Shown here: in pieces, positions 1 to 64,000 of the stretch
Position numbering within the stretch: the first letter of the stretch is position 1
Layout: every line of letters begins with the position of its first letter
DNA from: Trypanosoma brucei
Lineage: Eukaryota
Length of the DNA: 64,000 bases
NCBI GenBank assembly: GCA_000002445.1
Contig: AL929603.2
Span: 160,001 to 224,000, forward strand
Reading direction: 5' to 3'
The notes under the pieces: generated by a model
Told to the model about the DNA's origin: nothing
The model's database searches: none
What the model saw: only the letters and a program-made list of their open reading frames with translations
Position numbers and translations under genes: made by a program

Positions 1-346
1 GGTGAATGTCAGTCACACGCCTTATGACTTGTGCGACCCACTGCCTCGTCACGGTAATTTAGAGATTGCTGTGCTCACCTCGCAGAAGAGTTGGCCATAT
101 AACTCTTTCAGCATTCCGGAACATGCAATTCAAGAGGATGCGGAGGAACCAGGAGACTACGTGTTTGACCGGGATGTGTACGTTCGTCGAGAGGTAATGA
201 GAGTGTGGTATCTTGTGAAGCACAGGCTGGATTTGTGGCTGGAGTCAGAGCTGATCGAAAAACAGATTCCTTGCGTCCTCGTCGGCAGTGCAGGTATTGG
301 GAAATCAGTTGGTGCTGGCTATTATATTCGACTTACGCTGGTTTAG
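1..346 (+). pseudogene. RHS (retrotransposon hot spot) protein gene, N-terminal/central fragment ending just after the P-loop, interrupted by ingi copy 1; 5' end lies outside the window
   Basis: The frame 2-346 reads VSHTP..PLPRHGNLEIAVLTSQ...VGSAGIGKS. It aligns residue-for-residue with the RHS part of the minus-strand ORF 11858-14089 (VSHTPETMKEPLPRHGNLEIAVLTSQ...VGTPGIGKS). GxxGxGKS is the RHS P-loop that sits just upstream of the known ingi/RIME hot spot. A stop at 346 and ingi homology from about 424 make it a pseudogene. Confidence 0.7.
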
Positions 347-638
347 TGGTTATGTAGATTGGTCGTCGCAGATAGTACCGGAATCGATTCCCGCGGCCAG
401 CGAGTATTTAGCTTACACTAAGAATGAATCTGCCTCAACGTGGTGCCAGGGTCCGGTACCCCGTATCATCGGGGGAAGCCAAGAGCCAGCAGCGTTATTC
501 CCATAGGGAACACTGCTTTGCTCCGGCTACGGCATCATACAGCACAGGGATCAGCAGCGTCTTGCTGGGACACCGTTTTTCATTTGTCGGTCCCTGGGCA
601 CGTGCCAGCGTGCCATCAGCAGTATCATCCGCACTAAG

Positions 639-677
639 ATGCTGCTGTCCGGTGATGTGGAAGAGAATCCCGGCCCG
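639..677 (+). other. 2A-like co-translational 'skipping' peptide (MLLSGDVEENPGP) at the N-terminal region of ingi ORF1
   Basis: This is the canonical D(V/I)ExNPGP motif. It is known from T. cruzi L1Tc and T. brucei ingi. The same motif is on the minus strand at 12752-12790 (copy 2) and in the fragment at about 36840. In copy 3 (31449-31487) it is mutated to NPGS. Confidence 0.8.
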
Positions 678-1571
678 TCGTTGCGCGGGATGCAGTGGAA
701 CTGCGCCGGGCTATCTCAAGGAAAGAGATTAGCACTCCACAAAACCCTTGTTGATGAGCGGATCGCCTTTTGTCTGTTGAGCGAGACAAGGATGACGCCT
801 GGAGAGGCGGCTTGCTTTAGCGTTGCTGGTTACCAACATCGCGGAATAGCTCGTAACTGCAAAGGAGGTGGTGTATCAATACTAGTGAGGGAGGACCTAC
901 CAGTCGAGACCGGTATGGCCGTTGTTGGTCGCATTGAACAAGTGCATGCAACAATTCACCTTGCACGTGGAACGGCGCTGACTGTCACGTCGGCATACAT
1001 CCCACCAAAACACACCTTTACGGCAACTGACATAGATACGCTTCTGACAACTGACGGTGCCCAGCTCATCGGTGCAGACGCTAATGCACACGCGTTGGCA
1101 TGGGATCGCGCGAGCCCACCAAATACCAAGGGTGAAACCCTCACACAGTGGTGCATTGACAACCAGTTTCTGGTCTGCAACACTGGTGAGTGCACCAGGT
1201 ACGCGTGCCACCACGGGGAGTCCACCCCTGATGTGACACTGTCAAGGAATTGCACAGTGTACACGTGGACATCGCTGTATTCTCCCGATAGCGATCACCA
1301 TCACATATTTTTCGACGTTATCGTTGGAGACGACACAGATGCACTGAGTTGCCCGCGGCTTCGAAAGCCCATGTACGCATGGCTAAAAGCTAACTGGAGG
1401 AATTTCCGTCTCAAGGTTGACGAGCTCTGCAGGAAAATTGGTAGAGAGAAGAACGTCAACACCCTGGAACAGAAATTGAGCTCCGCCATCCGCATTGGAC
1501 ACCTGCGCTCGCGAAACTCGATGAAGAGATCGCTGGATGCGGACCCTCCCGCCGAAGGGAAAAGTTGGTAG
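639..1571 (+). CDS. ingi ORF1: 2A peptide + apurinic/apyrimidinic-type endonuclease domain
   Basis: 310-aa ORF with the APE-family C-terminal SDH signature (YSPDSDHHHIFFDV) and the GADANAHALAWD segment. It ends at a TAG at 1569-1571. The translation is identical across the three copies. Confidence 0.8.
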   Translation: MLLSGDVEENPGPSLRGMQWNCAGLSQGKRLALHKTLVDERIAFCLLSETRMTPGEAACFSVAGYQHRGIARNCKGGGVSILVREDLPVETGMAVVGRIEQVHATIHLARGTALTVTSAYIPPKHTFTATDIDTLLTTDGAQLIGADANAHALAWDRASPPNTKGETLTQWCIDNQFLVCNTGECTRYACHHGESTPDVTLSRNCTVYTWTSLYSPDSDHHHIFFDVIVGDDTDALSCPRLRKPMYAWLKANWRNFRLKVDELCRKIGREKNVNTLEQKLSSAIRIGHLRSRNSMKRSLDADPPAEGKSW

Positions 1572-4500
1572 CCACGCGTAAGCAGATCCTGGACCGTACC
1601 ACAAAGAAGAGATGGAGCACGCTATGCTCCAGACTTGCGGTGTCAGACCGCTGCAGTTGGCACATTGTCAAGAAGGTATATGCGCCACGACCACTAACCA
1701 CACCGGCTGTACTTGTAGATAACGCGGCCATCACGGACTACCGTCAAGCTGAGAGGTTCAGTAAACTGTACTCGTCCCGCGCAAGAAGGCACCCCGACTC
1801 ACACCCACCGGCACCAATAAAGACGATAGCGAGTGAGTTCAGTCCCATCACGATGGCTGAACTACGGAGATCGATCAAACTGCTACCGAGTGGATCCGCC
1901 GCCGGACCTGATTGCTTATACAACGAGGCACTACAACATCTCGGCAGAACAGCGCTGAATGTTGTTCTGTGGCTATTCAATGAGAGCCTACGAACGGGAG
2001 TCGTGCCGCCTGCATGGAAGACTGGTGTTATCATCCCCATCCTGAAGGCCGGAAAAAAGGCGGAGGACCTCGATTCTTACAGGCCAGTGACGCTCACGAG
2101 CTGTCTCTGCAAAGTCATGGAGCGCATAATTGCCGCGAGACTTAGAGACACTGTTGAGTCCCAGCTGACGCCGCAGCAATCAGGCTTTCGCCCCGGATGC
2201 TCAACGCTCGAACAACTCCTGCACGTCCGCGCTGCCCTCTGCCGTCCCACGCACCAATCTCGTACGGGTGCTGTATTCGTTGACTACGAGAAGGCATTCG
2301 ATACAGTAGACCACGACAAAATTGCGAGGGAAATGCACAGAATGAAGGTATCACCCCACATTGTGAAGTGGTGCGTATCATTTCTGAGTAACCGAACTGG
2401 CAGAGTGAGATTCAAGGAGAAGCTTTCCAGAAGCAGAACATTTGAGCGAGGAGTGCCACAAGGAACTGTCCTTGGCCCAATCATGTTCATTATTGTCATG
2501 AACTCGTTGAGCCAACGCCTTGCAGAAGTGCCGTTACTGCAGCACGGATTCTTTGCAGACGACCTAACGCTACTTGCGAGGCACACAGAAAGGGATGTCA
2601 TCAACCACACACTACAATGCGGCCTAAACGTGGTGTTACAGTGGTCAAAAGAGTACTTCATGTCTGTCAACGTAGCGAAAACAAAGTGCACACTCTTCGG
2701 GTGTATAGAGCGCCACCCCCTTACATTACAACTGGAAGGCGAAAGAATAGGAGCTGACAGGACACCGAAGCTTCTAGGAGTAACATTCCAGTGTCTGCAG
2801 GGGATGGCAACACATGCGGCCGAAACGAGACGCAAGATGGACTTCCGACTACTGCAGATAGCGGCCATCTCAGCTTCTACATGGAGGCCAAGACGACAAG
2901 TACTGAGAGCTTTTTATCTAGCACTCGTACAGGCACACACCATGTATGGCATTGAGGTATGGTACTGGGACGCTTCGGAACGAAGTCGCGACCTCCTTGC
3001 ATCAGCACAACACAAAGCCAGTCGCATCATAGCCGGCATACCGCATGGGACGCGCAAAGAGGACTCTCTGCTGGAAGCAAACCTCCTGCCACTCAAGACG
3101 ACCACTCTTGTGCGCAGCATGAAATTCATGCTGATGTGTGAGTCACGAGGCGGATGTTTGCGGCGCAGTGCTGAAGAAGTATACCACAGCAAACACCCAG
3201 TCAGAGTCTTACATTCCCGCATCATGCGGTCCTACCCCCACCTCCGCATTGAGCCACGCGAGCACCCACTAGAGACATCGACGCTCCGCCACAGCTGCCG
3301 ACCGATATTTCACACGCAGATAAAGCCTGTGTGCGCTGATGACCCTGACGATGTCAAAAGGGAGGCTTCCGAAAAGTGGATTGAACGACATTTTGCACGG
3401 AGGGGGAAGGAGCCACCGCGGCGAGAGCACTACGAATTGTGGACTGATGGATCCGTGTCCCTCGGTGAGAAGACCGGGGCAGCTGCCCTGCTCTATAGAA
3501 ACAACACGCTGATTTGCGCACCCAAAACTGGAGCAGGGGAACTCTCATGCAGTTACAGAGCGGAATGCGTAGCATTAGAGATAGGACTGCAACGGCTGCT
3601 GAAATGGCTTCCGGCATACAGAAGCACACCGAGCAGGTTGTCCATCTTCTCTGACTCGCTGTCAATGTTAACAGCACTGCAGACAGGCCCCCTAGCCGTA
3701 ACGGACCCAATTCTGAGACGACTATGGAGGCTTCTGCTTCAAGTTCAGAGAAGGAAGGTGCGTATCCGACTGCAATTTGTGTTTGGCCATTGTGGCGTGA
3801 AACGGAATGAGGTTTGCGATGAAATGGCCAAAAAGGCCGCAGATTTACCACAGTTGCGAGACACATGGATCCCCGACATCATTGCTTATGCGAAGCGAGT
3901 GCTTAGGTCGGAAGAAGTCCATGAGAACACTCATAGGTTTGGTATCACGGGCAACCACTTTCCAACAAAACATAAGGAAGAACTGACGAGGGAAGAAGAA
4001 ACGGCACTGGCACGCTTTCGGGTTGGGTCTTCAAGACACTATGGATGGATGTTGCGAAAGATCAACCCGAGTGTGCCTCCACAGTGTCGATGGTGTAACC
4101 CGCAACATGCAGCGATAGGGCCAACAATACAAACACAAAAGGCCCCAATTGTTGCGACACGCACTCTTCAGAGAACCTCCGAACCGACCAAATGTACGGA
4201 ATGTGATGCCACATACCAATGCCGCTCGAGTGCTGTAACGCATATGGTAAACAAACACGGCTTTGTGCGAGCTGATGCCCTCCGGAGGATAAAATACGGC
4301 GATGCAACACCTGCAGTGGATATCCCCCCGGAGCCCCCTCCAGTGGTGGCGATCGTTCCTCTACCATCGAGCACACGAGTCCCGATAAGACCACAGGTGC
4401 TTCATTGTACCCTCTGTGCCTCCAAATTCGCAGTGCCAGGGCGACTATTACACCACCTTAGAACAATACATGGCATAGGCAGCGGCAGTTGCCGCGTGAA

Positions 4501-5353
4501 AAGGGGGCGAGAGAACGAGGACTCAGTGCAAGGAGATGGTAAAGCCCCAGCAGCGCCAGCCTCTCAGGATACACGGAAGCTGCCGTTTCAATGTGACCTG
4601 TGCGAGGCGAGCTTCGGTACACGCTCTTCCCTGTCACTACACAAGAAATTCAAACATAAAAGCATAGTGACTGAGGACGGTGCCGTGGTGGTGGTGCAAT
4701 TCCCTCGTAAGCGTGCCCGTGAGGGAAACGTTGACGTCCCGGGGAAAGGCGAGGTGCAGTGCGGTGTGTGCCAAAAAGTGCTCAGTTGCAGGGACTCCCT
4801 CATCCGACACTGTAAGGCTTTCCACAAAGGTGAGGTAGTCGAGCTTAAATGCAGCAAAAGCACAAAATTGTGTGCCACTGATTCCCCCCATACAAACACA
4901 TCCATGTTGGTGTGCCCGACATGCGGAAGGCAGTGTGCTAGCAAAACTGGCCTCACCCTACATCAAAAGAAGATGCACGGTATGAAGGTAGAGCGCGCTG
5001 TTACCAGCCAACGCGGCGACTGCGAAGAAACGTCGCTGCACTTGATGAGCTGTCCCGGTTTGAAGAAGTTACGTGTCAGGTTTGCGGTAGAAGGTGAGTG
5101 TGTGCAGGATGTATGTTTCTCCAAAAGGCTGGCGCAGTTTCTCATTGCGGTTGAACGGAGCCGGCCGCAGGTGAAGTCCTCACCTAAGGTAACAGTCATA
5201 CAACCCACTCTTCCTTCTGCAACTTCCCCCCTTATTGCCGAGTGTGGAGCTAGCAGGAAAAGCACCGGACGCAGGAATAGTCCAGACACCCTCAGAGACA
5301 GAGGAGGTATGCTGTCAACAAGCAACAGAAACAGAAAGAGGGGGAGAGAATAA
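1565..5353 (+). CDS. ingi ORF2: reverse transcriptase / RNase H / C2H2 zinc-finger protein
   Basis: 1262 aa. Reverse transcriptase motifs are present (PQGTVLGP, GFFADDLTLL as the YXDD-box variant FADD). The RNase H region includes YELWTDGS. There are five C-terminal C2H2 fingers (CTECDATYQC..H..H, HCTLCASKF..H..H, FQCDLCEASF..H..H, CGVCQKV..H..H, CPTCGRQC..H..H). The first codon listed is TTG. The real start is undetermined, and the frame is -1 relative to ORF1. Confidence 0.85.
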   Translation: MVATRKQILDRTTKKRWSTLCSRLAVSDRCSWHIVKKVYAPRPLTTPAVLVDNAAITDYRQAERFSKLYSSRARRHPDSHPPAPIKTIASEFSPITMAELRRSIKLLPSGSAAGPDCLYNEALQHLGRTALNVVLWLFNESLRTGVVPPAWKTGVIIPILKAGKKAEDLDSYRPVTLTSCLCKVMERIIAARLRDTVESQLTPQQSGFRPGCSTLEQLLHVRAALCRPTHQSRTGAVFVDYEKAFDTVDHDKIAREMHRMKVSPHIVKWCVSFLSNRTGRVRFKEKLSRSRTFERGVPQGTVLGPIMFIIVMNSLSQRLAEVPLLQHGFFADDLTLLARHTERDVINHTLQCGLNVVLQWSKEYFMSVNVAKTKCTLFGCIERHPLTLQLEGERIGADRTPKLLGVTFQCLQGMATHAAETRRKMDFRLLQIAAISASTWRPRRQVLRAFYLALVQAHTMYGIEVWYWDASERSRDLLASAQHKASRIIAGIPHGTRKEDSLLEANLLPLKTTTLVRSMKFMLMCESRGGCLRRSAEEVYHSKHPVRVLHSRIMRSYPHLRIEPREHPLETSTLRHSCRPIFHTQIKPVCADDPDDVKREASEKWIERHFARRGKEPPRREHYELWTDGSVSLGEKTGAAALLYRNNTLICAPKTGAGELSCSYRAECVALEIGLQRLLKWLPAYRSTPSRLSIFSDSLSMLTALQTGPLAVTDPILRRLWRLLLQVQRRKVRIRLQFVFGHCGVKRNEVCDEMAKKAADLPQLRDTWIPDIIAYAKRVLRSEEVHENTHRFGITGNHFPTKHKEELTREEETALARFRVGSSRHYGWMLRKINPSVPPQCRWCNPQHAAIGPTIQTQKAPIVATRTLQRTSEPTKCTECDATYQCRSSAVTHMVNKHGFVRADALRRIKYGDATPAVDIPPEPPPVVAIVPLPSSTRVPIRPQVLHCTLCASKFAVPGRLLHHLRTIHGIGSGSCRVKRGRENEDSVQGDGKAPAAPASQDTRKLPFQCDLCEASFGTRSSLSLHKKFKHKSIVTEDGAVVVVQFPRKRAREGNVDVPGKGEVQCGVCQKVLSCRDSLIRHCKAFHKGEVVELKCSKSTKLCATDSPHTNTSMLVCPTCGRQCASKTGLTLHQKKMHGMKVERAVTSQRGDCEETSLHLMSCPGLKKLRVRFAVEGECVQDVCFSKRLAQFLIAVERSRPQVKSSPKVTVIQPTLPSATSPLIAECGASRKSTGRRNSPDTLRDRGGMLSTSNRNRKRGRE

Positions 5354-5625
5354 TAAACGAATAACAAAAATCAAAACAAAAGGATTGCTAATTGACATCT
5401 TTGGGAGAGTCCAGGGTGGGAGGCTTCTCGCCCCATCTGCTGTATTCCGTTCATATGCGGAAATACAACAAAAATTATAGAGGGTGTGTTAGGATGAATG
5501 AAAAAGGGAGACTCTGCCACAGTCGCCAGACCGATAGCATCTCAGGGCTCTACGGTGATGGCTGATGGCCGCGCCAGTGAGGGGAAACTCCCACGAAGGC
5601 ACGAAGAAAATTCTAAAAAAAAAAA

Positions 5626-6308
5626 TTCTCCTTCACAAACTAAAGCATGATGCCAGAGTATTGCCTGTTACCGCATATTTTATAGGAGTTCATGCATGCA
5701 TATATATATATATATATATGTCTGTGTTGTATCTTGGAACGTTGCGCCCATATGGCAAATGGATTGGAAGACTGCTGCTGCATAAATTCATCAACCTTGG
5801 TCGCATCTATCGTACAGGAGATTCCGAAACGTATGTGTGCACGCTGCACTTTGAATCCGCATTGAGGGTGGTAACTTTCCAGTCGCGCAGAGACGTTGCA
5901 CGACAACATTGTGTGAGGAGAGTCACTCATATACAGATCAGTTTTGTCTTGTGTTTTGAAGGTGATGCCGCAAGTGCTTTCGATTTTCCCAGGGTATTAT
6001 TTCCTTTTATTGACATGATAGGGTCATTGCCCGCAACCGCGGAGTGGAAACAGGAAACGATGCAGGATGTCAGCGTGTTGAACCGCCTGAGCGATATTTT
6101 CCTGAACTTCGGTAAAGCACAGCGCCTTCCAAATATCCATGAGGGAACAATCAACTCTCCACACACCATGCAACTTTACGGGTTCCCACCCATTTTCCCA
6201 CTATTTGATACCTTGTTTGTTGTGGATTGCGACACAACCACCGAAGTTGAAAATCAACGAAAAATAAACGGTGGTGATGTTGCAATTCCAAACTGCTGGA
6301 TCACATGA
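5626..6308 (+). pseudogene. possible decayed downstream continuation of the RHS gene interrupted by ingi copy 1
   Basis: Directly after the poly(A), the 12 nt ttctccttcaca (LLLH-type hot-spot sequence) is followed by an open frame of 247 codons. That frame contains a (TA)10 microsatellite (5700-5719) and has no recognisable domain. It sits where the 3' half of an interrupted RHS is expected. Homology is not demonstrable by eye. Confidence 0.25.
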
Positions 6309-7275
6309 TAACAAAACAGGAACAGCCCTTAATATGCTCGAGAATCCTGTCCTTCTAACATGTGATGCGAATAGGGATATGTTTTTGAGAAATTTTATGA
6401 ATGAATTTGGGTGGGGAGTTATTTGTGCTCAGCATGTTGCCGTCAGAAAGATGAGACGCCAACAATTGTGCAACGATACAGCGGGCAAATGAAGTGAGGA
6501 AGATCGCAAATATGTTCATTTATTTTGGGCCAACAGTATGAAACATTACCTTGTGCAATTTAATGTTAATACCGTCGCTATGTTAGCTATTGAAAATATT
6601 GCGGGGAGGGGAAGTAACCGACATGGATGTAAATCATGAAAGAGCGGCTGTGGGAAATCAATAAAAGAGAGGAAGGAGAAGAGTAAACGGGGAAAACATC
6701 AACAAAAGAGTGTGGAAACAAATAATCACGGCAGGTGATGTCACGGTATAACTCTGTGTTAGGAGGGTTGTGGACTCTATCAAAATTAACCTCTCGGCAG
6801 TAAGCACAGTTAACAACGAGCGTATGATCCCTTTTTAAAATTTGGTTACTTTAATTCGTTTTTTTTATTACTTAACGATGTTAACATTAGATACGATATG
6901 CATTTTTTGTAGAAGCACATATGTGTTAATGAAAACATTGCAACATTGTTTACATCAGATATTAATACTTAGCTGCCTAACCGTAATTTCCTACAGAGCG
7001 TGTCGTTTACGGTTTTCATTTCTACCAGATGGATGTCACATATTGTGTTTAATATTTTACACTGAGTGATGTGCCCGAAATATTTTTTTTTCTTAATCGT
7101 CGACGCCCCTTTCACCTTTTCATGTATTCTCCTAATTTTTCTCTACCATTTGTTACATAAGGTGCGCACAGATACGATTGTATGAAGGTTTCTGTGCAAG
7201 AAGCCGAGGTGTCCAGTTCACTATTTATTTGATGGAAAGTCATTATTTTGAGTGTGCGATTCGTTGTACATTCAC

Positions 7276-7786
7276 TTTTTTTTTTTTTAAAAGTTGTCTT
7301 CGTGCCTTCGTGGGAGTTTCCCCTCACTGGCGCGGCCATCAGCCATCACCGTAGAGCCCTGAGATGCTATCGGTCTGGCGACTGTGGCAGAGTCTCCCTT
7401 TTTCATTCATCCTAACACACCCTCTATAATTTTTGTTGTATTTCCGCATATGAACGGAATACAGCAGATGGGGCGAGAAGCCTCCCACCCTGGACTCTCC
7501 CAAAGATGCCAATTGGCAATCCTTTTTTTTTCGGAGGTCCACATCACCGGACAGCAGCATCTTAGTGCGGATGATATACTGCTGATGGCACGCTGGCACG
7601 TGCCCAGTGACAGAAAAATGAAAAACGGTGTCCCAGCAAGACGCTGCTGATCCCTGTGCTGTATGATGCCGTAGCCGGAGCACAGCAGTGTTCCCCATGA
7701 AAGGAACGCTGCTGGCTCTTGGCTTCCCCCGATGATACGGGGTACTGGACCCTGGCACCACGTTGAGGTGGCCGGCATCGCCAGGG
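7276..7786 (-). mobile_element. RIME (ribosomal mobile element, ~511 bp): 5' ~255 bp + 3' ~245 bp of ingi, complete, poly(T) 7276-7288 on + strand
   Basis: The span 7289-7530 is the reverse complement of the ingi 3' terminus seen at 5380-5614. The span 7535-7786 is the reverse complement of the ingi 5' terminus, ending ...cctggcaccacgttgaggtggccggcatcgccaggg. The internal deletion joint falls inside the 2A coding motif (LLSGDV|DLRKK). Confidence 0.85.
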
Positions 7787-7798
7787 TGTATAACAAAA
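7787..7798. repeat. 12-nt target-site duplication tgtataacaaaa (left copy) of ingi copy 2, shared with the adjacent RIME
   Basis: An identical 12-mer lies at 13015-13026 immediately outside the ingi 5' end. On the minus strand it encodes the F-L-L-Y-T hot-spot residues of RHS. Confidence 0.8.
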
Positions 7799-8081
7799 TT
7801 TTTTTTTTTTTTTTAGAATTTTCTTCGTGCCTTCGTGAGAGTTTCTCCCAACTGGCGCGGCCATCAGCCATCACCGTAGAGCCCTGAGATGCTATCGGTC
7901 TGGCGACTGTGGCAGAGTCTCCCTTTTTCATTCATCCTAACACACACACTCTCTATAATTTTTGTTGTAGCTCCGCAGTTGAACGGAATACAGCAGATGG
8001 GGCGAGAAGCCCCCCTCACCCCGGACTCTCCCAAAGATGTCAATTAGCAATCCTTTTGTTTTGATTTTTGTTATTCGTTTA

Positions 8082-11000
8082 TTATTCTCTTCTCCTCTTT
8101 CTGTTTCTGTTGCTTGTTGATTGCATACCCCCTCTGTCTCTAAGGGTGTCTGGACTATTCCTGCGTCCGATGCTTTTCCTGCTAGCTCCACATTCGGCAA
8201 TAAGGGGGGAAGTTGCAGAAGGGAGAGTGGGTTGTATGACTGTTACCTTAGGTGAGGACTTCACCTGCGGCCGGCTCCGTTCAACCGCAATGAGAAACTG
8301 CGCCAGCCTTTTGGAGAAACATACATCCTGCACACACTCACCTTCTACCGCAAACCTGACACGTAACTCCTTCAAACCGGGACAGCTCATCAAGTGCAGC
8401 GACGTTTCTTCGCAGTCGCCGCGTTGGCTGGTAACAGCGCGCTCTACCTTCATACCGTGCATCTTCTTTTGATGTAGGGTGAGGCCAGTTTTGCTAGCAC
8501 ACTGCCTTCCGCATGTCGGGCACACCAACATGGATGTGTTTGTATGCGGGGAATCAGTGGCACACAATTTTGTGCTTTTGCTGCATTTAAGCTCGACTAC
8601 CTCACCTTTGTGGAAAGCCTTACAGTGTCGGATGAGGGAGTCCCTGCAACTGAGCACTTTTTGGCACACACCGCACTGCACCTCGCCCTTCCCCGGGACG
8701 TCAACGTTTCCCTCACGGGCACGCTTACGAGGGAATTGCACCAACACCACGGTACCGTCCTCCGTCACTATGCTTTTATGTTTGAATTTCTTGTGTAGTG
8801 TCAGGGAAGAACGTGTACCGAAGCTCGCCTCGCACAGGTCACATTGAAACGGCAGCTTCCGTGTATCCTGAGAGGCTGGCGCTGCTGGGGCTTTACCATC
8901 TCCTTGCACTGAGTCCTCGTTCTCTCGCCCCCTTTTCACGCGGCAACTGCCGCTGCCTATGCCATGTATTGTTCTAAGGTGGTGTAGTAGTCTGCCTGGC
9001 ACTGCGAATTTGGAGGCACAGATGGTACAATGAAGCACCTGCGGTCTCATCGGGACTCGTGTGCTCGATGGTAGGGGAACGATCGCCACCACTGGAGGGG
9101 GCTCCGGGGGGATATCCACTGCAGGTGTTGCATCGCCGTATTTGATCCTCCGGAGGGCATCAGCTCGCACAAAGCCATGTTTGTTTACCATATGCGTTGC
9201 AGCACTCGAGCGGCATTGGTATGTGGCATCACATTCCGTACATTTGGTCGGTTCGGAGGTTCTTTGAAGAGTGCGTGTCGCAACAGTTGGGGCCGTTTGT
9301 ATTGTTGGCCCTATCTCTGCATGTTGCGGGTTGCACCATCGGCACTGTGGAGGCACACTCGGGTTGATCTTTCGCAACATCCATCCATAGTGCCTTGAAG
9401 ACCCAACCCGAAAGCGTGCCAGTGCCGTTTCTTCTTCCCTCGTCAGTTCTTCCTTATGTTTTGTTGGAAAGTGGTTGCCCGTGATACCAAACCTATGAGT
9501 GTTCTCATGGACTTCTTCCGACCTAAGCACTCGCTTCGCATAAGCAATGATGTCGGGGATCCATGTGTCTCGCAACTGTGGTAAATCTGCGGCCTTTTTG
9601 GCCATGTCATCGCAAACCTCATTCCGTTTCACGCCACAATGGCCAAACACAAATTGCAGTCGGATACGTATCTTCCTTCTCTGAACTTGAAGCAGAAGCC
9701 TCCATAGTCGTCTTAGAATTGGGTCCGTTACGGCTAGGGGGCCTGTCTGCAGTGCTGTTAACATTGACAGCGAGTCAGAGAAGATGGATAACCTGCTCGG
9801 TGTGGTTCTGTATGCCGGAAGCCATTTCAGCAGCCGTTGCAGTCCTATCTCTAATGCTACGCATTCCGCTCTGTAACTGCATGAGAGTTCCCCTGCTCCT
9901 GTCTTAGGTGCGCAAATCAGCGTGTTGTTTCTGTAGAGCAGGGCAGCTGCTCCGGACTTCTCACCGAGGGACACGGATCCATCAGTCCACAATTCGTAGT
10001 GCTCTCGCCGCGGTGGCTCCTTCCCCCTCCGTGCAAAATGCCGTTCAATCCACTTTTCGGAAGCCTCCCTTTTGACATCGTCAGGGTCATCAGCGCACAC
10101 AGGCTTTATCTGCGTGTGAAATATCGGTCGGCAGCTGTGGCGGAGCGTCGATGTCTCTAGTGGGTGCTCGCGTGGCTCAATGCGGAGGTGGGGGTAGGAC
10201 CGCATGATACGGGAATGTAGGGCTCTGACTGGGTGTTTGCTGTGGTATACTTCTTCAGCACTGCGCCGCAAACATCCGCCTCGTGACTCACACATCAGCA
10301 TGAATTTCATGCTGCGCACAAGAGTGGTCGTCTTGAGTGGCAGGAGGTTTGCTTCCAGCAGAGAGTCCTCTTTGCGCGTCCCATGCGGTATGCCGGCTAT
10401 GATGCGACTGGCTTTGTGTTGTGCTGATGCAAGGAGGTCGCGACTTCGTTCCGAAGCGTCCCAGTACCATACCTCAATGCCATACATGGTGTGTGCCTGT
10501 ACGAGTGCTAGATAAAAAGCTCTCAGTACTTGTCGTCTTGGCCCCCATGTAGAAGCTGAGATGGCTGCTATCTGCAGTAGTCGGAAGTCCATCTTGCGTC
10601 TCGTTTCGGCCGCATGTGTTGCCATCCCCTGCAGACACTGGAATGTTACTCCTAGAAGCTTCGGTGTCCTGTCAGCTCCTATTCTTTCACCGTCCAGTTG
10701 TAATGTAAGGGGGTGGCGCTCTATACACCCGAAGAGTGTGCACTTTGTTTTCGCTACGTTGACAGACATGAAGTACTCTTTTGACCACTGTAACACCACG
10801 TTTAGACCGCACTGTAGTGCGTGGTTGATGACATCCCTCTCTGTGTGCCTCGCAAGTAGCGTTAGGTCGTCTGCAAAGAATCCGTGCTGCAGTAACGGCA
10901 CCTCTGCAAGGCGTTGGCTCAACGAGTTCATGACAATAATGAACATGATTGGGCCAAGGACAGTTCCTTGTGGCACTCCTCGCTCAAATGTTCTGCTTCT

Positions 11001-11864
11001 GGAAAGCTTCTCCTTGAATCTCACTCTGCCAGTTCGGTTACTCAGAAATGATACGCACCACTTCACAATGTGGGGTGATACCTTCATTCTGTGCATTTCC
11101 CTCGCAATTTTGTCGTGGTCTACTGTATCAAATGCCTTCTCGTAGTCAACGAATACAGCACCCGTACGATATTGGTGCGTGGGACGGCAGAGGGCAGCGC
11201 GGACGTGCAGGAGTTGTTCGAGCGTTGAGCATCCGGGGCGAAAGCCTGATTGCTGCGGCGTCAGCTGGGACTCAACAGTGTCTCTAAGTCTCGCGGCAAT
11301 TATGCGCTCCATGACTTTGCAGAGACAGCTCGTGAGCGTCACAGGCCTGTAAGAATCGAGGTCCTCCGCCTTTTTTCCGGCCTTCAGGATGGGGATGATA
11401 ACACCAGTCTTCCATGCAGGCGGCACGACTCCCGTTCGTAGGCTCTCATTGAATAGCCTCAGAACAACATTCAGCGCTGTTCTACAGAGATGTTGCAGTG
11501 CCTCGTTGTATAAGCAATCAGGTCCGGCTGCGGATCCACTCGGTAGCAGTTTGATCGATCTCCGTAGTTCAGCCATCGTGATGGGACTGAACTCACTCGC
11601 TATCGTCTTTATTGGTGCCGGTGGGTGTGAGTCGGGGTGCCTTCTTGCGCGGGACGAGTACAGTTTACTGAACCTCTCAGCTTGACAGTAGTCCGTGATG
11701 GCCGCGTTATCAACAAGTACAGCCGGTGTGGTTAGTGGTCGTGGCGCATATACCTTCTTGACAATGTGCCAACTGCAGCGGTCTGACACCGCAAGTCTGG
11801 AGCATAGCGTGCTCCATCTCTTCTTTGTGGTACGGTCCAGGATCTGCTTACGCGTGGCTACCAA
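8082..11864 (-). CDS. ingi ORF2 (RT/RNase H/zinc finger), copy 2
   Basis: 1260 aa, more than 98% identical to copy 1 ORF2 by eye. It has the same FADD, WTDGS and C2H2 motifs. Confidence 0.85.
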   Translation of the reverse strand: MVATRKQILDRTTKKRWSTLCSRLAVSDRCSWHIVKKVYAPRPLTTPAVLVDNAAITDYCQAERFSKLYSSRARRHPDSHPPAPIKTIASEFSPITMAELRRSIKLLPSGSAAGPDCLYNEALQHLCRTALNVVLRLFNESLRTGVVPPAWKTGVIIPILKAGKKAEDLDSYRPVTLTSCLCKVMERIIAARLRDTVESQLTPQQSGFRPGCSTLEQLLHVRAALCRPTHQYRTGAVFVDYEKAFDTVDHDKIAREMHRMKVSPHIVKWCVSFLSNRTGRVRFKEKLSRSRTFERGVPQGTVLGPIMFIIVMNSLSQRLAEVPLLQHGFFADDLTLLARHTERDVINHALQCGLNVVLQWSKEYFMSVNVAKTKCTLFGCIERHPLTLQLDGERIGADRTPKLLGVTFQCLQGMATHAAETRRKMDFRLLQIAAISASTWGPRRQVLRAFYLALVQAHTMYGIEVWYWDASERSRDLLASAQHKASRIIAGIPHGTRKEDSLLEANLLPLKTTTLVRSMKFMLMCESRGGCLRRSAEEVYHSKHPVRALHSRIMRSYPHLRIEPREHPLETSTLRHSCRPIFHTQIKPVCADDPDDVKREASEKWIERHFARRGKEPPRREHYELWTDGSVSLGEKSGAAALLYRNNTLICAPKTGAGELSCSYRAECVALEIGLQRLLKWLPAYRTTPSRLSIFSDSLSMLTALQTGPLAVTDPILRRLWRLLLQVQRRKIRIRLQFVFGHCGVKRNEVCDDMAKKAADLPQLRDTWIPDIIAYAKRVLRSEEVHENTHRFGITGNHFPTKHKEELTREEETALARFRVGSSRHYGWMLRKINPSVPPQCRWCNPQHAEIGPTIQTAPTVATRTLQRTSEPTKCTECDATYQCRSSAATHMVNKHGFVRADALRRIKYGDATPAVDIPPEPPPVVAIVPLPSSTRVPMRPQVLHCTICASKFAVPGRLLHHLRTIHGIGSGSCRVKRGRENEDSVQGDGKAPAAPASQDTRKLPFQCDLCEASFGTRSSLTLHKKFKHKSIVTEDGTVVLVQFPRKRAREGNVDVPGKGEVQCGVCQKVLSCRDSLIRHCKAFHKGEVVELKCSKSTKLCATDSPHTNTSMLVCPTCGRQCASKTGLTLHQKKMHGMKVERAVTSQRGDCEETSLHLMSCPGLKELRVRFAVEGECVQDVCFSKRLAQFLIAVERSRPQVKSSPKVTVIQPTLPSATSPLIAECGASRKSIGRRNSPDTLRDRGGMQSTSNRNRKRRRE

Positions 11865-13006
11865 CTTTTCCCTTCGGCGGGAGGGTCCGCATCCAGCGAT
11901 CTCTTCATCGAGTTTCGCGAGCGCAGGTGTCCAATGCGGATGGCGGAGCTCAATTTCTGTTCCAGGGTGTTGACGTTCTTCTCTCTACCAATTTTCCTGC
12001 AGAGCTCGTCAACCTTGAGACGGAAATTCCTCCAGTTAGCTTTTAGCCATGCGTACATGGGCTTTCGAAGCCGCGGGCAACTCAGTGCATCTGTGTCGTC
12101 TCCAACGATAACGTCGAAAAATATGTGATGGTGATCGCTATCGGGAGAATACAGCGATGTCCACGTGTACACTGTGCAATTCCTTGACAGTGTCACATCA
12201 GGGGTGGACTCCCCGTGGTGGCACGCGTACCTGGTGCACTCACCAGTGTTGCAGACCAGAAACTGGTTGTCAATGCACCACTGTGTGAGGGTTTCACCCT
12301 TGGTATTTGGTGGGCTCGCGCGATCCCATGCCAACGCGTGTGCGTTAGCGTCTGCACCGATGAGCTGGGCACCGTCAGTCGTCAGAAGCGTATCTAGGTC
12401 AGTTGCCGTGAAGGTGTGTTTTGGTGGGATGTATGCCGACGTGACAGTCAGCGCCGTTCCACGTGCAAGGTGAATTGTTGCATGCACTTGTTCAATGCGA
12501 CCAATAACGGCCATACCGGTCTCGACTGGTAGGTCCTCCCTCACTAGTATTGATACACCACCTCCTTTGCAGTTACGAGCTATTCCGTGATGTTGGTAGC
12601 CAGCAACGCTAAAGCAAGCCGCCTCTCCAGGCGTCATCCTTGTCTCGCTCAACAGACAAAAGGCGATCCGCTCATCAACAAGGGTTTTGTGGAGTGCTAA
12701 TCTCTTTCCTTGAGATAGCCCGGCGCAGTTCCACTGCATCCCGCGCAACGACGGGCCGGGATTCTCTTCCACATCACCGGACAGCAGCATCTTAGTGCGG
12801 ATGATACTGCTGATGGCACGCTGGCACGTGCCCAGGGACCGACAAATGAAAAACGGTGTCCCAGCAAGACGCTGCTGATCCCTGTGCTGTATGATGCCGT
12901 AGCCGGAGCACAGCAGTGTTCCCCATGAAAGGAACGCTGCTGGCTCTTGGCTTCCCCCGATGATACGGGGTACTGGACCCTGGCACCACGTTGAGGTGGC
13001 CGGCAT
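11858..13006 (-). CDS. ingi ORF1 (2A + endonuclease), copy 2, open from the element's first ATG and fused in frame to upstream RHS codons
   Basis: The frame is continuous from MPATSTWCQGPVPRIIGG... through IIRTKMLLSGDVEENPGP into the endonuclease domain and ends at TAG. It is part of the single ORF 11858-14089. Confidence 0.8.
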   Translation of the reverse strand: MPATSTWCQGPVPRIIGGSQEPAAFLSWGTLLCSGYGIIQHRDQQRLAGTPFFICRSLGTCQRAISSIIRTKMLLSGDVEENPGPSLRGMQWNCAGLSQGKRLALHKTLVDERIAFCLLSETRMTPGEAACFSVAGYQHHGIARNCKGGGVSILVREDLPVETGMAVIGRIEQVHATIHLARGTALTVTSAYIPPKHTFTATDLDTLLTTDGAQLIGADANAHALAWDRASPPNTKGETLTQWCIDNQFLVCNTGECTRYACHHGESTPDVTLSRNCTVYTWTSLYSPDSDHHHIFFDVIVGDDTDALSCPRLRKPMYAWLKANWRNFRLKVDELCRKIGREKNVNTLEQKLSSAIRIGHLRSRNSMKRSLDADPPAEGKSW

Positions 13007-13014
13007 CGCCAGGG

Positions 13015-13026
13015 TGTATAACAAAA
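13015..13026. repeat. 12-nt target-site duplication tgtataacaaaa (right copy) of ingi copy 2
   Basis: It is identical to 7787-7798. It lies between the ingi 5' end and the RHS codons ...GSFLLYT. Confidence 0.8.
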
Positions 13027-14089
13027 AGGATCCCACGGAAAACGATTTACCAATACCAGGTGTACCAACAAGAACATTGGATGCCCGGTCGATATTCAGC
13101 TTGCCCATAAGCCACTGGTTAAGCCGTTCCTCAACCTTATGCCACACCCTCAGTGCTTCCCTACGGATATAAACGTCATCGTTAAAAACGTGATCCACTC
13201 CCTTCTTGTGATTAATATCATAATCCACTATGTCCGACAGGAAAAACGTGCACGGCCAACCCATTTGAGATGTAAGCACAGCAATCTCCAAGTTACCGTG
13301 ACGGGGAAGTGGTTCCTTCATAGTTTCCGGAGTGTGACTGACATCAACCTCCTCCTTCGTCCACATGTGCGGTGGCCTTCCATCGAACACTTTCATGCCA
13401 AGTCGCTCTGTATTATAACCCGACATCACATAACTCCATTTTGCATTATATATGGAATCATAAACATCTGGGAGTTCGGCACCACCGGCTGTTTGGGCAG
13501 CTCTCTCCCATACTTCCTTGGCGACCTCCAGTGCTCCATCCAACCTTCCCCTCGCCACGGGACCAACAAATTCCCTTATTTCCACTGTCCCCCTCCTTTC
13601 CCACTGCCGGAGATAGTAAATTTCCTTTTCGTCAAGGTAGTCTACCTTCTCAGACAGATCAATAGCTGTCTTCACTGTTTTAAACTCATTAGTGCCTTGT
13701 ATATCCTCAAGAATCTCGGCATCAACAATATATCTTCTGGGATTCTTAACAAAAATAGGCATCCTAACATTTTCTGCCTCAGCCACCGCAAAAGTCCCGC
13801 CAACGAACTCCTGAATAAAGTCGTTCACTGTCATTTTACGCAAACCCTCATACCGTTGCAGCAGCGCATCTTCCAGCAGCACATCCCTCACCTTACTATT
13901 CATTGTCCAATTGGGCCCCCCTTCATTTCCCTGGCGGATTTGTGGAGGCTGAGCAGCAGCAGCAGGAGGAGGAGGAGGCGGCGGTACATTTTCATCCCGT
14001 GGCCTCCTCATGGGCCCTTCAAAATTATCTGCCACTTGTTGATTTTCATTATTTCCTTGTGGAGCTGCGGGACTATTTGCTCTTGACAT
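13015..14089 (-). pseudogene. RHS protein gene, N-terminal ~358 codons (Pro/Ala-rich N-terminus, P-loop GTPGIGKS), interrupted at the hot spot by ingi copy 2 and reading in frame into it
   Basis: Sequence MSRANSPAAP...PPPPPPPAAAAQPP...VSHTPETMKEPLPRHGNLEIAVLTSQ...LVGTPGIGKSFSVGSFLLYTL, followed immediately by the ingi 5' end. The minus strand carries a GGA/GGC/GCA triplet-repeat-encoded Pro/Ala tract at about 13930-13990. Confidence 0.75.
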
Positions 14090-17000
14090 AACTCTCTTAA
14101 TATTATTAACTTAACTTCCTTTCCTTTTCTTTTTTCTCTGAAATTATAAATAACTGAAGTAAAATAATAGATAAGAAAACAATAGCGGGTGAACAGTGTA
14201 ACATAATATCAAATGTGATAGAGCAAGATAATGTTTATTCACTATAGTTTGTATAATATGATATCATAATGTATTTGGTATTGAGAGGAACAATTCCAAA
14301 ATATGGCAGCTGTAAATAAATATTTCCCTTGCTTCATTATCATGTGCTAAATGTAATATATTCCTGTATCATTCTTTTTAAACCATATATAATATGGAAA
14401 CAAAAAATATTACTGCCTCATATACCTGCGTAAACACTTCGTATATATAATCAATATTTAAAGAGAGTCAAATTCTATTAATTAAAATCAAGTAAAACAA
14501 TAAACAAAAAATTTTATGGATATTAATGAAACGAAGAAAAAGAGTATCGGCACAACACATACATATACACACACAACTGCACAACTGTAAAAATGCTTCT
14601 TTGTATATCCTCTCCATTTTTACAATTCATAATATTCAGTTTCATTGATAAACTCATTGAAAATATAAATCACCTATCCCCTCCCCCGTGTATTCACTTA
14701 CTTCCGAAGGAGAATATTAAATAATGTCTGTAGGACAGGTAAAAAAAACTGATAGTCTTTTTGCATCAGATAACCAGAGAGTATTTCCGTTTACTTTCAT
14801 AATAAACAAAAACATTCTTTCACCATCAGTAGAAATAAAATTGAATTACTTGCCTACTCACTGTTCACAACTGTCAACAACTAATTCAGCGACACACATT
14901 CATATGAATCTTATGTGTCATCATTGTTTCATTCATTCACACATCTTCCATGATGGTGATGATACAACATATGAAAAATAATTGGAATAAAATTAACACA
15001 ATTAATTGAGGAAACCATGAAAGATTATTATAACATATCTTTTATTTTCCCTCCTTTCATTTACACAAATTAAATATGTAATGAGACAATTCCTTTTCAG
15101 TACGTGTCCACACTTATTGTATCATCATTGTAAGTTTCCTATTGCTCACATACACAAAGTTATTGGAATAACAAAAAAATAAAACAACACATCTAAACAA
15201 CTTGAAATAATATAACAAATAAAGGTAATAAAGAGAATGAGAGTGAGCTGACAGATAATAAAATGAAACACGTCTCGTACTTTCCTTCTAAATATTCAAT
15301 AGTTGGCGGATTACAAATAAAAACAATTACACATTATAGAAAGGAAGGGATATAATTACATTATACACCTGCATGTGGATATGTAACAGTAAGTCATAGT
15401 AGAAATGAATTGCCTAAACACAATAGTTATGGAAGATAAAATAATTCAAAATATCAATAATATTATTCTATCAACATTCCCTTCCTTCTCCATTAAGTTT
15501 CCAAATGGTTTCAAATAATAATTCACATAATTCCATACATATGTTACGATGGGCATTGCATGCAGTACAATTTAAAGGAAGTGTAACTCATATAACATTT
15601 TCAAAAAAAAAAGGTATTAAATGACTGTTTGCTACCATCAATTACATTTCCAATGCCTAATTACACTTTTATATGCATGAAAGAAGTTACTGATGATAAC
15701 TTTGACATGCTCGAGAATTCATAACACAAAGCGACAGCTGCATGCAATTAAAAATAAAACATAAAAATAACATCCGAATTCATTTACTGACAGATGAGTG
15801 CAATTCATTCACCCAAACTTCATAGCTGCAAACATAAACTCGTTGTTGCCGATAGGAAATAATCCCGCATAAATATTGAGTATCTGAAAATGATAGCAAC
15901 GGGTTTCCATTTTTGAAATATATACATAAACTACGTGAGGTATATGAAGCCATATTGGTAAAGTGTTACTACGCATGTTGCAATTTAATATCAGAAGTGT
16001 CTGCCTTATTTTATTTCTTGTGTTACTGTAACTCATGAGTATTATTCATTATTCTTTACAATACAACTGTAAGTCATTTTGCATTTTTACATATTTTCTT
16101 ATTCTCTCATACTGGAAGTATTCCACATATAAGATTCCTCAATATCGTTCACAAAATAAAAATAATTTTATTTACTTCTGCATTCAGTTTCTTGTGCAGC
16201 AGTGTGTACACTAATCATCCATAAAGTTTTTAATTTGCCAAATACATCATTACGAAACTATTTTCCACAAATAAACAAACAAACAAATCATTGGGACAAT
16301 ATCTTTGAGATATTTCCTTCACTATATTTGCAGTTCAGCAGTAATTAAAAGAAACATTTCTGTATAATTCAGCACATGGTGGAAATGCAAAGAAATGTGA
16401 TGGTACTTATAATCCATAAGTTCCCAATTTTCCTCATACGGTCTCCTTTCATGCCTTTACATCCATATATAATTCACAGAGAATTACTGCAATTTCTTTC
16501 ATATGCTTTCAGGATTCCATATGTCACAATACAAATAATATATATATATATATCCTCCTACATAATTTGGACAGAATATTGCTTAACATATAAATTATCA
16601 CAAACCTACGATATTACACTCTTCCTAAGAATAATAGAATCAAATTATTTCTATTTTGCATCATTACATGAAGCTTCGGAAAAGGAAAAAAAAAAAAGAA
16701 TAAAACAAAAGGTAATGTAAAGAACACAGTTTTTTAATACAGATTATAACTTGTTTGTGAATTTCAGATGCAAACACAAAATGTTCAAACAGGAAAACAG
16801 TAAAGGATAGTACTGGTGATGTAAGCACAAATTAACCAAAAATAGAAACATAAATAAAATTGAAACTTATAAAAACACAAATATATATGATACAAATATT
16901 TACCACATATTATAATTCGCCACCCTCACACTTGAATTACAAAGAGGACATAACACGCATATGTGGTAAAGCTAATACAACTCGAATATACGTATGCGCC

Positions 17001-20000
17001 ATCTCCTTAACATAATCATTCTAATATTTAGTATGTCTGTGTGTGTGTGTGTAGTGATGATGAAATGTAATCGGCAGTCCCTTGACTCGGAATGCGGTAT
17101 TAACATGTCTCAGATGTTAAGCACTGTTGCACTACAAAGGATGTCATTCGCCTTTTTTTTTCCTTTTTGCGCAAACAAAAAATAAAAAGAAGAATACAGG
17201 GGTTTTAGCGGATAACTAGCTTTTTGAATCGTAGGAATATATTATGAAGCTTGTACCGTAGTCTACTCAGTGTTTTTTTATTTTTTATTTTTTGACTTCT
17301 TCTGATTCTATCTATTTTTATCCATGTTTATAAATGATACTTTTTGTGAAAGTTATAACAAGAAACCAATCCGTATTTCCTGTCAATGTCCTCGTCAGTG
17401 CTAAATTTTCGCCATGGTGCCGCGGCAAAACAACTTTCTTATTTCATTGAGCAGTTATGCTTGCAGAAGAAAACAGGATGAAAATAATCAAGACCTCACC
17501 AACAGGGTCCAGACATCCTTCAAAAAAGAACGAACAAAGAAGTTAACCACACAACCCTTCTTACAAATGAGCGTCTGTCAATGTGCAAGAAAAAACAATG
17601 GCTCTTCGACTGCATGCAACACTAGAAACGATATCAGCGGCTTCAATCCCACAGTTAAAGTCACTTGACGAAACACTCCGCACATGAGACCTTTGCAAAG
17701 CAATGTATTTGCTATTTAAAAAGAAAACGCATTCCTTCACGTGCCGTTTCAACAAACTGCTAGCCTAGAACTAAGAGTATCAACACACACACAGGTGATA
17801 TCTACGCGTCGAATATTTGCTGCCCAGCTGACTCCAAACTCACAAAGAGGAAACCAGACGTAACCACTTACAGCCCAGCCGCTAGTGTCATTTAAGTACA
17901 TACAAATACACAACAGCAATCATTGTCACCCCACTAACTTTAGGTGCCGTTAAAAGCACATTTAACAAACGTGATGCCCGACTCCAATTGTGAAAGTCAC
18001 TTGTCACGCACCCGCCCCGCCCCCATCCCCACCAATTCTACAGGATGGTGGAAACGAAGCGGCAAAGGAGGAGCGGTGCGGCGCTGTTAAAATAGAGCAG
18101 CTGCGCATCAGTCGCGTTGATTTTGTGGAATGCGGAGAAACCACCAGTTGAGTTTCGAGAGAGGGATGCCTCCCACGGAGCCGTGACGGCAGAATATGAT
18201 GTAGACGTCGCGATTCTTTTTTTTTTTTTGTTTTGCTGCAACCCCCCGAAATGCGTTGAAACGCAAAGAACTACCGCCACCCCCAAAGCAAAAACGTTGG
18301 GGAGAAAAAGCGGAACAATGTGTGGGTTGTGGCGCTGAAACCGCAATTACCAACTGGCGGGGTGGATGGACCGCGACATGTGAGCGGGCAAGGGGAGGCA
18401 TCGCTGTTTGTGGAATGTGGGGAAATGTAAGAAAAGAGACCACTAAATATGATAACGATGTCAGAGCAGCGAATATGAGAAGCGTCCAATTCCGTTTAGA
18501 AACCCTGTCCGGAATTTCTGTCCGTAAAACAACAACTGGCAGCGCCAACGAATTAGGGACAGAGGGCTGCGGGGTGTGAGCAAAGAAGGAAACAACAATG
18601 GGCCACAACCACACCGAATCAGAAAGTCCACATAAAAGTAACCAAATACTCGCAGCTCAAACGCTCAAATGTTGGATACGCAGAAGGTGACACGACGGAA
18701 GGAATATTATCCAGCGCTTAGAAGCATGTCACCACCGCAACGACTCCTCAGAAACTGGACAGCTTCAAGTGTGGAGTGGCGGCTTACATATGAACGCAGT
18801 GAATGTCAAAGAAGGGGTGAAAGGCACAGCGGGAGGAATGGCAAAGCAAAAAAGGCAGGGGGGCGGTGCCAAGACTCCCGAGCAGCCATCCGCTAAAACC
18901 TACGGCATATGACATGTGTGGTATGGCCATCGCAGCGCAGGAGGAACTGTTGCAACGAATCAGACGTGACTGTTATGGGCCCGTCACTGCCTTCAGAGAC
19001 TTTTTCAAACTCAAGGAAAGAGCGGAATGCGACAGAGTGATGCTGACGTGTGCAGAAGTCTGAAGGCATTATATCAGCGAGGTCTGTGGTGACTAAAAGC
19101 CTGAGTTGGATGCATGGTTAGAAGAGTGGTGGATCCTGCGAATAGTTGAAAGTAGGGTGCCTGTACTTTATTTCTCATATACTCGTATGCTCCGTATACA
19201 AAATATAAATGAGAAATGGATCTCACAAACACGCCAGAGAAGTGGATGTGTTTCTTTGCAATGTCCAGACAATTCGCACTAAGACTCTTAAAGCTACTGG
19301 ACCGAAGGAACCTCACGACCGTGTGCAGCTGGCAAACGTGCGAAAATGGAGAGCTGGCCGGCATCTCACCCTCTACTCAGCAGTTGCTCCCAACTGGAAT
19401 ATCGGGGATTATGGATGGTGTGTAAAGCTCACCGTTTCGTGGATTCTTCTGAATAGCAATGGAATCTGAAGGTTAACTCAAAGAATTAAAATGTTGAACA
19501 GACCTGGTGACCCACGTGGTCTTTTTTGTGTAAAAAATGCCGGACTGCCTTACTGCATCCCTTCGCGTGCATGCAAACTGAGCACAACGCAATGTCTCCT
19601 TTATTATTTGAAGCATGAAAGCTCATGGATCATAGCCATGTGACAGAACGCCTTGATTACGTTAGACTGATAGGACCGCTGTGTATTTTTGTCGTTTATG
19701 TTGGGATGTGCATTTGATAGTAGCATCTGTTAATGTACAATCATTCTAGTGGATTCGGCACATTACAGTGATTTCTGTTGAGAGTTCCTTTCCCCCCTCA
19801 CTCCGAGTAGATGTGGGGTAACTGGTTTCCTTTCTGACGCTAACATGGTTTGCCAGCTCTGTTTGGCAAAGTTACGGTATCATCACGCACAGTTTCGCAA
19901 ATTGTCCGTAAAGCTGTTTTGAATCCATGTTGCGGTTGTCACGAATCAGAAAAATTATAACGGAGACGGGTCTGCAATAAGGCATTGTGAGTAAGCGGCA

Positions 20001-21844
20001 ATACTGCGTGTCAAGTAACGTCACATCATGATGATTACAGTGCTGCTTCACAACTTCAGCATAGGGGAATGGCGGAATCGTTTCAAATGCGGAACAAATA
20101 ATGAGAGTCCAAATCTCCCTCTTAAATTCCCGTGACCACATAAACTGTATGCAGGTGAAACATTTATCAAGGAAACTGTATTTACGAGACTTAATCTAAG
20201 GAGAGATTAGGAATGCAGATACTTCATGCCTTCATTGAACAGTCGTACATCAGACCTGTCAAATCCATTAAGTGACTGAGGAGTTAACCTATTTTAAGGT
20301 GTATGGACATGGAGACATGGTTAGAGCAACCAACAACCAGTATTCAGTATAGTTGGCTTATGTGAAACCAAAGCATATGCATCCGTGTATGTTCAACCTG
20401 ACAGCTTCGCTTACCCTTTTGTTAAGCTATAAGACACTCTTCCAGGTGTATGCAACAAAATACAGTTATGCGCGTGATCTTGCGAGTGAGGATGATAGTC
20501 TACAGGAAGCATGCGAAACAGGAAAAATATATTGAGCTGCTCTGAATCCATTTCATGCAGAATGTAAGAGCACAACCCGGCTGATATTTTCGTATTAACC
20601 AACATACTAAAGAATGATTTAAGAAGCAGGAAAAAGTTGATCCAAACTGCACTTGGCCTGGAGTTGTTTCCAATGCTCCTAGATAATATTGTGTATGCGT
20701 ATGGAGGTTCATTACTTTTTGAGGGAGTATGAAAAAGGATGATGGACAGAAACTGTTCGGAAGATGACAATATTTACCATTCTTTTTATTAGGTCGATAT
20801 CGTTTTTGTGATGCCTTAACGGTTTAGTATATATGAGTGCTTTACACTCGTTTTATTTGAACACAAATCACTGCATACACAAACACGAGTGCCAAGCTTC
20901 TTATAGAGATATTTCAATACCTGGAAAAAGGGACCGGGACGCAAAGTTTGGGAATGGAATTTCCCCGCCCGTAACGGTGATTATCTAAGACGCTCAATCA
21001 GCACATTTCCGCCTGTCCACAGTTAATCGGAAACCGTAGTGCCCATATGTCTCCCTAATTACTGTTGTCCCTTCAGTTTTCACAGTAGATGTTTCAATTG
21101 GTTTCTGTGGCCGAGGTAAATAAAGCGTATGTGTCATATCCTGGAGGTGTTTCCATGTGTCTTCGCTTTCCGTTTTGTCACTGCGTTTGGGCTCACGCAA
21201 TGACATTAATTGAAATTTCAGGCCACTACCATAGATGGGTGGCTCGTGGAGAGAGTGAGGATTGGGATTATTCTAACAGCTTTGTGGTTGTGTGTGCAGT
21301 GCTTTTGGAAAATATTGCAGCCAATGAAAGGGAAGGCAAGTGTCACCTTACTTTCCATGCTGCGACATCAATGCATCACGATTATATGCTAGTTGCCCTG
21401 AGAGGGAAGGCCGTGAAGGCGAAGGTTAGCTTCCGGTTTAAGGAAGTGTAGAGACTTCCTGATACTACTGTCAGAAACTACTGTTACTGCGTGCTTCAGG
21501 CACTGGGTCAGTAATTCATAAATACAACAACGAGAATAAAATTAATCCCTTGTGACTGCTAAGCGTGTAAGCAACTGAGAATAATAAACAGTATATTTTT
21601 GCCACACTTTATTGATTTCTTTATATATACAAAAAACCTCATTACATTTATCATTTCTTTTGTGCCCAAAGACTGCTGAATGAAGGTTAGGATTACTGAC
21701 CATAACACATTTTGGCATGCACCTCAATTACTTCCTTATAACACTTCCCCCCCTCGTTTGATTCATCGCTTAGCTCTATTATTAAAAAAGAAAAAGCATT
21801 TCCTCAACACTCAGCACCTCAAGGAATCGGAAACGGGAACTACA

Positions 21845-24800
21845 ATGTCAGGAAACCAAGGAAGAAAGCGACAGCGCAGCTCATCACCTGAGCAGTCAGA
21901 AGCTTTAAAGGAACCATCAACTACTGAACAAAATAAACTCACCACCATTACAATCACCGAAGAGACGCGTGACGCCAGTAATGATGAAACTGTGGTGTCG
22001 TTACTGAATGAGCATGAGAAATTGATTAAACAAACGACACGGCTGGAAAGCAGTGTGAAGGCACTTAGGTGTTTCATGAGTAATCTCACAGCTATGAGTG
22101 GCGAAAGGCAAGGTGGTGTGTGTGATGACACCGAATGCATACATAGAGTAACGTTATATAATGCTGCTGATAATGCCTTCAGTGACGAAGGACTATATGA
22201 AGGTGCTCTTTCCTCACTCTGTGGCCGCATTCAAGCTAAGAAATTAACCATCACGTTATCAAAAGGTTGGAAATTTAACTTAGAAGGAGTCAGTAAGCTA
22301 AAACAGTTGGAAGAGTTACGCATTGAATATCCGCGGGGCAAACTTGTGAATATGATATCTTTGAATAACCTTGATATGTTGAAAAGGCTTTGTCTCAGGA
22401 GCAACAATATTGACAACAATGATATTCACTGCATATTCAGTGTTGGAACACTGGAGGAGTTGGCTATTACTGACACCATGCAACTGACAAATATCAGAGG
22501 AATCTCTCGCTTAACTAACCTAAAGTGTCTTGAGTTAAATTCCACAGATATTGATGATAGCTGTATTGGGGAAATAAGTGCATGTGTTAAACTGTCCAAA
22601 CTGAGTGTATCTGAATGCAACAATATCACGGATGCAACCCCAATTTCACAACTTGCAGCGCTTGAAGAGTTGAATGTAAACAGCTGTTACCACATAACGA
22701 AGGGAATAGGAACACTTGGCATGTTGTTACGATTGCGTATGCTTGACTTGAGTGGTGTACCTGTGGAAGATAATTGTCTGAAGGATTTGTGTGACTGTGG
22801 ATCGCTTGAAAGGCTGAACCTTTCTTATTGTATTCAGCTGACAGATATCAATCCACTCTCCAGCGCCACTGCTATTGAGGAATTGAACCTTAACGGTTGT
22901 CGCCGAATAACACGAGGGATAGGCGTTGTGTGGGCATTACCAAAGCTCCGTGTATTGCACATGAAGGATGTGCAGTTGGAAGATTCAGTTATTGGTTCAC
23001 TAGGGAATGGTAACTCATTTGTAAGGCTCAGTCTTGAGAATTGCGCAGGCTTTGGTGATATGACACTCTTATCCAGCATTGTTACACTCGAGGAGCTGAA
23101 TATTCAAAAATGTGCTGACATCATTAGTGGTGTGGGTTGCCTTGGTACACTACCATACCTGCGTGTGCTTAACGTAAAGGAGGTACACATCTCGTCCCTT
23201 GACTTTACTGGTATTGGTGCCTCAAAATCCCTTTTACAGTTAACTCTGGAGAGTATCACGGGACTGATTGATGTGGAAGCACTCGCCAACATTTTGACTC
23301 TGGAAAAACTAAGCCTTCACGGCTGCACGGGTATTGACGCAGGAATTGGATGTCTCGGAAACCTGCCACAGCTTAAAATGTTGGACCTGTCTGGCACAAA
23401 TACCGACAATGAGTCTCTCAGAAGTTTATGCCTATCACAGACAATGGTGTCCCTCAACCTTTCCCATTGTTGGAAAATGACAAATGTGTCCCATATTTCA
23501 AGCCTCGAGGCATTGAATGAACTGAATTTGAACAACTGTTTTGGAATAAATGCAGGATGGGAAGCAATTGAAAAACTTCAGCAGCTACATGTGGCAATCC
23601 TCTCGAATACACATATTACTGATAGAGACATATCCCATTTCAGCAAGTGCAAAAACCTTGTTACGCTTGATCTTTCTTTCTGCAATAAGTTACTTGATGT
23701 TACAACTCTCTCTAACATCACTACGCTTGAGGAGTTGAATCTTGATAGTTGTTCAAACATCAGAAAAGGGCTGAGCGTTCTTGGAGAGTTGCCACGGCTT
23801 TGTGTGCTGAACATAAAGGGTGTAGAGTTGGAAGATTCAGTTATTGGTTCACTAGGGAATGGTAACTCATTTGTAAGGCTCAGTCTTGAGCATTGCAAAG
23901 GTTTCGGTGATGTCACGCCTCTCTCAAACCTTGTTACACTTGAGGAACTGAATCTCCACTACTGTGACAAAGTAACCTCTGGAATGGGAACACTGGGCAG
24001 GCTACTGCAGCTTCGTGTACTGGATTTGGGACGGACACAAGTTGATAATAATTCCCTTGAGAATATCTGCACAAGCTCAATCCCACTTGTGTTATTAAAT
24101 CTTTCGCATTGCAAGAAAATAACATCTATTTCTGCAATAGCTTCCCTTACAGCATTGGAGGAACTCAACATTGACAACTGCTGTAATGTAACATCCGGTT
24201 GGAATGTATTTGGCACACTTCACCAACTGCGTGTGGCCACACTGTCGAATACACGCATTAATGATGAAAACGTACGGTACGTTAGCGAGTGCAAGTCTTT
24301 GAATACACTCAACCTTGCGTTTTGCAAAGATATAACAGACGTCACAGCACTTTCTAAAATTACTATGCTTGAGGAGTTGAACCTTGATTGTTGCCATAAC
24401 ATCAGAAAAGGTATTGAAACTCTTGGAAAGCTTCCCAAGGCACGTATCCTAAGCATGAAGGAATGTTACATGGGAGACAGTGATGCGCAACAATGTTCCA
24501 TCCTTGGGAATAGTAAGTCACTTGTGAAACTGAATCTTGAGAGGTCAATGGGATTCATATCTGTGAAAGCTCTCTCTAACATTGCGACGCTGGAGGAACT
24601 GGTACTTGATCATGCACGGGAAGTATGTTGCATACCGTCATTTTCCTGTCTGCCGCGTCTTCGAGTACTGAATCTGAAATATACGGATATCAATGGTGAT
24701 GTAACTAAAAATATTTCCGAATCAAAATCGCTGCGATTACTCAACTTATCACATTGTAAATGGGTAACTGATATATCAGTATTATCTTCCCTATCGACAC

Positions 24801-26029
24801 TGGAAGAGCTGAATGTTAGCTCCTGCTATGGAATAAAAAAGGGTTGGGAGTCGCTCGGAAAGCTGCCTCTACTACGTGTAGCAATTCTATCTGATACTAA
24901 CATCACCGCTAAAGATATAGCTTGCCTCAGCAGTTGCAAAACACTTGTGAAACTGCAGTTTTCTTGGTGTGAGGAGTTGTCAGATGTTACGGTGGTGTAT
25001 GAGATTCAATCACTGGAGGAGCTGATAGTTAAGAAGTACTCAGACGGCCTAAAGGGACTAAATGCCCTTGGTACACTTCCACGGTTGCGTTTTCTCCATC
25101 TGCGAAATGTGAGAGGTAGTGATATATCTGTTGAATCTATTGGAACGAGCAAATCTCTCGTGAGGCTTAATATTGAAATGCGCGGGGAGTTAACAGACAT
25201 AACACCCCTCTCCAACATCACATCCCTTGAGGAATTGTCATTGTGGGAATGCCGTGATACCCTGGAAGGAGCTTGGACACTTGAGAGGTTACCACGGCTT
25301 AGATCGCTGGATCTGGGTTTATCTGACATTAGCGATAGCACACTTTATTATATTTGTCTGTCCCGATTCATTACGTCACTCAACCTAACCTCCAGTTGGA
25401 AACTAACAGACATATCTGGTATATCAAAGCTTACGGCGCTGGAGGAATTGAATCTGAGAGGATGTCACCGCATAACTTCAGGCTGGGAAGCACTAAGCGA
25501 ATTACCACGACTTCGTGTGCTCAACTTGGAATCCACCAGTGTTACGACGCGTGACGGTGGATATTATATCAGCAGATGCAAATCCCTCGTCACACTGAAT
25601 ATTCAATTGAGTGATATGACCGATGCTTCATGTCTTGCTAATATCAAGACACTGGAGGAGTTGCATATAGGGGAATGCGACGAGCTAACGCAGGGGTTTA
25701 GTGCACTTTTCACTCTTCCGAGGTTACGCATTCTTAACCTTATGGGTTCTCTCATTACAGATGAAGATCTCAGAGAAATTCAACCACCCCATACCATTGA
25801 GGAGCTCAATCTTTCTTATTGTAAAAATCTTAATGATATTACACCACTTGGGAGAATAAAATCAATTAAAAAATTGCATCTCAGTCAGAGCCATGATGTC
25901 AGAAGGCTCAGAGAAGGATTCAGGAGTCTTTTGGAATTGCCATGTCTTTCTTGGGTTGATCTCAGGAACGTGTATGGCTGGTTTGATGTTTATGTTGAAC
26001 TGAGAAAAAGAAGGGTACATATCCGTTAA
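21845..26029 (+). CDS. leucine-rich repeat protein (ESAG8-like LRRP), ~1395 aa from the ATG at 21845 (ORF open from 21680)
   Basis: It contains dozens of ~24-aa units of the form LxxLxxLxLSxCxxITDxxxLSxxxxLEELNL. The N-terminus is acidic and Ser-rich. There is an internal near-identical ~90-nt duplication (22978-23070 vs 23826-23918, both LEDSVIGSLGNGNSFVRLSLE). Such proteins are known to accompany RHS clusters in T. brucei. Confidence 0.65.
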   Translation: MSGNQGRKRQRSSSPEQSEALKEPSTTEQNKLTTITITEETRDASNDETVVSLLNEHEKLIKQTTRLESSVKALRCFMSNLTAMSGERQGGVCDDTECIHRVTLYNAADNAFSDEGLYEGALSSLCGRIQAKKLTITLSKGWKFNLEGVSKLKQLEELRIEYPRGKLVNMISLNNLDMLKRLCLRSNNIDNNDIHCIFSVGTLEELAITDTMQLTNIRGISRLTNLKCLELNSTDIDDSCIGEISACVKLSKLSVSECNNITDATPISQLAALEELNVNSCYHITKGIGTLGMLLRLRMLDLSGVPVEDNCLKDLCDCGSLERLNLSYCIQLTDINPLSSATAIEELNLNGCRRITRGIGVVWALPKLRVLHMKDVQLEDSVIGSLGNGNSFVRLSLENCAGFGDMTLLSSIVTLEELNIQKCADIISGVGCLGTLPYLRVLNVKEVHISSLDFTGIGASKSLLQLTLESITGLIDVEALANILTLEKLSLHGCTGIDAGIGCLGNLPQLKMLDLSGTNTDNESLRSLCLSQTMVSLNLSHCWKMTNVSHISSLEALNELNLNNCFGINAGWEAIEKLQQLHVAILSNTHITDRDISHFSKCKNLVTLDLSFCNKLLDVTTLSNITTLEELNLDSCSNIRKGLSVLGELPRLCVLNIKGVELEDSVIGSLGNGNSFVRLSLEHCKGFGDVTPLSNLVTLEELNLHYCDKVTSGMGTLGRLLQLRVLDLGRTQVDNNSLENICTSSIPLVLLNLSHCKKITSISAIASLTALEELNIDNCCNVTSGWNVFGTLHQLRVATLSNTRINDENVRYVSECKSLNTLNLAFCKDITDVTALSKITMLEELNLDCCHNIRKGIETLGKLPKARILSMKECYMGDSDAQQCSILGNSKSLVKLNLERSMGFISVKALSNIATLEELVLDHAREVCCIPSFSCLPRLRVLNLKYTDINGDVTKNISESKSLRLLNLSHCKWVTDISVLSSLSTLEELNVSSCYGIKKGWESLGKLPLLRVAILSDTNITAKDIACLSSCKTLVKLQFSWCEELSDVTVVYEIQSLEELIVKKYSDGLKGLNALGTLPRLRFLHLRNVRGSDISVESIGTSKSLVRLNIEMRGELTDITPLSNITSLEELSLWECRDTLEGAWTLERLPRLRSLDLGLSDISDSTLYYICLSRFITSLNLTSSWKLTDISGISKLTALEELNLRGCHRITSGWEALSELPRLRVLNLESTSVTTRDGGYYISRCKSLVTLNIQLSDMTDASCLANIKTLEELHIGECDELTQGFSALFTLPRLRILNLMGSLITDEDLREIQPPHTIEELNLSYCKNLNDITPLGRIKSIKKLHLSQSHDVRRLREGFRSLLELPCLSWVDLRNVYGWFDVYVELRKRRVHIR

Positions 26030-29000
26030 TATGTGACCCATTGCTTCACTTTGTATAATTGTAACCACTTATTGCTAAGAACACGTTATTAAATTTAACA
26101 GCCCGCTCGAGTAGTTTGCTCACTGTAGACACCATTATTCGGACAGATACCAGTAACAATTCACATGGATGATATTGTATGTTACACTACCTTAAATACG
26201 AGAAATACGAGGATTTCATTACAGTTATTTGAGTGTTTCGTATTTTACTAAGTCATACCAATCATATATTGTGAAGAATAAAGAACAGTTAGGAAAGTGT
26301 GTGTATGTATGCACAAGGCTTTTTTCTCAATGGAAATTTATATTTTAGTTGTAAGCGTAGTAATTATTGTATTATTCCCGTTCATATTACAACTATACCA
26401 AATGAACATATCATTATTTTATATGCCCTTCTAACTTTATGACTACACATCCACACACATATATATTGAATTATTATTACTATTTCTATCGTTCTTATTG
26501 TTATTACATGAAACACAACATTCACATTTAATTTTTACTCATAACCACACCCGAAAAGTAAAAGCACTCAACATTCTACAGTACTGTATGCCTGTCAATG
26601 ATATGAGGAAGTGAAGTTTATATACCATTAAAGTATGGTGAATATATCTCATTATTCTTATTATTATTTGTTTTACTGAAAGAAATGACAGAGTGACTTT
26701 ACAATTAATTATATCAGAGCAGCATCTTGTGCACCAAGTTCTTACATGGGAGAGGATAATACAACACATTACGTGTCTCGTGATTCTTTTTTACACTTGC
26801 CACTGGTGTATCTACATTCTCAAACAGTGCGATTGAATGTTCTCTTTTCATTAAAATATTATATTATAACTTGTTGTATTTGTTTGGTTTTGTAATAACA
26901 TAATTTATTTTATTACATTTCCTTTCAGAATTATTTGTGCCTAATATTTGTGAAGATGTCATACAATCTGAATTCCCTTGCACAGCAAAGGGTTGTGTAC
27001 CACATTAACCCATTAACATTTGTGCTACATGTGCATGGGAAAGTGTATTAAACATTTCACTGGTTTTGGGAAATATTATTTTCTTTCTTACAACATGATG
27101 CCTCAGTAGAACTGAAGGCGAGAGCAGATCCTTTCATTCATTTTATTTTCCTTTTCTCACCGTATCCGTATATGTTTATGACTTTCCAGAAAACACTGCT
27201 GAGGTAAATTATGTATTTCTTCATATTTACTTTTTATTTGACAATAACGAGCAAAGGATTTCCTCCTCACACACTTAAATTAATTAGACACTGCTGTTAG
27301 CTGATAAGTTACAGACAGCCGCACATTTAAGTTACACAAATCCACACCGATTCGAAATAGTAAAATATCAAATGTTATGTATTTATTTATTTAAGAAAAA
27401 AAAAAGAGACGAAAAGAAGCGCTGCATCTGAAGCAAGATGCATGTGAAATCGAAGAACAACTGTCACTTGAATATCATATCCCCAAATTGTTTCGCTTAC
27501 ATTATTAGCAGTAAATGCTTACGGAACTTGGGAAGTGAATAACTACTGAAATTAGAAGCATGAGGACGCACTGCGATGGCACATGAGAGAAACATTAGTG
27601 GGATTTTTATATATTGGAAAGTGGAGTGGCTTTAAGGTGTTTTACATGATGTTTAGTTGGAGATTGAAATACTTCAGAAAGTAGTGAAAGACTGTTATGA
27701 TACAGGAATCTTTTCGTTTACTAATTTCAAGCTCACTCCCGCGATGCACTATTTTCGGTTTACATTGCAAGAAGTGGTATGATATTTGCAACCGCTTATT
27801 TATTATTTATTTTTTCGAGTTTATATAAGTGTGGTTTGGTGGCGTGGAAAATTTTAGCATATGGTTAATGTCTTTGTGACAAGCAACTGCTCTGTTCGAG
27901 CGATGGTATTGGAAGGTTAAATATTAATTATATGTTTTATGAGTTATCAAATGCTGAATGCCACAACTGACTCGCTCTTCAAACAAAAACACTTTCTCAG
28001 CTTTTCCACTCTCAGCTAAAAATGTAGTTCAGTTTCTAAACAGCACACCACATCTCATTCACCATCGGGTAAAGAGATATTTGTTGTATGGTCAACACGA
28101 AAGTGGAGAAGTGCAGAAAGTATAAATAAAGAATATATATATATATATATCGAATTATGTTGGAACTGCAGGTATCATTCAACCTAAGAGCAAAAACACC
28201 TTTCCTTCTGTTGTGAGCCGCAACCATGCCGTGATGAAGTTACAAGTGGAAGGAATTGACTCAAATCATTCATCACCTAATATCTGTAATGTGAATATTT
28301 TTGTTGAGAGATATTTGTATGTTAATGAGAGACCATTATGCAGAGGGAAGAACAGCCGACGACTGCAACCTAAAACCCGTAATTTGCGGACTGTAATAAA
28401 CTTTAATAGTTTCATTTTATTATGTAAAGATGGCATCAGCAAATTATACTTGTAAGCTGTTTGAAGTCAAAACAACGATACGCGGAAGGGAATGTGCAGG
28501 TGGTGATTTAAATCGTATGTTTATGAGAAATTTGTATTGTGAATCAACTGTTGAAATATGTTGTGCGACATTAACACCAGATGTTTTTTTTTTCATATTA
28601 TTCTTCTTTTCTTTTTTTTGCTTGTCTGTCGAACAATCTGAGGTTTAGTTGATATATTCCTGAGTTTCATCACATGTGTTGCTGTTTATATAATACTAAT
28701 CGTTACAAACTAAATATCTGCAGTAAGTATAAAAACATACGATTTATTGCTACCTCTTGTTTAATTTCTCTTTATTCAAACGGCACTTTCTTTTAATCTT
28801 GTAAATAATTTTTTTATCGTTGTTTTATTTGTTTGCACACTTAATCCTCTGCGCACGCTGCAGCATTTATTTGCTTCTACATGCTCGCAAAAATATATAT
28901 ATATATATATAGATTATTTTTAAACAAATCGCTTTTGTGACTGATGTTTCTCCGGTTTGCATCGTATTATACGTGGAATGTAAGATTCGTTGATTAAACA

Positions 29001-29532
29001 TTTCATGGCGCATCATTATCGAGTTTTTTGTTATGAACCCATAATTAATCATGAGACAGGTTTGTACGAGTCATACTCCCTGCATAAATGCAATGCACTG
29101 AAGGAATGTAATTTTATTTATTTATTTATTACTACCATTATTATTGTCAGTATTAATATTCAGGTTTTCATCCATCACTATTTTATTATTTATATTTTCT
29201 TTCCAACATCTGTTTCAAGAAACATGGTCGATTGGAAATAATGTAAACATCAATGGTTAGAGAAACTTTGATTTGCTTTGACCGTGCAGATGCACACAGT
29301 TCAAAAGGTTTCAGAAAGGTGATGGGGAAGTTTAACCATATTTTTTATTACTGAATTATTTCTATAAAATGCTTTTTTTCTTTTGTATTGCACTTACATT
29401 CAAAACCAATTGGCCAGCGCTTTGAAGGCAGTCAAGTGGCGTATGGAAATATTTGCGTATTGGCGTTTTTTTAACGTGTGATGATTACGTTCCTAACGGT
29501 GATGGAAAAAAGTAACATATGAATGTGTGTTC

Positions 29533-29571
<39 letters not shown>
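29533..29571. repeat. (AAT)13 microsatellite
   Basis: Perfect trinucleotide run, seen directly in the sequence. Confidence 0.95.
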
Positions 29572-30840
29572 TAAATGCCAAGTTCTCTTACTTTCTGTAT
29601 CAAATAGTGAGTCCTTTTTTTAATCTCATTTTTTCAAATGCGTATCGAGGTTTAGGAGGCACAATGTTGCTTAAAACTCAACTCTCACGAAAATGACACA
29701 AATTAAGGGAAGCTTCTATCGCAGCCACCATTTCCATGTGTGCAACAGTAAGCGAGTCATTGTAACAATTTTTTTTTGCGCGTGTGAAGTGTGAAATCCT
29801 CATGAGAACTCAAAATTTACCACAATAATACTCATTATGCAATGTGCTTTGAGTGGGGAGGGCGGCGCAGACTCAAATATCCAAAACAATTTATTTTCCC
29901 ATATGGCTGAGCGAACGGAAACTGTAGTGAAACACACACTGCAAAGCGAGAAAAGTATATCTCCTGGTGCCGACACTCTCCAACGATGTGAACCCAAAAC
30001 CCTTCATTTACGAACAGGAGGCTTCAGTTTGTTTATTTGTTTGTTTGTTTTTGAATCCATTCCTCACATCAGCGTCCAACATTAAATACAGGGAATTCAG
30101 AACCTTTATCATGACCATTATTGTTGTGTCTTGTAAGATGATACATATTTTATGATAGGAACTTACTGGGCACCAGCAGTCAACAAAAGAAATACGAAAG
30201 AACACAACAGTGATAAACATATATTACCTTGAAGTTACATGTGTACGTTTGCACGGAATTAGCTCAGTGATGTTTGCGAACTCAGAGAATGAGGAAAAGC
30301 GACAGTCAGATGAAATGAATAAAATACCAAATGTCGTGCATTCCTTGGAGGCATGAAAATAGATTCAATAACGCTAAGGCGTGACACAAATGAGGCATGC
30401 GTTTATCAACATCCGTTAAAAAGAGGGGAAATGTCAGTGAATACCTGAGGTAGCGCCAAAACTATTTTTTTTAATGGCCACAAAATGCTGCAGTAGAGCA
30501 GTGAGGAAATAATTTCATTGGATAGAAAAATGTGTAAGGAAAGGTTATTAAAATTATTTGAGATTTATAACTGTTCTATCTGAGTAACCATGTGCGTCCT
30601 TTAGTATAGGAATCCCTTTGCGATAAAGCTTCTATATTCTTTAAAAGGAAACGGTAAGAAGTTACATTAGCTAAAAAAGTAAAACAAATATTTTAATCAA
30701 GAACAATATTCAATATTTTGCTTCAGGACAAAAAAACACTTTTACTGGAAGAAAAGCGTCTGAGGGAACGTGAAGCAAGAGGTGATAATGTTTTCAGTTT
30801 ATATAGCTCCGTATGCAATGCAAAGTGAAGTGACATTATA

Positions 30841-31223
30841 ATGGACAACGAAACTCAAATGCTGGGCATGAAGTTTGTTGATGGAACGCGTGCTGATGAT
30901 ATAATGTGGAAAGATGAAGAAGTTAATGTCGTCCCCAAAATTGAGGAAGCTGTTGAGCATAAGCCGGAACGCACGGGAAGAAGTTGAAGCAATGGTTCCA
31001 ACATCTCAAATGGAGTGGTCGTACTCACAGTTTAATATTTAAATTCACAATGACATTCTCATTCAGAGAAAGGACTGGAGACTGTGAAATGTTGTGGAAA
31101 GAAGGCTCTGCGCTTGGCCAGCTGAGGAAACTCGAATACTAAGACACGCACCAAATCCTTACATTGTGATTGGAAACTCCAGAATCAGTAAGTCACTGGC
31201 CACCGGCTCACTTCTCCTTCACA
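30841..31223 (+). pseudogene. short degenerate RHS remnant ending at the hot spot (…ISKSLATGSLLLHTL) immediately 5' of ingi copy 3
   Basis: The last about 25 codons before the ingi 5' end read VIGNSRISKSLATGSLLLHTL. This is homologous to LVGTPGIGKSFSVGSFLLYTL of the RHS at 13015-14089. The upstream frame is broken. Confidence 0.4.
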
Positions 31224-31248
31224 CCCTGGCGATGCCGGCCACCTCAAC

Positions 31249-32382
31249 GTGGTGCCAGGGTCCAGTACCCCGTATCATCGGGGGAAGCCAAGAGCCAGCA
31301 GCGTTCCTTTCATGGGGAACACTGCTGTGCTCCGGCTACGGCATCATACAGCACAGGGATCAGCAGCGTCTTGCTGGGACACCGTTTTTCATTTGTCGGT
31401 CCCTGGCCACGTGCCAGCGTGCCATCAGCAGTATATCATCCGCACTAAGATGCTGCTGTCCGGTGATGTGGAAGAGAATCCCGGCTCGTCGTTGCGCGGG
31501 ATGCAGTGGAACTGCGCCGGGCTATCTCAAGGAAAGAGATTAGCACTCCACAAAACCCTTGTTGATGAGCGGATCGCCTTTTGTCTGTTGAGCGAGACAA
31601 GGATGACGCCTGGAGAGGCGGCTTGCTTTAGCGTTGCTGGCTACCAACATCACGGAATAGCTCGTAACTGCAAAGGAGGTGGTGTATCAATACTAGTGAG
31701 GGAGGACCTACCAGTCGAGACCGGTATGGCCGTTGTTGGTCGCATTGAAAAAGTGCATGCAACAATTCACCTTGCACGTGGAACGGCGCTGACTGTCACG
31801 TCGGCATACATCCCACCAAAACACACCTTCACGGCAACTGACATAGATACGCTTCTGACAACTGACGGTGCCCAGCTCATCGGTGCAGACGCTAATGCAC
31901 ACGCGTTGGCATGGGATCGCGCGAGCCCACCAAATACCAAGGGTGAAACCCTCACACAGTGGTGCATTGACAACCAGTTTCTGGTCTGCAACACTGGTGA
32001 GTGCACCAGGTACGCGCGCCACCACGGGGAGTCCACCCCTGATGTGACACTGTCAAGGAATTGCACAGTGTACACGTGGACATCGCTGTATTCTCCCGAT
32101 AGCGATCACCATCACATATTTTTCGACGTTATCGTTGGAGACGACACAGATGCACTGAGTTGCCCGCGGCTTCGAAAGCCCATGTACGCATGGCTAAAAG
32201 CTAACTGGAGGAATTTCCGTCTCAAGGTTGACGAGCTCTGCAGGAAAATTGGTAGAGAGAAGAACGTCAACACCCTGGAACAGAAATTGAGCTCCGCCAT
32301 CCGCATTGGACACCTGCGCTCGCGAAACTCGATGAAGAGATCGCTGGATGCGGACCCTCCCGCCGAAGGGAAAAGTTGGTAG
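31249..32382 (+). CDS. ingi ORF1, copy 3 (endonuclease domain intact; 5' part frameshifted, 2A motif DVEENPGS)
   Basis: 377 aa in the track. The endonuclease part is identical to copy 1 apart from scattered substitutions. The upstream reading frame differs from copy 2 because of the TA insertion. Confidence 0.7.
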   Translation: MVPGSSTPYHRGKPRASSVPFMGNTAVLRLRHHTAQGSAASCWDTVFHLSVPGHVPACHQQYIIRTKMLLSGDVEENPGSSLRGMQWNCAGLSQGKRLALHKTLVDERIAFCLLSETRMTPGEAACFSVAGYQHHGIARNCKGGGVSILVREDLPVETGMAVVGRIEKVHATIHLARGTALTVTSAYIPPKHTFTATDIDTLLTTDGAQLIGADANAHALAWDRASPPNTKGETLTQWCIDNQFLVCNTGECTRYARHHGESTPDVTLSRNCTVYTWTSLYSPDSDHHHIFFDVIVGDDTDALSCPRLRKPMYAWLKANWRNFRLKVDELCRKIGREKNVNTLEQKLSSAIRIGHLRSRNSMKRSLDADPPAEGKSW

Positions 32383-35300
32383 CCACGCGTAAGCAGATCC
32401 TGGACCGTACCCCAAAGAAGAGATGGAGCACGCTATGCTCCAGACTTGCGGTGTCAGACCGCTGCAGTTGGCACATTGTCAAGAAGGTATATGCGCCACG
32501 ACCACTAACAACACCGGCTGTACTTGTAGATAACGCGGCCATCACGGACTACCGTCAAGCTGAGAGGTTCAGTAAACTGTACTCGTCCCGCGCAAGAAGG
32601 CACCCCGACTCACACCCACCGGCACCAATAAAGACGATAGCGAGTGAGTTCAGTCCCATCACGATGGCTGAACTACGGAGATCGATCAAACTGCTACCGA
32701 GTGGATCCGCAGCCGGACCTGATTGCTTATACAACGAGGCACTGCAACATCTCTGTAGAACAGCGCTGAATGTTGTTCTGAGGCTATTCAATGAGAGCCT
32801 ACGAACGGGAGTCGTGCCGCCTGCATGGAAGACTGGTGTTATCATCCCCATCCTGAAGGCCGGAAAAAAGGCGGAGGACCTCGATTCTTACAGGCCAGTG
32901 ACGCTCACGAGCTGTCTCTGCAAAGTCATGGAGCGCATAATTGCCGCGAGACTTAGAGACACTGTTGAGTCCCAGCTGACGCCGCAGCAATCAGGCTTTC
33001 GCCCCGGATGCTCAACGCTCGAACAACTCCTGCACGTCCGCGCTGCCCTCTGCCGTCCCACGCACCAATATCGTACGGGTGCTGTATTCGTCGACTACGA
33101 GAAGGCATTTGATACAGTAGACCACGACAAAATTGCGAGGGAAATGCACAGAATGAAGGTATCACCCCACATTGTGAAGTGGTGCGTATCATTTCTGAGT
33201 AACCGAACTGGCAGAGTGAGATTCAAGGAGAAGCTTTCCAGAAGCAGAACATTTGAGCGAGGAGTGCCACAAGGAACTGTCCTTGGCCCAATCATGTTCA
33301 TTATTGTCATGAACTCGTTGAGCCAACGCCTTGCAGAAGTGCCGTTACTGCAGCACGGATTCTTTGCAGACGACCTAACGCTACTTGCGAGGCACACAGA
33401 AAGGGATGTCATCAACCACACACTACAATGCGGCCTAAACGTGGTGTTACAGTGGTCAAAAGAGTACTTCATGTCTGTCAACGTAGCGAAAACAAAGTGC
33501 ACACTCTTCGGGTGTATAGAGCGCCACCCCCTTACGTTGCAACTGGACGGCGAAAGAATAGGAGCTGACAGGACACCGAAGCTTCTAGGAGTAACATTCC
33601 AGTGTCTGCAGGGGATGGCAACACATGCGGCCGAAACGAGACGCAAGATGGACTTCCGACTACTGCAGATAGCAGCCATCTCAGCTTCTACATGGGGGCC
33701 AAGACGACAAGTACTGAGAGCTTTTTATCTAGCACTCGTACAGGCACACACCATGTATGGCATTGAGGTATGGTACTGGGACGCTTCGGAACGAAGTCGC
33801 GACCTCCTTGCATCAGCACAACACAAAGCCAGTCGCATCATAGCCGGCATACCGCATGGGACGCGCAAAGAGGACTCTCTGCTGGAAGCAAACCTCCTGC
33901 CACTCAAGACGACCACCCTTGTGCGCAGCATGAAATTCATGCTGATGTGTGAGTCACGAGGCGGATGTTTGCGGCGCAGTGCTGAAGAAGTATACCACAG
34001 CAAACACCCAGTCAGAGTCCTACATTCCCGCATCATGCGGTCCTACCCCCACCTCCGCATTGAGCCACGCGAGCACCCACTAGAGACATCGACGCTCCGC
34101 CACAGCTGCCGACCGATATTTCACACGCAGATAAAGCCTGTGTGCGCTGATGACCCTGACGATGTCAAAAGGGAGGTTTCCGAAAAGTGGATTGAACGGC
34201 ATTTTGCACGGAGGGGGAAGGAGCCACCGCGGCGAGAGCACTACGAATTGTGGACTGATGGATCCGTGTCCCTCGGTGAGAAGTCCGGAGCAGCTGCCCT
34301 GCTCTACAGAAGCAACACGCTGATTTGCGCACCCAAAACTGGAGCAGGGGAACTCTCATGCAGTTACAGAGCGGAATGCGTAGCATTAGAGATAGGACTG
34401 CAACGGCTGCTGAAATGGCTTCCGGCATACAGAAGCACACCGAGCAGGTTGTCCATCTTCTCTGACTCGCTGTCAATGTTAACAGCACTGCAGACAGGCC
34501 CCCTAGCCGTAACTGACCCAATTCTGAGACGACTATGGAGGCTTCTGCTTCAAGTTCAGAGAAGGAAGGTGCGTATCCGACTGCAATTTGTGTTTGGCCA
34601 TTGTGGCGTGAAACGGAATGAGGTTTGCGATGAAATGGCCAAAAAGGTCGCAGATTTACCACAGTTGCGAGACACATGGATCCCCGACATCATTGCTTAT
34701 GCGAAGCGAGTGCTTAGGTCGGAAGAAGTCCATGAGAACACTCATAGGTTTGGTATCACGGGCAACCACTTTCCAACAAAACATAAGGAAGAACTGATGA
34801 GGGAAGAAGAAACGGCACTGGCACGCTTTCGGGTTGGGTCTTCAAGACAATATGGATGGATGTTGCGAAAGATCAACCCGAGTGTGCCTCCACAGTGCCG
34901 ATGGTGCAACCCGCAACATGCAGAGATAGGGCCAACAATACAAACAGCCCCACCTGTTGCGACACGCACTCTTCAGAGAACCTCCGAACCGACCAAATGT
35001 ACGGAATGTGATGCCACATACCAATGCCGCTCGAGTGCTGTAACGCATATGGTAAACAAACATGGCTTTGTGCGAGCTGATGCCCTCCGGAGGATCAAAT
35101 ACGGCGATGCAACACCTGCAGTGGATATCCCCCCGGAGCCCCCTCCAGTGGTGGCGATCGTTCCCCTACCATCGTGCACACGAGTCCCGATGAGACCGCA
35201 GGTGCTTCATTGTACCATCTGTGCCTCCAAATTCGCAGTGCCAGGCAGACTACTACACCACCTTAGAACAATACATGGCATAGGCAGCGGCAGTTGCCGC

Positions 35301-36158
35301 GTGAAAAGGGGGCGAGAGAACGAGGACTCAGTGCAAGGAGATGGTAAAGCCCCAGCAGCGCCAGCCTCTCAGGATACACGGAAGCTGCCGTTTCAATGTG
35401 ACCTGTGCGAGGCGAGCTTCGGTACACGTTCTTCCCTGACACTACACAAGAAATTCAAACATAAAAGCATAGTGACGGAGGACGGTACCGTGGTGTTGGT
35501 GCAATTCCCTCGTAAGCGTGCCCGTGAGGGAAACGTTGACGTCCCGGGGAAAGGCGAGGTGCAGTGCGGTGTGTGCCAAAAAGTGCTCAGTTGCAGGGAC
35601 TCCCTCATCCGACACTGTAAGGCTTTCCACAAAGGTGAGGGAGTCGAGCTTAAATGCAGCAAAAGCACAAAATTGTGTGCCACTGATTCCCCGCATACAA
35701 ACACATCCATGTTGGTGTGCCCGACATGCGGAAGGCAGTGTGCTAGCAAAACTGGCCTCACCCTACATCAAAAGAAGATGCACGGTATGAAGGTAGAGCG
35801 CGCTGTTACCAGCCAACGCGGCGACTGCGAAGAAACGTCGCTGCACTTGATGAGCTGTCCCGGTTTGAAGGAGTTACGTGTCAGATTTGCGGTAGAAGGT
35901 GAGTGTGTGCAGGATGTATGTTTCTCCAAAAGGCTGGCGCAGTTTCTCATTGCGGTTGAACGGAGCCGGCCGCAGGTGAAGTCCTCACCTAAGGTAACAG
36001 TCATACAACCCACTCTCCCTTCTGCAACTTCCCCCCTTATTGCCGAGTGTGGAGCCAGCAGGAAAAGCACCGGACGCAGGAATAGTCCAGACACCCTCAG
36101 AGACAGAGGAGGTATGCAGTCAACAAGCAACAGAAACAGAAAGAGGGGGAGAGAATAA
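32376..36158 (+). CDS. ingi ORF2 (RT/RNase H/zinc finger), copy 3
   Basis: 1260 aa with the same motifs as copy 1. Confidence 0.85.
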   Translation: MVATRKQILDRTPKKRWSTLCSRLAVSDRCSWHIVKKVYAPRPLTTPAVLVDNAAITDYRQAERFSKLYSSRARRHPDSHPPAPIKTIASEFSPITMAELRRSIKLLPSGSAAGPDCLYNEALQHLCRTALNVVLRLFNESLRTGVVPPAWKTGVIIPILKAGKKAEDLDSYRPVTLTSCLCKVMERIIAARLRDTVESQLTPQQSGFRPGCSTLEQLLHVRAALCRPTHQYRTGAVFVDYEKAFDTVDHDKIAREMHRMKVSPHIVKWCVSFLSNRTGRVRFKEKLSRSRTFERGVPQGTVLGPIMFIIVMNSLSQRLAEVPLLQHGFFADDLTLLARHTERDVINHTLQCGLNVVLQWSKEYFMSVNVAKTKCTLFGCIERHPLTLQLDGERIGADRTPKLLGVTFQCLQGMATHAAETRRKMDFRLLQIAAISASTWGPRRQVLRAFYLALVQAHTMYGIEVWYWDASERSRDLLASAQHKASRIIAGIPHGTRKEDSLLEANLLPLKTTTLVRSMKFMLMCESRGGCLRRSAEEVYHSKHPVRVLHSRIMRSYPHLRIEPREHPLETSTLRHSCRPIFHTQIKPVCADDPDDVKREVSEKWIERHFARRGKEPPRREHYELWTDGSVSLGEKSGAAALLYRSNTLICAPKTGAGELSCSYRAECVALEIGLQRLLKWLPAYRSTPSRLSIFSDSLSMLTALQTGPLAVTDPILRRLWRLLLQVQRRKVRIRLQFVFGHCGVKRNEVCDEMAKKVADLPQLRDTWIPDIIAYAKRVLRSEEVHENTHRFGITGNHFPTKHKEELMREEETALARFRVGSSRQYGWMLRKINPSVPPQCRWCNPQHAEIGPTIQTAPPVATRTLQRTSEPTKCTECDATYQCRSSAVTHMVNKHGFVRADALRRIKYGDATPAVDIPPEPPPVVAIVPLPSCTRVPMRPQVLHCTICASKFAVPGRLLHHLRTIHGIGSGSCRVKRGRENEDSVQGDGKAPAAPASQDTRKLPFQCDLCEASFGTRSSLTLHKKFKHKSIVTEDGTVVLVQFPRKRAREGNVDVPGKGEVQCGVCQKVLSCRDSLIRHCKAFHKGEGVELKCSKSTKLCATDSPHTNTSMLVCPTCGRQCASKTGLTLHQKKMHGMKVERAVTSQRGDCEETSLHLMSCPGLKELRVRFAVEGECVQDVCFSKRLAQFLIAVERSRPQVKSSPKVTVIQPTLPSATSPLIAECGASRKSTGRRNSPDTLRDRGGMQSTSNRNRKRGRE

Positions 36159-36434
36159 TAAACGAATAACAAAAATCAAAACAAAAGGATTGCTAATTGA
36201 CATCTTTGGGAGAGTCCGGGGTGAGGGGGGCTTCTCGCCCCATCTACTGTATTCCGTTCAACTGCGGAGCTACAACAAAAATTATAGAGGGTGTGTTAGG
36301 ATGAATAAAAAAGGGAGACTCTGCCACAGTCGCCAGACCGATAGCATCTCAGGGCTCTACGGTGATGGCTGATGGCCGCGCCAGTTGGGAGAAACTCTCA
36401 CGAAGGCACGAAGAAAATTCTAAAAAAAAAAAAA

Positions 36435-37090
36435 TGAGCTGGGCACCGTCAGTTGTCAGAAGCGTATCTATGTCAGTTGCCGTGAAGGTGTGTTTTGGTG
36501 GGATGTATGCCGACGTGACAGTCAGCGCCGTTCCACGTGCAAGGTGAATTGTTGCATGCACTTTTTCAATGCGACCAACAACGGCCATACCGGTCTCGAC
36601 TGGTAGGTCCTCCCTCACTAGTATTGATACACCACCTCCTTTGCAGTTACGAGCTATTCCGCGATGTTGGTAACCAGCAACGCTAAAGCAAGCCGCCTCT
36701 CCAGGCGTCATCCTTGTCTCGCTCAACAGACAAAAGGCGATCCGCTCATCAACAAGGGTTTTGTGGAGTGCTAATCTCTTTCCTTGAGATAGCCCGGCGC
36801 AGTTCCACTGCATCCCGCGCAACGACGGGCCGGGATTCTCTTCCACATCACCGGACAGCAGCATCTTAGTGCGGATGATATACTGCTGATGGCACGCTGG
36901 CACGTGCCCAGGGACCGACAAATGAAAAACGGTGTCCCAGCAAGACGCTGCTGATCCCTGTGCTGTATGATGCCGTAGCCGGAGCACAGCAGTGTTCCCT
37001 ATGGGAATAACGCTGCTGGCTCTTGGCTTCCCCCGATGATACGGGGTACTGGACCCTGGCACCACGTTGAGGTGGCCGGCATCGCCAGGG
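36435..37090 (-). mobile_element. 3'-truncated ingi fragment (first ~655 nt of the element) in inverted orientation, abutting the poly(A) of copy 3
   Basis: It is the reverse complement of ingi nt 1 to about 655. The element 5' end (ccaggg on + strand) is at 37085-37090. The ORF1 frame is intact here, including MPATS...MLLSGDVEENPGP...TDGAQLI. It is joined directly to A13 of copy 3 with no intervening host sequence. Confidence 0.85.
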
Positions 37091-38050
37091 AGAAGCGGCG
37101 AAAAGAGGCGACCCCAAGAAGGCGGATGTAGCAGAGAGCACCCTCGATCAAAGGAGCAAGCTCTGCACGAGGAACGGAAACAAAGACCAGGTGTAGCCTT
37201 GGATGGGGACCTTACGTGTCTGCTCTGCTCAAACCCAGAACGGCAACCTCTGCGGAGGCACAACGGGGGCCGGAACGTATGGCAAAGGCGGCACAGACAC
37301 GGCAGCGCAGGCACTAAAAGTGTGGGAAACAATCAAACCACTCTGTGAAGCGGCAGCGGTGGAACTGGAAACCACGGAACCGGCGATAACAACATGTATT
37401 CCCGGTTTTAAGGCCGCCCTCGGTGCCGGAATAACCGCAGCCGGCGACAGCGCGCTAAAGCTAGGCAACGGCGCAGCAACAACATGGTGCAATGACGCGG
37501 ATTCAGCTTCAGCATGCGTAGAATACATCCAAAAGGCAGCCGAAGGCGCGGTGGGGAAGATACTGCGCGTGAAACATGCAACTAGCCGCGGCTGCGCTTG
37601 CACAAGGGAAGTTGAGAGCAGCGCAACTAACGGCTGCACGAACGCAAATGCAGAAAGCAAGCTCAATAACATAGCGAAATTTGGAGCTTTCCCATTTTCT
37701 GCTGGCGGCTCCTGCCGCCAGCAGCGCAACAGCAAAACTTGACACAGCAACCGAAGGAGGCTGCAACAAACACACAAAAAAATGAATGCAATGACCCCTG
37801 CAAATGGGAAGAGGATGCGGCTGACAAAGACAAAAACTGCTCATTAGACACCAAAAAGGCAGCAGAACAACAAGCAACCCAAGCAGGAAAAGGAGGGAAG
37901 ACTTCAAAGTGCTCCAATAAGAAAGCTGAGGCCGAGTGTAAATCTCCGGGTTGTAAGTGGGATGGAAACACTTGCAAGAATTTCAGTTTCCTTGTAAAGA
38001 ATTTTGCCCTGAGTATGGCTGCTGCCTTTATCAACTTGGTAGTATTTTAA
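37091..38050 (+). pseudogene. VSG (variant surface glycoprotein) 3' gene fragment: part of N-terminal domain + C-terminal domain + GPI-signal, frameshifted
   Basis: Frame 37203-37742 has VSG N-domain-like sequence (ALKVWETIKPLC..., GNGAATTWCNDADSASAC). Frame 37739-38050 has a classic VSG C-terminus (CNDPCKWEEDA..., KCSNKKAEAECKSPGCKWDGNTCKNFSFLVKNFALSMAAAFINLVVF stop). The two parts are in different frames. Confidence 0.7.
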
Positions 38051-38084
38051 GAATTCTTGCTCAATTTTGGTGAATAAAAAAAAT

Positions 38085-39249
38085 CCCTTGGTGACGCCGG
38101 CCACCTCATCGTTTTTACAGGGTCTAGTACTTCGTCTAGGAGAAATCCGAGTGCCCGCATCATACCCTGTCCCACATAATTGGACCAAACAACAGGCTTT
38201 CGGTGACGAGAGAAGGAGCAAGCAGCGGTATCATCGGCACTCTGGGGTGAAGAAATATATTAAAGTGCATCTCTGCAAGTGCACACGTGCCTCGATTGGT
38301 ATACATAGGCTTTTACTACTTAAGGGAGATGTGGAACATAATCCCTGCCATATGATTCGTGGAGCCCAGTGGAACAATGGGCCGTTACCTCAGGTACAAC
38401 GACTCGCCTTGAAGAAGAAGCTCCACGAGGATTGTATGCTATTTTGTCTGATGCAGGACGATTCACTCGGCTCCAGCGGAATATACTGCATTAAAAATCA
38501 GTGGGCACCAGCACATGGGGATGTCACGCTCTCCACATGATTGTGTGGTATCAATTTCAGTAAGAGATAGGGTGGAAGTAGAAATGGGACAGATGGAAAA
38601 AGGAGTACTAGAAAGAGTCTCGGCAACGTTTATATTTTCAGCTGATGTAAAATTGACAGTCACTTCAGTTTACTCTCCTGGAAAATCGATGGTTTCAAAA
38701 ACATAATTGGAACAATTAGCGGTAGAAGGCGGTCCTCTTGTAGTAGGGGCAGATTTCAACTCACGTCATGAACTGTGGGACCCACCGCAGAATAATGACA
38801 ACAAAGGGGAATGTATTGTGTATTGGTGTATCGAGAACGATACTAAGATAGCAAACACCAGAAAAGAAACCCGTCGCCAGGTGGGAACGGCTGTATTGCC
38901 TTAAACAGACATCGCAATGTACAGACGGTGAGGTATTAAATTGGAAAATTACACTGAGTCCTGATAGCGACCATTTTTGGGTCACTTTTGGCGTTTTTGC
39001 GAGTTGTGGTGCAGAGGTGATCGCACCCTCAAAACCTGCCAGGGCTTTATACGCGTTGGAATAAAGCGCATCGTAATAACTTCAGGACGGTTAGTGATAC
39101 TTTCATTTTCAACAAGACTAAAGAAAAAATAAAGGATGCGGATGCACTAAATAAGGCCATCAGGAGAAGCACAAGGCAAGCGGCCAAGAAAACCATACCA
39201 AAGGATAAAGGTGTAGCACCGCCTTTCCGGACAAAGGAATTAAAAAAAT
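38085..39249 (+). mobile_element. DIRE (degenerate ingi/L1Tc-related element), ORF1-region only (~1.15 kb), intact 5' terminus
   Basis: The 5' end cccttggtgacgccggccacctcatcg aligns with the ingi start ccctggcgatgccggccacctcaacg. Broken frames encode diverged ingi ORF1: LLLKGDVEHNPC (2A relic), MIRGAQWNNGPLPQVQRLALKKKLHEDCMLFCL, VKLTVTSVYSPGKS, GADFNSRHELWDPPQNN..GECIVYWCIEND, and LSPDSDHFWVTFGVF (the SDH motif). Confidence 0.65.
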
Positions 39250-42200
39250 AAGATAGGCAGATAAAGAAGTGTCGGGATGGACGTGGGAGAGACGTGCTGA
39301 TTGGATGAAGAAAGAAGGCAATGTATATTACACTTTACACTCAAGTATAAGTAACTGCAATATAAGATGTTGTGCATCGTTAGTTATCACTACCCATTGG
39401 ACAAAATAATAAAGAAATTAATTGTATCACGTGTGTTCTCCCTTAGTGTCTCCTTCACGAAGGAAAATGCAGTGATAACGTTGTTTGTTTATTATGTGTA
39501 AACTTAGTGTAAGCTAACGTAAGTAAATAAACAAATGGATATAGAAATAAGCAAATTAATAACGGGCAACTAATCAAGAGACGCGTCATCGCAACATACC
39601 ACTCTAATAACTAATAAGAAAAAATAGACGTGTTTACAAAATAATGGATATGAAACGAGTATGTGTAACAAAAACTGATGTTATTTTTTTTCGGTGACAT
39701 ATAGTGGCACGATTAATATACAATCACAAGCACTGAGGTCAAAGGTGCTCAAGTTCGACAATCATCCTGTTGTTTGTATCCGCGTATATTTTTAAGTGTC
39801 TTTTTATATCTTACAGATAATACTTCACAAAAAAATCATATTCTATTATTTGATGCAAAGTCAAAATAAATTCTCTTTATTCACACTTCACAACCATTTC
39901 CTTTAATTCCACAACTTATATGCTCATGGAAGCTTGCCTAATGTTTCAGTTGCTTCACTTCTCTCTTCATTCGTGGTGACATGTCAACAAAACACATGTG
40001 CGCTTGACTGCTTCTCATAATAAATGAAAGTAGATAAATACATATGATTTGTACAACTTCAGACACTTTAGGAAGGATTTCTCATATTTAATCACATCAA
40101 ACAATTATAATTTGATCTCACTGTGCGCTCTTATGACGAAGAAAATATACATCATAAGTGAAGAAAAGCATGAGCATATCTGTTATGATTTGAATAACGC
40201 ACTCTTATGTATCATAACTATCATTTGCATTTTAACGAATCGATTTGTCAAGTTTCATGCACGCACCTCTATGCCGTTTCATATGTTTGCATTGGGTGAC
40301 TGCAAGAGTTTCATGACTGTAACCGCAGCAAAATAAATAACGTATTGGAAAAAATGTATAATTCCAGGCTGAACAGGTGCTTTCTTCGAAGTGTTTGCAT
40401 TTGAATGCATGTGATGTGGAATACGATGCTTTGAGCACTATTAACTTCAAAAGGATGTTGAATGAATCTTATGAATCACCACCGTCTCCGAAGATACATT
40501 GATAAGTTCACTGTTTCTATGCAATAAGAAGCAGTCAGTACTGTCGCTTCACAATATTTCTTGACTTAACGGAAATCTATTATGCAACACAAAAATAATG
40601 TTTCAGTTGTTACACACAATAAACTACTTTTGTTATTTTTTCCAATAAAAATGCAACACCACTAGAGAGGATGATAATCATAGAGATTATATGAATATTC
40701 GCTTTTTCATATGTTCGTTGAAATATAAAAACAAATGAGGACCGCCTTTGTCAGAAAAACCATGACATGTTTAGAGGAAGAAAACGGAGGTATAAAAATT
40801 ATGAGAGTAAGAATAGATGCGACATTCAAATTATCGTTAATTCCGTTGTGATATATGAAAAATATAATTAGTCCAGTTGATTCAATATATAAGCAGATAG
40901 AGTTTGGATGATACCACACACAAAAAAGTTCCCTCGCCATTATATGTTTTATGAGGTGTGGAATGTGAATTAAAAAATGGGAAACATATTTTGAGTCCGA
41001 AAGAAATTATTTTGTGTGTATATGTGTAAATTTGTATGTGTGTTACGGATATTGTGTAACACCATAAGTGCCATACTGTTGAAACTCCATGAACATGCGT
41101 CACGAGTCCTGCAGTTCTATTGGGCAACACATGCATTTATCAAAATAAGAGAAACGAGTGCATAAATAACTGATGACATAACGAACAAAAATCAAAATAG
41201 ACCACGAGACACACATGCACACAAACAATGACATTAATTTATTAACTGTCAAATTTAGGCCTGTGCCCTTCATTAATAGAGTAAAAATTACAAAATAGGA
41301 TAATGAATAAAAATATTGAGATTCGTTGTGCACAACAAAAGGTGGCACAACTCATCGTGTAATGTTGCATCATGGGGGTTCCCTTTGAAAATTAACACAG
41401 TTCCTCTTCATTCTGATAGTTTGCATGGATTGTTGTGAAAACATTGCGAAGTGGCGCATTTCTACAGGCATCAGGCGGCATCACTTTCCTTTTTCTTCCT
41501 TGTGCAAATAATACCGCTGATATCACACTTGCAAATTGCTCATGAAGAGCTGAAGAGGAAACAGAGGTATCCCAGAAAGATGCGGTTGACCGCCCCCCCC
41601 CCCCGCCCGAAGCAACTTCATATATTTTATTTTCCCACAATCTTTCAAAACACTTGGGAGGCACGAAAAGGCCGACTCAGCGGTTAATTGATTCACAAAA
41701 TGTTTATCGTCACTGAATCGCTTGCATGAAATGTCTTTTGCAGGTTTTTGCAGAGCTGGCAGGGTTGGCCACGGGCAAAAAATAAAAATAAAAAATCCTC
41801 CTTTACCATATCATTACAGTGCTTTGCTTTTCCAACATAAACCATACTCCACTTGAGGCACTACACCCGCAACAACAGTCAGTTCCAAACCGTGCGCAGT
41901 TTCAAAACACAAGTAAGACATAATCAAATGTTATAAAAATGCATACCGTTGTCTGTTATTGTAATTTGCAGTACTCGCATGCACGTGACGATTCATGAAA
42001 AGAACGGAAGTTAATTTTGGGGAAATATTTCTAAGGGCGGTTTTCAGAGTCTCATTTTCATCCACTCAATGTGGTGATCAGGAGGAACTAAGCGAATGGA
42101 GCGCTACGTTTATTGTGATATGTCAATTGCCTTTCCGCAGTAAAGATACGTGGGTTTAATAAAACAAAAAATAAAGAATGGAGGAAGTGGCATAATCAAA

Positions 42201-43195
42201 TTAGATGTAAAATCTCTGTGACCTACATAAATATTTAATTATTTATTCTTTAACACAGCGGCACTGCAGGCGAAGGAATGTGGTGATGAATTTGGTGCAC
42301 AGGCGAAACTGAGCAGAAAACATTACCGCATAAAAACTATTTTCTTCTTTAATGTTTTCGTGTAATGTTGAGTTTCGGTGATAATGTGTTTGTCTCTCTG
42401 GGAAGAAGCAGCGGCGCTGCACGTGACAAATTCTGACCAAAATCAACTAGCGAATCATATGCGCCTACGTCCTATTTTCCATCATCCTTCAATTGCAGAG
42501 TTTTACCAAAATAAATAAAGAGGTGGACAGGAACGAGGAAGGTTCAAAAAAAAAAAAAAACGTATCAAACACCACATTTGAAAGGACCATAAAATTACAC
42601 ACAAAACTCCGCGGTGATAACCAAAAATAGCTGCAGTAACTGTACGCACAGAAAAGGGATTGGGGAGGTGGCAGGGAACACACACACACACACGTAAAAA
42701 AGTAGATTTAGAAAAATATCACAAACTTATTCTGAGGTGAAAAAGAAAAAAGTCAAGAAAAAAAAAGCGCCAGTACGTCACTTCACTTGGGCTCACCATT
42801 TCGATAATGTCACCTCTTCACTATTATGAAAATAAATTAATTAATTAACAGTGTTTCCCCCTCCCCCCCCTCGACTGTAACACACAGGAAAGTGAAACAA
42901 CCACGGGATATAAGAGATGGTTGATAATTTATTGCATTCGCTTCACCAATAAGGGACCGTAAAACAACAACAACAACTAATTAGTACAAGCCAACTGCGG
43001 AAATAGGATGCCTGTACAGTATTAATTTTGTCCTCTTTGGTGTGGGGAAGAGGAAGGAGTGGGGATGTCATATTAAAAGCAAAACAACGCAACTGCAGCC
43101 GCTTGCATCATGGTTCCCCTTCCCCAAGTTTTGCGAGCACATGCGTGCGGAAGGCAGAAACATAACGACGTTACGCCACGCGTCAAGCCGCTGCT

Positions 43196-44017
43196 TCATA
43201 AATTAAGTGGAATATATTCCTTTACGGCTACAACTGTTTCCAATAGCCAATACGCCGCATCATCGTCACAAACCGAAAGATGTTGTTTCGCACATTTTAA
43301 AGGATTTGACCTCATGAGAGAACGAAGTTGCCGGGCATCACACCGCCGCAATGCAACATTTCCCTCAGCCACATTTTGGGAAATCATCAAATCCACTAAA
43401 GGCATGACAGCAAGCACCGGCCCTTCTTTTAAGTTCAACTTCATTCGGTCTTTTGTCAAGCGACATGAATGAGTTTGTGTGTACCGACACATATTTAGCA
43501 TTAACTCCATGGGAGGCACAATACTGTTTTCGGAAAGAATTTGCAGGAACGTGGCGGCAGCATCTTCCACATCACTTTTAAATGTGGCGGGTGGACTTAA
43601 CTGACGCTGCCAATGCGACCACGAGGAAGTTGAAGTTGTGCGACATGCCTGAATTGCAAAATACAAGGAGAGATATAACAAATCAAAGTGTTTAGAAACA
43701 TGTGGTGATGAACAGGCTTCCTGACAGGACTGCAATGGTGGCATGAGCCCCTCAACATCATCATCATGAACGTCATCTACCGTCCAAACAGTTGTGCACG
43801 GGACAGCGGCCACAATACGATTTTCTGGAGTCTCAGCGAGAGTAGAAAAAAGTTTCAGAGGAAAACCGTCTTGAGGAAAAGAGCGGCAACGAAGATATGG
43901 AGCAACACCAATTCCCAGTGAACGCATACAACTTAAAAAAAACGCATCCTCTCGAGTGAAGGACGACACGGCAACTGTCACGCTCTCATTTCCTTTGCGC
44001 ATGTACCGACTACGCAT
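43196..44017 (-). CDS. hypothetical protein (273 aa), last gene of the minus-strand gene run
   Basis: It is a long ORF in a region with coding-like composition, on the same strand as the downstream genes. On the minus strand, a pyrimidine-rich tract lies upstream at about 44060-44115. No domain is recognised. Confidence 0.4.
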   Translation of the reverse strand: MRSRYMRKGNESVTVAVSSFTREDAFFLSCMRSLGIGVAPYLRCRSFPQDGFPLKLFSTLAETPENRIVAAVPCTTVWTVDDVHDDDVEGLMPPLQSCQEACSSPHVSKHFDLLYLSLYFAIQACRTTSTSSWSHWQRQLSPPATFKSDVEDAAATFLQILSENSIVPPMELMLNMCRYTQTHSCRLTKDRMKLNLKEGPVLAVMPLVDLMISQNVAEGNVALRRCDARQLRSLMRSNPLKCAKQHLSVCDDDAAYWLLETVVAVKEYIPLNL

Positions 44018-44059
44018 GTTACATACACTACCTGTAGAGAGCCACCTTCAGACACATTA

Positions 44060-44115
44060 ATATGTCAATGTATTTTTTTAAAAAAGTAAAAGAAAAGAAA
44101 ATAGTTAAAGCAGTG
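44060..44115 (-). promoter_or_regulatory. polypyrimidine tract (on minus strand) upstream of ORF 43196-44017; candidate trans-splicing/polyadenylation signal
   Basis: The + strand is A/G-rich here (aaaaaagtaaaagaaaagaaaatag...), so the coding strand is pyrimidine-rich. Trypanosomatid SL trans-splicing uses such tracts. Confidence 0.3.
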
Positions 44116-44417
44116 AAGAAAACCTCACTGAATTTTCTCAACATGCAATTGCAAATCGTTATTTTCGTTGTTGTTTTCTCTCTCCCTCCTTTTTGTATCG
44201 CATGATAACAAAACGAGCCATGAATATTATCATAATTACTGCGTTACACGTTCGGTGCCACATGTTCTTTTTATCAAAAAAAATCCTCATGTGACGGTTG
44301 GCACTTTAGTGTACAGATCAACTTCACCTGATTCATCTTTCTTCGCGCAGAAAAAATGTAGACCGAAAAAAAAATAAAATAAAGAAGAAAGAACAATCGT
44401 ACTTTCTCCTCTTTCTA

Positions 44418-47400
44418 TCATTGCGATCCCATGAAATCAAGCGAAAGACGCGTACTTATTCCCATTCCTTGAAGTTCTTGAAGTAAAAGCTTGAAAGCGT
44501 AAGGGACATTTACACGTGAGACGGTATTTTTGGCATTGCAGTATGAACAGTAGCCGTTATAACCCATAAACCCACAGCAGCGGCAAATATCAATTGTGAA
44601 GAGGTCAGAACTCACAAGAAGTCGCTCATTAAGGAGGTTGGATGCGCCATATCCAACCATGCAATCTCTTTCCATTTCACCAACACGCAAACCTCCACTG
44701 CGGGATCGGCCTTCCGTGGGTTGCCTCGTCAACATGGAACGGGGTCCAGTGGCACGAGCGTGCATTTTGTCAGTAACCATGTGTTTTAAGCGTTGGTAAT
44801 AAATGGGGCCAAAGAAAACATAAGCCCGCAGCATCTCCCCCGTTACGCCTGAATAGAAAATATCTTTTCCGTGATAATTGTATCCATGCCGTATCAATTC
44901 CTCACCCAGATCCTCAGCCTTATCACCACCAAAGGCAGTGCCATCGCCGAACTTCCCCGTGAGTGCACTCACCTTTGAGCTAACGAGTTCCAGCAACTTT
45001 CCAACTGTCATACGGCTCGGGAATCCATGAGGATTCATGATCATATCCGGGCAAATGCCTTGCTCGTTGAAGGGCATGTTAACACCATCAGTGATGAGAC
45101 CCACTACTCCCTTCTGCCCGTGCCGTGAGGAAAACTTATCACCGGGCTCGGGGCCGCGAACTTCTCTCGTGACAACTTTAATTTTTTGTTCTACATCCAT
45201 TGATCTATCCGAGTCACCGGGAGGTGAGATGACCACATGATCCACAACAGCAGGCTGAGGGTATTTATATACGAGAGGATTAGGCCTTGGTTCCATGGAC
45301 GGCACGGGAGTGTATTTGTTTACCAAAATATCAAACTGACGAACGACCGCCCCTTTACTGGCAATACCATCGCTATTAAGAGCACTGTGTCTCCCAACAT
45401 TTGAATCTGCTGGAAGAATTATATCATACTCACCGTTGGGAAGCCTTTCCAGTTCCACCTCGTGCTTGCGGAGAACAACACAACGGCCGTAGCCACGATC
45501 GAGCGAACTGCGGTTGTAGACCTGAGCGTCCTCAATATCGTAACCGCTATAGCTCATAACGCATACCATCGCATTAATTCCTGCACCTAATATTTCGTAG
45601 TTGGTTAGGTTCATAGCCTTCGTCCGGCAAAGGGGCCGTTGCGGGTAAGCACCCAACATAAGTACTGTGTCCATTCTAATGTACTGATTATACGCAATGG
45701 TTCCAAGAGCTTGCTTGCCCATGGCTGACTGGAATGTGTTTCGTGCGGATTGATTGTGATGCGGAAAGGGAATAATGCCAGCGACAACCCCAAGCAGGGA
45801 AAGGGGCTCAATCTCCAAGTGGGTCGTGTACTGCTCAATGTCTTTGGGGTAGACTGCTATGAGACAGTCATTTGCCTCATTTACGTCAATGAATTCCACC
45901 AAACCTTCAGCTAAAAAATCGTTAATTGAACACTTGCCTGAACTCAAGTTATCCAAGTGTTGAGAAGTTACAGCGGGTTTCCCGTCGCGAACGACAATAT
46001 ACAACCGCACGATCCGTCCGCCATCGCAACCAATTTGAACACTCTTTTGGCGGTCATTTATCGCAATAGAAACGTGTGGATGCAGGCGGCCTGACCTCCT
46101 CAGGGTTCGTACACCCCGACACAAACGGCTCGGGTACCGGTGAATGCCCATCAACGTTCCATTGAGGAAAACTGTGTAATATTTAAGAAACTCGTTGGGG
46201 CTGATACAATCGACTTCCTCCACTCCAAGATTGTACGCAGCCGCACGCACAAACGAATCATCCATGTCGAGTGTTACCTGACTAAGAATAGCAAAGTTCT
46301 TAACCAAACCGCAACTTTCACCCTCTGGGGTATCGCAGGGACACACCATTCCCCATTGACTTGGCTGCAGCGAGCGCGGTCCACTGATTTTGCGGCTCTT
46401 TTCAAATGAAGATGCCAGACGGGTCATCATACCAATGCATGAAATGTAAGATAGCCGTGACAACACCTGCGTTATCCCCTGACGACTCATGTTAAACCGT
46501 TTCAATTCCCATCTGCCACTACTCAACGCCACACGCATTCCGTTCTGTATAACCTCCATTTTGCTTTCCATCAACTGTTTAAGATTGAATGGCTTTGTCG
46601 TGTCTTTTTTGGAAAGTAACTGATCCATTGCGGTCTTTACCACGCGGTTGTATTGTTTCAAGAGGTCTTCGAACAGGAGCCCCATTAGCGTCCCAGTTGT
46701 CTCGAAACGCTTGTTGCCGTAAAAATCACGTTCATCGAGGAGTGATGAATCCACACTCGCCTCTACCATGCGCCGAACCATAAAACAAACATACAACGCT
46801 TTGTGACGGAAGTTCCAATCACGCTGCACTTCCCCCTCTCGGATGTGACACAGAAGAACATTTGCAAGAAACTCCGCAGCGCTATCCGCCTTAGACTTTT
46901 GAACGTGTCGCTGCTGTGTTTCGTCCATTTCCCAGAAGGTCTCCTTTCGCCGTTCACCAATGAAGTGAAGCGCATCATCCTGTGTCTTAACATTAAGCGA
47001 GGCTGCGTGCTCGAAGCAGGCAAACAGTACGCTTTGAAAAGCGGGTGAAACTCCAATGTGTTGTGCAATCTGCTGGTCACTCTCCATGCCGAGCGCCTTT
47101 AATACTACTACGATGGGGATGTCTTCCTTAAAAGAACGGTGCACCATAACAATACGGCCTTTCCTGAAAGTAACTGAACACTTTGAGATGGAATAGTGCG
47201 TTTTGCTCTGCACATGTGCCACAATATCTCCGTTGTCATCCGCCTCGATAATGACACGATTCTTACTCTGCTGCTCCTGCACCAGGCAAACTTTCTCAAC
47301 ACCTTTAATAATGAAATACCCTCCAGGATCAAGTGGGCACTCCCGCATAGCAATCAGCTCCTCCCTCCCCTTCCCGTACAGGTTGCATGAACTCGATTTG

Positions 47401-47807
47401 AGCATAATGGGGATTGTCCCAATTTTAATATTGGTTTCAGTGCATATTCGTTTAGAGCGATCACGGCTAGTGTACTCCACATCCACTACAATATCGCCGC
47501 GATACGTGAGGTCCCGCGTGCGGCACTCATGCGGTGACACAGGCTTGGGAAGTTGACCCTTTCCCACAATCTCCCGGGGGCGGCAAACGCGAATACCTGA
47601 GTAGCGAATGGAAAAATCTGGATCAATGCTGCTCTTAATTTCTCTGTTTGACTCATTCAACAGAATTCGCCCCAGCTCCACATTGATAAGGTGATCAAAG
47701 GAGGCCACGTGATGGTTCAGCAGTCCCTTCATATTAATAAGGGCTGGAAGCAACGCCAACTTACGCGTGGCGTAACCCTCATCGCAACCACGGGCCCTAG
47801 GGGTCAT
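44418..47807 (-). CDS. RPC2: DNA-directed RNA polymerase III second-largest subunit (RPC2/C128-like), 1129 aa
   Basis: Second-largest-subunit signatures are present: GDKFSSRHGQKGV, CPLDPGGYFIIKGVEKVCLVQEQ, and the C-terminal zinc ribbon CRCCGFMGYNGYCSYCN. The length (1129 aa) and end-to-end collinearity with yeast Ret1 point to Pol III rather than Pol II RPB2. That collinearity includes LLPALINMKGLLNHHVASFDHL and the C-terminus VPYAFKLLLQEL. Confidence 0.8.
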   Translation of the reverse strand: MTPRARGCDEGYATRKLALLPALINMKGLLNHHVASFDHLINVELGRILLNESNREIKSSIDPDFSIRYSGIRVCRPREIVGKGQLPKPVSPHECRTRDLTYRGDIVVDVEYTSRDRSKRICTETNIKIGTIPIMLKSSSCNLYGKGREELIAMRECPLDPGGYFIIKGVEKVCLVQEQQSKNRVIIEADDNGDIVAHVQSKTHYSISKCSVTFRKGRIVMVHRSFKEDIPIVVVLKALGMESDQQIAQHIGVSPAFQSVLFACFEHAASLNVKTQDDALHFIGERRKETFWEMDETQQRHVQKSKADSAAEFLANVLLCHIREGEVQRDWNFRHKALYVCFMVRRMVEASVDSSLLDERDFYGNKRFETTGTLMGLLFEDLLKQYNRVVKTAMDQLLSKKDTTKPFNLKQLMESKMEVIQNGMRVALSSGRWELKRFNMSRQGITQVLSRLSYISCIGMMTRLASSFEKSRKISGPRSLQPSQWGMVCPCDTPEGESCGLVKNFAILSQVTLDMDDSFVRAAAYNLGVEEVDCISPNEFLKYYTVFLNGTLMGIHRYPSRLCRGVRTLRRSGRLHPHVSIAINDRQKSVQIGCDGGRIVRLYIVVRDGKPAVTSQHLDNLSSGKCSINDFLAEGLVEFIDVNEANDCLIAVYPKDIEQYTTHLEIEPLSLLGVVAGIIPFPHHNQSARNTFQSAMGKQALGTIAYNQYIRMDTVLMLGAYPQRPLCRTKAMNLTNYEILGAGINAMVCVMSYSGYDIEDAQVYNRSSLDRGYGRCVVLRKHEVELERLPNGEYDIILPADSNVGRHSALNSDGIASKGAVVRQFDILVNKYTPVPSMEPRPNPLVYKYPQPAVVDHVVISPPGDSDRSMDVEQKIKVVTREVRGPEPGDKFSSRHGQKGVVGLITDGVNMPFNEQGICPDMIMNPHGFPSRMTVGKLLELVSSKVSALTGKFGDGTAFGGDKAEDLGEELIRHGYNYHGKDIFYSGVTGEMLRAYVFFGPIYYQRLKHMVTDKMHARATGPRSMLTRQPTEGRSRSGGLRVGEMERDCMVGYGASNLLNERLLVSSDLFTIDICRCCGFMGYNGYCSYCNAKNTVSRVNVPYAFKLLLQELQGMGISTRLSLDFMGSQ

Positions 47808-48702
47808 TTCCTTTTAATTCCCTCCTCTTTCTGATGCGTAAATAAATATAACTATACCCGCCTCTTCTCCACAAATGAAAATATACAGCCGCAGCGCTAC
47901 GTAAAGAGCGACACGTACGAAGCAGGCAGGTTAAATGAAAAGTAGGTAAAAGACATGTTTGTGCAAGCTGTAGCGAAAAAGATTAAATTACAAAGTTGAG
48001 AACTCGCTCAACATCCCCCACTGTCCGCGCTTATTCATCAACTGTTAAAAAGTAATTAAATCGAACTATTTTGTTCCGTTTTTAAGGTACACAGTCACGG
48101 TGTATCATCCATCTATGCACATCTATATAACGCACAAGCAGTAGAGTGGTGCATCTAAAACCTATAAATTGTCTTGTCACGATACGTACAGATGCATTAA
48201 TGTCTCAGTTTTCTTTTTTTCCTTGCCCCCAACCCACGACCCACTCGCCCTCCACCCGACATACAAGAGATTGAAACCATCACCCATCACTGCCATCTGC
48301 ACAAAAGCAGTTGCATCAAATCGTATATGCAATTCAAAGCGCGGCGTTTCTTCATCCCATGCACCATGCTCCCAAAAAAAATGCTTCCAGACTATGATTG
48401 AATGAAGACAAGGCCGAGCAGATCCCCTCTCCCTTTCGTCAATGCAGAAGGTCAAACATAACGCACAAAATGAGTCCATCTTACTTATTCGATATAATAA
48501 GGATTTAAAGAAGAGGTTATTTTTTTAAAAAAATGTTGATAAACAGTTTCGTGTAAAGATGAAGTAGACGGTTGCGGAAAGAAGAGGGGAAGAACAAAGA
48601 CAAAATAAACGAGAAATGTTCGATTAACGCAGATGCACTTCATGGGTAACACTCCCTTAGCTAAATGACCGCACGGAAACACATGACGTCATGCGGAGCG
48701 AT

Positions 48703-50073
48703 TCAACTTGCAGCCCTCAATTTCCGTAATTTCTCCTTCAGTTTATTCTTGAGGAACTCCAATTCATCATTCTTCTCCCGCAAGCGACTGAACCTCTCCG
48801 CAGATGTTGGTTTTCCAGTGGACTCTCTGGCGCCTTCCTCCAGTTCTGTTGCCACAACATTTTCCGTGCGTTTCATGGAAACGCACGTGTCTTCCATCGT
48901 TTGTTGATGTTTTCTTTTGCGACGTGATGCCCGGCTCCCACCTTCCTTTTGATACGAGATCGGTGCTGACTCTTTTTTCCCCGCCGATACCACAATAAAA
49001 TCCACACCCAAAGGGTCCAAAGGATGCTTCTGTAGCACAACGGGCGGCACGGCAGCACTCGAAGGTTGCGTTGCATCACTTGGTACATAACAAACACTTA
49101 ACAACCCGCCGGCAATGTCATCCACTGCCTTTTCTACAGTCGTTGCCGTGCGTATATTCCACCACAAAATAACGCCATTTGTACTTCCCACGAGGACATA
49201 ATCGGGTCGAGTGTAATCAAAGTGTATAAACACAATAGCACCCTTGTGACCATCGGTGAAAGGTGTACATGTCACAACATCATTAACGCACCTAATAAGC
49301 CCAGCAGTCGGTAAGCACTGCCGTTCACTGAAGGAATAAAGTCGAACAAAAAAAAGGGAGCCCGTTTCCCCGCCGATAAGAAGCATTTCGTCACCTGGAG
49401 ACGGTCGCACAGATGTTAAAACATCACCGAGAGTTACCACAAACTGCTGTTGGCCGGTGCTCCCATCAAAGATACGGCAGCTGCGATCCGAAGACGCCGT
49501 CACCACGGATTGGCTACTGTCCAGGAATGAACACGCATTAACAGAGAGCGAATGTCCGTTGAAAACAATTCGTGGTGCCGGTGCTGAGACACCACGAGCC
49601 ACCAGTGCCGCCAGTAACCAAGTTTTACAGACAGAATCTTCGGATGCCGTGGCTATGAGTGACTGGTCTGATGATATCGCGATTTCGGTTATCCGACGCG
49701 TATGAGACCGAACAAGATGCAACAGCTCCCCGGATAGTGTACTCCATACATACAAATTGCCTTCTGCAGTGCCGACCAACAGAAATGCGCCATCGCTCGT
49801 GGATGCAGAAGCTGTCACCGCTTGAGGTGTTAGGCAACGCAATACCGGCTGTTGCATCGCTGGGGAAAAGAGAGACGCGCACCCACGTGATTGATTCGAC
49901 ATAACGACCCGAGCGGTGGGCCAATACACGAGGCCCCGGCGCTCCACCGGTGTCGTTACATATGATCGCTCCACGGTTTTTGTATCAAGGTTGATGAGGT
50001 GGGATTTGCTGCTGGAAGCGACGAACAACATAAAATTGAGGTTGCCAAGTATGGAGAGAGGCCCAATCACCAA
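48703..50073 (-). CDS. WD40-repeat protein with basic/coiled-coil C-terminus (456 aa)
   Basis: Several WD-like units are present (GNLYVWSTLSGELLHLVRSH, SLIATASEDSVCKTWLL, VVTASSDRSCRIFD). The C-terminus reads RRKRKHQQ...LREKNDELEFLKNKLKEKLRKL. Confidence 0.6.
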   Translation of the reverse strand: MVIGPLSILGNLNFMLFVASSSKSHLINLDTKTVERSYVTTPVERRGLVYWPTARVVMSNQSRGCASLFSPAMQQPVLRCLTPQAVTASASTSDGAFLLVGTAEGNLYVWSTLSGELLHLVRSHTRRITEIAISSDQSLIATASEDSVCKTWLLAALVARGVSAPAPRIVFNGHSLSVNACSFLDSSQSVVTASSDRSCRIFDGSTGQQQFVVTLGDVLTSVRPSPGDEMLLIGGETGSLFFVRLYSFSERQCLPTAGLIRCVNDVVTCTPFTDGHKGAIVFIHFDYTRPDYVLVGSTNGVILWWNIRTATTVEKAVDDIAGGLLSVCYVPSDATQPSSAAVPPVVLQKHPLDPLGVDFIVVSAGKKESAPISYQKEGGSRASRRKRKHQQTMEDTCVSMKRTENVVATELEEGARESTGKPTSAERFSRLREKNDELEFLKNKLKEKLRKLRAAS

Positions 50074-50348
50074 CCCTCAACCAGGCTAACAGACGCGGGT
50101 ATAAGGAAAGAGAAGACAACATATCATAGCATGTTTACCAACAGACAAATAATTGAAGAAAGAAAGAAAGAGAGAGAGAGAGGGAAAGGGACATAATCAA
50201 ATCACCAACTGTGCGTTTGCGAAAAGCGCCATCAAGAGCTGCTCCACCGTATCAGCATTTGCAGAAGTAACAAAAAAAGACAAAACGAAAACGCACCCCA
50301 CGCCCTGGTTGATCCACTCCGCTATCACATATTATAACAATAACAAAA

Positions 50349-50371
50349 CCACACACACACACACACACACA
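50349..50371. repeat. (CA)n microsatellite in intergenic region
   Basis: A cacacaca... run, seen directly in the sequence. Confidence 0.9.
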
Positions 50372-50591
50372 CGCATGTCTATCCTTTCTTCCACGGCACG
50401 ACGTGGTACTAGAAGGCGGAAGCTCACACCACCAGAGGAAACACAGAAAAACAAACCAAAATCCGACAGCAAACAACGAAAGAAAACAAGTACAATCCTC
50501 TCAGTACACTTACTCCGTCTCTCAATACAATTCACAAACTATTACAACCCTTTCATTCCACCTTAGCTAACAAATGACGCACCGCTTTGGT

Positions 50592-51461
50592 TCACGATCG
50601 CTTGATGTAAAGATAAAATGGCCCACTTGCTGGGCTCCACTCAACGCTATCCTCTTGCCACCTGTAGTCGACCATCTCGAATTTCTCAAATGCGTCGGGG
50701 TCTCGAGCTGCAGCCACGGAGCGGGAGTGCGGATACAAGTCTTCCATGCATAACACGCGACTTCCGATAGGTAGGGATCGCAACCGCTCCGACAAATAAT
50801 GATTTACGAAGCGAGGCATTAGTAAATTTGCGATCCACACGACACAAGAAGAAGAAAAGTAGTTGTCCTGCTTCAGAACCTTGCAGAAGTCCCCGCAAAC
50901 AATGCTCACATCCAACTTCCGACCACGGCGCTTTTCAAATACAGGTCGAAGATGCGTCCACGCCTCTTTCGCCACCTTGGCGTTGTGCTCATTGATTTCC
51001 ACACCAACGCAACTGGCGCCCGTGGCTAATGCAACATGAAACAAAACGCTGCCATTTCCGCAACCCAAGTCGTAGAAAGTATCATCTGCTGTCACATTTG
51101 CCACACGCAGCAGCCGTGCAACGAATGGAGGAAGCACAGATTTGGCGCAAAGTTCCCTTCGGCCTTTGCACGTGACCTGTCGAGACACTTGTAGCGATAA
51201 ATAGCACCTTTCAAGTTCCTTCGACACGTATAAACAATCACATGAGTGCTCTGGGCAGTGATGACAACCACTTCCATTCGGTGAGCTGCGCAACGGTAAC
51301 ACAAACGGATCACCCGGCCGACCGGTTCCAACTTCAGCCACAACTTCCGGTGAAGATGCACGAGAGCGCTTCAGAACCCGTCCGCACCCCCGCTTACTAC
51401 GATGAACACGTGCGTCCATTAGTGTCACTTCAGAACCGTAAATCGAAGAAAGACAAAACAA
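50592..51461 (-). CDS. DOT1B: DOT1-like histone H3K76/K79 methyltransferase (class I SAM-dependent MTase), 289 aa
   Basis: SAM-binding motif I is present (FYDLGCGNGSVL). It is collinear with Dot1 catalytic-core motifs: GVE, IVCGDF, CVVWIANLLM-PRFV, and a C-terminus VEWSPASGPFYLYIK resembling VSWTGKPVSYYLHTI of DOT1L. The B paralogue assignment is from gene order (recalled: chr1 DOT1B lies next to phosphate transporters, ASF1A and BRCA2). Confidence 0.55.
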   Translation of the reverse strand: MFCLSSIYGSEVTLMDARVHRSKRGCGRVLKRSRASSPEVVAEVGTGRPGDPFVLPLRSSPNGSGCHHCPEHSCDCLYVSKELERCYLSLQVSRQVTCKGRRELCAKSVLPPFVARLLRVANVTADDTFYDLGCGNGSVLFHVALATGASCVGVEINEHNAKVAKEAWTHLRPVFEKRRGRKLDVSIVCGDFCKVLKQDNYFSSSCVVWIANLLMPRFVNHYLSERLRSLPIGSRVLCMEDLYPHSRSVAAARDPDAFEKFEMVDYRWQEDSVEWSPASGPFYLYIKRS

Positions 51462-52094
51462 AACAAAGAAAATAGAAGGAATCAGAATTATACGGCGTTA
51501 TCAAAAAAACAAAAAAAACAATTCGCAGAGTGAAAGAGAGTCGCTCCCAACGTTATACCACAAAAAACACTAAACATATAAGAAAGAAAAAACAGAAAAA
51601 CAGAAAAACAAACAAGACATAAGCACTATCATCGTACGCTTCCTACTTAGTTATAATAACACATATCGATGTTAACAAAAAATTTGAGTAGACCGAAGGA
51701 AATAATCATGGGAATCCTAATAATAAGCATAAACCCCACCAACAAACGAAAAAAGAATTATACTACCAGGATTACCGAAAAAATAGACAAAGTAAAAAAA
51801 AAACTAAAAATTAGCGATAAAATCAAAACATAGGTTGCTTATAAGTATAAATTTCCGCACACAGCTCTTCGAAAACAATGACCGCTAAAAGTGTGCGGCG
51901 TAAGTTCTATTTTACTTTCTACCGACTGCTACTACTGCTACCCGCAACCTTCTCAAGCATTATATTTTGTTTTAAACACTCCCGCACATCCGTCACACGA
52001 CACCCCTCCACGCCACCGCTCAGAGCAACACGCCGCGCAACATGAGACCATAAGGTTCTCGGTATCCATGCGGCACTGGGGGCAAAAGCGGTTC

Positions 52095-52210
52095 GTGTAT
52101 GATTTAGAACAGATAAATTAAATGAACATAAACAAGAGAGGGGAATAATAAAACATAAAAAGAAAAAAGGGAAGAAGAGGAAAGGAGAGGGGGGGGAAGA
52201 AAATAATCAG
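52095..52210 (-). promoter_or_regulatory. long polypyrimidine tract on the coding (minus) strand in the phosphate-transporter/DOT1B intergenic region; candidate trans-splice/polyA signal (duplicated at ~55810-55915)
   Basis: The + strand reads gagaggggaataataaaacataaaaagaaaaaagggaagaagaggaaaggagagggggggg, so the minus strand is C/T-rich. Confidence 0.3.
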
Positions 52211-52454
52211 GACGGTCCCGTATGGTACGGACAGTGCAAGGATGAGTTGCCGTGAAAATATGGGGAAAAGCAGGACAACAGACGTGAGCGACTTCCGCCA
52301 TTGATGATCACATAAGTGACCAAAGGCATTCATTCATCACACGGACTGCGCAACGCATATAAATGCTCCCGTTTCCCGAATCCAACAAACAATCACATCA
52401 CACCGTAGGGTTACCGACGGCAACTACAGCGACTACCAGCTCGCTTCTTGTAAA

Positions 52455-54005
52455 TTACTGCGAGGTGAGACTCGGGGCATATATACCTTGTGCAAAGAGT
52501 AACGCAGATATAGCAGCCGTTATCAAAAGAGTGAATATCCATCCGAGGTACATTTTCCCAACCATCATCCATCGCACCTTGCGGAATCCACAATCCATAA
52601 TACTGATAGCCACAACAGCACCTGTGATGCAGTGTGTTGAAGAGACGGGAATACCGAAGGCGGAACACAGTGACACGACAAGAGCAACGGAAAGTTCTGC
52701 TGAAAACCCACGGCTAGGAGTAATCTTCGTAATGCGTTCCCCAAGCAACCGCATGATTCCAACACCCAGCGTCGCGAGACCAACCACTAACCCAGCTCCA
52801 CCAAGAACCAATATCCATAATGGTACATCGTTCTCTTCTACCACTTGTTGGTTGATATAAATGGAGTACATGGCGGAAAATGGGGCAATGGCGTTACTCA
52901 CATCGTTGGCACCATGTGCGAAGGATGCACAAGCAGCCGTAAATACCTGAAGGTAACGAAACACATACTCCACACGTTCATCATATATTTGCACATCAAA
53001 TTTCAATGCTTCATCAACGACACCCGGTGTGGTCAGTCCACTGGCATTATTTGCAGGGTTTTCTTTAGCTGTTGGAGAGTCGCTGGTTGGCTCGCTCGAT
53101 GGTGGGACTATGCGATTCGCAGTATCAACAGGACCTTCCACCGCTGCCCCCACTCCAGCAGCATTCTCCGATATGGCACCCGCATCTCCTGATATTTCCG
53201 GCGCGGTATTCATCCCTGTTTCAGCCCTTTCCCGCTCAGCTCTTTCAGTTATCAACCTCACACGGCGTCTCAGAAGTGGGATACAAGCCGCAGAAATGGA
53301 GGCAGCCCCAAGTCCAATGAGGGCAGCAACCCATGACGCCTTCGCAGGTCCCCAGTGTAAGCGAGCCTTAGCTCCCTTAAATAGCACAAAGAATGACTCC
53401 AGGAAAAATGTCACTCCGACAATTAATGGAAGGGCAAACAAAGCGCGGTTCACGGAGTTGGCAGGGCGCAGTACAACGAGCCGCAACAATGCATACAGCG
53501 ACGCAGCCACTGCGCCAGCAAACATTGGTGAAATGAACCATGACGCAATGATCGGGGCGACGCCAGTAACATACGGAAATTCATCGATCTTCTTAGCAAA
53601 GGAAACAGCGCCAAAACCACCGTACACAAGCGCAAAACCAATTATAGCACCCGCAATGCTATGAGTTGAAGACACGGGAAGGCTCATCATGGTGGCGAAT
53701 AACAACCAAATGAAGGTTGCACTCAATGCGCACATCATACCGTACATCAGCACATATGGTTCATTTGCAAATGTCATTGGATTCGCAATACCACCTGATA
53801 TTGTTGAGGTTACTTCAGACCCAAGAGAAACGGCACCCACAAACTCACAGATGGAGGCGAGTATAACAATTTGCCACAGGTTGAGCACTCGCGAGCCATA
53901 CGTTGTACCAAAGGAATTCGCGAGGTCATTCATACCAACACCACAGCCGGTGAGGAACGAAACGATCCCACCGACAATAATGACCCATAAGTATGGATGC
54001 ACCAT
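52455..54005 (-). CDS. inorganic phosphate transporter, PHO4/PiT family (Na+/Pi symporter-like), copy A, 516 aa
   Basis: The PiT signature GANDVSNAIAPF is present. The sequence is multi-pass and hydrophobic. There is a large central hydrophilic loop (RRRVRLITERAERERAETG...). Confidence 0.8.
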   Translation of the reverse strand: MVHPYLWVIIVGGIVSFLTGCGVGMNDLANSFGTTYGSRVLNLWQIVILASICEFVGAVSLGSEVTSTISGGIANPMTFANEPYVLMYGMMCALSATFIWLLFATMMSLPVSSTHSIAGAIIGFALVYGGFGAVSFAKKIDEFPYVTGVAPIIASWFISPMFAGAVAASLYALLRLVVLRPANSVNRALFALPLIVGVTFFLESFFVLFKGAKARLHWGPAKASWVAALIGLGAASISAACIPLLRRRVRLITERAERERAETGMNTAPEISGDAGAISENAAGVGAAVEGPVDTANRIVPPSSEPTSDSPTAKENPANNASGLTTPGVVDEALKFDVQIYDERVEYVFRYLQVFTAACASFAHGANDVSNAIAPFSAMYSIYINQQVVEENDVPLWILVLGGAGLVVGLATLGVGIMRLLGERITKITPSRGFSAELSVALVVSLCSAFGIPVSSTHCITGAVVAISIMDCGFRKVRWMMVGKMYLGWIFTLLITAAISALLFAQGIYAPSLTSQ

Positions 54006-55584
54006 GATGAAATATGGTATTCACTTACTTCTTTCTCCTTGTTTACAATAATCTTATAGCTTAAGGCCAGCACGTAACTTACTAATGCGAGTAGTTTTTA
54101 ACCCTTGTCTAAAGATGTCGAGCAGTATGGAAAGGGCAGAAAAGTATTGAGGTACTGATGGAAAATGTACGCACTTATTTATTTTTACATGAATTCATTT
54201 TGTCTTGTTAGTTGTACTTGTAACGGCACTACCTTTTGTCGCAAAAGCAACTGTTGCGGTGAATACTTCATGGACTAAATGTTATCGAGAGGGGAATTAA
54301 TGAGAACATTACGCTACGACGTACTTTACTTTCGATCTCTTTCCTTCCCTTACTTGCAACAACCACGTTCCGGGTCACGTCATTTTCTGAGTGTTTATCC
54401 ACAGCAGGTAGTATTTTTTTTTCCCCCACTCCAAAGTTTCTACAGAAATATAAAGCTGTGAAACCGCACGAGGAAAAGTGAAACAAACAAAAAACGAGAC
54501 GAGCGGTTCAGTGTTGCAGCGGTATGTGGCGGGACCGAAAGTCCCCCCTCCTCTTTTCTCCGTGATTCCTTATTCAGTAACAAGTGAAGAGGAAGTTTGT
54601 AAACATATATAAATGTAAATAAATATATATATCTGCTTTTTTTTTAATAAAATATTCATTTATTTGAAAAGAGGGGGAAGGAAGGGAGGATGATGCCGGG
54701 AACACAGTTTTAAAGTGCGGACAGTAATCCGTATGTTTTTTTTTCTGAGTCCAACACTTTCAATTTGCACAGCCGTGCATTCACCAACGCCTGTGCGTGC
54801 GCGTTTGCGTCCGCGTGTCCAGTTATTTCGCTTCATATTATGGCACCACAATAACTGCACGCGAAACACAAAACACGAAGGAGGTCACGTGTCCCTCAAA
54901 CCGATCATCCGACAACCAAGTAAAGAAAAGCACAAAAAAAAACAAAACACAGAACAACAAAATAGCAACGTCCGCAAAACAGACTGCCGTCACACACACT
55001 CACACACACACAAGCACGAAAAGAAAAAAAAGAGAGAAGTAGAAGAAGAAAGAAAGAACAAAATGAGAAGATGCAACCAACCGTAGTTTATCACCATATA
55101 AAAAAAGGACGTGCCGAGAACACACAAGTTACTTACTCCTATTTATTTTTTTTTAAATGCCTCCAGCTCGTTTCGCATCACCTCATCACCTTCCAGGCTG
55201 TTGTCGCTGCTGCCACAGTTAATAATTACACCCCATCATCCTCAAAAAAGAAAAAAAGAAAAAAGAAGAAAAACCCTGCCAGTGTTAATGTTATTACATG
55301 ACTCTAATGGCTAACAGCCCTTGTCTCTCTCGTTTTCGCATACTCATCCTTCCGCCACCCAAAACATTGCCGCATCCTACGCAAGTAACATGCTACTTCA
55401 TCCCTTGCCGCTCATTCATGAAACAACGTAACGAGAAATCGTGACGCAGCGCAACAATACAGAAGAACGGAAGGAATAAAAGAAAAAAGGGCAATGCACC
55501 TGCGATTAAATGGAAAGCAGACACTTGGTGGGAACAATAAAAAACAAAAAAAAAATTACTTACTACAACTTTTACCGACCTGCA

Positions 55585-57790
55585 GCGCCCGCTAAAAGTG
55601 TGCGGCGTAAGTTCTATTTTACTTTCTACCGACTGCTACTACTGCTACCCGCAACCTTCTCAAGCATTATATTTTGTTTTAAACACTCCCGCACATCCGT
55701 CACACGACACCCCTCCACGCCACCGCTCAGAGCAACACGCCGCGCAACATGAGACCATAAGGTTCTCGGTATCCATGCGGCACTGGGGGCAAAAGCGGTT
55801 CGTGTATGATTTAGAACAGATAAATTAAATGAACATAAACAAGAGAGGGGAATAATAAAACATAAAAAGAAAAAAGGGAAGAAGAGGAAAGGAGAGGGGG
55901 GGGGGAAGAAAATAATCAGGACGGTCCCGTATGGTACGGACAGTGCAAGGATGAGTTGCCGTGAAAATATGGGGAAAAGCAGGACAACAGACCTGAGCGA
56001 TTTCCGCCATTGATGATCACATAAGTGACCAAAGGCATTCATTCATCACACGGACTGCGCAACGCATATAAATGCTCCCGTTTCCCGAATCCAACAAACA
56101 ATCACATCACACCGTAGGGTTACCGACGGCAACTACAGCGACTACCAGCTCGCTTCTTGCAAATTACTGCGAGGTGAGACTCGGGGCATATATACCTTGT
56201 GCAAAGAGTAACGCAGATATAGCAGCCGTTATCAAAAGAGTGAATATCCATCCGAGGTACATTTTCCCAACCATCATCCATCGCACCTTGCGGAATCCAC
56301 AATCCATAATACTGATAGCCACAACAGCACCTGTGATGCAGTGTGTTGAAGAGACGGGAATACCGAAGGCGGAACACAGTGACACGACAAGAGCAGCGGA
56401 AAGTTCTGCTGAAAACCCACGGCTAGGAGTAATCTTCGTAATGCGTTCCCCAAGCAACCGCATGATTCTAACACCCAACGTCGCGAGACCAACCACTAAC
56501 CCAGCTCCACCAAGAACCAATATCCATAATGGTACATCGTTCTCTTCTACCACTTGTTGGTTGATATAAATGGAGTACATGGCGGAAAATGGGGCAATGG
56601 CGTTACTCACATCGTTGGCACCATGTGCGAAGGATGCACAAACGGCCGTAAATACCTGAAGGTAACGAAACACATACTCCACACGTTCATCATATATTTG
56701 CACATCAAATTTCAATGCTTCATCAACGACACCTGTCATACTTAGTCGACTCATATTTTTCGATTGGTACTCAGTTGTTGGAGAGTCGCTGGTTGGCTCG
56801 CTCGATGGTGGGACTATGCGATTCGCAGTATCAACAGGACCTTCCACCGCTGCCCCCACTCCAGCAGCATTCTCTGATATGGCACCCGCATCTCCTGATA
56901 TTTCCGGCGCGGTATTCATCCCTGTTTCAGCCCTTTCCCGCTCAGCTCTTTCAGTTATCAACCTCACACGGCGTCTCAGAAGTGGGATACAAGCCGCAGA
57001 AATGGAGGCAGCCCCAAGTCCAATGAGGGCAGCAACCCATGACGCCTTCGCAGGTCCCCAGTGTAGATGAGAGTCCGCTCCCTTAAATAGCACAAAGAAT
57101 GACTCCAGGAAAAATGTCACTCCGACAATTAATGGAAGGGCAAACAAAGCGCGGTTCACGGAGTTGGCAGGGCGCAGTACAACGAGCCGCAACAATGCAT
57201 ACAGCGAAGCAGCCACTGCGCCAGCAAACACTGGTGAAATGAACCATGACGCAATGATCGGGGCGACGCCAGTAACATACGGAAATTCATCGATCTTCTT
57301 AGCAAAGGAAACAGCGCCAAAACCACCGTACACAAGCGCAAAGCCAATTATAGCACCCGCAATGCTATGAGTTGAAGACACGGGAAGGCTCATCATGGTG
57401 GCGAATAACAACCAAATGAAGGTTGCACTCAATGCGCACATCATACCGTACATCAGCACATATGGTTCATTTGCAAATGTCATTGGATTCGCAATACCAC
57501 CTGATATTGTTGAGGTTACTTCAGACCCAAGAGAAACGGCACCCACAAGCTCACAGATGGAGGCGAGTATAACAATTTGCCACAGGTTGAGCACTCGCGA
57601 GCCATACGTTGTACCAAAGGAATTCGCGAGGTCATTCATACCAACACCACAGCCGGTGAGGAACGAAACGATCCCACCGACAATAATGACCCATAAGTAT
57701 GGATGCACCATGATGAAATATGGTATTCACTTACTTCTTTCTCCTTGTTTACAATAATCTTATAGCTTAAGGCCAGCACGTAACTTACTA
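55585..57790 (-). repeat. tandem duplication unit B (phosphate transporter gene + 3' flank)
   Basis: See unit A. The 54090-55585 spacer is unique. Confidence 0.9.
56164..57711 (-). CDS. inorganic phosphate transporter, PHO4/PiT family, copy B, 515 aa
   Basis: It is about 98% identical to copy A. It differs in two short patches of the central loop (TTEYQSKNMSRLSMTG vs AKENPANNASGLTTPG, and GADSHLHW vs GAKARLHW). Confidence 0.8.
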   Translation of the reverse strand: MVHPYLWVIIVGGIVSFLTGCGVGMNDLANSFGTTYGSRVLNLWQIVILASICELVGAVSLGSEVTSTISGGIANPMTFANEPYVLMYGMMCALSATFIWLLFATMMSLPVSSTHSIAGAIIGFALVYGGFGAVSFAKKIDEFPYVTGVAPIIASWFISPVFAGAVAASLYALLRLVVLRPANSVNRALFALPLIVGVTFFLESFFVLFKGADSHLHWGPAKASWVAALIGLGAASISAACIPLLRRRVRLITERAERERAETGMNTAPEISGDAGAISENAAGVGAAVEGPVDTANRIVPPSSEPTSDSPTTEYQSKNMSRLSMTGVVDEALKFDVQIYDERVEYVFRYLQVFTAVCASFAHGANDVSNAIAPFSAMYSIYINQQVVEENDVPLWILVLGGAGLVVGLATLGVRIMRLLGERITKITPSRGFSAELSAALVVSLCSAFGIPVSSTHCITGAVVAISIMDCGFRKVRWMMVGKMYLGWIFTLLITAAISALLFAQGIYAPSLTSQ

Positions 57791-58080
57791 ATACCGTGTA
57801 ACGGTATTTCTTTCGGAAGTAGTTCGAAACATGAAATGAAGAAATTAGGAGATGAGCGCGCATAATTGGGAAACGTAAATTTTTATATCCTGTGTATTAA
57901 AAATGGAGTAGCATCGCAATTATTGCTTGTTTTTGTCGCGAACAGTAGCAAAGAGCCTTAAGAGGGGAAATTGGTGCAAAATGTATGTTCTGTTTGATTG
58001 ATCTTAACTTCCTCATATATCTTTCTATGGCGGTGAGTGCTCTTGTTTTCATTTTGGCGTTGTCTCCTGTGTTAGTTATA

Positions 58081-59208
58081 TCACTTTCCACAACCGTGCT
58101 TTTTGTATAGTTCTTCTATGTGTTTCTCGCGGCGCATAATGCGCCTAATTTCACTCTTTATAGAGTTCTTTATGTCGTGCTGCAGCTGAAGATAAATCGC
58201 TCTCCGCTGAGTTTCGAATCGTGCGAGTAGACATTCCCTTTCGTGTTTTTCCTTCTGCTGTATAGCAAAGTAATTTCTTTGGTGCTCAGGGGGAATCCCA
58301 GTAAGTTTCTGCGTCTCTCCTTCCATGAGTGTTTTAATGGCAAAACACTCATCGAGAGCATCCTGGAAAATTGTTCTCCTTCCAATAAACTCCTCATTTT
58401 CAACCACCACCGAAGCCTTGTTGAAGAAACCCCTTACTAATGCTTGTCGTCGCCTACCCTCGCGATCACACGTCTTTTTGCGCTCGTTGTACTCTTCCAT
58501 CAAAAGATGCTCAATACGTCTTGCATTTAACTTCATGGTCTTTGCTGTAGCGGCAGCGTCATGTTGTCTTTTCTTCTTGGACATCTCTTTCACCTGTTTA
58601 CCTAACAGTGAATACACAGCCTTGCGGTAAGATGTGCCAAAACCGTTGCGCTCTAGTTGTCGGACTAACAGCTGAATCAGAATGTTTGGCTGATCTTCTT
58701 CGGAAACCCTTGTCCTGTGATCCCATGGCCCACGCAAATCCTTTCGCTTCATTGACACACGCTGCACGTTACCCCCGCTTAAGGTATCCCTCCGTAAAGT
58801 GGTCAAAAAGCGCAAAGATGATACATTATCCACGCAACCGCGACGAAAGAGAGGACCTGCAAGAGATCTTATTACATTAGATGTTGGCAAAAGGCAACAT
58901 CTATTGTCAGGAGATGTCACTGCACGCTTCCAGGCTTGCGGATCCCTTATGATGTCACTGATAAACCTCTCAACGAGGGGATCACACATTCTTTTCCTTC
59001 GAGAAACACAGAAACGGCACGAACCCCACTCCCTATATGCTCCCTGAAAACGCTTCAACGGGTACCGACAATACAATAGGAAAAGATGAAGATAAAAACA
59101 GCGAAAGAGTAATGGCGAAGAACAGAAGAACAAGCAAACAAACTTGGGTGGTGCGTTGGAAAGACCCTGTAGAGCTAAAAAAAAAAAAAAAGACCCGCAA
59201 CGATACAC
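58081..59208 (-). CDS. hypothetical protein (up to 375 aa; true start probably an internal Met, e.g. MCDPLVERF...)
   Basis: It is a long ORF on the polycistron strand with a basic, charged C-terminal half. The N-terminal about 70 codons overlap a homopolymer-rich, UTR-like region. Confidence 0.4.
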   Translation of the reverse strand: MYRCGSFFFFLALQGLSNAPPKFVCLFFCSSPLLFRCFYLHLFLLYCRYPLKRFQGAYREWGSCRFCVSRRKRMCDPLVERFISDIIRDPQAWKRAVTSPDNRCCLLPTSNVIRSLAGPLFRRGCVDNVSSLRFLTTLRRDTLSGGNVQRVSMKRKDLRGPWDHRTRVSEEDQPNILIQLLVRQLERNGFGTSYRKAVYSLLGKQVKEMSKKKRQHDAAATAKTMKLNARRIEHLLMEEYNERKKTCDREGRRRQALVRGFFNKASVVVENEEFIGRRTIFQDALDECFAIKTLMEGETQKLTGIPPEHQRNYFAIQQKEKHERECLLARFETQRRAIYLQLQHDIKNSIKSEIRRIMRREKHIEELYKKHGCGK

Positions 59209-59567
59209 GCACGTTTATTTTGCTCAGGCGGGAGCGCAGGTGCACCGAAGGGAGGGGTTTCGGCGGAGGTGAAACCATCATGAAGGACTGCCAACGGAAT
59301 TAAACTTTGACAGCAGACGAGACCCCGGGGAATTCCCTTTCCCTTTCCTTCCTCCCTTTTTTTTTTTATGTCGCCGCGTCGTGTACATGCGCGGGTGGTT
59401 AAAAAAAAAAAAGTAAAAGCGGAAGTGACGAGTAGCGGACGCCCTCCCTCAACTCCCCTTTTCTCTCCTTTTCTTTCACTTTTCAGTTTCATGCTGGAGC
59501 CGCCGCCCCCCCCCCAACGATTGCTGATTTAAATCACTTAAGACCTTTCTAACGCCATGCCTCGCAC

Positions 59568-60083
59568 TCATCTGGGTTCAAGTGCTTCTCTTCCTTCACT
59601 CGGTCCTCCATTCCATGCGATGGGTGTCACCGTTACGGTCGGCCGCGGCATTGCAATAAATCGCCCCATCAGCTCCACCTGAGGTACTGGCGGAGGGCAG
59701 TTGTTCATACGTCCATCGAAGTAAGCGACTTGCGTGTAGTATCCGACGCGCAGAAACTCCTGCTCCCTGTACTGAAAAGATATTACGAGAATTGTAACCC
59801 CTAACACTTCCTGCGTAGGAACCAACTCCACCTGCGGTGGGTCACATTCCATTGTGAATTCCGTCACCCCCTGCGCAAGAGGTCCTACATCAAAGGAATC
59901 GAGTACCTGATCATGGTTTGGTGATGCAGCACTACCGACCCACACGAAAGCAATGGATATGGTGTCATCTAATGCTTCTAAAGCCTCTAACCGCATCCGC
60001 CAGTGCATTGGTTGGGTGTAAGAAGAAGGATTGTCCCCTATCAGTTCTATCTCCAAAAGTTGTACAATTGGTTGTATGCTCAT
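59568..60083 (-). CDS. ASF1A: histone chaperone ASF1 (anti-silencing function 1), 171 aa from MSIQPIV...
   Basis: It is collinear with the conserved ASF1 N-terminal core: MSI..V..L..I....NP..F..P...R..LE.L, LDSFDVGP, FTMECDPP, ELVPTQEVLGVTILVISFQYREQEFLRVGYY. The A paralogue assignment is from recalled gene order only. Confidence 0.7.
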   Translation of the reverse strand: MSIQPIVQLLEIELIGDNPSSYTQPMHWRMRLEALEALDDTISIAFVWVGSAASPNHDQVLDSFDVGPLAQGVTEFTMECDPPQVELVPTQEVLGVTILVISFQYREQEFLRVGYYTQVAYFDGRMNNCPPPVPQVELMGRFIAMPRPTVTVTPIAWNGGPSEGREALEPR

Positions 60084-60726
60084 CCCTTCACCAAACCTCA
60101 ATTAAGCTACCGTTATAGATTGAATTCTTGTATTGTTCCCTGATTTGGGTCCAATTCACTAATGTAATTACTTGGAATTATGTGTGTGTGCGTGTGTGTT
60201 TAAGAAGCTTAGGCGCCGCGTTCGCTAAAAGCGTCTATGATTTTAACAAATCTTGTGATGTCTATCTATGTCACTGCGCAGTAACAGCGAAAACGTTTTG
60301 GGCGCGCGACAGCCGAGTATGTCCTTAAGTACTGCCGTACTGACGAATGTGCAACACTACTACCACGTCCTTCCCTCAGTTCTTTCGTTTTTCTTGGCTG
60401 AAATTGAAAGTGCAAAAAAAAAAAAAAGGGAAGTGGCAAGGTTTAAATTCTCAAAACAAATAAATAAAAACACAAACTTCAGGTTAAGCTTCTGTCTTGG
60501 CCTTCGTTCTATGCTGCGCAGACCCACAACTACTTAACCAGAGGAGCGGAAAAAAAAAGAACCAGACTCTTGAGAGAACCTTGTCCGAACGCAGAGTACG
60601 AAACCAAAATATTGACAATGAGAGTTATGACAATGCGAGAGGGATCAAGTTTTGAATGAAACGATGAAGGTATACCCGGCGAAAGGATCATCACTAAGAA
60701 CATATACTAACACACACCTTCCCTGG

Positions 60727-63700
60727 CTATTCTCGCATAAGATCAGCGACGCTACACTGTTCCTTGATGAAAGTAGCACGAACCATTTCACTTCCCTCTA
60801 CACTGAACATGAACAGGCAATGCTTCAAGGAGCCAGAAAGAATATTGAGCAACATCTTCCATTCATTAGAGAGCCATTGCAAACCGACCAACTCCTCCGG
60901 TGGGGTCCCTGAGACATCGGAGGTAATTTCCACCACGTGCGATTGAGTGAGAAGCCGCCACCAGCACTCTTCGTGAGGTGTCTGCCAATCTTCTAATTGT
61001 TTAATGCGAGCCAAGTAATAATCCGCAAAAATCTCGTCCACTGTTAAGGCGCATGCTCGTTTCAATGGAATACACTGCTCCAATAATGAATGAAGCACGG
61101 AAGGAGATCTTACCTTGGTTTGAGCGCATTGTTTTGCGGTGGCACCAAATTGAATATCAGCCTCAAAGTACACAAGGCTCTGAGAAAAGTCCGAGGGGGA
61201 CACTACAAACTTTCCACTTCCAGAGACGAGAGTGCTGGGACGGCCACCCAAAATCTCAATGCATTCGGGTTTGTCAGAGCCCTGGCACTTGAGAAGCCGA
61301 AATCCCACAATGTTGCCAAATACATGACGCCGTGGGCTAGCCTTGACATTCGAGGACCTTAAATCCTCTACCTGTTCTTCTTCACTGCTTAAGGTACGTG
61401 CTGCACTTGTTTCTGAAACCGTAATACTCTGCTCAACAGGGGTAGATGCTTCCTGGCGTAATTGATACCGTGGAGACGGCTGCGCTGTGGCTGCAGGATT
61501 AGGTAACTCATCCCCTCCAACCAGTTCTCTCGACAGTCGACATATATCGGCCCGAGCTTCCTCACTCAACGTCCGCATTCGTAGCAGCTCCTCAGAACGG
61601 GCAATAATAGGCCTACTTGACTTCGCCATCCCACGAATTTTCCCAAGTGACTCAACAACACCGCGAAGGAGCGGCTCAGCAGGACGGCTGTAAACCTTCG
61701 TGTACTCATTCGCCAGTACGTGTATGCAATCGGGTCCCAAGTCCTCCGCGCAACGTATAAAAGAAGCATTCTGCACAATAACAGGTGTGAATGGTATTGA
61801 TGGCAAAGCAAGCACAATCTCTTTTGAGCCCGTGGCATGTGGGACATCAATCATAAAGTAGGAAGCCGGAACACATCCAGGTTTCCATCCGTCATTTAAG
61901 GCCACGATAATATGTGAGTTGACCGTGTCCACACTCTTGGTGCCGACGAACAAGCCAGCAAAATCGATGGCATCACCTGTCTCTGTTTTTGGGGACACAT
62001 CTTCAGCTGAGCGCAAAGGTTGCCTCACAAACCCCTTACGCGGCGGTGAGACTATGCTATACCGAAGAGGGCTCCGAGAGTACAAAACTGTCGTCCGCTG
62101 GAAGGGGTGACCAGGTCGGAAGCGTGAAGGGGTTACGGAGAAAACGACAATCTCAGCTCCCTCCGGTGGAAAATCACACGAATGTTCCTCCAAATCCCCC
62201 GCCGGACAGTTGGCACCGCAATCATCCCATATTTGCAAGAGGACGTCCCCCTGTCGCTCACAAGACAACAAAAACGATGTCAGACGTGAAAGTTGTCGGT
62301 CACTTTTTCCTTCAAACGGAGCAACAGCTCCGCGTGCCATACATTCCTGGAAACTTAGCTGCGCCAATAAACTCCTCACAATTTTCAACGCACCACCTGT
62401 GCTGCCTCTTGTGTCGCCAGTTCGCGCACCCTTAAATGTTTTCTCAAGGAAAAAGGGCGGAAGCACGCGCTCCACTCGCCCTTTCAAACAAGGTACCAAA
62501 CCACCAAGCATATCCATAGCGGAAGGCAGCAGTGTCGGCAAACAAGTATGATAGAGACCTAGAGGTGAGGAAGGTCCCACAGGTTGTGTGCAGTTGTAGT
62601 TAATGGAGAGGAGCACTTCATCTTTGCATTCTAGTGGAGAACAACAGTCTCTCCTCAGCATCCTCGCACCGCAAGTAACAATCTTCTGACCACACCGCAG
62701 GGTTCCATTACGAACTAAGTTCGTTAATGGAATATCAAGAGACACTTTAACGTGGTAAAACCCATCGGAAACCACTGCCGTGCAGGTGTGAGGAGTAAGG
62801 CGCTCCTCAAAAGATACCGACACTACCCAGACTACCACCAGTGAGGCTGCTTGAACGTCCCCTTCCGCAATCAAACGCAAAGCAGGCCGTTTGCCCTCAA
62901 CATACTCGTGATTATATTTAAAACACATGTGAAGCAAAGTATGTGCGACAGAAAACACGGGAAGGGGTGGATCAATGTGTAATGTGAGTCCCCGCAACTT
63001 CAGAAGCGTGGACGTCAACATTTGAAGACACCACGCATCTGGGCAGCCCCGTGGAGAAGCCCCCAAGGTAAGCATGGCCTTACGAAAATTTGCCGATGGT
63101 ATGAACTCACACTCCGCTGGTATTTCCAGTAACTTCAGAAGTTCAGGTGAACACCCAAATTGCTTAAACAAAAAGTTTCCTCGCACAATCTCGTCAATTG
63201 AGGGAGGTACCGTCATCGATAATGAGCGAAACGTGAAAATGTCAAACGAAAGATGTCGGGGGGTTCGACCTACTTCCGACCCCTCACCCTCTGAACTCGG
63301 CATGTGGGACGCCGATGGCACCGCTTCCCCTACTCCTTTCGCAACCGCTCCTTTATTCTTAGCAAAAGGAACCACAAACGGCTTTCTTGCTAGCTTGGAT
63401 GATGACAATGGCGATGATGATGCTGATTTACGGTGTGTACGTGGCGTCCTCTTCGACAAGGAGGCACCTGCTCCCGAAATGGGTTTAGCAGATGAAGCTG
63501 CGTTCGCACTTGCTACTTGCAGTGACGACTCTGATACAGTTACGGTTTTACCAGCGGCAGATACAAAAAGCGTTGGAACATCTGTGGAATTTCCTTGTAC
63601 CGCAGTGCTCTCTTGGCCATTTTCAGTATTCATTCGTGCCCTTGCTACTTGCAGTGACGACTCTGATACAGTTATGGGTTTACCAGCGGCAGATACAAAA

Positions 63701-64000
63701 AGCGTTGGAACATCTGTGGAATTTCCTTGTACCGCAGTGCTCTCTTGGCCATTTTCAGTATTCATTCGTGCCCTTGCTACTTGCAGTGACGACTCTGATA
63801 CAGTTATGGGTTTACCAGCGGCAGATACAAAAAGCGTTGGAACATCTGTGGAATTTCCTTGTACCGCAGTGCTCTCTTGGCCATTTTCAGTATTCATTCG
63901 TGCCCTTGCTACTTGCAGTGACGACTCTGATACAGTTATGGGTTTACCAGCAGCAGATACAAAAAGCGTTGGAACATCTGTGGAATTTCCTTGTACCGCA
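60727..64000 (-). CDS. BRCA2: BRCA2 homologue, C-terminal ~1090 codons (BRC repeat array + helical/OB DNA-binding region); 5' end outside window
   Basis: It carries tandem 44-aa BRC repeats containing the RAD51-binding core LFVSAAGKPITVSESSLQVA (consensus F-x-[TS]-A-x-G-K...[VI]...S). A large conserved C-terminal domain follows. A T. brucei BRCA2 with many identical BRC repeats is established knowledge. Confidence 0.75.
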   Translation of the reverse strand, partial: AVQGNSTDVPTLFVSAAGKPITVSESSLQVARARMNTENGQESTAVQGNSTDVPTLFVSAAGKPITVSESSLQVARARMNTENGQESTAVQGNSTDVPTLFVSAAGKPITVSESSLQVARARMNTENGQESTAVQGNSTDVPTLFVSAAGKTVTVSESSLQVASANAASSAKPISGAGASLSKRTPRTHRKSASSSPLSSSKLARKPFVVPFAKNKGAVAKGVGEAVPSASHMPSSEGEGSEVGRTPRHLSFDIFTFRSLSMTVPPSIDEIVRGNFLFKQFGCSPELLKLLEIPAECEFIPSANFRKAMLTLGASPRGCPDAWCLQMLTSTLLKLRGLTLHIDPPLPVFSVAHTLLHMCFKYNHEYVEGKRPALRLIAEGDVQAASLVVVWVVSVSFEERLTPHTCTAVVSDGFYHVKVSLDIPLTNLVRNGTLRCGQKIVTCGARMLRRDCCSPLECKDEVLLSINYNCTQPVGPSSPLGLYHTCLPTLLPSAMDMLGGLVPCLKGRVERVLPPFFLEKTFKGARTGDTRGSTGGALKIVRSLLAQLSFQECMARGAVAPFEGKSDRQLSRLTSFLLSCERQGDVLLQIWDDCGANCPAGDLEEHSCDFPPEGAEIVVFSVTPSRFRPGHPFQRTTVLYSRSPLRYSIVSPPRKGFVRQPLRSAEDVSPKTETGDAIDFAGLFVGTKSVDTVNSHIIVALNDGWKPGCVPASYFMIDVPHATGSKEIVLALPSIPFTPVIVQNASFIRCAEDLGPDCIHVLANEYTKVYSRPAEPLLRGVVESLGKIRGMAKSSRPIIARSEELLRMRTLSEEARADICRLSRELVGGDELPNPAATAQPSPRYQLRQEASTPVEQSITVSETSAARTLSSEEEQVEDLRSSNVKASPRRHVFGNIVGFRLLKCQGSDKPECIEILGGRPSTLVSGSGKFVVSPSDFSQSLVYFEADIQFGATAKQCAQTKVRSPSVLHSLLEQCIPLKRACALTVDEIFADYYLARIKQLEDWQTPHEECWWRLLTQSHVVEITSDVSGTPPEELVGLQWLSNEWKMLLNILSGSLKHCLFMFSVEGSEMVRATFIKEQCSVADLMRE
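63502..64000 (-). repeat. BRC repeat array: perfect 132-bp (44-codon) tandem units, >=3.8 units in window, continuing beyond the window edge; most C-terminal unit diverged
   Basis: The string tgctacttgc recurs at 63511, 63643, 63775 and 63907. The intervening sequence is identical. Confidence 0.9.

What the first reader, a model, noticed from the sequence alone, without database searches (positions are those of the whole stretch)
1..14089. Convergent pair of full-length ingi elements forming a ~5.2-kb inverted repeat around a 2.2-kb spacer
The ingi at 424-5625 (+) and the ingi at 7799-13014 (-) are near-identical and face each other tail to tail. RHS N-terminal gene fragments sit on the outer side of each, at 1-346 (+) and 13015-14089 (-). 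Read-through transcription from either side would produce kilobase-scale, perfectly complementary RNA. T. brucei RNAi is known to generate abundant ingi-derived siRNAs, so this locus is an obvious candidate dsRNA source. Inverted repeats of this size are also hot spots for hairpin-mediated breakage or inversion and for assembly collapse. The RHS flanks differ in subfamily, and the 5' end of copy 1 is degenerate, so the arms come from separate insertions and not from one palindromic duplication.
Basis: partly seen in the sequence, partly recalled or inferred. Interest (0 to 1): 0.6.

Follow-up and report, generated by a model that had tools for sequence, protein, structure and literature searches.

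The report
Tail-to-tail ingi retrotransposons in RHS cluster
Two 5.2-kb ingi retrotransposons do face each other on Trypanosoma brucei TREU927 chromosome 1, but they are ordinary, defective, separately inserted copies in a recombination-scrambled RHS pseudogene cluster, and their proposed role as a double-stranded RNA source is plausible, unproven and not special to this locus.

Summary
Ingi-1 (433-5625, +) and ingi-2 (7799-13014, -) are convergent and 98.2% identical (93 mismatches plus indels), not perfectly complementary. The "2.2-kb spacer" also holds a 511-bp RIME (7276-7786, -) in tandem with ingi-2. The unique spacer is 1,650 bp, and about 1 kb of it is a decayed RHS6-like C-terminal pseudogene. 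The window is TREU927 chromosome 1.

The arms are no more alike than either is to a third copy (ingi-3, 31224-36433), and homology stops at the element ends, so this is not a palindromic duplication. All three copies share a 49-nt frameshifting deletion and cannot be autonomous. Only ingi-2 has matching 12-bp target-site duplications.

T. b. equiperdum has the same spacer (99.3% identical) between one convergent ingi pair, but its outer flanks are those of the window's ingi-3 and of an inverted ingi fragment at 36434-37090. Four other T. brucei read assemblies have an empty site at 7276. TREU927 has therefore re-partnered both arms by recombination among ingi/RIME copies.

The dsRNA idea needs read-through across the spacer. 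Ingi siRNAs, inverted-repeat loci and convergent-transcription loci are already known, and this locus is not on the published lists. Interest is low.

The parts
1..337 (+). RHS-Na: an RHS pseudogene fragment cut by the window start. It holds the end of RHS_N, the P-loop GIGKS and the hot-spot 12-mer ATTCGACTTACG at 326-337.
   Evidence: Pfam RHS_N 1e-39. tblastn of RHS proteins covers 2-358. Sequence read directly. 49% amino-acid identity to RHS-Nb.
338..432 (+). 95 nt of unassigned sequence between the RHS-Na hot spot and the truncated 5' end of ingi-1. This is a non-canonical junction without a TSD.
   Evidence: Alignment of the four 5' flanks. No tRNA. No Rfam match. No similarity to RHS P-loop regions above shuffled controls.
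433..5625 (+). Ingi-1, the left arm. It covers ingi nt 19 to the end, with poly(A) at 5615-5625, and lacks the first 18 nt of the Pr77 hallmark. It carries the 49-nt frameshifting deletion at 1497/1498 and an extra frame break near its 5' end.
   Evidence: blastn. Junction sequences. Pfam Exo_endo_phos, RVT_1, RNase_H and zf-C2H2. Frame analysis. Deletion mapped against the intact equiperdum copy.
5626..6609 (+). RHS-Cc: the remnant of an RHS6-like gene downstream of its hot spot. It comprises the 12-mer TTCTCCTTCACA (5626-5637), about 21 codons of RHS, a (TA)n-type tract, and then the equivalent of RHS6a aa 518-806. It has an internal deletion of about 157 codons and a frameshift.
   Evidence: phmmer hit to RHS6a (AAL14357) at 1e-17. 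Pfam domains of the hits. BLASTP and tblastn coordinates. Pfam itself did not detect it in the spacer.
5626..7275 (.). Unique spacer between the arms (1,650 bp). It is the only part of the locus to which reads can be mapped uniquely.
   Evidence: No other copy in the window. 99.3% identical to the T. b. equiperdum spacer. 98.6-98.9% identical to four Logan contigs.
7276..7786 (-). RIME (511 bp, made of the first ~250 and last ~250 nt of ingi), with poly(A) at 7276-7288. Its 3' junction with the spacer is the same site as the 3' end of the full-length minus-strand ingi in T. b. equiperdum. It has no TSD of its own.
   Evidence: blastn of ingi-2 against the window. Junctions. Breakpoint alignment. 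Collinearity with L005.
7787..7798 (-). 3' copy of the ingi-2 target-site duplication TTTTGTTATACA. It is also the 5' flank of the RIME.
   Evidence: Sequence read directly.
7799..13014 (-). Ingi-2, the right arm. It is full length (5,216 nt) with an intact 5' end (CCCTGGCG...), poly(A) at 7799-7814, and the 49-nt deletion at 11932/11931.
   Evidence: blastn. Pfam domains. 96% identity to a T. b. equiperdum reverse transcriptase. Deletion mapped.
13015..14089 (-). RHS-Nb: a complete RHS N-terminal half, from ATG at 14089 through DUF7578, RHS_N and the P-loop to the hot spot. The 5' TSD copy lies at 13015-13026. It is in frame with the ingi-2 endonuclease region, giving a 743-codon ORF (11858-14089).
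   Evidence: Pfam. tblastn. The best database protein is only 69% identical.
30727..31223 (+). RHS-Nc: an RHS6-like N-terminal fragment ending in TTCTCCTTCACA. It is the original upstream half of the gene whose downstream half is RHS-Cc at 5626.
   Evidence: tblastn gives 60% identity to RHS6a aa 191-253. The 12-mer and reading frame match. The two halves are contiguous around one ingi in T. b. equiperdum.
31224..36433 (+). Ingi-3, a third full-length copy carrying the same 49-nt deletion (at 32308/32309). Its 5' junction belongs with the 3' junction of ingi-1.
36434..37090 (-). Inverted ingi 5' fragment (ingi nt 1-655) abutting the poly(A) of ingi-3. It corresponds to the 5' end of the minus-strand arm of the equiperdum pair.
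   Evidence: blastn. Inverted repeat 31204-31880 / 36434-37110. L005 21474-24971 matches window 36434-39931.

Best explanation
The locus is a piece of the RHS/ingi/LRRP region at the left of T. b. brucei TREU927 chromosome 1.

Structure. Two separately inserted, non-autonomous ingi copies lie tail to tail around a 1.65-kb remnant of an RHS6-like gene.

History.
- One ingi entered the hot spot of an RHS6-like gene in + orientation, making the TSD TTCTCCTTCACA.
- A second element later landed in - orientation 1.65 kb downstream, at window position 7276.
- This convergent core is shared with T. b. equiperdum. Its right-hand insertion is absent from four other T. brucei read assemblies.
- In the TREU927 lineage, recombination and deletion among ingi/RIME copies then re-partnered both arms.
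- The left arm now starts at ingi nt 19 behind a different RHS fragment.
- The right arm is now a RIME followed by ingi-2, a bona fide hot-spot insertion in yet another RHS gene.
- The original outer flanks now sit 24-31 kb to the right, joined through ingi-3 and a 655-nt inverted ingi fragment.

Function (inferred, not shown).
- Each arm is transcribed in the sense direction from its RHS side, and ingi-2 and the RIME also from their own Pr77 regions.
- Double-stranded ingi RNA arises here only when RNA polymerase II reads across the spacer into the opposite arm. That would give either a fold-back transcript or overlapping convergent transcripts.
- Dicer would then process this RNA into siRNAs, which join the genome-wide ingi/RHS pool loaded on TbAGO1.
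- The locus would be one of many contributors to that pool, not a dedicated source.
For: Anatomy and family:
- Repeats and boundaries.
- APE, RT, RNase H and zinc-finger domains.
- 96% identity to T. b. equiperdum reverse transcriptase, and more distant Tcoingi/Tvingi-type hits.

Source genome: exact protein matches to TREU927 chromosome 1 entries (XP_001218761, XP_001218763, XP_001218757, XP_846409).

Separate origin of the arms:
- Flanks and spacer are unique in the window.
- RHS-Na and RHS-Nb are 49% identical.
- Pairwise ingi identities are 98.2 (1 vs 2), 98.5 (1 vs 3) and 98.9 (2 vs 3).
- Ingi-2 has a perfect TSD.

Defective copies: all three share a 49-nt deletion relative to the intact 1,656-aa equiperdum ORF.

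Spacer is an RHS6-like remnant.

Shared core and re-partnering:
- Equiperdum locus L005 runs collinearly LRRP, RHS-Nc, ingi(+), spacer, ingi(-), then the window 37091-39931 flank.
- TTCTCC(T)TCACA lies on both sides of its + copy.
- Its arms are 98.26% identical and its spacer is 99.3% identical to the window's.

Empty site at 7276: seen in four Logan contigs, with the breakpoint exactly at the RIME poly(A).

Functional background:
- Ingi/RHS supply 52% of AGO1-bound small RNAs, with sense about equal to antisense; long inverted repeats and convergent units also give siRNAs (PMC3447711).
- H3.V limits dual-strand transcription, and ingi siRNAs rise in its absence (PMC4721609).
- The first 77 nt of ingi/RIME act as promoter and HDV-like ribozyme (PMC4035085; PMC12278014).
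Against: - No expression or small-RNA data could be examined, so the dsRNA step is inference only.
- The locus is absent from the published inverted-repeat (7 loci), convergent-unit (chromosome 1: 636-642 kb and 721-736 kb) and miscellaneous siRNA lists. Those authors used strain YTat1.1 and pooled all ingi/RHS reads, so this is only weak evidence against strong siRNA production from the spacer.
- The exact path from an equiperdum-like ancestor to the TREU927 order is unresolved. No single inversion between ingi copies reproduces it, and the equiperdum sequence to the left of L005 could not be fetched.
- The Logan contigs could come from a paralogous copy and not from an allele.
- Internal sequence does not show clear orthology between particular TREU927 and equiperdum ingi copies. 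Orthology therefore rests on junctions and flanks.
Confidence: 0.72

Rival explanations
1. Assembly artefact. The TREU927 reference mis-joins reads inside the three ~98.5% identical 5.2-kb ingi copies, so the real chromosome does not place ingi-1 and ingi-2 next to each other in this way.
For: - Three of the four complete elements have discordant flanks (ingi-1, ingi-3 and the RIME).
- The two halves of one insertion (RHS-Nc with its 12-mer, and the 12-mer with RHS-Cc) lie 30 kb apart in the window but are contiguous in T. b. equiperdum.
- The exact TREU927 allele of the spacer ORF is not in the protein collection.
Against: - The inner junctions (ingi 3' end to spacer, and spacer to the 3' end of a minus-strand element) are seen independently in T. 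b. equiperdum, and the left one also in four read assemblies.
- The odd junctions are short unique sequences that a single Sanger read could span: RHS-Na + 95 nt + ingi nt 19; spacer + 511-bp RIME + TSD + ingi-2 poly(A); ingi-3 poly(A) + ingi nt 655 inverted. This point is inference.
- Re-pairing the 5' and 3' junctions by TSD would close the block spacer, RIME, ingi-2, RHS-Nb, LRRP, RHS-Nc, ingi into a circle. That does not give a simpler linear chromosome (worked by hand).
Confidence: 0.1
2. Palindromic (inverted segmental) duplication: one ingi-containing segment was copied in inverted orientation.
For: The arms are long and 98.2% identical.
Against: - Homology ends exactly at the element boundaries, and the flanks are unrelated apart from family-level RHS similarity.
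- The arms are the least similar pair among the three copies in the window.
- Ingi-2 has its own perfect TSD in a different RHS gene.
- The right arm's insertion site is empty in four other samples.
Confidence: 0.02
3. Transcriptionally inert pair. Transcription from both sides ends in or before the spacer (a small convergent strand-switch region marked by H3.V and base J), or the pseudogene cluster is barely transcribed. The locus then makes only sense ingi RNA or none, and ingi siRNAs come from other copies.
For: - The locus is not among the listed siRNA loci outside the pooled ingi/RHS class.
- H3.V restrains read-through at convergent regions (PMC4721609).
- Ingi-1 lacks the first 18 nt of the Pr77 promoter/ribozyme region.
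Against: - siRNAs were detected at all convergent units examined, and inverted-repeat spacers also gave small RNAs, which implies that read-through is common (PMC3447711).
- Ingi-2 and the RIME keep intact 5' ends and point toward the spacer.
Confidence: 0.3
4. Dedicated hairpin-RNA master locus. The convergent pair is kept by selection as a principal trigger of RNAi against ingi.
For: The convergent arrangement around the same spacer is present in TREU927 and in T. b. equiperdum even though the outer partners differ.
Against: - Recombination inside the arms automatically preserves the inner junctions, so retention needs no selection.
- The right-hand insertion is missing in four other T. brucei samples.
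- The window itself contains other inverted ingi combinations.
- The arms are 98% identical, whereas the recognised siRNA-producing inverted repeats are 99-100% (PMC3447711).
Confidence: 0.07

Closest known systems
Ingi/RIME insertions at the conserved hot spot of RHS (retrotransposon hot spot) genes in the chromosome I RHS cluster of T. brucei TREU927. Source: Bringaud et al. 2002, Eukaryot Cell 1:137, cited in PMC7563717; the paper itself is not held, so its content is from my knowledge of it.
   Same: - RHS N-terminal half plus P-loop, then an element inserted just after the P-loop in the same orientation and, for ingi-2, in frame.
- Tandem ingi-RIME at one site with a repeated 12-bp TSD.
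- Location on TREU927 chromosome 1 next to LRRP genes.
   Different: - Only ingi-2 (and ingi-3 at its 5' side) shows the canonical junction.
- Ingi-1 begins 95 nt past the hot spot of its upstream RHS fragment and lacks 18 nt.
- The RIME has the hot-spot TSD only at its 5' end.
- The two RHS units face each other, whereas an RHS array would normally be head to tail.
Long inverted repeats IR1-IR7 and convergent transcription units that give TbAGO1-bound siRNAs (Tschudi et al. 2012, PMC3447711).
   Same: - Kilobase-scale inverted repeat with a spacer of a few kb.
- Genes on the two sides point toward each other.
- The expected product would be 23-26-nt siRNAs from the arms and the spacer.
   Different: - The published repeats are not transposons and are 99-100% identical; here the arms are members of a multi-copy family at 98.2%.
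- This locus is not in the published tables.
- siRNA production from it has not been shown.
Ingi/L1Tc-clade non-LTR retrotransposons carrying the Pr77 hallmark, which acts as promoter and HDV-like ribozyme (PMC4035085, PMC1874656, PMC12278014).
   Same: Domain order APE, RT, RNase H, zinc fingers; a conserved 5' end shared with the RIME; poly(A) tail; 12-bp TSD.
   Different: All three copies in the window carry a 49-nt deletion that breaks the single 1,656-1,657-codon ORF, and ingi-1 also lacks the first 18 nt of the hallmark.
Hairpin-RNA (hpRNA) loci and inverted transposon pairs that feed endogenous siRNA pathways in flies, plants and mammals. This is a general concept, referred to in the introduction of PMC3447711.
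   Same: An inverted transposon pair could give a fold-back transcript that Dicer processes.
   Different: There is no evidence here of a single transcript covering both arms, and trypanosome transcription is polycistronic without defined terminators.

Membership tests
Ingi (Tbingi) non-LTR retrotransposon | [quoted passage not shown] | tested here: met
   Lengths are 5,193 / 5,216 / 5,210 nt. Pfam finds Exo_endo_phos(_2), RVT_1, RNase_H and zf-C2H2. 96% identity to T. b. equiperdum reverse transcriptase.
Ingi (Tbingi) non-LTR retrotransposon | Conserved 5' hallmark (Pr77) shared with the RIME, and a 3' poly(A) tail | tested here: met
   Ingi-2, ingi-3, the RIME, the 655-nt fragment and both equiperdum copies all start CCCTGGCGATGCCGGCCACCTCAACG. 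Poly(A) tails are 11-16 nt. Ingi-1 lacks the first 18 nt. Promoter and ribozyme activity cannot be tested here.
Ingi (Tbingi) non-LTR retrotransposon | Flanking target-site duplication of about 12 bp | tested here: inconclusive
   Met for ingi-2 (TTTTGTTATACA on both sides) and for the equiperdum + copy. Not met for ingi-1, ingi-3 or the RIME, whose flanks were exchanged.
Autonomous (potentially functional) ingi | Single uninterrupted ORF of about 1,657 codons | tested here: not met
   Each copy has two open segments (354-384 and 1,300-1,302 codons) because of a shared 49-nt deletion relative to the intact 1,656-aa equiperdum ORF P0174.
RIME | About 500 bp made of the first ~250 and last ~250 nt of ingi, with poly(A) | tested here: met
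   7276-7786 is 511 nt. Ingi nt 1-~250 matches 7786-7538 (98%) and the last ~260 nt matches 7531-7276 (91-97% depending on the copy).
RHS (pseudo)gene with a retroelement at the hot spot | RHS_N domain, then the P-loop, with the element inserted right after the P-loop (Pfam RHSP position ~22) in the gene's orientation | tested here: met
   The 743-codon ORF 11858-14089 contains DUF7578, RHS_N, RHSP positions 1-22 and then the ingi endonuclease. The same position holds for ingi-3 and for the equiperdum copy. The 5' junction of ingi-1 is not at the hot spot.
siRNA-producing long inverted repeats (Tschudi 2012 IR class) | Near-identical long arms | tested here: met
   5.2-kb arms at 98.2%, which is lower than the 99-100% of IR1-IR7.
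siRNA-producing long inverted repeats (Tschudi 2012 IR class) | AGO1-bound 22-26-nt RNAs from the arms and from the spacer | not testable with these tools
   No read data are available. The locus is not in Table 3 or the supplementary lists of PMC3447711.
Convergent transcription unit / convergent strand-switch region | Coding strands of the flanking units point toward each other | tested here: met
   RHS-Na and ingi-1 lie on +, and RHS-Nb, ingi-2 and the RIME lie on -. Actual transcription and termination were not tested.

The most novel reading that the evidence does not exclude
The convergent ingi, RHS6-remnant, ingi core is an evolutionarily retained hairpin-RNA locus. It seeds RNAi against the whole ingi/RIME/RHS-fusion family. 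It has been kept in TREU927 and T. b. equiperdum despite exchange of both outer partners, and it is polymorphic (empty site) in other strains. On this reading, strains would differ in their capacity to silence ingi.
Probability: 0.07. Interest if true: 0.55.

Novelty: new member of a known kind. Interest (0 to 1): 0.25.

Why it matters
If read-through across the 1.65-kb spacer occurs, this locus is one concrete, uniquely mappable place where antisense ingi RNA is made. The origin of antisense ingi RNA is usually hidden by multi-mapping reads.

The three states found here make the locus a convenient natural test of whether a convergent ingi pair adds measurably to ingi siRNAs:
- empty site (four T. 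brucei read assemblies);
- simple convergent pair (T. b. equiperdum);
- re-partnered pair (TREU927).

The states also give a worked example of ingi/RIME-mediated reshuffling of an RHS cluster. None of this changes current understanding. Ingi-derived siRNAs, RHS hot-spot insertions and retroelement-driven rearrangement of these clusters are established.

Tried and rejected
1. tRNA idea. The 95 nt at 338-432 looked tRNA-like by eye (acceptor-like pairing, a GGAATCGATTCC T-loop-like motif). ARAGORN found nothing and Rfam found nothing at E up to 10, so I dropped it. Local alignment of the (slightly offset) stretch 347-432 to the RHS P-loop regions was also no better than shuffled controls.

2. 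Rfam. A scan of the whole window at gathering thresholds gave 0 hits. The ingi 5' end gave only chance hits, and no HDV-like ribozyme family matched.

3. Pfam on the spacer. A scan of all six frames gave nothing. The RHS6-like remnant was found only by the exhaustive phmmer search.

4. Exact-protein look-ups. Window ORFs and a TREU927 LRRP found no gene positions, so TREU927 itself seems not to be indexed. The source genome was identified through the listing of cluster members instead.

5. Missing comparisons. T. b. gambiense DAL972 chromosome 1 starts about 3.5 kb left of the 43196-44017 homologue and lacks the region.

6. Single-inversion models. Recombination between ingi-1/ingi-2, ingi-2/ingi-3 or ingi-1/fragment, worked by hand, does not convert the equiperdum order into the TREU927 order.

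7. Orthology from internal sequence. I compared the RIME halves and the 655-nt fragment with each copy. The differences were too small to assign orthology.

8. Papers. Bringaud 2002 and Hall 2003 are not held.

9. Promoter/terminator scan. I did not use it, because it models bacterial signals.

Full report
**What is in the sequence.** The inverted repeat is real. The repeat finder reports arms 433-4134/9295-12996 (3,702 nt, 99%) and 4132-5423/8012-9303 (1,292 nt, 97%). blastn of the right arm against the window aligns 433-5625 at 97.98% over 5,199 columns. A MAFFT alignment gives 98.2% identity, with 93-94 mismatches and a handful of indels. The arms are therefore near-identical but not perfectly complementary. 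The longest exact run is 631 nt, and 44 exact runs of at least 25 nt cover 4,624 nt.

[quoted passage not shown] The large ORF is 96% identical to a T. b. equiperdum reverse transcriptase, with weaker hits to ingi-type elements of T. vivax, T. congolense and other kinetoplastids.

Exact protein matches place the window on T. b. brucei TREU927 chromosome 1. These are two phosphate permeases, an RNA polymerase III subunit, an LRRP and a hypothetical protein. The window covers the right edge of the RHS/LRRP/ingi region and the start of the core, which includes DOT1, PHO4 x2 and BRCA2.

**Corrections to the anatomy.**
- Ingi-2 is exactly 7799-13014 (-). It starts CCCTGGCG..., ends in 16 A, and is flanked on both sides by TTTTGTTATACA (13015-13026 and 7787-7798).
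- Directly after that second TSD copy comes a 511-bp RIME (7276-7786, -). It consists of the first ~250 and last ~250 nt of ingi. The '2.2-kb spacer' is therefore a RIME plus a 1,650-bp unique spacer (5626-7275). There are nested extra arms, for example 5373-5625 against 7279-7531 at 97%.
- Ingi-1 begins at 433 with ingi nt 19. The preceding RHS fragment reaches its hot-spot 12-mer at 326-337, and 95 nt of unassigned sequence lie in between.
- Ingi-1 ends in 11 A, followed by TTCTCCTTCACA. That 12-mer does not occur at its 5' side.
- The outer flanks are RHS N-terminal halves: RHS_N 1e-39 on the left; DUF7578 + RHS_N + the first 22 positions of the P-loop domain on the right, in frame with the ingi-2 endonuclease as a 743-codon ORF.
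- The two RHS fragments are 49% identical in protein. They share only 92 nt at 78% in DNA.

**The spacer.** No Pfam family matches any frame of the spacer. An exhaustive phmmer search of the 230-codon open frame that follows ingi-1 does hit RHS6a (AAL14357, E 1e-17) and a TREU927 RHS protein. BLASTP and tblastn place spacer codons 4-30 on RHS6a aa 334-360, just after the hot spot. They place 5727-6263 and 6244-6609 on aa 518-806. The first kilobase of the spacer is therefore the downstream half of an RHS6-like gene. It has an internal deletion of about 157 codons next to a (TA)n-type tract, and a frameshift. The remaining ~650 nt have no match.

**Are the arms a duplication of one another?** No.
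- Homology stops at the element ends.
- A third full-length copy, ingi-3 (31224-36433, +), is closer to each arm (98.5% and 98.9%) than the arms are to each other (98.2%).
- Published divergence landscapes put the recent ingi burst in T. brucei at about 3% K2P (PMC12278014). An identity of 98% is therefore simply the family level.
- All three TREU927 copies share a 49-nt deletion between CATTG repeats near ingi nt 1090. It splits the reading frame into 354-384 and 1,300-1,302 codons, whereas an equiperdum copy has the intact 1,656-codon ORF. None of the copies in the window can be autonomous.

**Comparative evidence.** The 5' flank of ingi-3 (an RHS N-terminal fragment, 60% identical to RHS6a aa 191-253) ends in the same 12-mer, TTCTCCTTCACA, and in the same frame as the 3' flank of ingi-1.

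In T. b. equiperdum (CM010672.1:74,944-99,914, locus L005) these two halves are contiguous around a single ingi that carries the intact ORF. The order is:
- LRRP;
- RHS-Nc;
- ingi(+), with TTCTCC(T)TCACA on both sides;
- the same spacer, 99.3% identical over 1,655 aligned columns;
- a full-length ingi(-);
- the sequence that in the window lies at 37091-39931.

The equiperdum arms are 98.26% identical. The 3' junction of the minus-strand arm is at exactly the window's 7276. Its 5' 655 nt and flank correspond to the window's inverted ingi fragment at 36434-37090, which abuts the ingi-3 poly(A) with no spacer.

Four Logan read assemblies (ERR7929156, ERR7929157, ERR7929161, ERR7929163) carry the ingi 3' end, the 12-mer and the whole spacer at 98.6-98.9%. 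They run straight past 7276 into about 0.6 kb that is absent from both the window and L005. The divergence begins at the first T of the RIME poly(A) run. One of these samples also carries a protein identical to a window core gene, so the samples are T. brucei sensu lato.

**Most likely history (inferred).**
1. An ingi entered the hot spot of an RHS6-like gene.
2. A second element later landed in the opposite orientation 1.65 kb downstream. The site is still empty in some strains.
3. This gave the convergent core seen in T. b. equiperdum.
4. In the TREU927 lineage, recombination and deletion among ingi/RIME copies then exchanged the partners on both sides.

The results are as follows. The left arm is now attached, through a non-canonical junction, to a different RHS fragment. 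The right arm is now a RIME joined to ingi-2 in a third RHS gene. The original outer flanks lie 24-31 kb to the right, around ingi-3 and the 655-nt fragment.

I could not find a single inversion that produces this order. A tandem duplication by unequal exchange between minus-strand elements, followed by two deletions, would do it. Testing that needs the equiperdum sequence left of L005, which the tools would not return.

A mis-join inside the long repeats of the TREU927 assembly remains possible, and I rate it at about 0.1. The inner junctions are independently confirmed. The unusual junctions are short unique sequences. Re-pairing the junctions by TSD gives a circle, not a simpler linear map.

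**Function.** Tail-to-tail elements transcribed from their own 5' sides both yield sense RNA. Double-stranded ingi RNA would arise here only if polymerase II runs across the spacer into the other arm.

That is plausible in T. brucei:
- Small RNAs are found at all convergent transcription units and in the spacers of long inverted repeats.
- Ingi/RHS account for 52% of AGO1-bound small RNAs, with sense about equal to antisense (PMC3447711).
- Loss of H3.V increases siRNAs at convergent regions and at ingi (PMC4721609).
- Ingi-2 and the RIME keep the complete 5' hallmark, which in this clade acts as promoter and HDV-like ribozyme. Ingi-1 lacks its first 18 nt, including one strand of the CCCTGGC/GCCAGGG pairing.

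Nothing, however, singles this locus out:
- Its arms are multi-copy sequence.
- It is not among the seven published inverted repeats, the two chromosome 1 convergent units (636-642 kb and 721-736 kb) or the miscellaneous loci.
- The window itself holds other inverted ingi combinations, including a zero-spacer one at 36433/36434.

On instability, the comparative data show breakpoints exactly at element ends, as expected for homologous recombination among ingi/RIME copies. The convergent core with its spacer has nevertheless survived in two lineages. That does not suggest strong hairpin-driven fragility.

**Verdict.** This is a further instance of known things: ingi/RIME in RHS hot spots, transposon-mediated reshuffling of RHS clusters, and transposon-derived dsRNA sources. 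Its useful feature is a uniquely mappable 1.65-kb spacer and three natural structural states for testing read-through. Interest is low (0.25).

Noticed in passing
window 36433/36434 (ingi-3 31224-36433 +; fragment 36434-37090 -): The ingi-3 poly(A) abuts, with no spacer, an inverted copy of ingi nt 1-655. This forms a 677-nt inverted repeat (31204-31880 / 36434-37110, 97%). A read-through ingi-3 transcript would end in the antisense of its own 5' end. The fragment is the remnant of the minus-strand arm of the T. b. equiperdum pair.
   Followed up: partly
window 1497/1498, 11932/11931, 32308/32309; L005 11076-11124: All three TREU927 ingi copies share a 49-nt deletion between CATTG direct repeats that breaks the ORF. 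The T. b. equiperdum copy at the orthologous RHS-Nc site has the intact 1,656-codon ORF, and its minus-strand partner has a different 16-nt deletion at the same place.
   Followed up: partly
window 338-432: 95 nt of unassigned sequence lie between an RHS hot spot and a 5'-truncated ingi. It looked tRNA-like by eye, but ARAGORN and Rfam were negative. It may be a decayed continuation of the RHS gene (LV*WLCRLVVAD).
   Followed up: yes
L001-L004 (Logan ERR7929157, ERR7929163, ERR7929161, ERR7929156), positions ~1694-2334: An empty-site haplotype. The spacer continues past window position 7276 into about 0.6 kb that is absent from the window and from the equiperdum locus. In L002 this stretch ends in a segment 84% similar to the region upstream of the RHS-Nb start codon (window 14299-14356), as expected for a head-to-tail RHS array.
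   Followed up: partly
window 63509-64000 (within BRCA2 ORF 60727-63897, -): A 132-bp tandem repeat at 99% identity runs to the window end. These are the BRC repeats of BRCA2 (Pfam BRCA2 repeat and OB1 domain). The ORF as listed starts inside the array.
   Followed up: no
window 51882-57711: Two PHO4-type phosphate permease genes (52455-54005 and 56164-57711, -) lie in a 3.7-kb tandem duplication that is 98-100% identical.
   Followed up: no
window 14001-18000 and 26001-30000: AT-rich blocks (GC 0.30-0.34) flank the LRRP gene (21680-26029, +). The first lies between the divergently oriented RHS-Nb and LRRP, and could be a divergent strand-switch region.
   Followed up: no
protein P0001 (T. b. 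gambiense DAL972, 'RHS pseudogene', 464 aa): This annotated database protein is itself an in-frame read-through from an RHS N-terminal half into a RIME (aa 347-464 match the translation of window 7786-7427). Such fusions are therefore annotated as proteins elsewhere.
   Followed up: no

What the first reader, a model, noticed from the sequence alone, without database searches (positions are those of the whole stretch)
7264..13026. Stacked RIME + ingi at one RHS hot spot sharing the 12-nt duplication tgtataacaaaa
The order on the + strand is RIME(-) 7276-7786, tgtataacaaaa 7787-7798, ingi(-) 7799-13014, tgtataacaaaa 13015-26, then RHS. The ingi therefore has perfect 12-nt target-site duplications, and one of them is also the outer flank of the RIME. 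The simplest history is that one insertion regenerated the hot-spot target (on the minus strand it encodes FLLYT of RHS) and a second element then re-used it, giving a tandem pile-up. The far RIME flank (ttgtacattcac, 7264-7275) is only loosely similar. Either that side is older or diverged, or the RIME arrived by recombination rather than retroposition.
Basis: seen in the sequence. Interest (0 to 1): 0.5.

Follow-up and report, generated by a model that had tools for sequence, protein, structure and literature searches.

The report
Two retroposons stacked in RHS hot spot
A trypanosome RHS pseudogene was hit twice at its known retroelement hot spot, by a RIME and by an ingi; this is a textbook arrangement and the only irregular part is a swapped downstream flank.

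Summary
On the minus strand the order is: RHS 5' half (14089-13027), TTTTGTTATACA, ingi (13014-7799), TTTTGTTATACA, RIME (7786-7276), then unrelated sequence. The 12-mer occurs exactly twice in 64 kb.

This is the classic Trypanosoma brucei RHS pseudogene. Tandem ingi/RIME pairs separated only by the 12-bp target-site duplication are described in the literature as frequent, and are explained by repeated use of one target. The endonuclease recognition sequence is reported to lie upstream of the duplication. On that basis the ingi next to the RHS half is most likely the later arrival.

The RIME's far flank matches the 12-mer at 3 of 12 positions, which is chance level. Decay cannot explain this. 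The RHS 3' half is absent from the whole window.

The best reading is a later exchange or deletion through the RIME's 3' half. Supporting this, another 12-mer (TTCTCCTTCACA) is split between the 3' flank of one ingi and the 5' flank of another, 25.6 kb apart.

The ingi carries a 49-bp frame-breaking deletion, so it was probably mobilised in trans.

Already known; low interest.

The parts
13027..14089 (-). RHS pseudogene 5' half (called psi2 here), ending at the retroelement hot spot just after the P-loop GTPGIGKS.
   Evidence: Pfam RHS_N 8.5e-69, DUF7578 1.8e-19, RHSP positions 1-20. It is 53-69% identical to annotated T. brucei RHS proteins.
13015..13026 (-). Outer copy of the 12-nt target-site duplication TTTTGTTATACA. 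It encodes (F)LLY(T).
7799..13014 (-). Full-length ingi (ingiB), 5216 nt, with a 16-nt poly(A) at 7799-7814. It is not autonomous.
   Evidence: 98.0-98.7% identical over 5.2 kb to two other ingi copies in the window. Pfam finds Exo_endo_phos, RVT_1, RNase_H and zf-C2H2. A 49-bp deletion at ingi nt ~1078 splits the ORF.
11858..14089 (-). 743-aa open frame that fuses the RHS 5' half in frame to the ingi endonuclease region. It ends at the frame break.
8082..11864 (-). Second ingi open frame of 1260 aa carrying RT, RNase H and a zinc finger.
7787..7798 (-). Inner copy of the duplication. It is the only sequence between the ingi poly(A) and RIME nt 1.
7276..7786 (-). Full-length RIME, 511 nt, with a 13-nt poly(A) at 7276-7288. 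It consists of the ingi 5' ~250 nt joined to the ingi 3' ~250 nt.
   Evidence: The internal junction ...GTGGACCTCC... is shared with the RIME in T. b. gambiense locus L002, which is followed there by a shorter A run.
7264..7275 (-). Discordant 3' flank of the RIME (GTGAATGTACAA), at the place where a third copy of the duplication is expected.
   Evidence: 3 of 12 matches, which is chance level. There is no partner copy in the window. It is not RHS-like.
5638..7263 (.). AT-rich, ORF-poor spacer between the tails of ingiA(+) and the RIME(-). Its left end, on the + strand, is the decayed start of another RHS 3' half.
   Evidence: No Pfam hit in six frames. Weak + strand RHS matches were found (E=2e-4, p~0.013).
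5626..5637 (+). Context: TTCTCCTTCACA, the 3' flank of ingiA (433-5625, + strand).
31212..31223 (+). Context: the same TTCTCCTTCACA as the 5' flank of ingiC (31224-36434, + strand). It sits at the hot spot of a third, decayed RHS 5' half (30727-31223).

Best explanation
This is a Trypanosoma brucei-group RHS pseudogene whose conserved retroelement hot spot was used twice by target-primed reverse transcription.

1. **Cutting.** The ingi-encoded APE-type endonuclease nicks the two strands 12 nt apart, so every insertion is bracketed by a 12-nt duplication.
2. **Why the site can be re-used.** The recognition sequence is reported to lie upstream of the duplication, inside the RHS 5' half. An insertion therefore leaves 'recognition sequence plus 12-mer' intact on its 5' side.
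3. **Where the second insertion lands.** It goes between the RHS 5' half and the resident element, and it copies the same 12-mer again.
4. **Order.** The most likely order is RIME first, then the ingi. Both were mobilised in trans: the RIME is non-coding and this ingi has a frame-breaking 49-bp deletion.
5. **Later rearrangement.** Homologous exchange or deletion through the RIME's 3' half, with another ingi or RIME 3' end, replaced the third 12-mer copy and the RHS 3' half with unrelated DNA.

Shown here: the anatomy, the exact duplications, the absence of the third copy and of the RHS 3' half, and a swapped duplication elsewhere in the locus. Inferred: the order of insertion and the nature of the flank-replacing event.
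For: **The stack**
- The 12-mers are exact and occur only twice.
- Both elements have full-length 5' ends and poly(A) tails that abut the 12-mer with nothing else between.
- The RHS identity and the hot-spot position just after the P-loop are confirmed.
- ingiB has the endonuclease, RT, RNase H and zinc-finger domains.

**Canonical comparators**
- T. b. gambiense L002 has RHS 5' half, TACTGTTATACA, RIME, TTCTGTTATACA, RHS 3' half.
- T. equiperdum L003 has RHS 5' half, ingi, RHS 3' half.

**Literature**
- The TSD of Tbingi/TbRIME is 12 bp.
[quoted passage not shown] - RHS pseudogenes carry 'one or more retroelements' (PMC7563717).

**Order of insertion**
- The inner 12-mer is preceded by poly(A), not by RHS sequence.
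- In about 495 shared nt the RIME has 6 private changes and ingiB has one event.

**Flank replacement**
- The RIME 3' flank matches 3 of 12, and decay is excluded.
- No RHS 3' half exists anywhere in the window.
- TTCTCCTTCACA is split between the ingiA 3' flank and the ingiC 5' flank. Joining those two flanks reconstructs an in-frame RHS.
Against: - The order of insertion rests on a published model, not on an empty-site comparison. No orthologous locus from another strain could be retrieved.
- The 11-bp upstream consensus itself could not be read, because Bringaud 2002, 2004 and 2009 are not held. The RHS sequence upstream of the 12-mer was therefore not scored against it.
- The partner of the proposed exchange was not found in the window. 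That partner would be an element preceded by GTGAATGTACAA, or a poly(A) followed by TTTTGTTATACA and an RHS 3' half.
- The excess of private changes in the RIME is small (6 versus 1) and could have been inherited from its master copy.
Confidence: 0.75

Rival explanations
1. Reverse order. The ingi inserted first, and the RIME later inserted at the 3' copy of the ingi's duplication.
For: It gives the same final anatomy. The duplication is identical on both sides of the ingi either way.
Against: The inner 12-mer is preceded by 16 A and the ingi 3' end, not by the RHS sequence that precedes hot-spot insertions. The published model places the recognition motif upstream of the TSD (PMC3820030). The RIME carries more private changes than the ingi. 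This order also predicts a third 12-mer copy, so it explains nothing extra.
Confidence: 0.15
2. The tandem arose at the DNA level without a second retroposition. One route is unequal exchange or microhomology-mediated joining between an ingi-bearing and a RIME-bearing RHS pseudogene. Another is in-situ internal deletion of a second ingi.
For: The locus clearly has a history of inter-element exchange: a split TTCTCCTTCACA and an ingiA 3' end with the RIME haplotype. The RIME's 3' flank is discordant.
Against: The only homology that could join an ingi 3' flank to a RIME 5' flank is the 12-mer itself. The RIME has the family's canonical internal junction, shared with an unrelated T. b. gambiense RIME, so it was not made in place. 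The poly(A)/12-mer/nt-1 junction is exactly what retroposition predicts.
Confidence: 0.06
3. Assembly artefact. A false join was made inside the 261-nt repeat formed by the 12-mer plus the element 5' end, which is present at 7538-7798 and 12768-13026.
For: The two stretches are 98.1% identical. Repeat-rich RHS/ingi regions are hard to assemble (PMC2854126).
Against: The two 5' ends are distinguishable by 3 substitutions and a TA indel. A poly(A)/12-mer/CCCTGG junction must exist in real reads somewhere. The repeat is shorter than a Sanger read.
Confidence: 0.03

Closest known systems
T. brucei RHS pseudogenes carrying RIME and/or ingi at the conserved hot spot (Bringaud et al. 2002, Eukaryot Cell 1:137; paper not held, cited through PMC7563717 and from my own knowledge)
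   Same: The element is inserted in frame just downstream of the P-loop motif of an RHS gene, with a 12-nt duplication. More than one retroelement is possible at the site. The locus lies in the chromosome 1 RHS/LRRP/ingi region: the RPB2 neighbour is identical to T. b. gambiense chr 1, and an LRRP gene is present.
   Different: The canonical pseudogene has two RHS halves flanking the element(s), as in L002 and L003. Here the 3' half and the last duplication copy are missing.
Tandem autonomous/non-autonomous ingi-clade pairs separated only by a 12-bp TSD: Tbingi/TbRIME, Tvingi/TvSIDER1, L1Tc/NARTc (PMC3820030)
   Same: The architecture is identical (long element, 12 bp, short element). So is the proposed cause, repeated recognition of one target by the retrotransposition machinery.
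   Different: Nothing of substance. This is one more example.
L1Tc tandem clusters in T. cruzi, all flanked by the same TSD (PMC5814959)
   Same: Site re-use gives head-to-tail copies that share one duplicated target.
   Different: The species and element are different, and a 9-nt TSD was reported in that case.
ingi/RIME-mediated genome rearrangements (PMC2854126)
   Same: Element flanks that no longer match, implying homologous exchange between dispersed copies.
   Different: Those cases were defined by comparing subspecies. Here the event is inferred from discordant and split duplications within one sequence.

Membership tests
ingi (Tbingi, ingi/L1Tc clade non-LTR retroposon) | About 5.2 kb, with the two RIME halves at its ends, the conserved 5' signature starting CCCTGGCG..., and a poly(A) tail. 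| tested here: met
   5216 nt. The 5' 249 nt and 3' ~256 nt match the RIME. The poly(A) is 16 nt.
ingi (Tbingi, ingi/L1Tc clade non-LTR retroposon) | Encodes APE-type endonuclease, reverse transcriptase, RNase H and a zinc finger in one long ORF of 1657 aa in functional copies (PMC3447711). | tested here: inconclusive
   All the domains are present. The ORF is split by a 49-bp deletion shared with the two other ingi copies of the window and absent from two T. equiperdum copies. It is a member, but not an autonomous one.
ingi (Tbingi, ingi/L1Tc clade non-LTR retroposon) | Flanked by a 12-bp target-site duplication. | tested here: met
   12 of 12 identical, and not extendable.
ingi (Tbingi, ingi/L1Tc clade non-LTR retroposon) | Preceded by the Tbingi/TbRIME (ingi4) upstream consensus, taken to be the endonuclease site. 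| not testable with these tools
   The consensus is in papers or figures that are not held. Too few non-RHS junctions are available here to derive it.
RIME | About 500 nt, non-coding, made of the ingi 5' ~250 nt joined to the ingi 3' ~250 nt, with a poly(A) tail. | tested here: met
   511 nt. Halves are 96.8-98.4% identical to full-length ingi 5' ends (94.8% to the 5'-truncated ingiA) and 91-98% to ingi 3' ends. The internal junction is the same as in the L002 RIME.
RIME | Flanked by its own 12-bp target-site duplication. | tested here: not met
   The 5' flank is TTTTGTTATACA and the 3' flank is GTGAATGTACAA, with 3 of 12 matching. This is interpreted as secondary loss, not as evidence against membership.
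RHS pseudogene with retroelement at the hot spot | RHS N-terminal domains and P-loop immediately upstream of the element. | tested here: met
   Pfam RHS_N, DUF7578 and the start of RHSP. The junction is at the same position as in L002 and L003.
RHS pseudogene with retroelement at the hot spot | RHS 3' half resumes after the last element. | tested here: not met
   No tblastn match to residues beyond ~350 of full-length RHS proteins at E<=1e-3 anywhere in the window. At E up to 10 the spacer gives only weak + strand matches, best E=2e-4. No Pfam hit in six frames of the spacer.
Tandem retroposons by re-use of one target | Two complete elements, head to tail, separated only by the duplication that also flanks the pair. 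| tested here: inconclusive
   The inner and upstream copies are present and identical. The expected downstream (third) copy is absent.

The most novel reading that the evidence does not exclude
The stack is one visible piece of a larger ingi/RIME-driven rearrangement of this chromosome 1 RHS/LRRP/ingi region.

- The two halves of a different RHS pseudogene now lie 25.6 kb apart, on either side of the stack. They are joined only by a shared 12-mer on two different ingi copies.
- ingiA has a RIME-type 3' end.
- ingiC runs straight into an inverted ingi fragment.

Hot-spot stacks would then be the substrates on which this repeat region is built and reshuffled, and the RIME's orphan flank would be a breakpoint of such an event.
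Probability: 0.3. Interest if true: 0.3.

Novelty: already known. Interest (0 to 1): 0.12.

Why it matters
It matters little beyond annotation. The locus is a clean illustration of two established points:
- ingi-clade retroposons have relative site specificity, and their target survives insertion, so elements pile up at RHS hot spots.
- Dispersed ingi/RIME copies then serve as recombination substrates.

Its practical value is as a worked example for annotating RHS pseudogenes. A tandem pair should carry three copies of the duplication. A missing copy marks a rearrangement breakpoint rather than sequence decay.

Tried and rejected
- **RHS 3' half or third 12-mer near the RIME's far end.** None was found with up to 3 mismatches in the right orientation. 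There was no Pfam hit in six frames and no tblastn hit at E<=1e-3.
- **Apparent 'DGKS...LY' P-loop-like reading and a 9/12 reverse-complement 12-mer at 7259-7270.** I tested these against five RHS hot-spot regions with shuffles and they are chance level.
- **Partner for the RIME's 3' flank in the window.** None was found.
- **One-step histories.** I tried single inversions between ingiA, the RIME, ingiB and ingiC, an unequal crossover, and integration of a circle. No single event restores matching duplications on all elements, so at least two events are needed and I do not claim a specific history.
- **Cross-strain empty-site test.**
  - The RHS-ingi fusion ORF and the LRRP are not on record as exact proteins.
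  - TREU927 LRRP paralogues are not indexed.
  - The T. b. gambiense chr 1 record starts at about window position 39.7 kb.
  - T. equiperdum chr 1 gives only a 92-95% similar copy of window 18183-35995, which does not reach the stack.
- **Rfam scan of 7000-13300 for the 5' ribozyme/promoter signature.** No match.
- **Primary papers** (Bringaud 2002, Bringaud 2009, Hall 2003) are not held. Bringaud 2004 is not among the open-access library search hits and was not looked up by id.
Full report
**Observation**

TGTATAACAAAA is exact at 7787-7798 and 13015-13026, and nowhere else in the 64 kb. With one mismatch allowed there are 4 matches against 0.55 expected.

In the orientation of the elements (minus strand) the order is:
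- RHS 5' half, 14089-13027
- TTTTGTTATACA
- ingi, 13014-7799, with 16 A at 7814-7799
- TTTTGTTATACA
- RIME, 7786-7276, with 13 A at 7288-7276
- GTGAATGTACAA

Element ends were fixed by BLAST of the RIME against the window, by printing all junctions, and by alignments of the 5' and 3' ends. The duplication is exactly 12 nt. The preceding base is T before the outer copy and A before the inner copy.

**Identity of the parts**

*RHS half.* The upstream minus-strand frame matches Pfam RHS_N (8.5e-69), DUF7578 and the first 20 positions of the RHSP P-loop domain. It is 53-69% identical to annotated T. brucei RHS proteins. The insertion falls at ...GTPGIGKSFSVGSFLLY|, the same position as in two comparator loci fetched from public assemblies:
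- T. b. gambiense chr 11 (L002): RHS 5' half, TACTGTTATACA, RIME, TTCTGTTATACA, RHS 3' half.
- T. equiperdum (L003): RHS 5' half, ingi, RHS 3' half.

*ingi.* The long element is 98.0-98.7% identical over 5.2 kb to two other ingi copies in the window. It encodes endonuclease, reverse transcriptase, RNase H and zinc-finger domains. Its reading frame is broken. All three ingi copies in the window share a 49-bp deletion at element nt ~1078, which two T. equiperdum copies lack. Functional ingi have a single 1657-aa ORF (PMC3447711). This copy was therefore probably mobilised in trans, as RIMEs are. The RHS half is fused in frame to the ingi endonuclease region, giving a 743-aa open frame.

*Organism and locus.* The neighbours are an LRRP gene, RPB2 and duplicated phosphate transporters. 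The RPB2 product is identical to that of T. b. gambiense chromosome 1. This places the window at the edge of the chromosome 1 RHS/LRRP/ingi region of a T. brucei-group genome.

**How it most likely arose**

The literature is explicit on the relevant points:
- The TSD of Tbingi/TbRIME is 12 bp.
- The first-strand nick is at the 5' edge of the TSD.
[quoted passage not shown] - RHS pseudogenes carry 'one or more retroelements' (PMC7563717).

From this geometry it follows that an insertion preserves 'motif plus 12-mer' on its 5' side only. A second insertion therefore lands between the RHS half and the resident element. That makes the ingi the later arrival.

Two observations fit this order but do not prove it:
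- The inner 12-mer is preceded by poly(A) rather than by RHS sequence.
- In about 495 shared nt the RIME has six private changes and the ingi has one event.

**The irregular part**

Whichever element came second, a double hit should leave three copies of the 12-mer and then the RHS 3' half. Neither the third copy nor the 3' half is there.
- The RIME's 3' flank matches the 12-mer at 3 of 12 positions, the modal value for random 12-mers of this window.
- Decay is excluded. The chance of 9 or more changes in 12 is about 1e-13 at 2% divergence and 1.7e-7 even at 10%.
- No RHS sequence beyond the hot spot is detectable in the window at E<=1e-3 with full-length RHS queries. A relaxed search of the spacer gives only weak + strand matches, best E=2e-4.
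- Pfam finds nothing in the six frames of the 1.65-kb spacer.
- A P-loop-like reading on the opposite strand is chance.

I therefore infer that the RIME's 3' part was exchanged with, or deleted against, another ingi or RIME 3' end.

The same locus gives direct evidence that such events happened:
- TTCTCCTTCACA occurs exactly twice. One copy is the 3' flank of ingiA (5626-5637). The other is the 5' flank of ingiC (31212-31223), where it is the hot spot of a third, decayed RHS 5' half.
- Joining that 5' half to the ingiA 3' flank restores a continuous RHS-like frame (IVIGNSRISKSLATGSLLLH|KLKHDARVLPVTAYFIGV).
- The ingiA 3' flank aligns in register with the start of a genuine RHS 3' half (p about 0.013). 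The RIME's flank does not (p about 0.96).
- ingiA's last ~200 nt carry the haplotype of the two RIMEs rather than that of the other ingi copies.
- ingiC's poly(A) runs directly into an inverted 657-nt ingi 5' fragment.

I could not find a single event that restores concordant flanks for all elements, so I do not propose a specific history.

**Limits**

- No orthologous locus from another strain could be retrieved, so the order of insertion is not tested by an empty site.
- The upstream consensus could not be read, so the RHS motif was not scored.
- Assembly error is unlikely, because the two 5' ends are distinguishable and the repeat is only 261 nt. It was not tested.

**Verdict**

The tandem pile-up reading is right and is the published explanation. 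'Diverged flank' is wrong. 'Recombination' is right in spirit, but it most likely removed the RIME's original 3' flank and the RHS 3' half rather than delivering the RIME.

The structure is a further example of a well-described arrangement, so I score it as already known with low interest. The split duplication between two ingi copies 25.6 kb apart is the more informative detail in this window, although it too belongs to a known class of event.

Noticed in passing
window 5626-5637 and 31212-31223: The 12-mer TTCTCCTTCACA occurs exactly twice. One copy is the 3' flank of ingiA(+) and the other is the 5' flank of ingiC(+), 25.6 kb apart. Joining the two flanks reconstructs one RHS pseudogene in frame. 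This is a split target-site duplication and implies ingi-mediated exchange or segmental duplication.
   Followed up: partly
window 36434-37090: The poly(A) of ingiC abuts an inverted 657-nt ingi 5' fragment (nt 1-657, minus strand). That fragment is 99% identical to nt 19-657 of ingiA. ingiC therefore has no matching duplication either.
   Followed up: partly
window 2-432: A diverged RHS 5' fragment lies on the + strand (78% DNA identity to 13254-13344). It is followed by ingiA, whose first 18 nt are replaced by ACACTAAGAATGAATCTG.
   Followed up: partly
window ~1510 (ingiA), ~11937 (ingiB), ~32300 (ingiC): All three ingi copies share a 49-bp deletion at element nt ~1078 that splits the long ORF. 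Two T. equiperdum copies lack it, including the copy at the same RHS junction as ingiC. This is either a defective subfamily or local homogenisation by gene conversion.
   Followed up: partly
window 5420-5625: The last ~200 nt of ingiA carry the sequence variants of the two RIMEs examined, not those of ingiB, ingiC or a T. equiperdum ingi. This suggests an ingi/RIME chimera at its 3' end.
   Followed up: partly
window 433-5625 versus 7804-12996: ingiA(+) and ingiB(-) form a 5.2-kb inverted repeat (98% identical), tail to tail and about 2.2 kb apart. This is the kind of structure reported to yield siRNAs in T. brucei (PMC3447711).
   Followed up: no
window 11858-14089 (minus strand): The RHS 5' half reads in frame into the ingi endonuclease region, giving a 743-aa fusion ORF.
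   Followed up: partly
window 38086 (+ strand): A degenerate retroposon 5' signature, 80% identical to the RIME head (CCTTGGTGACGCCGG...). It is probably a DIRE/SIDER-type relic.
   Followed up: no
window 51882-54086 and 55589-57792: A 2.2-kb direct duplication (98% identical) carrying two phosphate-transporter (PHO4) genes.
   Followed up: no
window 63506-64000: 132-bp tandem repeats (96-99% identical). They encode the repeated N-terminal peptide of the 1056-aa ORF at 60727-63897 and continue past it to the end of the window.
   Followed up: no
L004/L005 (T. equiperdum CM010672.1, 65.5-89.8 kb) versus window 18183-35995: A 92-95% similar copy of the LRRP/decayed-RHS/ingi unit, with a 6.3-kb extra segment. 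The RHS-ingi junction is the same, but its 12-mer has lost one T (TTCTCCTCACA). The unit is repeated or highly polymorphic.
   Followed up: partly

What the first reader, a model, noticed from the sequence alone, without database searches (positions are those of the whole stretch)
11858..14089. In-frame RHS-ingi chimeric ORF with a 2A 'skipping' peptide positioned to release the endonuclease
The 743-codon ORF starts at the RHS ATG (14089) and runs through the hot spot without a stop. It continues into ingi ORF1 as ...GIGKSFSVGSFLLYTL|AMPATSTW...IIRTKMLLSGDVEENPGP|SLRGMQW... Because the 2A motif lies about 70 codons into the element, the RHS-derived N-terminal polypeptide would be separated co-translationally from the AP-endonuclease domain. 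This fits the view that site-specific, in-frame insertion into RHS combined with a 2A signal lets the element borrow host-gene translation. Here the frame is intact. In copy 3 the same region is broken by a 2-bp insertion and NPGP has become NPGS.
Basis: partly seen in the sequence, partly recalled or inferred. Interest (0 to 1): 0.6.

Follow-up and report, generated by a model that had tools for sequence, protein, structure and literature searches.

The report
RHS pseudogene fused in-frame to ingi
This is an ordinary Trypanosoma brucei RHS pseudogene cut at its known hot spot by an ingi retrotransposon, and the continuous reading frame and the 2A "skipping" peptide are real but are built-in, already described features rather than evidence of a new expression trick.

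Summary
Window 11858-14089(-) is one 743-codon ORF. It comprises 359 codons of an RHS 5' half, the ingi 5' end at 13014, an 84-codon ingi leader from the element's own ATG (13006-13004), GDVEENPG|P (12778-12752), an AP-endonuclease domain, and a stop at 11860-11858. The 2A junction is 86 codons into the element, not about 70.

The window is T. b. brucei TREU927 chromosome 1. The frame match follows from site-specific insertion: five RHS junctions sampled all split the same codon. The ingi ATG sits two codons after the junction. The same leader and 2A occur in copies outside RHS, which have upstream stops, and in T. grayi and T. theileri. The 2A is therefore intrinsic to the element, as already published, and is not positioned for RHS.

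This copy cannot make reverse transcriptase from the chimeric ORF. All three ingi copies here share a 49-nt deletion that shifts the RT into another frame. The RHS 3' half is missing. A 98% identical inverted ingi lies 2.2 kb away. The element's first 77 nt are reported to act as a self-cleaving ribozyme that cuts at the junction.

"Borrowing RHS translation" is possible but untested, and I judge it unlikely to be the main route.

The parts
13015..14089 (-). RHS 5' half: codons 1-358 plus the first base of codon 359. Contains DUF7578, RHS_N and the Walker-A P-loop GTPGIGKS (13066-13043).
   Evidence: Pfam hits. 75% identity to intact RHS P0033 over aa 1-361. Same N-terminus as P0020 and P0023.
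13015..13026 (-). 5' copy of the 12-bp target-site duplication TTTTGTTATACA, which marks the RHS hot spot.
   Evidence: An exact repeat lies at 7787-7798 after the ingi poly(A).
7799..13014 (-). Full-length ingi, 5216 bp including a 16-nt poly(A). This is copy 2 in the window.
   Evidence: Self-BLAST. Pr77 5' end. APE, RT, RNase H and C2H2 domains. Poly(A) followed by the TSD.
12936..13014 (-). Pr77 hallmark, the first ~79 nt of ingi. It is reported to be an internal promoter and an HDV-like ribozyme cutting 5' of +1. Helices P1 (CCCUGGC/GCCAGGG), P3 and P4 are present.
   Evidence: Exact match to the hallmark. P1, P3 and P4 appear in the centroid fold with RHS context. Function is taken from PMC1874656, PMC3185411 and PMC4035085. 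There is no Rfam hit.
12755..13006 (-). Ingi's own initiation codon (13006-13004, element nt 9-11) and the 84-aa leader ending ...SSIIRTKMLLSGDVEENPG.
   Evidence: Annotated proteins starting MPATSTW... in T. b. gambiense and T. b. equiperdum, T. grayi and T. theileri. The ATG is present in 10 of 10 sampled 5' ends.
12752..12811 (-). 20-aa 2A-like peptide SSIIRTKMLLSGDVEENPG|P. The skip site lies between G445 (12757-12755) and P446 (12754-12752).
   Evidence: Motif search and translation. Matches -GD(V/I)ExNPGP-. Ingi 2A is reported active (PMC3708506).
12122..12739 (-). AP-endonuclease domain (aa 451-656 of the chimeric ORF).
   Evidence: Pfam Exo_endo_phos and Exo_endo_phos_2.
11936..11937 (-). 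Junction of a 49-nt deletion between the direct repeats CCATCCGCATTG and CCACCACATTG. It moves the RT part into the -1 frame.
   Evidence: Alignment A1 against four ingi copies from T. b. gambiense and T. b. equiperdum. All three window copies share it.
11858..11860 (-). TAG stop of the chimeric ORF. It is reached 25 out-of-frame codons after the deletion.
8082..11984 (-). Open RT / RNase H / zinc-finger frame of the same ingi. It is -1 relative to the chimeric ORF and overlaps it over 11984-11858.
   Evidence: ORF list and Pfam. Frame scan.
7276..7786 (-). RIME inserted in tandem directly after the ingi's 3' TSD. Its 5' half ends inside the 2A motif (...SGDVD). No TSD follows it and no RHS 3' half follows.

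Best explanation
This locus is an RHS pseudogene on T. b. brucei TREU927 chromosome 1. Its 5' half was interrupted at the canonical retrotransposon hot spot by a full-length ingi, and a RIME now sits in tandem behind it.

Why the frames match. Hot-spot insertions always land after the first base of the 10th codon past the P-loop GKS serine. The ingi coding frame is open from element nt 1, with its own ATG at nt 9-11 in that same phase. Any intact RHS 5' half therefore reads straight into the element.

What the 2A is. It is an intrinsic ingi feature that lies 84 codons after the element's own ATG. It separates whatever has been translated upstream from the endonuclease. Normally that is the 9-kDa leader encoded by the Pr77 promoter/ribozyme region. 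On a chimeric mRNA it would be a 50-kDa RHS-N/leader fusion.

How the element is normally expressed (inferred from published work on L1Tc and ingi). A unit-length RNA is made by the Pr77 internal promoter and/or by HDV-like ribozyme cleavage 5' of +1. Translation then starts at the element's own AUG.

What this copy can make. A 49-nt deletion ends the frame after the endonuclease, so at most an RHS-N/leader fragment and a 33-kDa endonuclease-only protein could come from the chimeric ORF. The in-frame fusion is best read as a by-product of site-specific insertion, not as an expression device.
For: - Organism and locus: exact protein matches to TREU927 chromosome 1 genes for the RNA pol III subunit, phosphate permease and LRRP.
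- Anatomy of the ORF.
- Same split codon at five RHS junctions: window 13014 and 31224, L001 (T. b. gambiense RIME), L002 (T. b. equiperdum ingi, which has a later 1-nt insertion) and protein P0043.
- Own ATG at element nt 9-11 in 10 of 10 full-length 5' ends. Non-RHS copies have stops 3-49 codons upstream in that frame, yet keep the leader and 2A.
- The leader-2A-APE arrangement is conserved in T. grayi P0007 and T. theileri P0010, with the middle of the leader poorly conserved.
- The 2A is at the N-terminus of the long ORF in all Ingi-clade elements and is reported active for ingi (PMC3708506, PMC5814959).
- The 49-nt deletion and frameshift.
- Pr77 promoter and ribozyme: PMC1874656, PMC3185411, PMC4035085. 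Helices P1, P3 and P4 are present here.
- No protein carrying both RHS_N and APE appears among 150 top representatives or 63 profile hits.
Against: - Nothing here shows which RNAs or proteins are actually made.
- Pr77-derived transcripts lack the spliced leader and are poorly translated (PMC1874656). A capped, trans-spliced RHS::ingi mRNA could therefore in principle be the better template.
- RHS genes are highly expressed (PMC6393297).
- The ingi frame is open to its very first nucleotide.
- Some Ingi-clade relatives lack the leader Met and are annotated with ORFs that start in upstream host sequence (P0057, P0045, P0036). That is what a read-in strategy would look like.
- A(-1) of the hot spot can pair with U38 and lengthen ribozyme helix P1. 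For L1Tc, a comparable extension by G-1 was reported to lower cleavage (PMC3185411).
- Ribozyme activity of ingi is cited only as unpublished data.
Confidence: 0.7

Rival explanations
1. In-frame insertion at the RHS hot spot is an adaptation. Ribosomes load on the capped, trans-spliced RHS mRNA and start at the RHS ATG. They read through the hot spot, and the 2A releases the RHS-derived polypeptide so that a free ingi endonuclease (and, in intact copies, endonuclease-RT) is made from host-driven translation.
For: - The frame is continuous from 14089 to 11858.
- The same phase is seen at every RHS junction sampled.
- A pyrimidine tract and AG dinucleotides typical of a trans-splice acceptor lie 20-100 nt upstream of the ATG (this is an inference).
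- The ingi frame has no stop between element nt 1 and its ATG.
- Pr77 transcripts are unspliced and poorly translated (PMC1874656).
- RHS genes are highly expressed (PMC6393297).
- Relatives without a leader Met have ORFs beginning in host sequence.
Against: - The phase match is a single one-in-three event that every hot-spot insertion and every RHS duplication then inherits. Counting junctions therefore cannot show selection.
- The element has its own ATG two codons after the junction, and the same 2A spacing outside RHS.
- This copy loses the RT frame and lacks the RHS 3' half.
- The reported ribozyme would cut the chimeric RNA at the junction (PMC3185411, PMC4035085).
- Ingi and RHS-pseudogene RNAs are major siRNA sources under AGO1 control (PMC3447711).
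- No paper I could read proposes this.
Confidence: 0.12
2. The locus is expressed only as a source of double-stranded RNA. Ingi copy 1 (+) and copy 2 (-) form a 5.2-kb, 98% identical inverted repeat 2.2 kb apart. Read-through transcription would give hairpin RNA that is diced, so no chimeric protein accumulates.
For: - The inverted arrangement and identity.
- Ingi/RHS reads are 52% of small RNAs in procyclic T. brucei, and inverted repeats and convergent units are siRNA sources (PMC3447711).
- Ingi transcripts rise in ago1-null cells (bioRxiv 10.64898/2026.01.20.700697).
Against: - No small-RNA or transcript data were mapped to this locus here.
- RNAi lowers ingi RNA but does not eliminate it.
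- The same preprint saw no significant rise of RHS or RIME transcripts in ago1 nulls.
Confidence: 0.15
3. The open chimeric frame is an assembly artefact among near-identical ingi copies. For example, a leader without the TA insertion may have been wrongly assigned to this junction.
For: Five element 5' ends within 37 kb differ only by small indels and SNPs. The TSDs show that copies have recombined.
Against: - The junction and the unique RHS sequence are contiguous with a leader haplotype (no TA, CCTTTCATGGGG) that no other copy in the window carries in that combination.
- This is finished reference chromosome sequence.
Confidence: 0.03

Closest known systems
RHS pseudogenes carrying RIME/ingi at the retrotransposon hot spot (Bringaud et al. 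2002, Eukaryot Cell 1:137; summarised in PMC7563717 and PMC6393297)
   Same: Same gene family, the same hot spot just downstream of the P-loop, the same orientation, a 12-bp TSD, and tandem retroelements between RHS halves. Location is in a subtelomeric-type RHS/ingi/LRRP region of chromosome 1.
   Different: Here the RHS 3' half is absent. The papers I could read describe the insertion as causing nonsense or frameshift mutations, whereas at the DNA level the RHS frame continues into the ingi ORF. I could not read Bringaud 2002 to see whether that was noted there.
2A-like recoding peptide of Ingi-clade non-LTR retrotransposons (Heras et al. 2006; Odon et al. 2013, PMC3708506)
   Same: The same motif (GDVEENPGP), the same place immediately upstream of the AP-endonuclease, and within roughly 40-80 aa of the N-terminus of the single long ORF. 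Ingi and L1Tc 2As were reported active in GFP-2A-GUS assays.
   Different: The published function is control of the upstream:downstream product ratio, or separation of an N-terminal peptide. Release from a host-gene fusion is not proposed in the papers I could read.
Pr77 / L1TcRz dual promoter and HDV-like ribozyme of L1Tc, and the R2 ribozyme that frees R2 RNA from 28S co-transcripts (PMC3185411, PMC3383444, PMC4035085)
   Same: The first 77-79 nt are nearly identical to the hallmark. P1, P3 and P4 can form. The cleavage site would coincide with the RHS|ingi junction. Like R2, the element is site-specific and co-oriented with a transcribed host gene.
   Different: The ribozyme separates at the RNA level and the 2A at the protein level, so the two would be redundant for the chimeric transcript. 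Ingi ribozyme activity is only cited as unpublished, and it was not detectable with Rfam models.
Viral 2A polyproteins (FMDV and other picornaviruses)
   Same: Co-translational separation at NPG|P within one ORF.
   Different: The upstream part here would be host-derived and probably dispensable, not a viral protein domain.

Membership tests
ingi (Ingi/L1Tc clade non-LTR retrotransposon) | Pr77 hallmark at the exact 5' end | tested here: met
   40-nt exact match starting at 13014, shared with three other 5' ends in the window.
ingi (Ingi/L1Tc clade non-LTR retrotransposon) | About 5.2 kb, with both ends shared with RIME, a poly(A) tail and a 12-bp target-site duplication | tested here: met
   5216 bp. 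The RIME at 7276-7786 matches the first ~261 nt and last ~262 nt. A16 tail and TTTTGTTATACA on both sides.
ingi (Ingi/L1Tc clade non-LTR retrotransposon) | Domain order APE - RT - RNase H - C2H2 zinc fingers | tested here: met
   Pfam.
ingi (Ingi/L1Tc clade non-LTR retrotransposon) | A single uninterrupted ORF of 1,657 aa in potentially functional copies (PMC3447711) | tested here: not met
   A 49-nt deletion splits the coding region into a 382-aa part (from the ingi ATG) and a 1260-aa part in the -1 frame. It is an ingi, but not an autonomous-type copy.
RHS (retrotransposon hot spot) gene family | RHS_N domain and Walker-A P-loop, followed by the hot spot | tested here: met
   PF20445 E=3e-68. 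GTPGIGKS at aa 342-349, with the insertion in codon 359.
RHS (retrotransposon hot spot) gene family | P-loop domain body and subfamily-specific C-terminal half downstream of the hot spot | tested here: not met
   tblastn with six intact RHS proteins finds no C-terminal match anywhere in the window. The RIME 3' flank has no TSD. It is therefore a pseudogene fragment.
2A / 2A-like ribosome-skipping peptide | C-terminal motif -D(V/I)ExNPGP- in the coding frame | tested here: met
   GDVEENPGP at aa 438-446.
2A / 2A-like ribosome-skipping peptide | An upstream context that supports skipping (measured recoding activity) | not testable with these tools
   Papers report ingi 2A as active (PMC3708506). 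The exact sequence tested was not available to me for comparison with SSIIRTKMLLSGDVEENPGP.
HDV-like self-cleaving ribozyme (L1TcRz type) | Nested helices P1, P3 and P4, with the cleavage site at the 5' end of P1 | tested here: met
   CCCUGGC/GCCAGGG, CCAC/GUGG and CCCCG/CGGGG all appear in the centroid fold. The energy is no better than shuffles (z = 0.03).
HDV-like self-cleaving ribozyme (L1TcRz type) | P1.1/P2 pseudoknots and catalytic activity | tested here: inconclusive
   P2 can be drawn by eye with one C·A mismatch. No Rfam family matches. Activity is only cited as unpublished (PMC3185411).

The most novel reading that the evidence does not exclude
The phase of the RHS hot spot has been kept by selection. 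Under this reading, abundant, capped, trans-spliced RHS mRNAs serve as translation launch pads for ingi, whose own Pr77 transcripts are uncapped and poorly translated. The 2A then works as a universal 'N-terminal eraser', making the endonuclease-RT independent of whatever host sequence is read in. The A(-1)-U38 extension of ribozyme helix P1 at the hot spot would damp RNA cleavage, so that some chimeric mRNA survives.
Probability: 0.1. Interest if true: 0.6.

Novelty: already known. Interest (0 to 1): 0.25.

Why it matters
If the ordinary reading is right, the finding only re-describes two textbook features of African trypanosome genomes: the RHS hot spot and the ingi 2A peptide.

Its residual value is a clean, testable point. 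Hot-spot insertions place the ingi start codon in phase with RHS, so RHS::ingi mRNAs are natural 2A reporters. They could show whether trypanosome retrotransposons are ever translated from host-initiated ribosomes. They could also show how an RNA-level separator (the ribozyme) and a protein-level separator (the 2A) divide the work.

Tried and rejected
- **Rfam.** A gathering scan of the whole window and a permissive scan of 12850-13100 gave no ribozyme family hit. The only matches were chance miRNA-like ones.
- **Exact look-ups.** Looking up the 743-aa product and the RT product found nothing on record, as expected for unannotated pseudogenes.
- **Papers not held.** Bringaud 2002 (PMC118050), Heras 2006 (PMC11136212) and Bringaud 2009 (PMC2756862) could not be read. 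I therefore cannot say whether the in-frame relation was noted before.
- **P0019.** This T. b. gambiense RHS pseudogene first looked like a junction in a different phase (...LLLY|PWRCRPPQ). The DNA (L001) shows the same junction and phase as here. The annotated CDS is 1396 nt long and does not translate to the protein, so the shift is an annotation device.
- **P0025 / L002.** This is out of phase only because of a 1-nt insertion between the P-loop and the hot spot, judged against intact paralogues.
- **P0089 / L007.** This looked like a hot-spot junction (MLHT|LVM), but no P-loop lies upstream, so I did not count it.
- **Orthologous locus.** Attempts to find it in T. b. gambiense (L004, L007, L008) returned unrelated ingi sites.
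- **-1 frameshift signal.** I searched the 127-nt overlap of the two ingi frames. The only XXXYYYZ heptamer (GGGAAAA, 11872) is in the wrong frame.
- **Annotated chimeras.** Neither the full-library phmmer search with the chimeric protein nor a profile search with Ingi-clade leaders returned a protein combining RHS_N with the endonuclease.


Full report
**What is there**

The window is Trypanosoma brucei brucei TREU927 chromosome 1. Its RNA polymerase III subunit, a phosphate permease and the 1449-aa LRRP are exact matches to TREU927 proteins on a 1,064,672-bp record.

The ORF at 11858-14089(-) is real. It has 743 codons, starts at an ATG and has no internal stop. Pfam places DUF7578 (aa 83-144), RHS_N (aa 210-338) and only the first 22 positions of the RHS P-loop domain (aa 339-360) in its first half. 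Exo_endo_phos (aa 451-656) lies in its second half.

The N-terminus MSRANSPAAPQGNN is the normal RHS start (P0020, P0023, P0033). The closest intact RHS, P0033, is 75% identical over aa 1-361. It reads ...GTPGIGKSFSVGSLLLY|KLLHYEASQ... where the window reads ...GTPGIGKSFSVGSFLLYT|LAMPATSTW....

**The junction**

- The ingi 5' end (Pr77 hallmark CCCTGGCGATGCC...) starts at 13014.
- It is preceded by TTTTGTTATACA (13026-13015). The same 12 bp follow the element's A16 tail at 7798-7787.
- This is therefore a complete 5216-bp ingi with a 12-bp target-site duplication.
- A 511-bp RIME (7786-7276) follows immediately in tandem.
- Codon 359 (ACC) is split: A comes from RHS and CC from ingi.
- The element's own ATG is Met362 (13006-13004, element nt 9-11).
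- GDVEENPG|P is aa 438-446 (12778-12752).
- The skip site is 86 codons into the element and 84 codons after the ingi Met, not about 70.
- Read-in translation would give a 50-kDa RHS-N/leader product (aa 1-445) and a 33-kDa downstream product (aa 446-743).

**Why the frames match**

I compared every element 5' end I could obtain. Five RHS hot-spot junctions split the same codon, which is the 10th after the GKS serine, after its first base:

- window 13014
- window 31224 (a decayed RHS: RISKSLATGSLLLHT|LAMP)
- L001 11040 (a T. b. gambiense RIME)
- L002 10771 (a T. b. equiperdum ingi)
- protein P0043

L002 is now out of phase with its P-loop, but only because of a 1-nt insertion just upstream. 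An apparent counter-example, P0019, is an annotation artefact, because its DNA has the same junction.

The phase is thus a fixed consequence of site-specific insertion. It is one event with a prior of one in three, and every hot-spot insertion and every RHS duplication inherits it.

**Is the 2A "positioned" for RHS?**

No. All 10 full-length 5' ends sampled carry the ATG at element nt 9-11. Copies outside RHS (L004, L005, L006, L008, window 37090) have stops 3-49 codons upstream in that frame. L004, L005 and L006 nevertheless keep the leader open through NPGP.

Annotated proteins from T. b. gambiense and T. b. equiperdum, T. grayi (P0007) and T. theileri (P0010) start at the same MPA(T/V)... 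and reach the 2A at the same distance. The Pr77-encoded N-terminus and the 2A are conserved, while the 40 residues between them are not.

Published work already places an active 2A at the N-terminus of the single long ORF of ingi, L1Tc and other Ingi-clade elements (PMC3708506, PMC3894237, PMC5814959). Those papers discuss it as a regulator of product ratios, not as a way to escape host fusions.

**What this copy can make**

The chimeric ORF stops at 11860-11858. All three ingi copies in the window share an identical 49-nt deletion between the short direct repeats CCATCCGCATTG and CCACCACATTG. The comparison is with four copies from T. b. gambiense and T. b. equiperdum, in which the endonuclease frame runs on as ...SSAIRIATKVSVPRGCRATPPHWTPALAKLDEE.... 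The RT / RNase H / zinc-finger frame (11984-8082) is therefore -1 to the chimeric ORF. A published functional ingi has one ORF of 1,657 aa (PMC3447711).

Only copy 2 has ATG, 2A and endonuclease in one frame:

- Copy 1 is 5'-truncated by 18 nt and has a TAG in the leader.
- Copy 3, the RIME and an inverted 5' fragment carry a 2-bp TA insertion.
- Copy 3 reads NPGS.

No RHS C-terminal half exists anywhere in the window.

**Competing processes**

- The first 77 nt of L1Tc/ingi elements are reported to be an internal Pol II promoter giving unspliced, poorly translated RNA (PMC1874656).
- They are also reported to be an HDV-like ribozyme that cuts co-transcripts 5' of +1. Activity for ingi/RIME is cited as unpublished (PMC3185411, PMC4035085, PMC3383444).
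- The helices P1, P3 and P4 are present here, and they form in the centroid structure of the RHS-ingi junction RNA. The fold is no more stable than shuffles, and Rfam has no matching model.
- Cleavage would fall exactly at the RHS|ingi boundary. It would remove the RHS start codon from the ingi RNA.
- Copy 1 (+) and copy 2 (-) form a 5.2-kb, 98% identical inverted repeat 2.2 kb apart. Ingi/RHS sequences are the main siRNA source in T. brucei (PMC3447711).

- The ingi frame is open to nt 1.
- A pyrimidine tract with AG sites lies just upstream of the RHS ATG.
- RHS genes are highly expressed (PMC6393297).
- Pr77 RNA is poorly translated.
- The hot-spot A(-1) can pair with U38 and extend P1. For L1Tc, a comparable extension by G-1 reduced cleavage (PMC3185411).
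- Some relatives lack the leader Met and are annotated with ORFs that begin in host-like sequence: Strigomonas P0057, P0045 and P0036.

None of this shows that chimeric translation happens. No annotated protein in two large searches combines RHS_N with the endonuclease.

**Verdict**

The mechanism offered is possible, but the evidence neither requires nor favours it. The components are already known: an RHS pseudogene with ingi at the hot spot, and the ingi 2A. I rate the novelty as already known and the interest as low to moderate.

Noticed in passing
window 11936/11937 (copy 2), about 1493 (copy 1) and about 32304 (copy 3); RT ORFs 8082-11864(-), 1565-5353(+), 32376-36158(+): All three ingi copies share the same 49-nt deletion, which splits the endonuclease and RT frames. 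Even so, each keeps an open 1260-1262-aa RT ORF, and pairwise dN/dS among them is 0.17-0.25 (30-44 synonymous versus 18-24 non-synonymous differences). Either local gene conversion spread the deletion, or a two-ORF ingi lineage is still replicating. No canonical -1 slippery site lies in the overlap.
   Followed up: partly
window 5626-5637 and 31212-31223: The 12-bp TSD TTCTCCTTCACA lies 3' of ingi copy 1 and 5' of ingi copy 3. These two same-orientation copies, 25.6 kb apart, are therefore recombinant halves of one insertion (unequal crossover or segmental duplication).
   Followed up: partly
window 36434-37090 (-): The poly(A) of ingi copy 3 abuts an inverted 657-nt ingi 5' fragment with an intact NPGP motif. 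The fragment is inserted in non-RHS sequence and lies inside a 327-codon ORF (36349-37332) that begins 80 codons upstream of the element.
   Followed up: no
window 433-5625 (+) versus 7802-13014 (-): Two ingi copies form a 5.2-kb, 98% identical inverted repeat separated by 2.2 kb. This is a likely hairpin dsRNA/siRNA source if transcribed through.
   Followed up: no
window 2-432 (+): A third RHS 5' fragment (P-loop GSAGIGKS, 34-38% identical to intact RHS proteins, 49% to the RHS half of the chimeric ORF) ends near 340. About 95 nt of unassigned sequence separate it from the 5'-truncated ingi copy 1, which starts at element nt 19. ARAGORN finds no tRNA there.
   Followed up: partly
window 7276-7786 (-): The RIME's 5' half ends inside the 2A motif (...LLSGDVD|LRKKK), so RIME carries the leader but not NPGP. 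This RIME has no TSD on its 3' side (flank GTGAATGTACAA).
   Followed up: partly
proteins P0017 (T. theileri) and P0203 (T. grayi): These annotated proteins join a GP63 (Peptidase_M8) fragment in-frame to an ingi-type leader (...SLAMPATSTW...) in two other trypanosome species. In-frame read-in from a host gene is therefore not unique to RHS.
   Followed up: no
window 14090-21600: A roughly 7.5-kb AT-rich stretch (30-34% GC over much of it) without long ORFs separates the minus-strand RHS::ingi from the plus-strand LRRP gene (21680-26029). It looks like a divergent strand-switch region.
   Followed up: no

What the first reader, a model, noticed from the sequence alone, without database searches (positions are those of the whole stretch)
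63400..64000. Perfectly homogenised 132-bp BRC repeat array in BRCA2 running off the window edge
At least four consecutive units are nucleotide-identical. The most C-terminal unit (about 63500-63540) diverges (…GKTVTVSESSLQVASANA…). Identical tandem coding repeats imply recent expansion or concerted evolution. They are prone to copy-number change and to collapse in assemblies. The number of RAD51-binding BRC motifs is functionally relevant in trypanosome homologous recombination and VSG switching, so the true unit count here matters and cannot be judged from this window.
Basis: partly seen in the sequence, partly recalled or inferred. Interest (0 to 1): 0.5.

Follow-up and report, generated by a model that had tools for sequence, protein, structure and literature searches.

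The report
Known BRC repeat array, T. brucei BRCA2
This is the tail end of the well-studied tandem array of RAD51-binding BRC repeats in the Trypanosoma brucei BRCA2 gene; it is real, but its structure, copy-number variation and function were already described in 2008 and 2013.

Summary
The repeat is real. Tandem Repeats Finder reports a 132-bp period at window 63509-64000, 3.7 copies, 99% matches and no indels. It lies in a minus-strand ORF that stops at 60727 and runs off the window at 64000.

The protein is BRCA2 (Pfam OB1 domain 98 bits, BRC repeat 76 bits). It is 1090/1090 identical to the C-terminal part of T. b. brucei TREU927 XP_001218767.1, which has 15 BRC cores. The MVR-PCR primers of Hartley & McCulloch 2008 match the window exactly.

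- The window holds only 3.7 units, and only two complete units are identical.
- The edge unit has one synonymous change.
- The terminal unit has two amino-acid changes plus a degenerate tail.

Reported allele counts are 11/11, 12/10, 12/12, 8/5 and 8/6, against 15 in the reference.

One claim fails. A one-BRC variant supported normal VSG switching frequency.

Verdict: already known, low interest.

The parts
60727..64000 (-). 3' part of the BRCA2 ORF. It encodes 1090 codons, has a TAG stop at 60727-60729, and its 5' end lies beyond the window edge.
   Evidence: Open minus-strand frame. Pfam BRCA-2_OB1 and BRC repeat. 1090/1090 identical to the C-terminus of TREU927 XP_001218767.1. The published ORF reverse primer matches at 60730-60748.
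63499..64000 (-). C-terminal end of the BRC repeat array: 3.7-3.8 units of 132 bp (44 aa), four FxxA cores.
   Evidence: TRF period 132, 3.7 copies, 99% matches. FVSAAGK occurs 4 times, 132 bp apart. The published repeat primer matches 4 times.
63895..64000 (-). Partial BRC unit cut by the window edge (coding register NTENGQ...ARARM). It carries GCT at the FxxA alanine codon (63952-63954).
   Evidence: T at this position is what every unit of DAL972, T. b. equiperdum and T. equiperdum has.
63763..63894 (-). Complete canonical BRC unit (GCC variant).
   Evidence: Identical to the next unit. A single unit scores 27.3 bits against PF00634, cut-off 20.3.
63631..63762 (-). Complete canonical BRC unit (GCC variant).
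63499..63630 (-). Terminal, degenerate BRC unit. It has Pro-Ile to Thr-Val at 63541-63546 and the tail ARARM changed to ASANA. This is 'BRC repeat 15' of the literature.
   Evidence: It scores 20.5 bits against PF00634, just above the cut-off. Described as degenerate in PMC2408642.
63459..63478 (+). Site of the published flanking MVR-PCR primer TbBRCreprev, just downstream (in coding sense) of the array.
   Evidence: Exact single match. Primer sequence from PMC2408642 section 14.
62551..62886 (-). BRCA2 OB1 fold (residues 372-483 of the partial protein). It lies in the conserved DNA/DSS1-binding region homologous to solved BRCA2 structures (residues 351-526, window 62422-62949).
   Evidence: PF09103 98.4 bits. 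1iyj, 1miu and 1mje at E 9e-21 to 1e-18.

Best explanation
The region is the C-terminal-coding end of the tandem BRC-repeat array of Trypanosoma brucei BRCA2. The sequence is indistinguishable at protein level from strain TREU927. Each 132-bp unit encodes 44 residues containing one BRC motif (VPTLFVSAAGKPITVSESSLQ) with an FxxA core (FVSA). In other BRC repeats this core docks into the RAD51 self-association pocket, so the array acts as a multivalent RAD51-binding platform. The downstream OB-fold region binds DNA and DSS1. More units let one BRCA2 molecule hold or move more RAD51, and RAD51 focus formation after damage rises with unit number. At the DNA level the units are kept nearly identical, and the copy number changes, through recombination or slippage between the 132-bp units (unequal exchange or gene conversion). 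The last unit, at the array boundary, escapes homogenisation and has degenerated. Shown here: the anatomy, the identity of the protein and locus, the nucleotide variants, and the differing counts among assemblies. Shown in the literature: allele and strain counts, and the effect of unit number on RAD51 foci and recombination. Inferred: physical BRC-RAD51 contact in T. brucei, and the homogenisation mechanism.
For: Array anatomy. BRCA2 identity: Pfam OB1 98.4 bits and BRC 75.7 bits, single unit 27.3 bits, solved BRCA2 DNA-binding domains at E about 1e-20. Locus identity: 1090/1090 residues identical to TREU927 BRCA2, which has 15 cores spaced 44 aa; all three published primers match exactly; same gene neighbours (ASF1, two PHO4, WD40) as the DAL972 locus. 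Homogenisation: synonymous sites are as uniform as the rest, with 1 synonymous difference in 360 compared bases. The GCC variant is shared by the three C-terminal units of the window but is absent from all units of three other assemblies, which suggests local spread or local duplication. Copy-number variation: 15, 4 and 6 units in different assemblies; published counts are 11/11, 12/10, 12/12, 8/5 and 8/6. Expansion: related species have one or two cores (for T. vivax and T. congolense). Function: RAD51 foci increase with 1, 4, 7, 10 and 12 BRC units; repair is defective only with one unit, and only in bloodstream forms (PMC3553974); recombination efficiency also depends on the array (PMC2408642 abstract). 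Binding mode: the unit keeps Val(-4), Thr(-2), Leu(-1), Phe and Ala, the residues that form the contacts in the Leishmania LiBRC1:RAD51 crystal structure, and like LiBRC1 it lacks a human-type LFDE (RMNT here) (PMC9162458; sequence).
Against: Nothing contradicts the identification, but four caveats apply. The number of units in the source genome cannot be read from this window. The reference annotation (15) disagrees with the experimental count for the same strain (11 per allele). Term searches of the two T. brucei papers found no direct BRC-RAD51 binding assay (two-hybrid, immunoprecipitation, pull-down), so physical binding in T. brucei rests on motif conservation and genetics. BRCA2 and RAD51 show only limited co-localisation in the nucleus (PMC3553974 abstract).
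Confidence: 0.95

Rival explanations
1. The near-identity of the units is an assembly artefact: reads from a short array were stacked into extra copies.
For: The reference predicts 15 units where MVR-PCR found 11 per allele in the same strain, so the total in the source assembly may well be wrong. Other assemblies give 4 units, 6 units, or break inside the array.
Against: MVR-PCR ladders, Southern blots and sequenced PCR clones from five strains or subspecies all show 5-12 near-identical units. Four independent assemblies show the same 132-bp unit. The part inside this window holds four cores, fewer than the smallest allele measured. The units also carry distinct variants in a consistent order, which simple stacking would not produce.
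Confidence: 0.03
2. The array is old, and its uniformity reflects strong purifying selection on each BRC unit rather than recent expansion or concerted evolution.
For: The BRC core is functionally constrained. A 44-aa tandem spacing is already present in T. cruzi and T. conorhini.
Against: Selection on the protein does not keep synonymous sites identical, yet only one synonymous difference is seen. T. vivax has one core, and T. congolense has two or three. Unit number differs between alleles and subspecies. Within a species, repeats are more alike (0.82-0.88) than between species (0.30-0.79).
Confidence: 0.02
3. The repeats act mainly as something other than RAD51-binding sites, for example as a flexible spacer or through the antisense open frames that run through the array.
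For: Two plus-strand frames have no stop codon across the array. BRCA2 and RAD51 co-localise only partly. No direct binding assay for T. brucei was found.
Against: Each unit passes Pfam's BRC threshold and keeps the RAD51-contact residues known from LiBRC1. RAD51 foci scale with unit number. Any stop-free 132-bp unit gives open antisense frames automatically when repeated. From, all ORFs of at least 220 aa between about 43 kb and the window end lie on the minus strand. That this run is one polycistronic unit, making antisense expression unlikely, is my inference from general knowledge of trypanosome transcription.
Confidence: 0.02

Closest known systems
T. brucei BRCA2 BRC array as described by Hartley & McCulloch 2008 (PMC2408642) and Trenaman et al. 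2013 (PMC3553974); protein XP_001218767.1 / CAJ15962.1
   Same: It is the same locus. The unit is 132 bp (44 aa), the most C-terminal unit is degenerate, and upstream units differ by less than one base per repeat. The protein is 1090/1090 identical and all published primers match.
   Different: Nothing of substance differs. The window shows only the last 3.7 units. The variant positions I list (GCC/GCT at the FxxA alanine, Thr-Val against Pro-Ile in the terminal unit) were 'data not shown' in the paper.
Human BRCA2 BRC1-BRC8 (e.g. BRC4 in complex with RAD51)
   Same: It shares the FxxA core followed by a Gly-Lys turn (FVSAAGK here, FHTASGK in BRC4, the latter recalled from my own knowledge of BRC4). 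It also shares the Pfam PF00634 match. The downstream OB-fold DNA-binding region is homologous.
   Different: The human repeats are eight non-identical motifs spread unevenly through a long exon, and they use a second LFDE module (PMC9162458; PMC2408642). Here the units are head-to-tail and near-identical at the DNA level, and the LFDE position reads RMNT.
Leishmania infantum LiBRC1 (crystal structure with LiRAD51; PMC9162458)
   Same: The residues that make the LiBRC1 contacts are kept: Val(-4), Thr(-2), Leu(-1), Phe, Ala, Gly-Lys, and the later Val, Ser and Leu. Neither has a functional LFDE-type motif.
   Different: Leishmania has two divergent repeats (48-58% identical) spaced 38 aa. The Ser after FxxA is Ala in T. 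brucei, and the Arg124 salt-bridge position is Ser. Binding of the T. brucei unit has not been measured.
Two-unit BRC tandems of T. cruzi, T. conorhini and T. theileri BRCA2
   Same: They have the same 44-45-aa head-to-tail spacing and high within-species similarity (0.82-0.88), which suggests the unit that was amplified in T. brucei is older than the expansion.
   Different: They have only two units. Their core is FSTA, not FVSA.
Drosophila yakuba dmbrca2 BRC-repeat expansion (PMC2882388, abstract only)
   Same: It is a recent lineage-specific expansion of a BRC array, with repeat-number changes within and between close species.
   Different: It is an unrelated lineage. I did not examine its unit structure or its degree of identity.

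Membership tests
BRCA2 orthologue | OB-fold DNA/DSS1-binding region (Pfam BRCA-2_OB1) | tested here: met
   PF09103 98.4 bits against a cut-off of 25.6, residues 372-483. Aligns to solved BRCA2 structures 1iyj, 1miu and 1mje at E 9e-21 to 1e-18.
BRCA2 orthologue | At least one BRC repeat N-terminal to the DNA-binding region | tested here: met
   PF00634 75.7 bits against a cut-off of 20.3. Four FVSAAGK cores lie upstream of the OB fold.
BRCA2 orthologue | BRCA2 helical domain (PF09169) | tested here: inconclusive
   No Pfam hit at E<=0.01. The alignment to 1iyj begins upstream of OB1 (query 351, chain 245). PMC2408642 states that most domains of the DSS1-DNA-binding region are conserved in kinetoplastids.
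BRC repeat (PF00634) | A single unit reaches Pfam's gathering score | tested here: met
   The canonical unit scores 27.3 bits and the terminal degenerate unit 20.5 bits, against a cut-off of 20.3.
BRC repeat (PF00634) | FxxA core motif | tested here: met
   F-V-S-A is present in all four units.
BRC repeat (PF00634) | Second, LFDE-type hydrophobic module (defines human repeats) | tested here: not met
   The aligned tetrad is RMNT in canonical units and is lost in the terminal unit. PMC9162458 shows this module is dispensable in Leishmania and absent in Trypanosoma repeats, so it is not a universal requirement.
BRC repeat (PF00634) | Physical binding to RAD51 | not testable with these tools
   Term searches found no direct assay in the two T. 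brucei papers. Binding is inferred from the motif, from RAD51-focus genetics and from the Leishmania structure.
Published T. brucei BRCA2 locus | Sequence identity to the reference protein, and matches to the published primers | tested here: met
   1090/1090 identical to XP_001218767.1. TbBRCrepfor matches 4 times, TbBRCreprev once and TbBRCA2rev once, all exactly.
Published T. brucei BRCA2 locus | 132-bp units, degenerate C-terminal unit, less than one base change per upstream unit | tested here: met
   against the description.
Published T. brucei BRCA2 locus | Same neighbouring genes as in a related genome | tested here: met
   ASF1, a 302-aa ORF, two PHO4 genes and a WD40 gene lie downstream in both the window and the DAL972 locus.
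Coding minisatellite under concerted evolution | Head-to-tail units of equal length with homogenised synonymous sites | tested here: met
   No indels. One synonymous difference in 360 compared bases.
Coding minisatellite under concerted evolution | Copy-number polymorphism between alleles or strains | tested here: met
   Assemblies give 15, 4 and 6 units. These counts are not reliable on their own; the experimental counts are in PMC2408642.
Coding minisatellite under concerted evolution | Repeats more alike within a species than between species | tested here: met
   Similarity is 0.82-1.00 within Trypanosoma species and 0.30-0.79 between them.

The most novel reading that the evidence does not exclude
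The 15-unit reference against 11-unit PCR discrepancy in one strain may reflect real, rapid length mutation of the array in laboratory stocks rather than an assembly error. The GCC variant, confined in what I could see to the three C-terminal units of the window, may reflect polar, edge-biased homogenisation. If both hold, BRC number would be a fast-evolving quantitative trait that tunes RAD51 supply. It might matter for processes not yet tested for BRC-number dependence, such as the BRCA2-dependent mosaic VSG formation reported in 2026 (PMC13233330).
Probability: 0.15. Interest if true: 0.35.

Novelty: already known. Interest (0 to 1): 0.1.

Why it matters
The array matters biologically. It is the largest and most uniform BRC expansion described in a BRCA2 protein, and it sets how much RAD51 is moved to damage in a parasite that depends on recombination for antigenic variation. 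All of that has been published. The practical value of this finding is only a caution for annotation: the BRC unit count in any T. brucei assembly should not be trusted without reads that span the array. The reference count for this strain (15) disagrees with the experimental count (11).

Tried and rejected
1. I tried to read the rest of the array beyond position 64000. The TREU927 BRCA2 protein is not in the gene-position index. Going through the neighbouring ASF1 gene returned only DAL972, T. b. equiperdum, T. equiperdum and two short Logan contigs. The distribution of the GCC/GCT variant over the other units of the source assembly therefore stays unknown.

2. I looked for long-read sizing of the array in a 2025 nanopore paper (PMC11739655) and for BRC-number tests in the 2026 mosaic-VSG paper (PMC13233330). 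Neither addresses it.

3. I considered that BRCA2 is a pseudogene in T. b. equiperdum, because it is called as fragments. I rejected this: the only four indels over 2.9 kb are single-base deletions inside homopolymer runs, which I read as consensus error, and the other T. equiperdum assembly has an intact reading frame.

4. I considered an antisense gene, because two plus-strand frames are open through the array. I rejected this as an automatic by-product of repeating a stop-free unit.

5. Pfam's DUF3956 hit falls below its cut-off on a single unit (14 bits against 22.3) and overlaps the BRC match, so I ignored it.

6. I did not run structure prediction. A single intrinsically unstructured BRC unit without RAD51 would not be informative, and RAD51 is not in the window.
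Full report
**Observation.** Tandem Repeats Finder reports one array at window 63509-64000: period 132, 3.7 copies, 99% matches, no indels, score 963. It is the only tandem array scoring 80 or more in the 64-kb window. I compared the units base by base in register:
- 63641-63772 and 63773-63904 are identical.
- 63509-63640 differs at two positions (63543 and 63546).
- The 96-nt partial unit 63905-64000 differs at one position (63952).

No similarity to the unit remains below 63509 apart from a few bases. So the array is real and far beyond chance. But the window holds 3.7 units, not 'at least four identical' ones, and only two complete units are identical.

**Reading frame and variants.** The array is coding on the minus strand, in a frame open from the window edge down to a TAG stop at 60727-60729. 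In the coding register each unit reads NTENGQESTAVQGNSTDVPTLFVSAAGKPITVSESSLQVARARM. The three variants are as follows:
- 63952 changes GCC to GCT. This is synonymous and falls on the alanine of the FxxA core.
- 63541-63546 read ACC GTA (Thr-Val) where the other units read CCC ATA (Pro-Ile).
- In the terminal unit the tail ARARM becomes ASANA.

Two plus-strand frames are also free of stops across the array. I regard this as a by-product of repeating a stop-free unit.

**What the protein is.** The 1090-residue partial protein hits Pfam BRCA-2_OB1 (98.4 bits, cut-off 25.6) and the BRC repeat family PF00634 (75.7 bits, cut-off 20.3). It aligns to the solved mammalian BRCA2 DNA-binding domain (1iyj, 1miu, 1mje; E 9e-21 to 1e-18). 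A single canonical unit scores 27.3 bits against PF00634, and the terminal unit 20.5 bits, just above the cut-off.

The nearest database cluster contains four entries: T. b. gambiense DAL972 (1164 aa), T. b. brucei TREU927 XP_001218767.1 (1648 aa) and two T. equiperdum entries. The window protein is identical at 1090 of 1090 positions to the C-terminus of the TREU927 protein. It differs at 8 positions from DAL972 and at 6 from T. equiperdum. The TREU927 protein has 15 FVSAAGK cores spaced exactly 44 residues, so in that annotation 11 more cores lie beyond position 64000.

**It is the published locus.** Hartley & McCulloch 2008 (PMC2408642) describe this array as follows:
- The genome predicts 15 BRC repeats, 14 of them identical, each 44 aa (132 bp).
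- The most C-terminal repeat is degenerate.
- Upstream repeats differ by less than one base per repeat, both within a gene and between strains.

Their primers match the window exactly. The repeat primer matches four times, once per unit. The flanking primer matches once at 63459-63478. The ORF reverse primer matches at 60730-60748, next to the stop codon. The downstream neighbours in the window (ASF1, a 302-aa ORF, two PHO4 genes, a WD40 gene) are the same as in the DAL972 locus.

**Unit number.** MVR-PCR, Southern blots and sequenced PCR clones gave these allele counts:

| Strain or subspecies | BRC units per allele |
|---|---|
| T. b. brucei TREU927 | 11 / 11 (the reference predicts 15) |
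| T. b. brucei Lister 427 | 12 / 10 |
| T. b. brucei EATRO795 | 12 / 12 |
| T. b. rhodesiense | 8 / 5 |
| T. b. gambiense | 8 / 6 |

The assemblies I could read show how unreliable assembled counts are:
- DAL972 has 4 units, all identical.
- A chromosome-scale T. b. equiperdum assembly has 6 units.
- A T. equiperdum contig begins inside the array.

I could not obtain TREU927 DNA beyond the window.

**Evidence for homogenisation and expansion.** Synonymous sites are as uniform as non-synonymous ones. Selection on the protein alone would not produce this. The GCC variant is shared by the three C-terminal units of the window, whereas every unit in the three other assemblies has GCT. This fits local spread of a variant or a local duplication.

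The Thr-Val form of the terminal unit is shared with T. b. equiperdum. DAL972 and the other T. equiperdum have Pro-Ile there, identical to their upstream units. The boundary of homogenisation therefore differs between lineages.

Related species have few cores:
- One core: T. vivax, T. grayi and T. melophagium.
- Two cores spaced 44 aa: T. cruzi and T. conorhini.
- Two cores spaced 45 aa: T. theileri.
- Two cores spaced 38 aa: Leishmania.

Within-species similarity of the paired repeats (0.82-0.88) exceeds between-species similarity (0.30-0.79). The 44-aa tandem unit is therefore older than T. brucei, and T. brucei amplified it. This is a small addition to the paper, which described T. cruzi simply as having two non-identical repeats.

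**How it works.** Established knowledge of BRC repeats, as reviewed in PMC9162458, is that the FxxA core occupies the pocket RAD51 uses for self-association. The T. brucei unit keeps Val(-4), Thr(-2), Leu(-1), Phe, Ala, Gly-Lys and the later Val, Ser and Leu. These are the residues that form the extended beta-hairpin and hydrophobic contacts in the Leishmania LiBRC1:RAD51 crystal structure. Like LiBRC1 it lacks a human-type LFDE module; the aligned tetrad is RMNT. It differs from LiBRC1 in having Ala for the Ser after FxxA, and Ser for the salt-bridging Arg124.

The genetic evidence in T. brucei is as follows:
- BRCA2 variants with 1, 4, 7, 10 or 12 units give progressively more RAD51 foci after phleomycin.
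- Damage repair is impaired only with one unit, and only in bloodstream forms (PMC3553974).
- Recombination efficiency also depends on the array (PMC2408642 abstract).

Term searches of these two papers found no direct BRC-RAD51 binding assay for T. brucei. That step is inferred.

**Rivals.**
- An assembly artefact cannot explain the in-window part. Four cores is fewer than any measured allele, independent assemblies share the unit, and the units carry ordered variants. The total in the source assembly may still be wrong.
- Ancient repeats preserved by selection are excluded by the synonymous uniformity and by the low counts in sister species.
- A function other than RAD51 binding is unlikely given the motif conservation and the RAD51-focus data.

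**Verdict.** The feature is already known in detail, so interest is low.

Noticed in passing
window 433-5423 (+), 7944-12996 (-), 31204-36296 (+): Three copies of one retroelement of about 5 kb, 96-99% identical to each other. Each has a ~1260-aa ORF with reverse transcriptase, RNase H and a C2H2 zinc finger. This looks like an ingi-type non-LTR retrotransposon; the family name comes from my own knowledge and was not tested.
   Followed up: partly
window 11858-14089 (-): A 743-aa ORF joins retrotransposon-hot-spot protein domains (RHS_N at 228 bits, the start of the RHSP P-loop) to an endonuclease/exonuclease/phosphatase domain. This is as expected if a retroelement inserted into an RHS gene and the two frames run on.
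   Followed up: no
window 21680-26029 (+): A 1449-aa leucine-rich-repeat protein (LRR_4 at 183 bits) with an internal 852-bp periodicity at about 72% identity. It lies alone in an AT-rich stretch between retroelement copies.
   Followed up: no
window 51882-54005 and 55589-57711 (-): A tandem duplication of about 3.7 kb carrying two PHO4-family phosphate transporter genes (516 and 515 aa). The copies are 98-100% identical, including flanking non-coding sequence. The same pair is present in DAL972. This is another locally homogenised duplicate.
   Followed up: partly
window about 43000-64000: Every ORF of at least 220 aa from about 43 kb to the window end is on the minus strand: an RNA polymerase second-largest subunit at 44418-47807, a WD40 gene, two PHO4 genes, ASF1 and BRCA2 among them. 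The left 43 kb is a mixed-strand region rich in retroelements and RHS sequences. This looks like the boundary between a repeat-rich zone and a conserved gene cluster.
   Followed up: no
window 63302-64000 (+): Two plus-strand (antisense) frames contain no stop codon across the BRC array. I judged this a by-product of repeating a stop-free 132-bp unit.
   Followed up: partly
L004 5611-9365 (T. b. equiperdum GCA_003543875.1): BRCA2 is annotated as separate 332-aa and 300-aa fragments. Over 2.9 kb the only indels relative to the window are four single-base deletions, each in a homopolymer run. This is probably consensus error, not gene decay. The array there has 6 units.
   Followed up: yes
L002 1-200 (T. 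equiperdum GCA_001457755.2, contig CZPT02001863.1): The contig begins inside the BRC array, with two cores only, and the annotated protein starts at the Met that ends the preceding repeat unit (ARARM). This is a concrete case of an assembly breaking at this array.
   Followed up: yes
P0002, P0006, P0008 (T. conorhini, T. cruzi, T. theileri BRCA2): Each has two BRC cores 44-45 residues apart that are 82-88% identical to each other. That is more alike than repeats from different species. The 44-aa tandem unit, and probably its homogenisation, therefore predate the T. brucei expansion.
   Followed up: partly
window 63541-63546; L001, L002, L004 terminal units: The terminal BRC unit is polymorphic in the T. 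brucei group. It is Thr-Val in the window, in TREU927 and in T. b. equiperdum. It is Pro-Ile in DAL972 and T. equiperdum OVI, identical there to the upstream units.
   Followed up: partly
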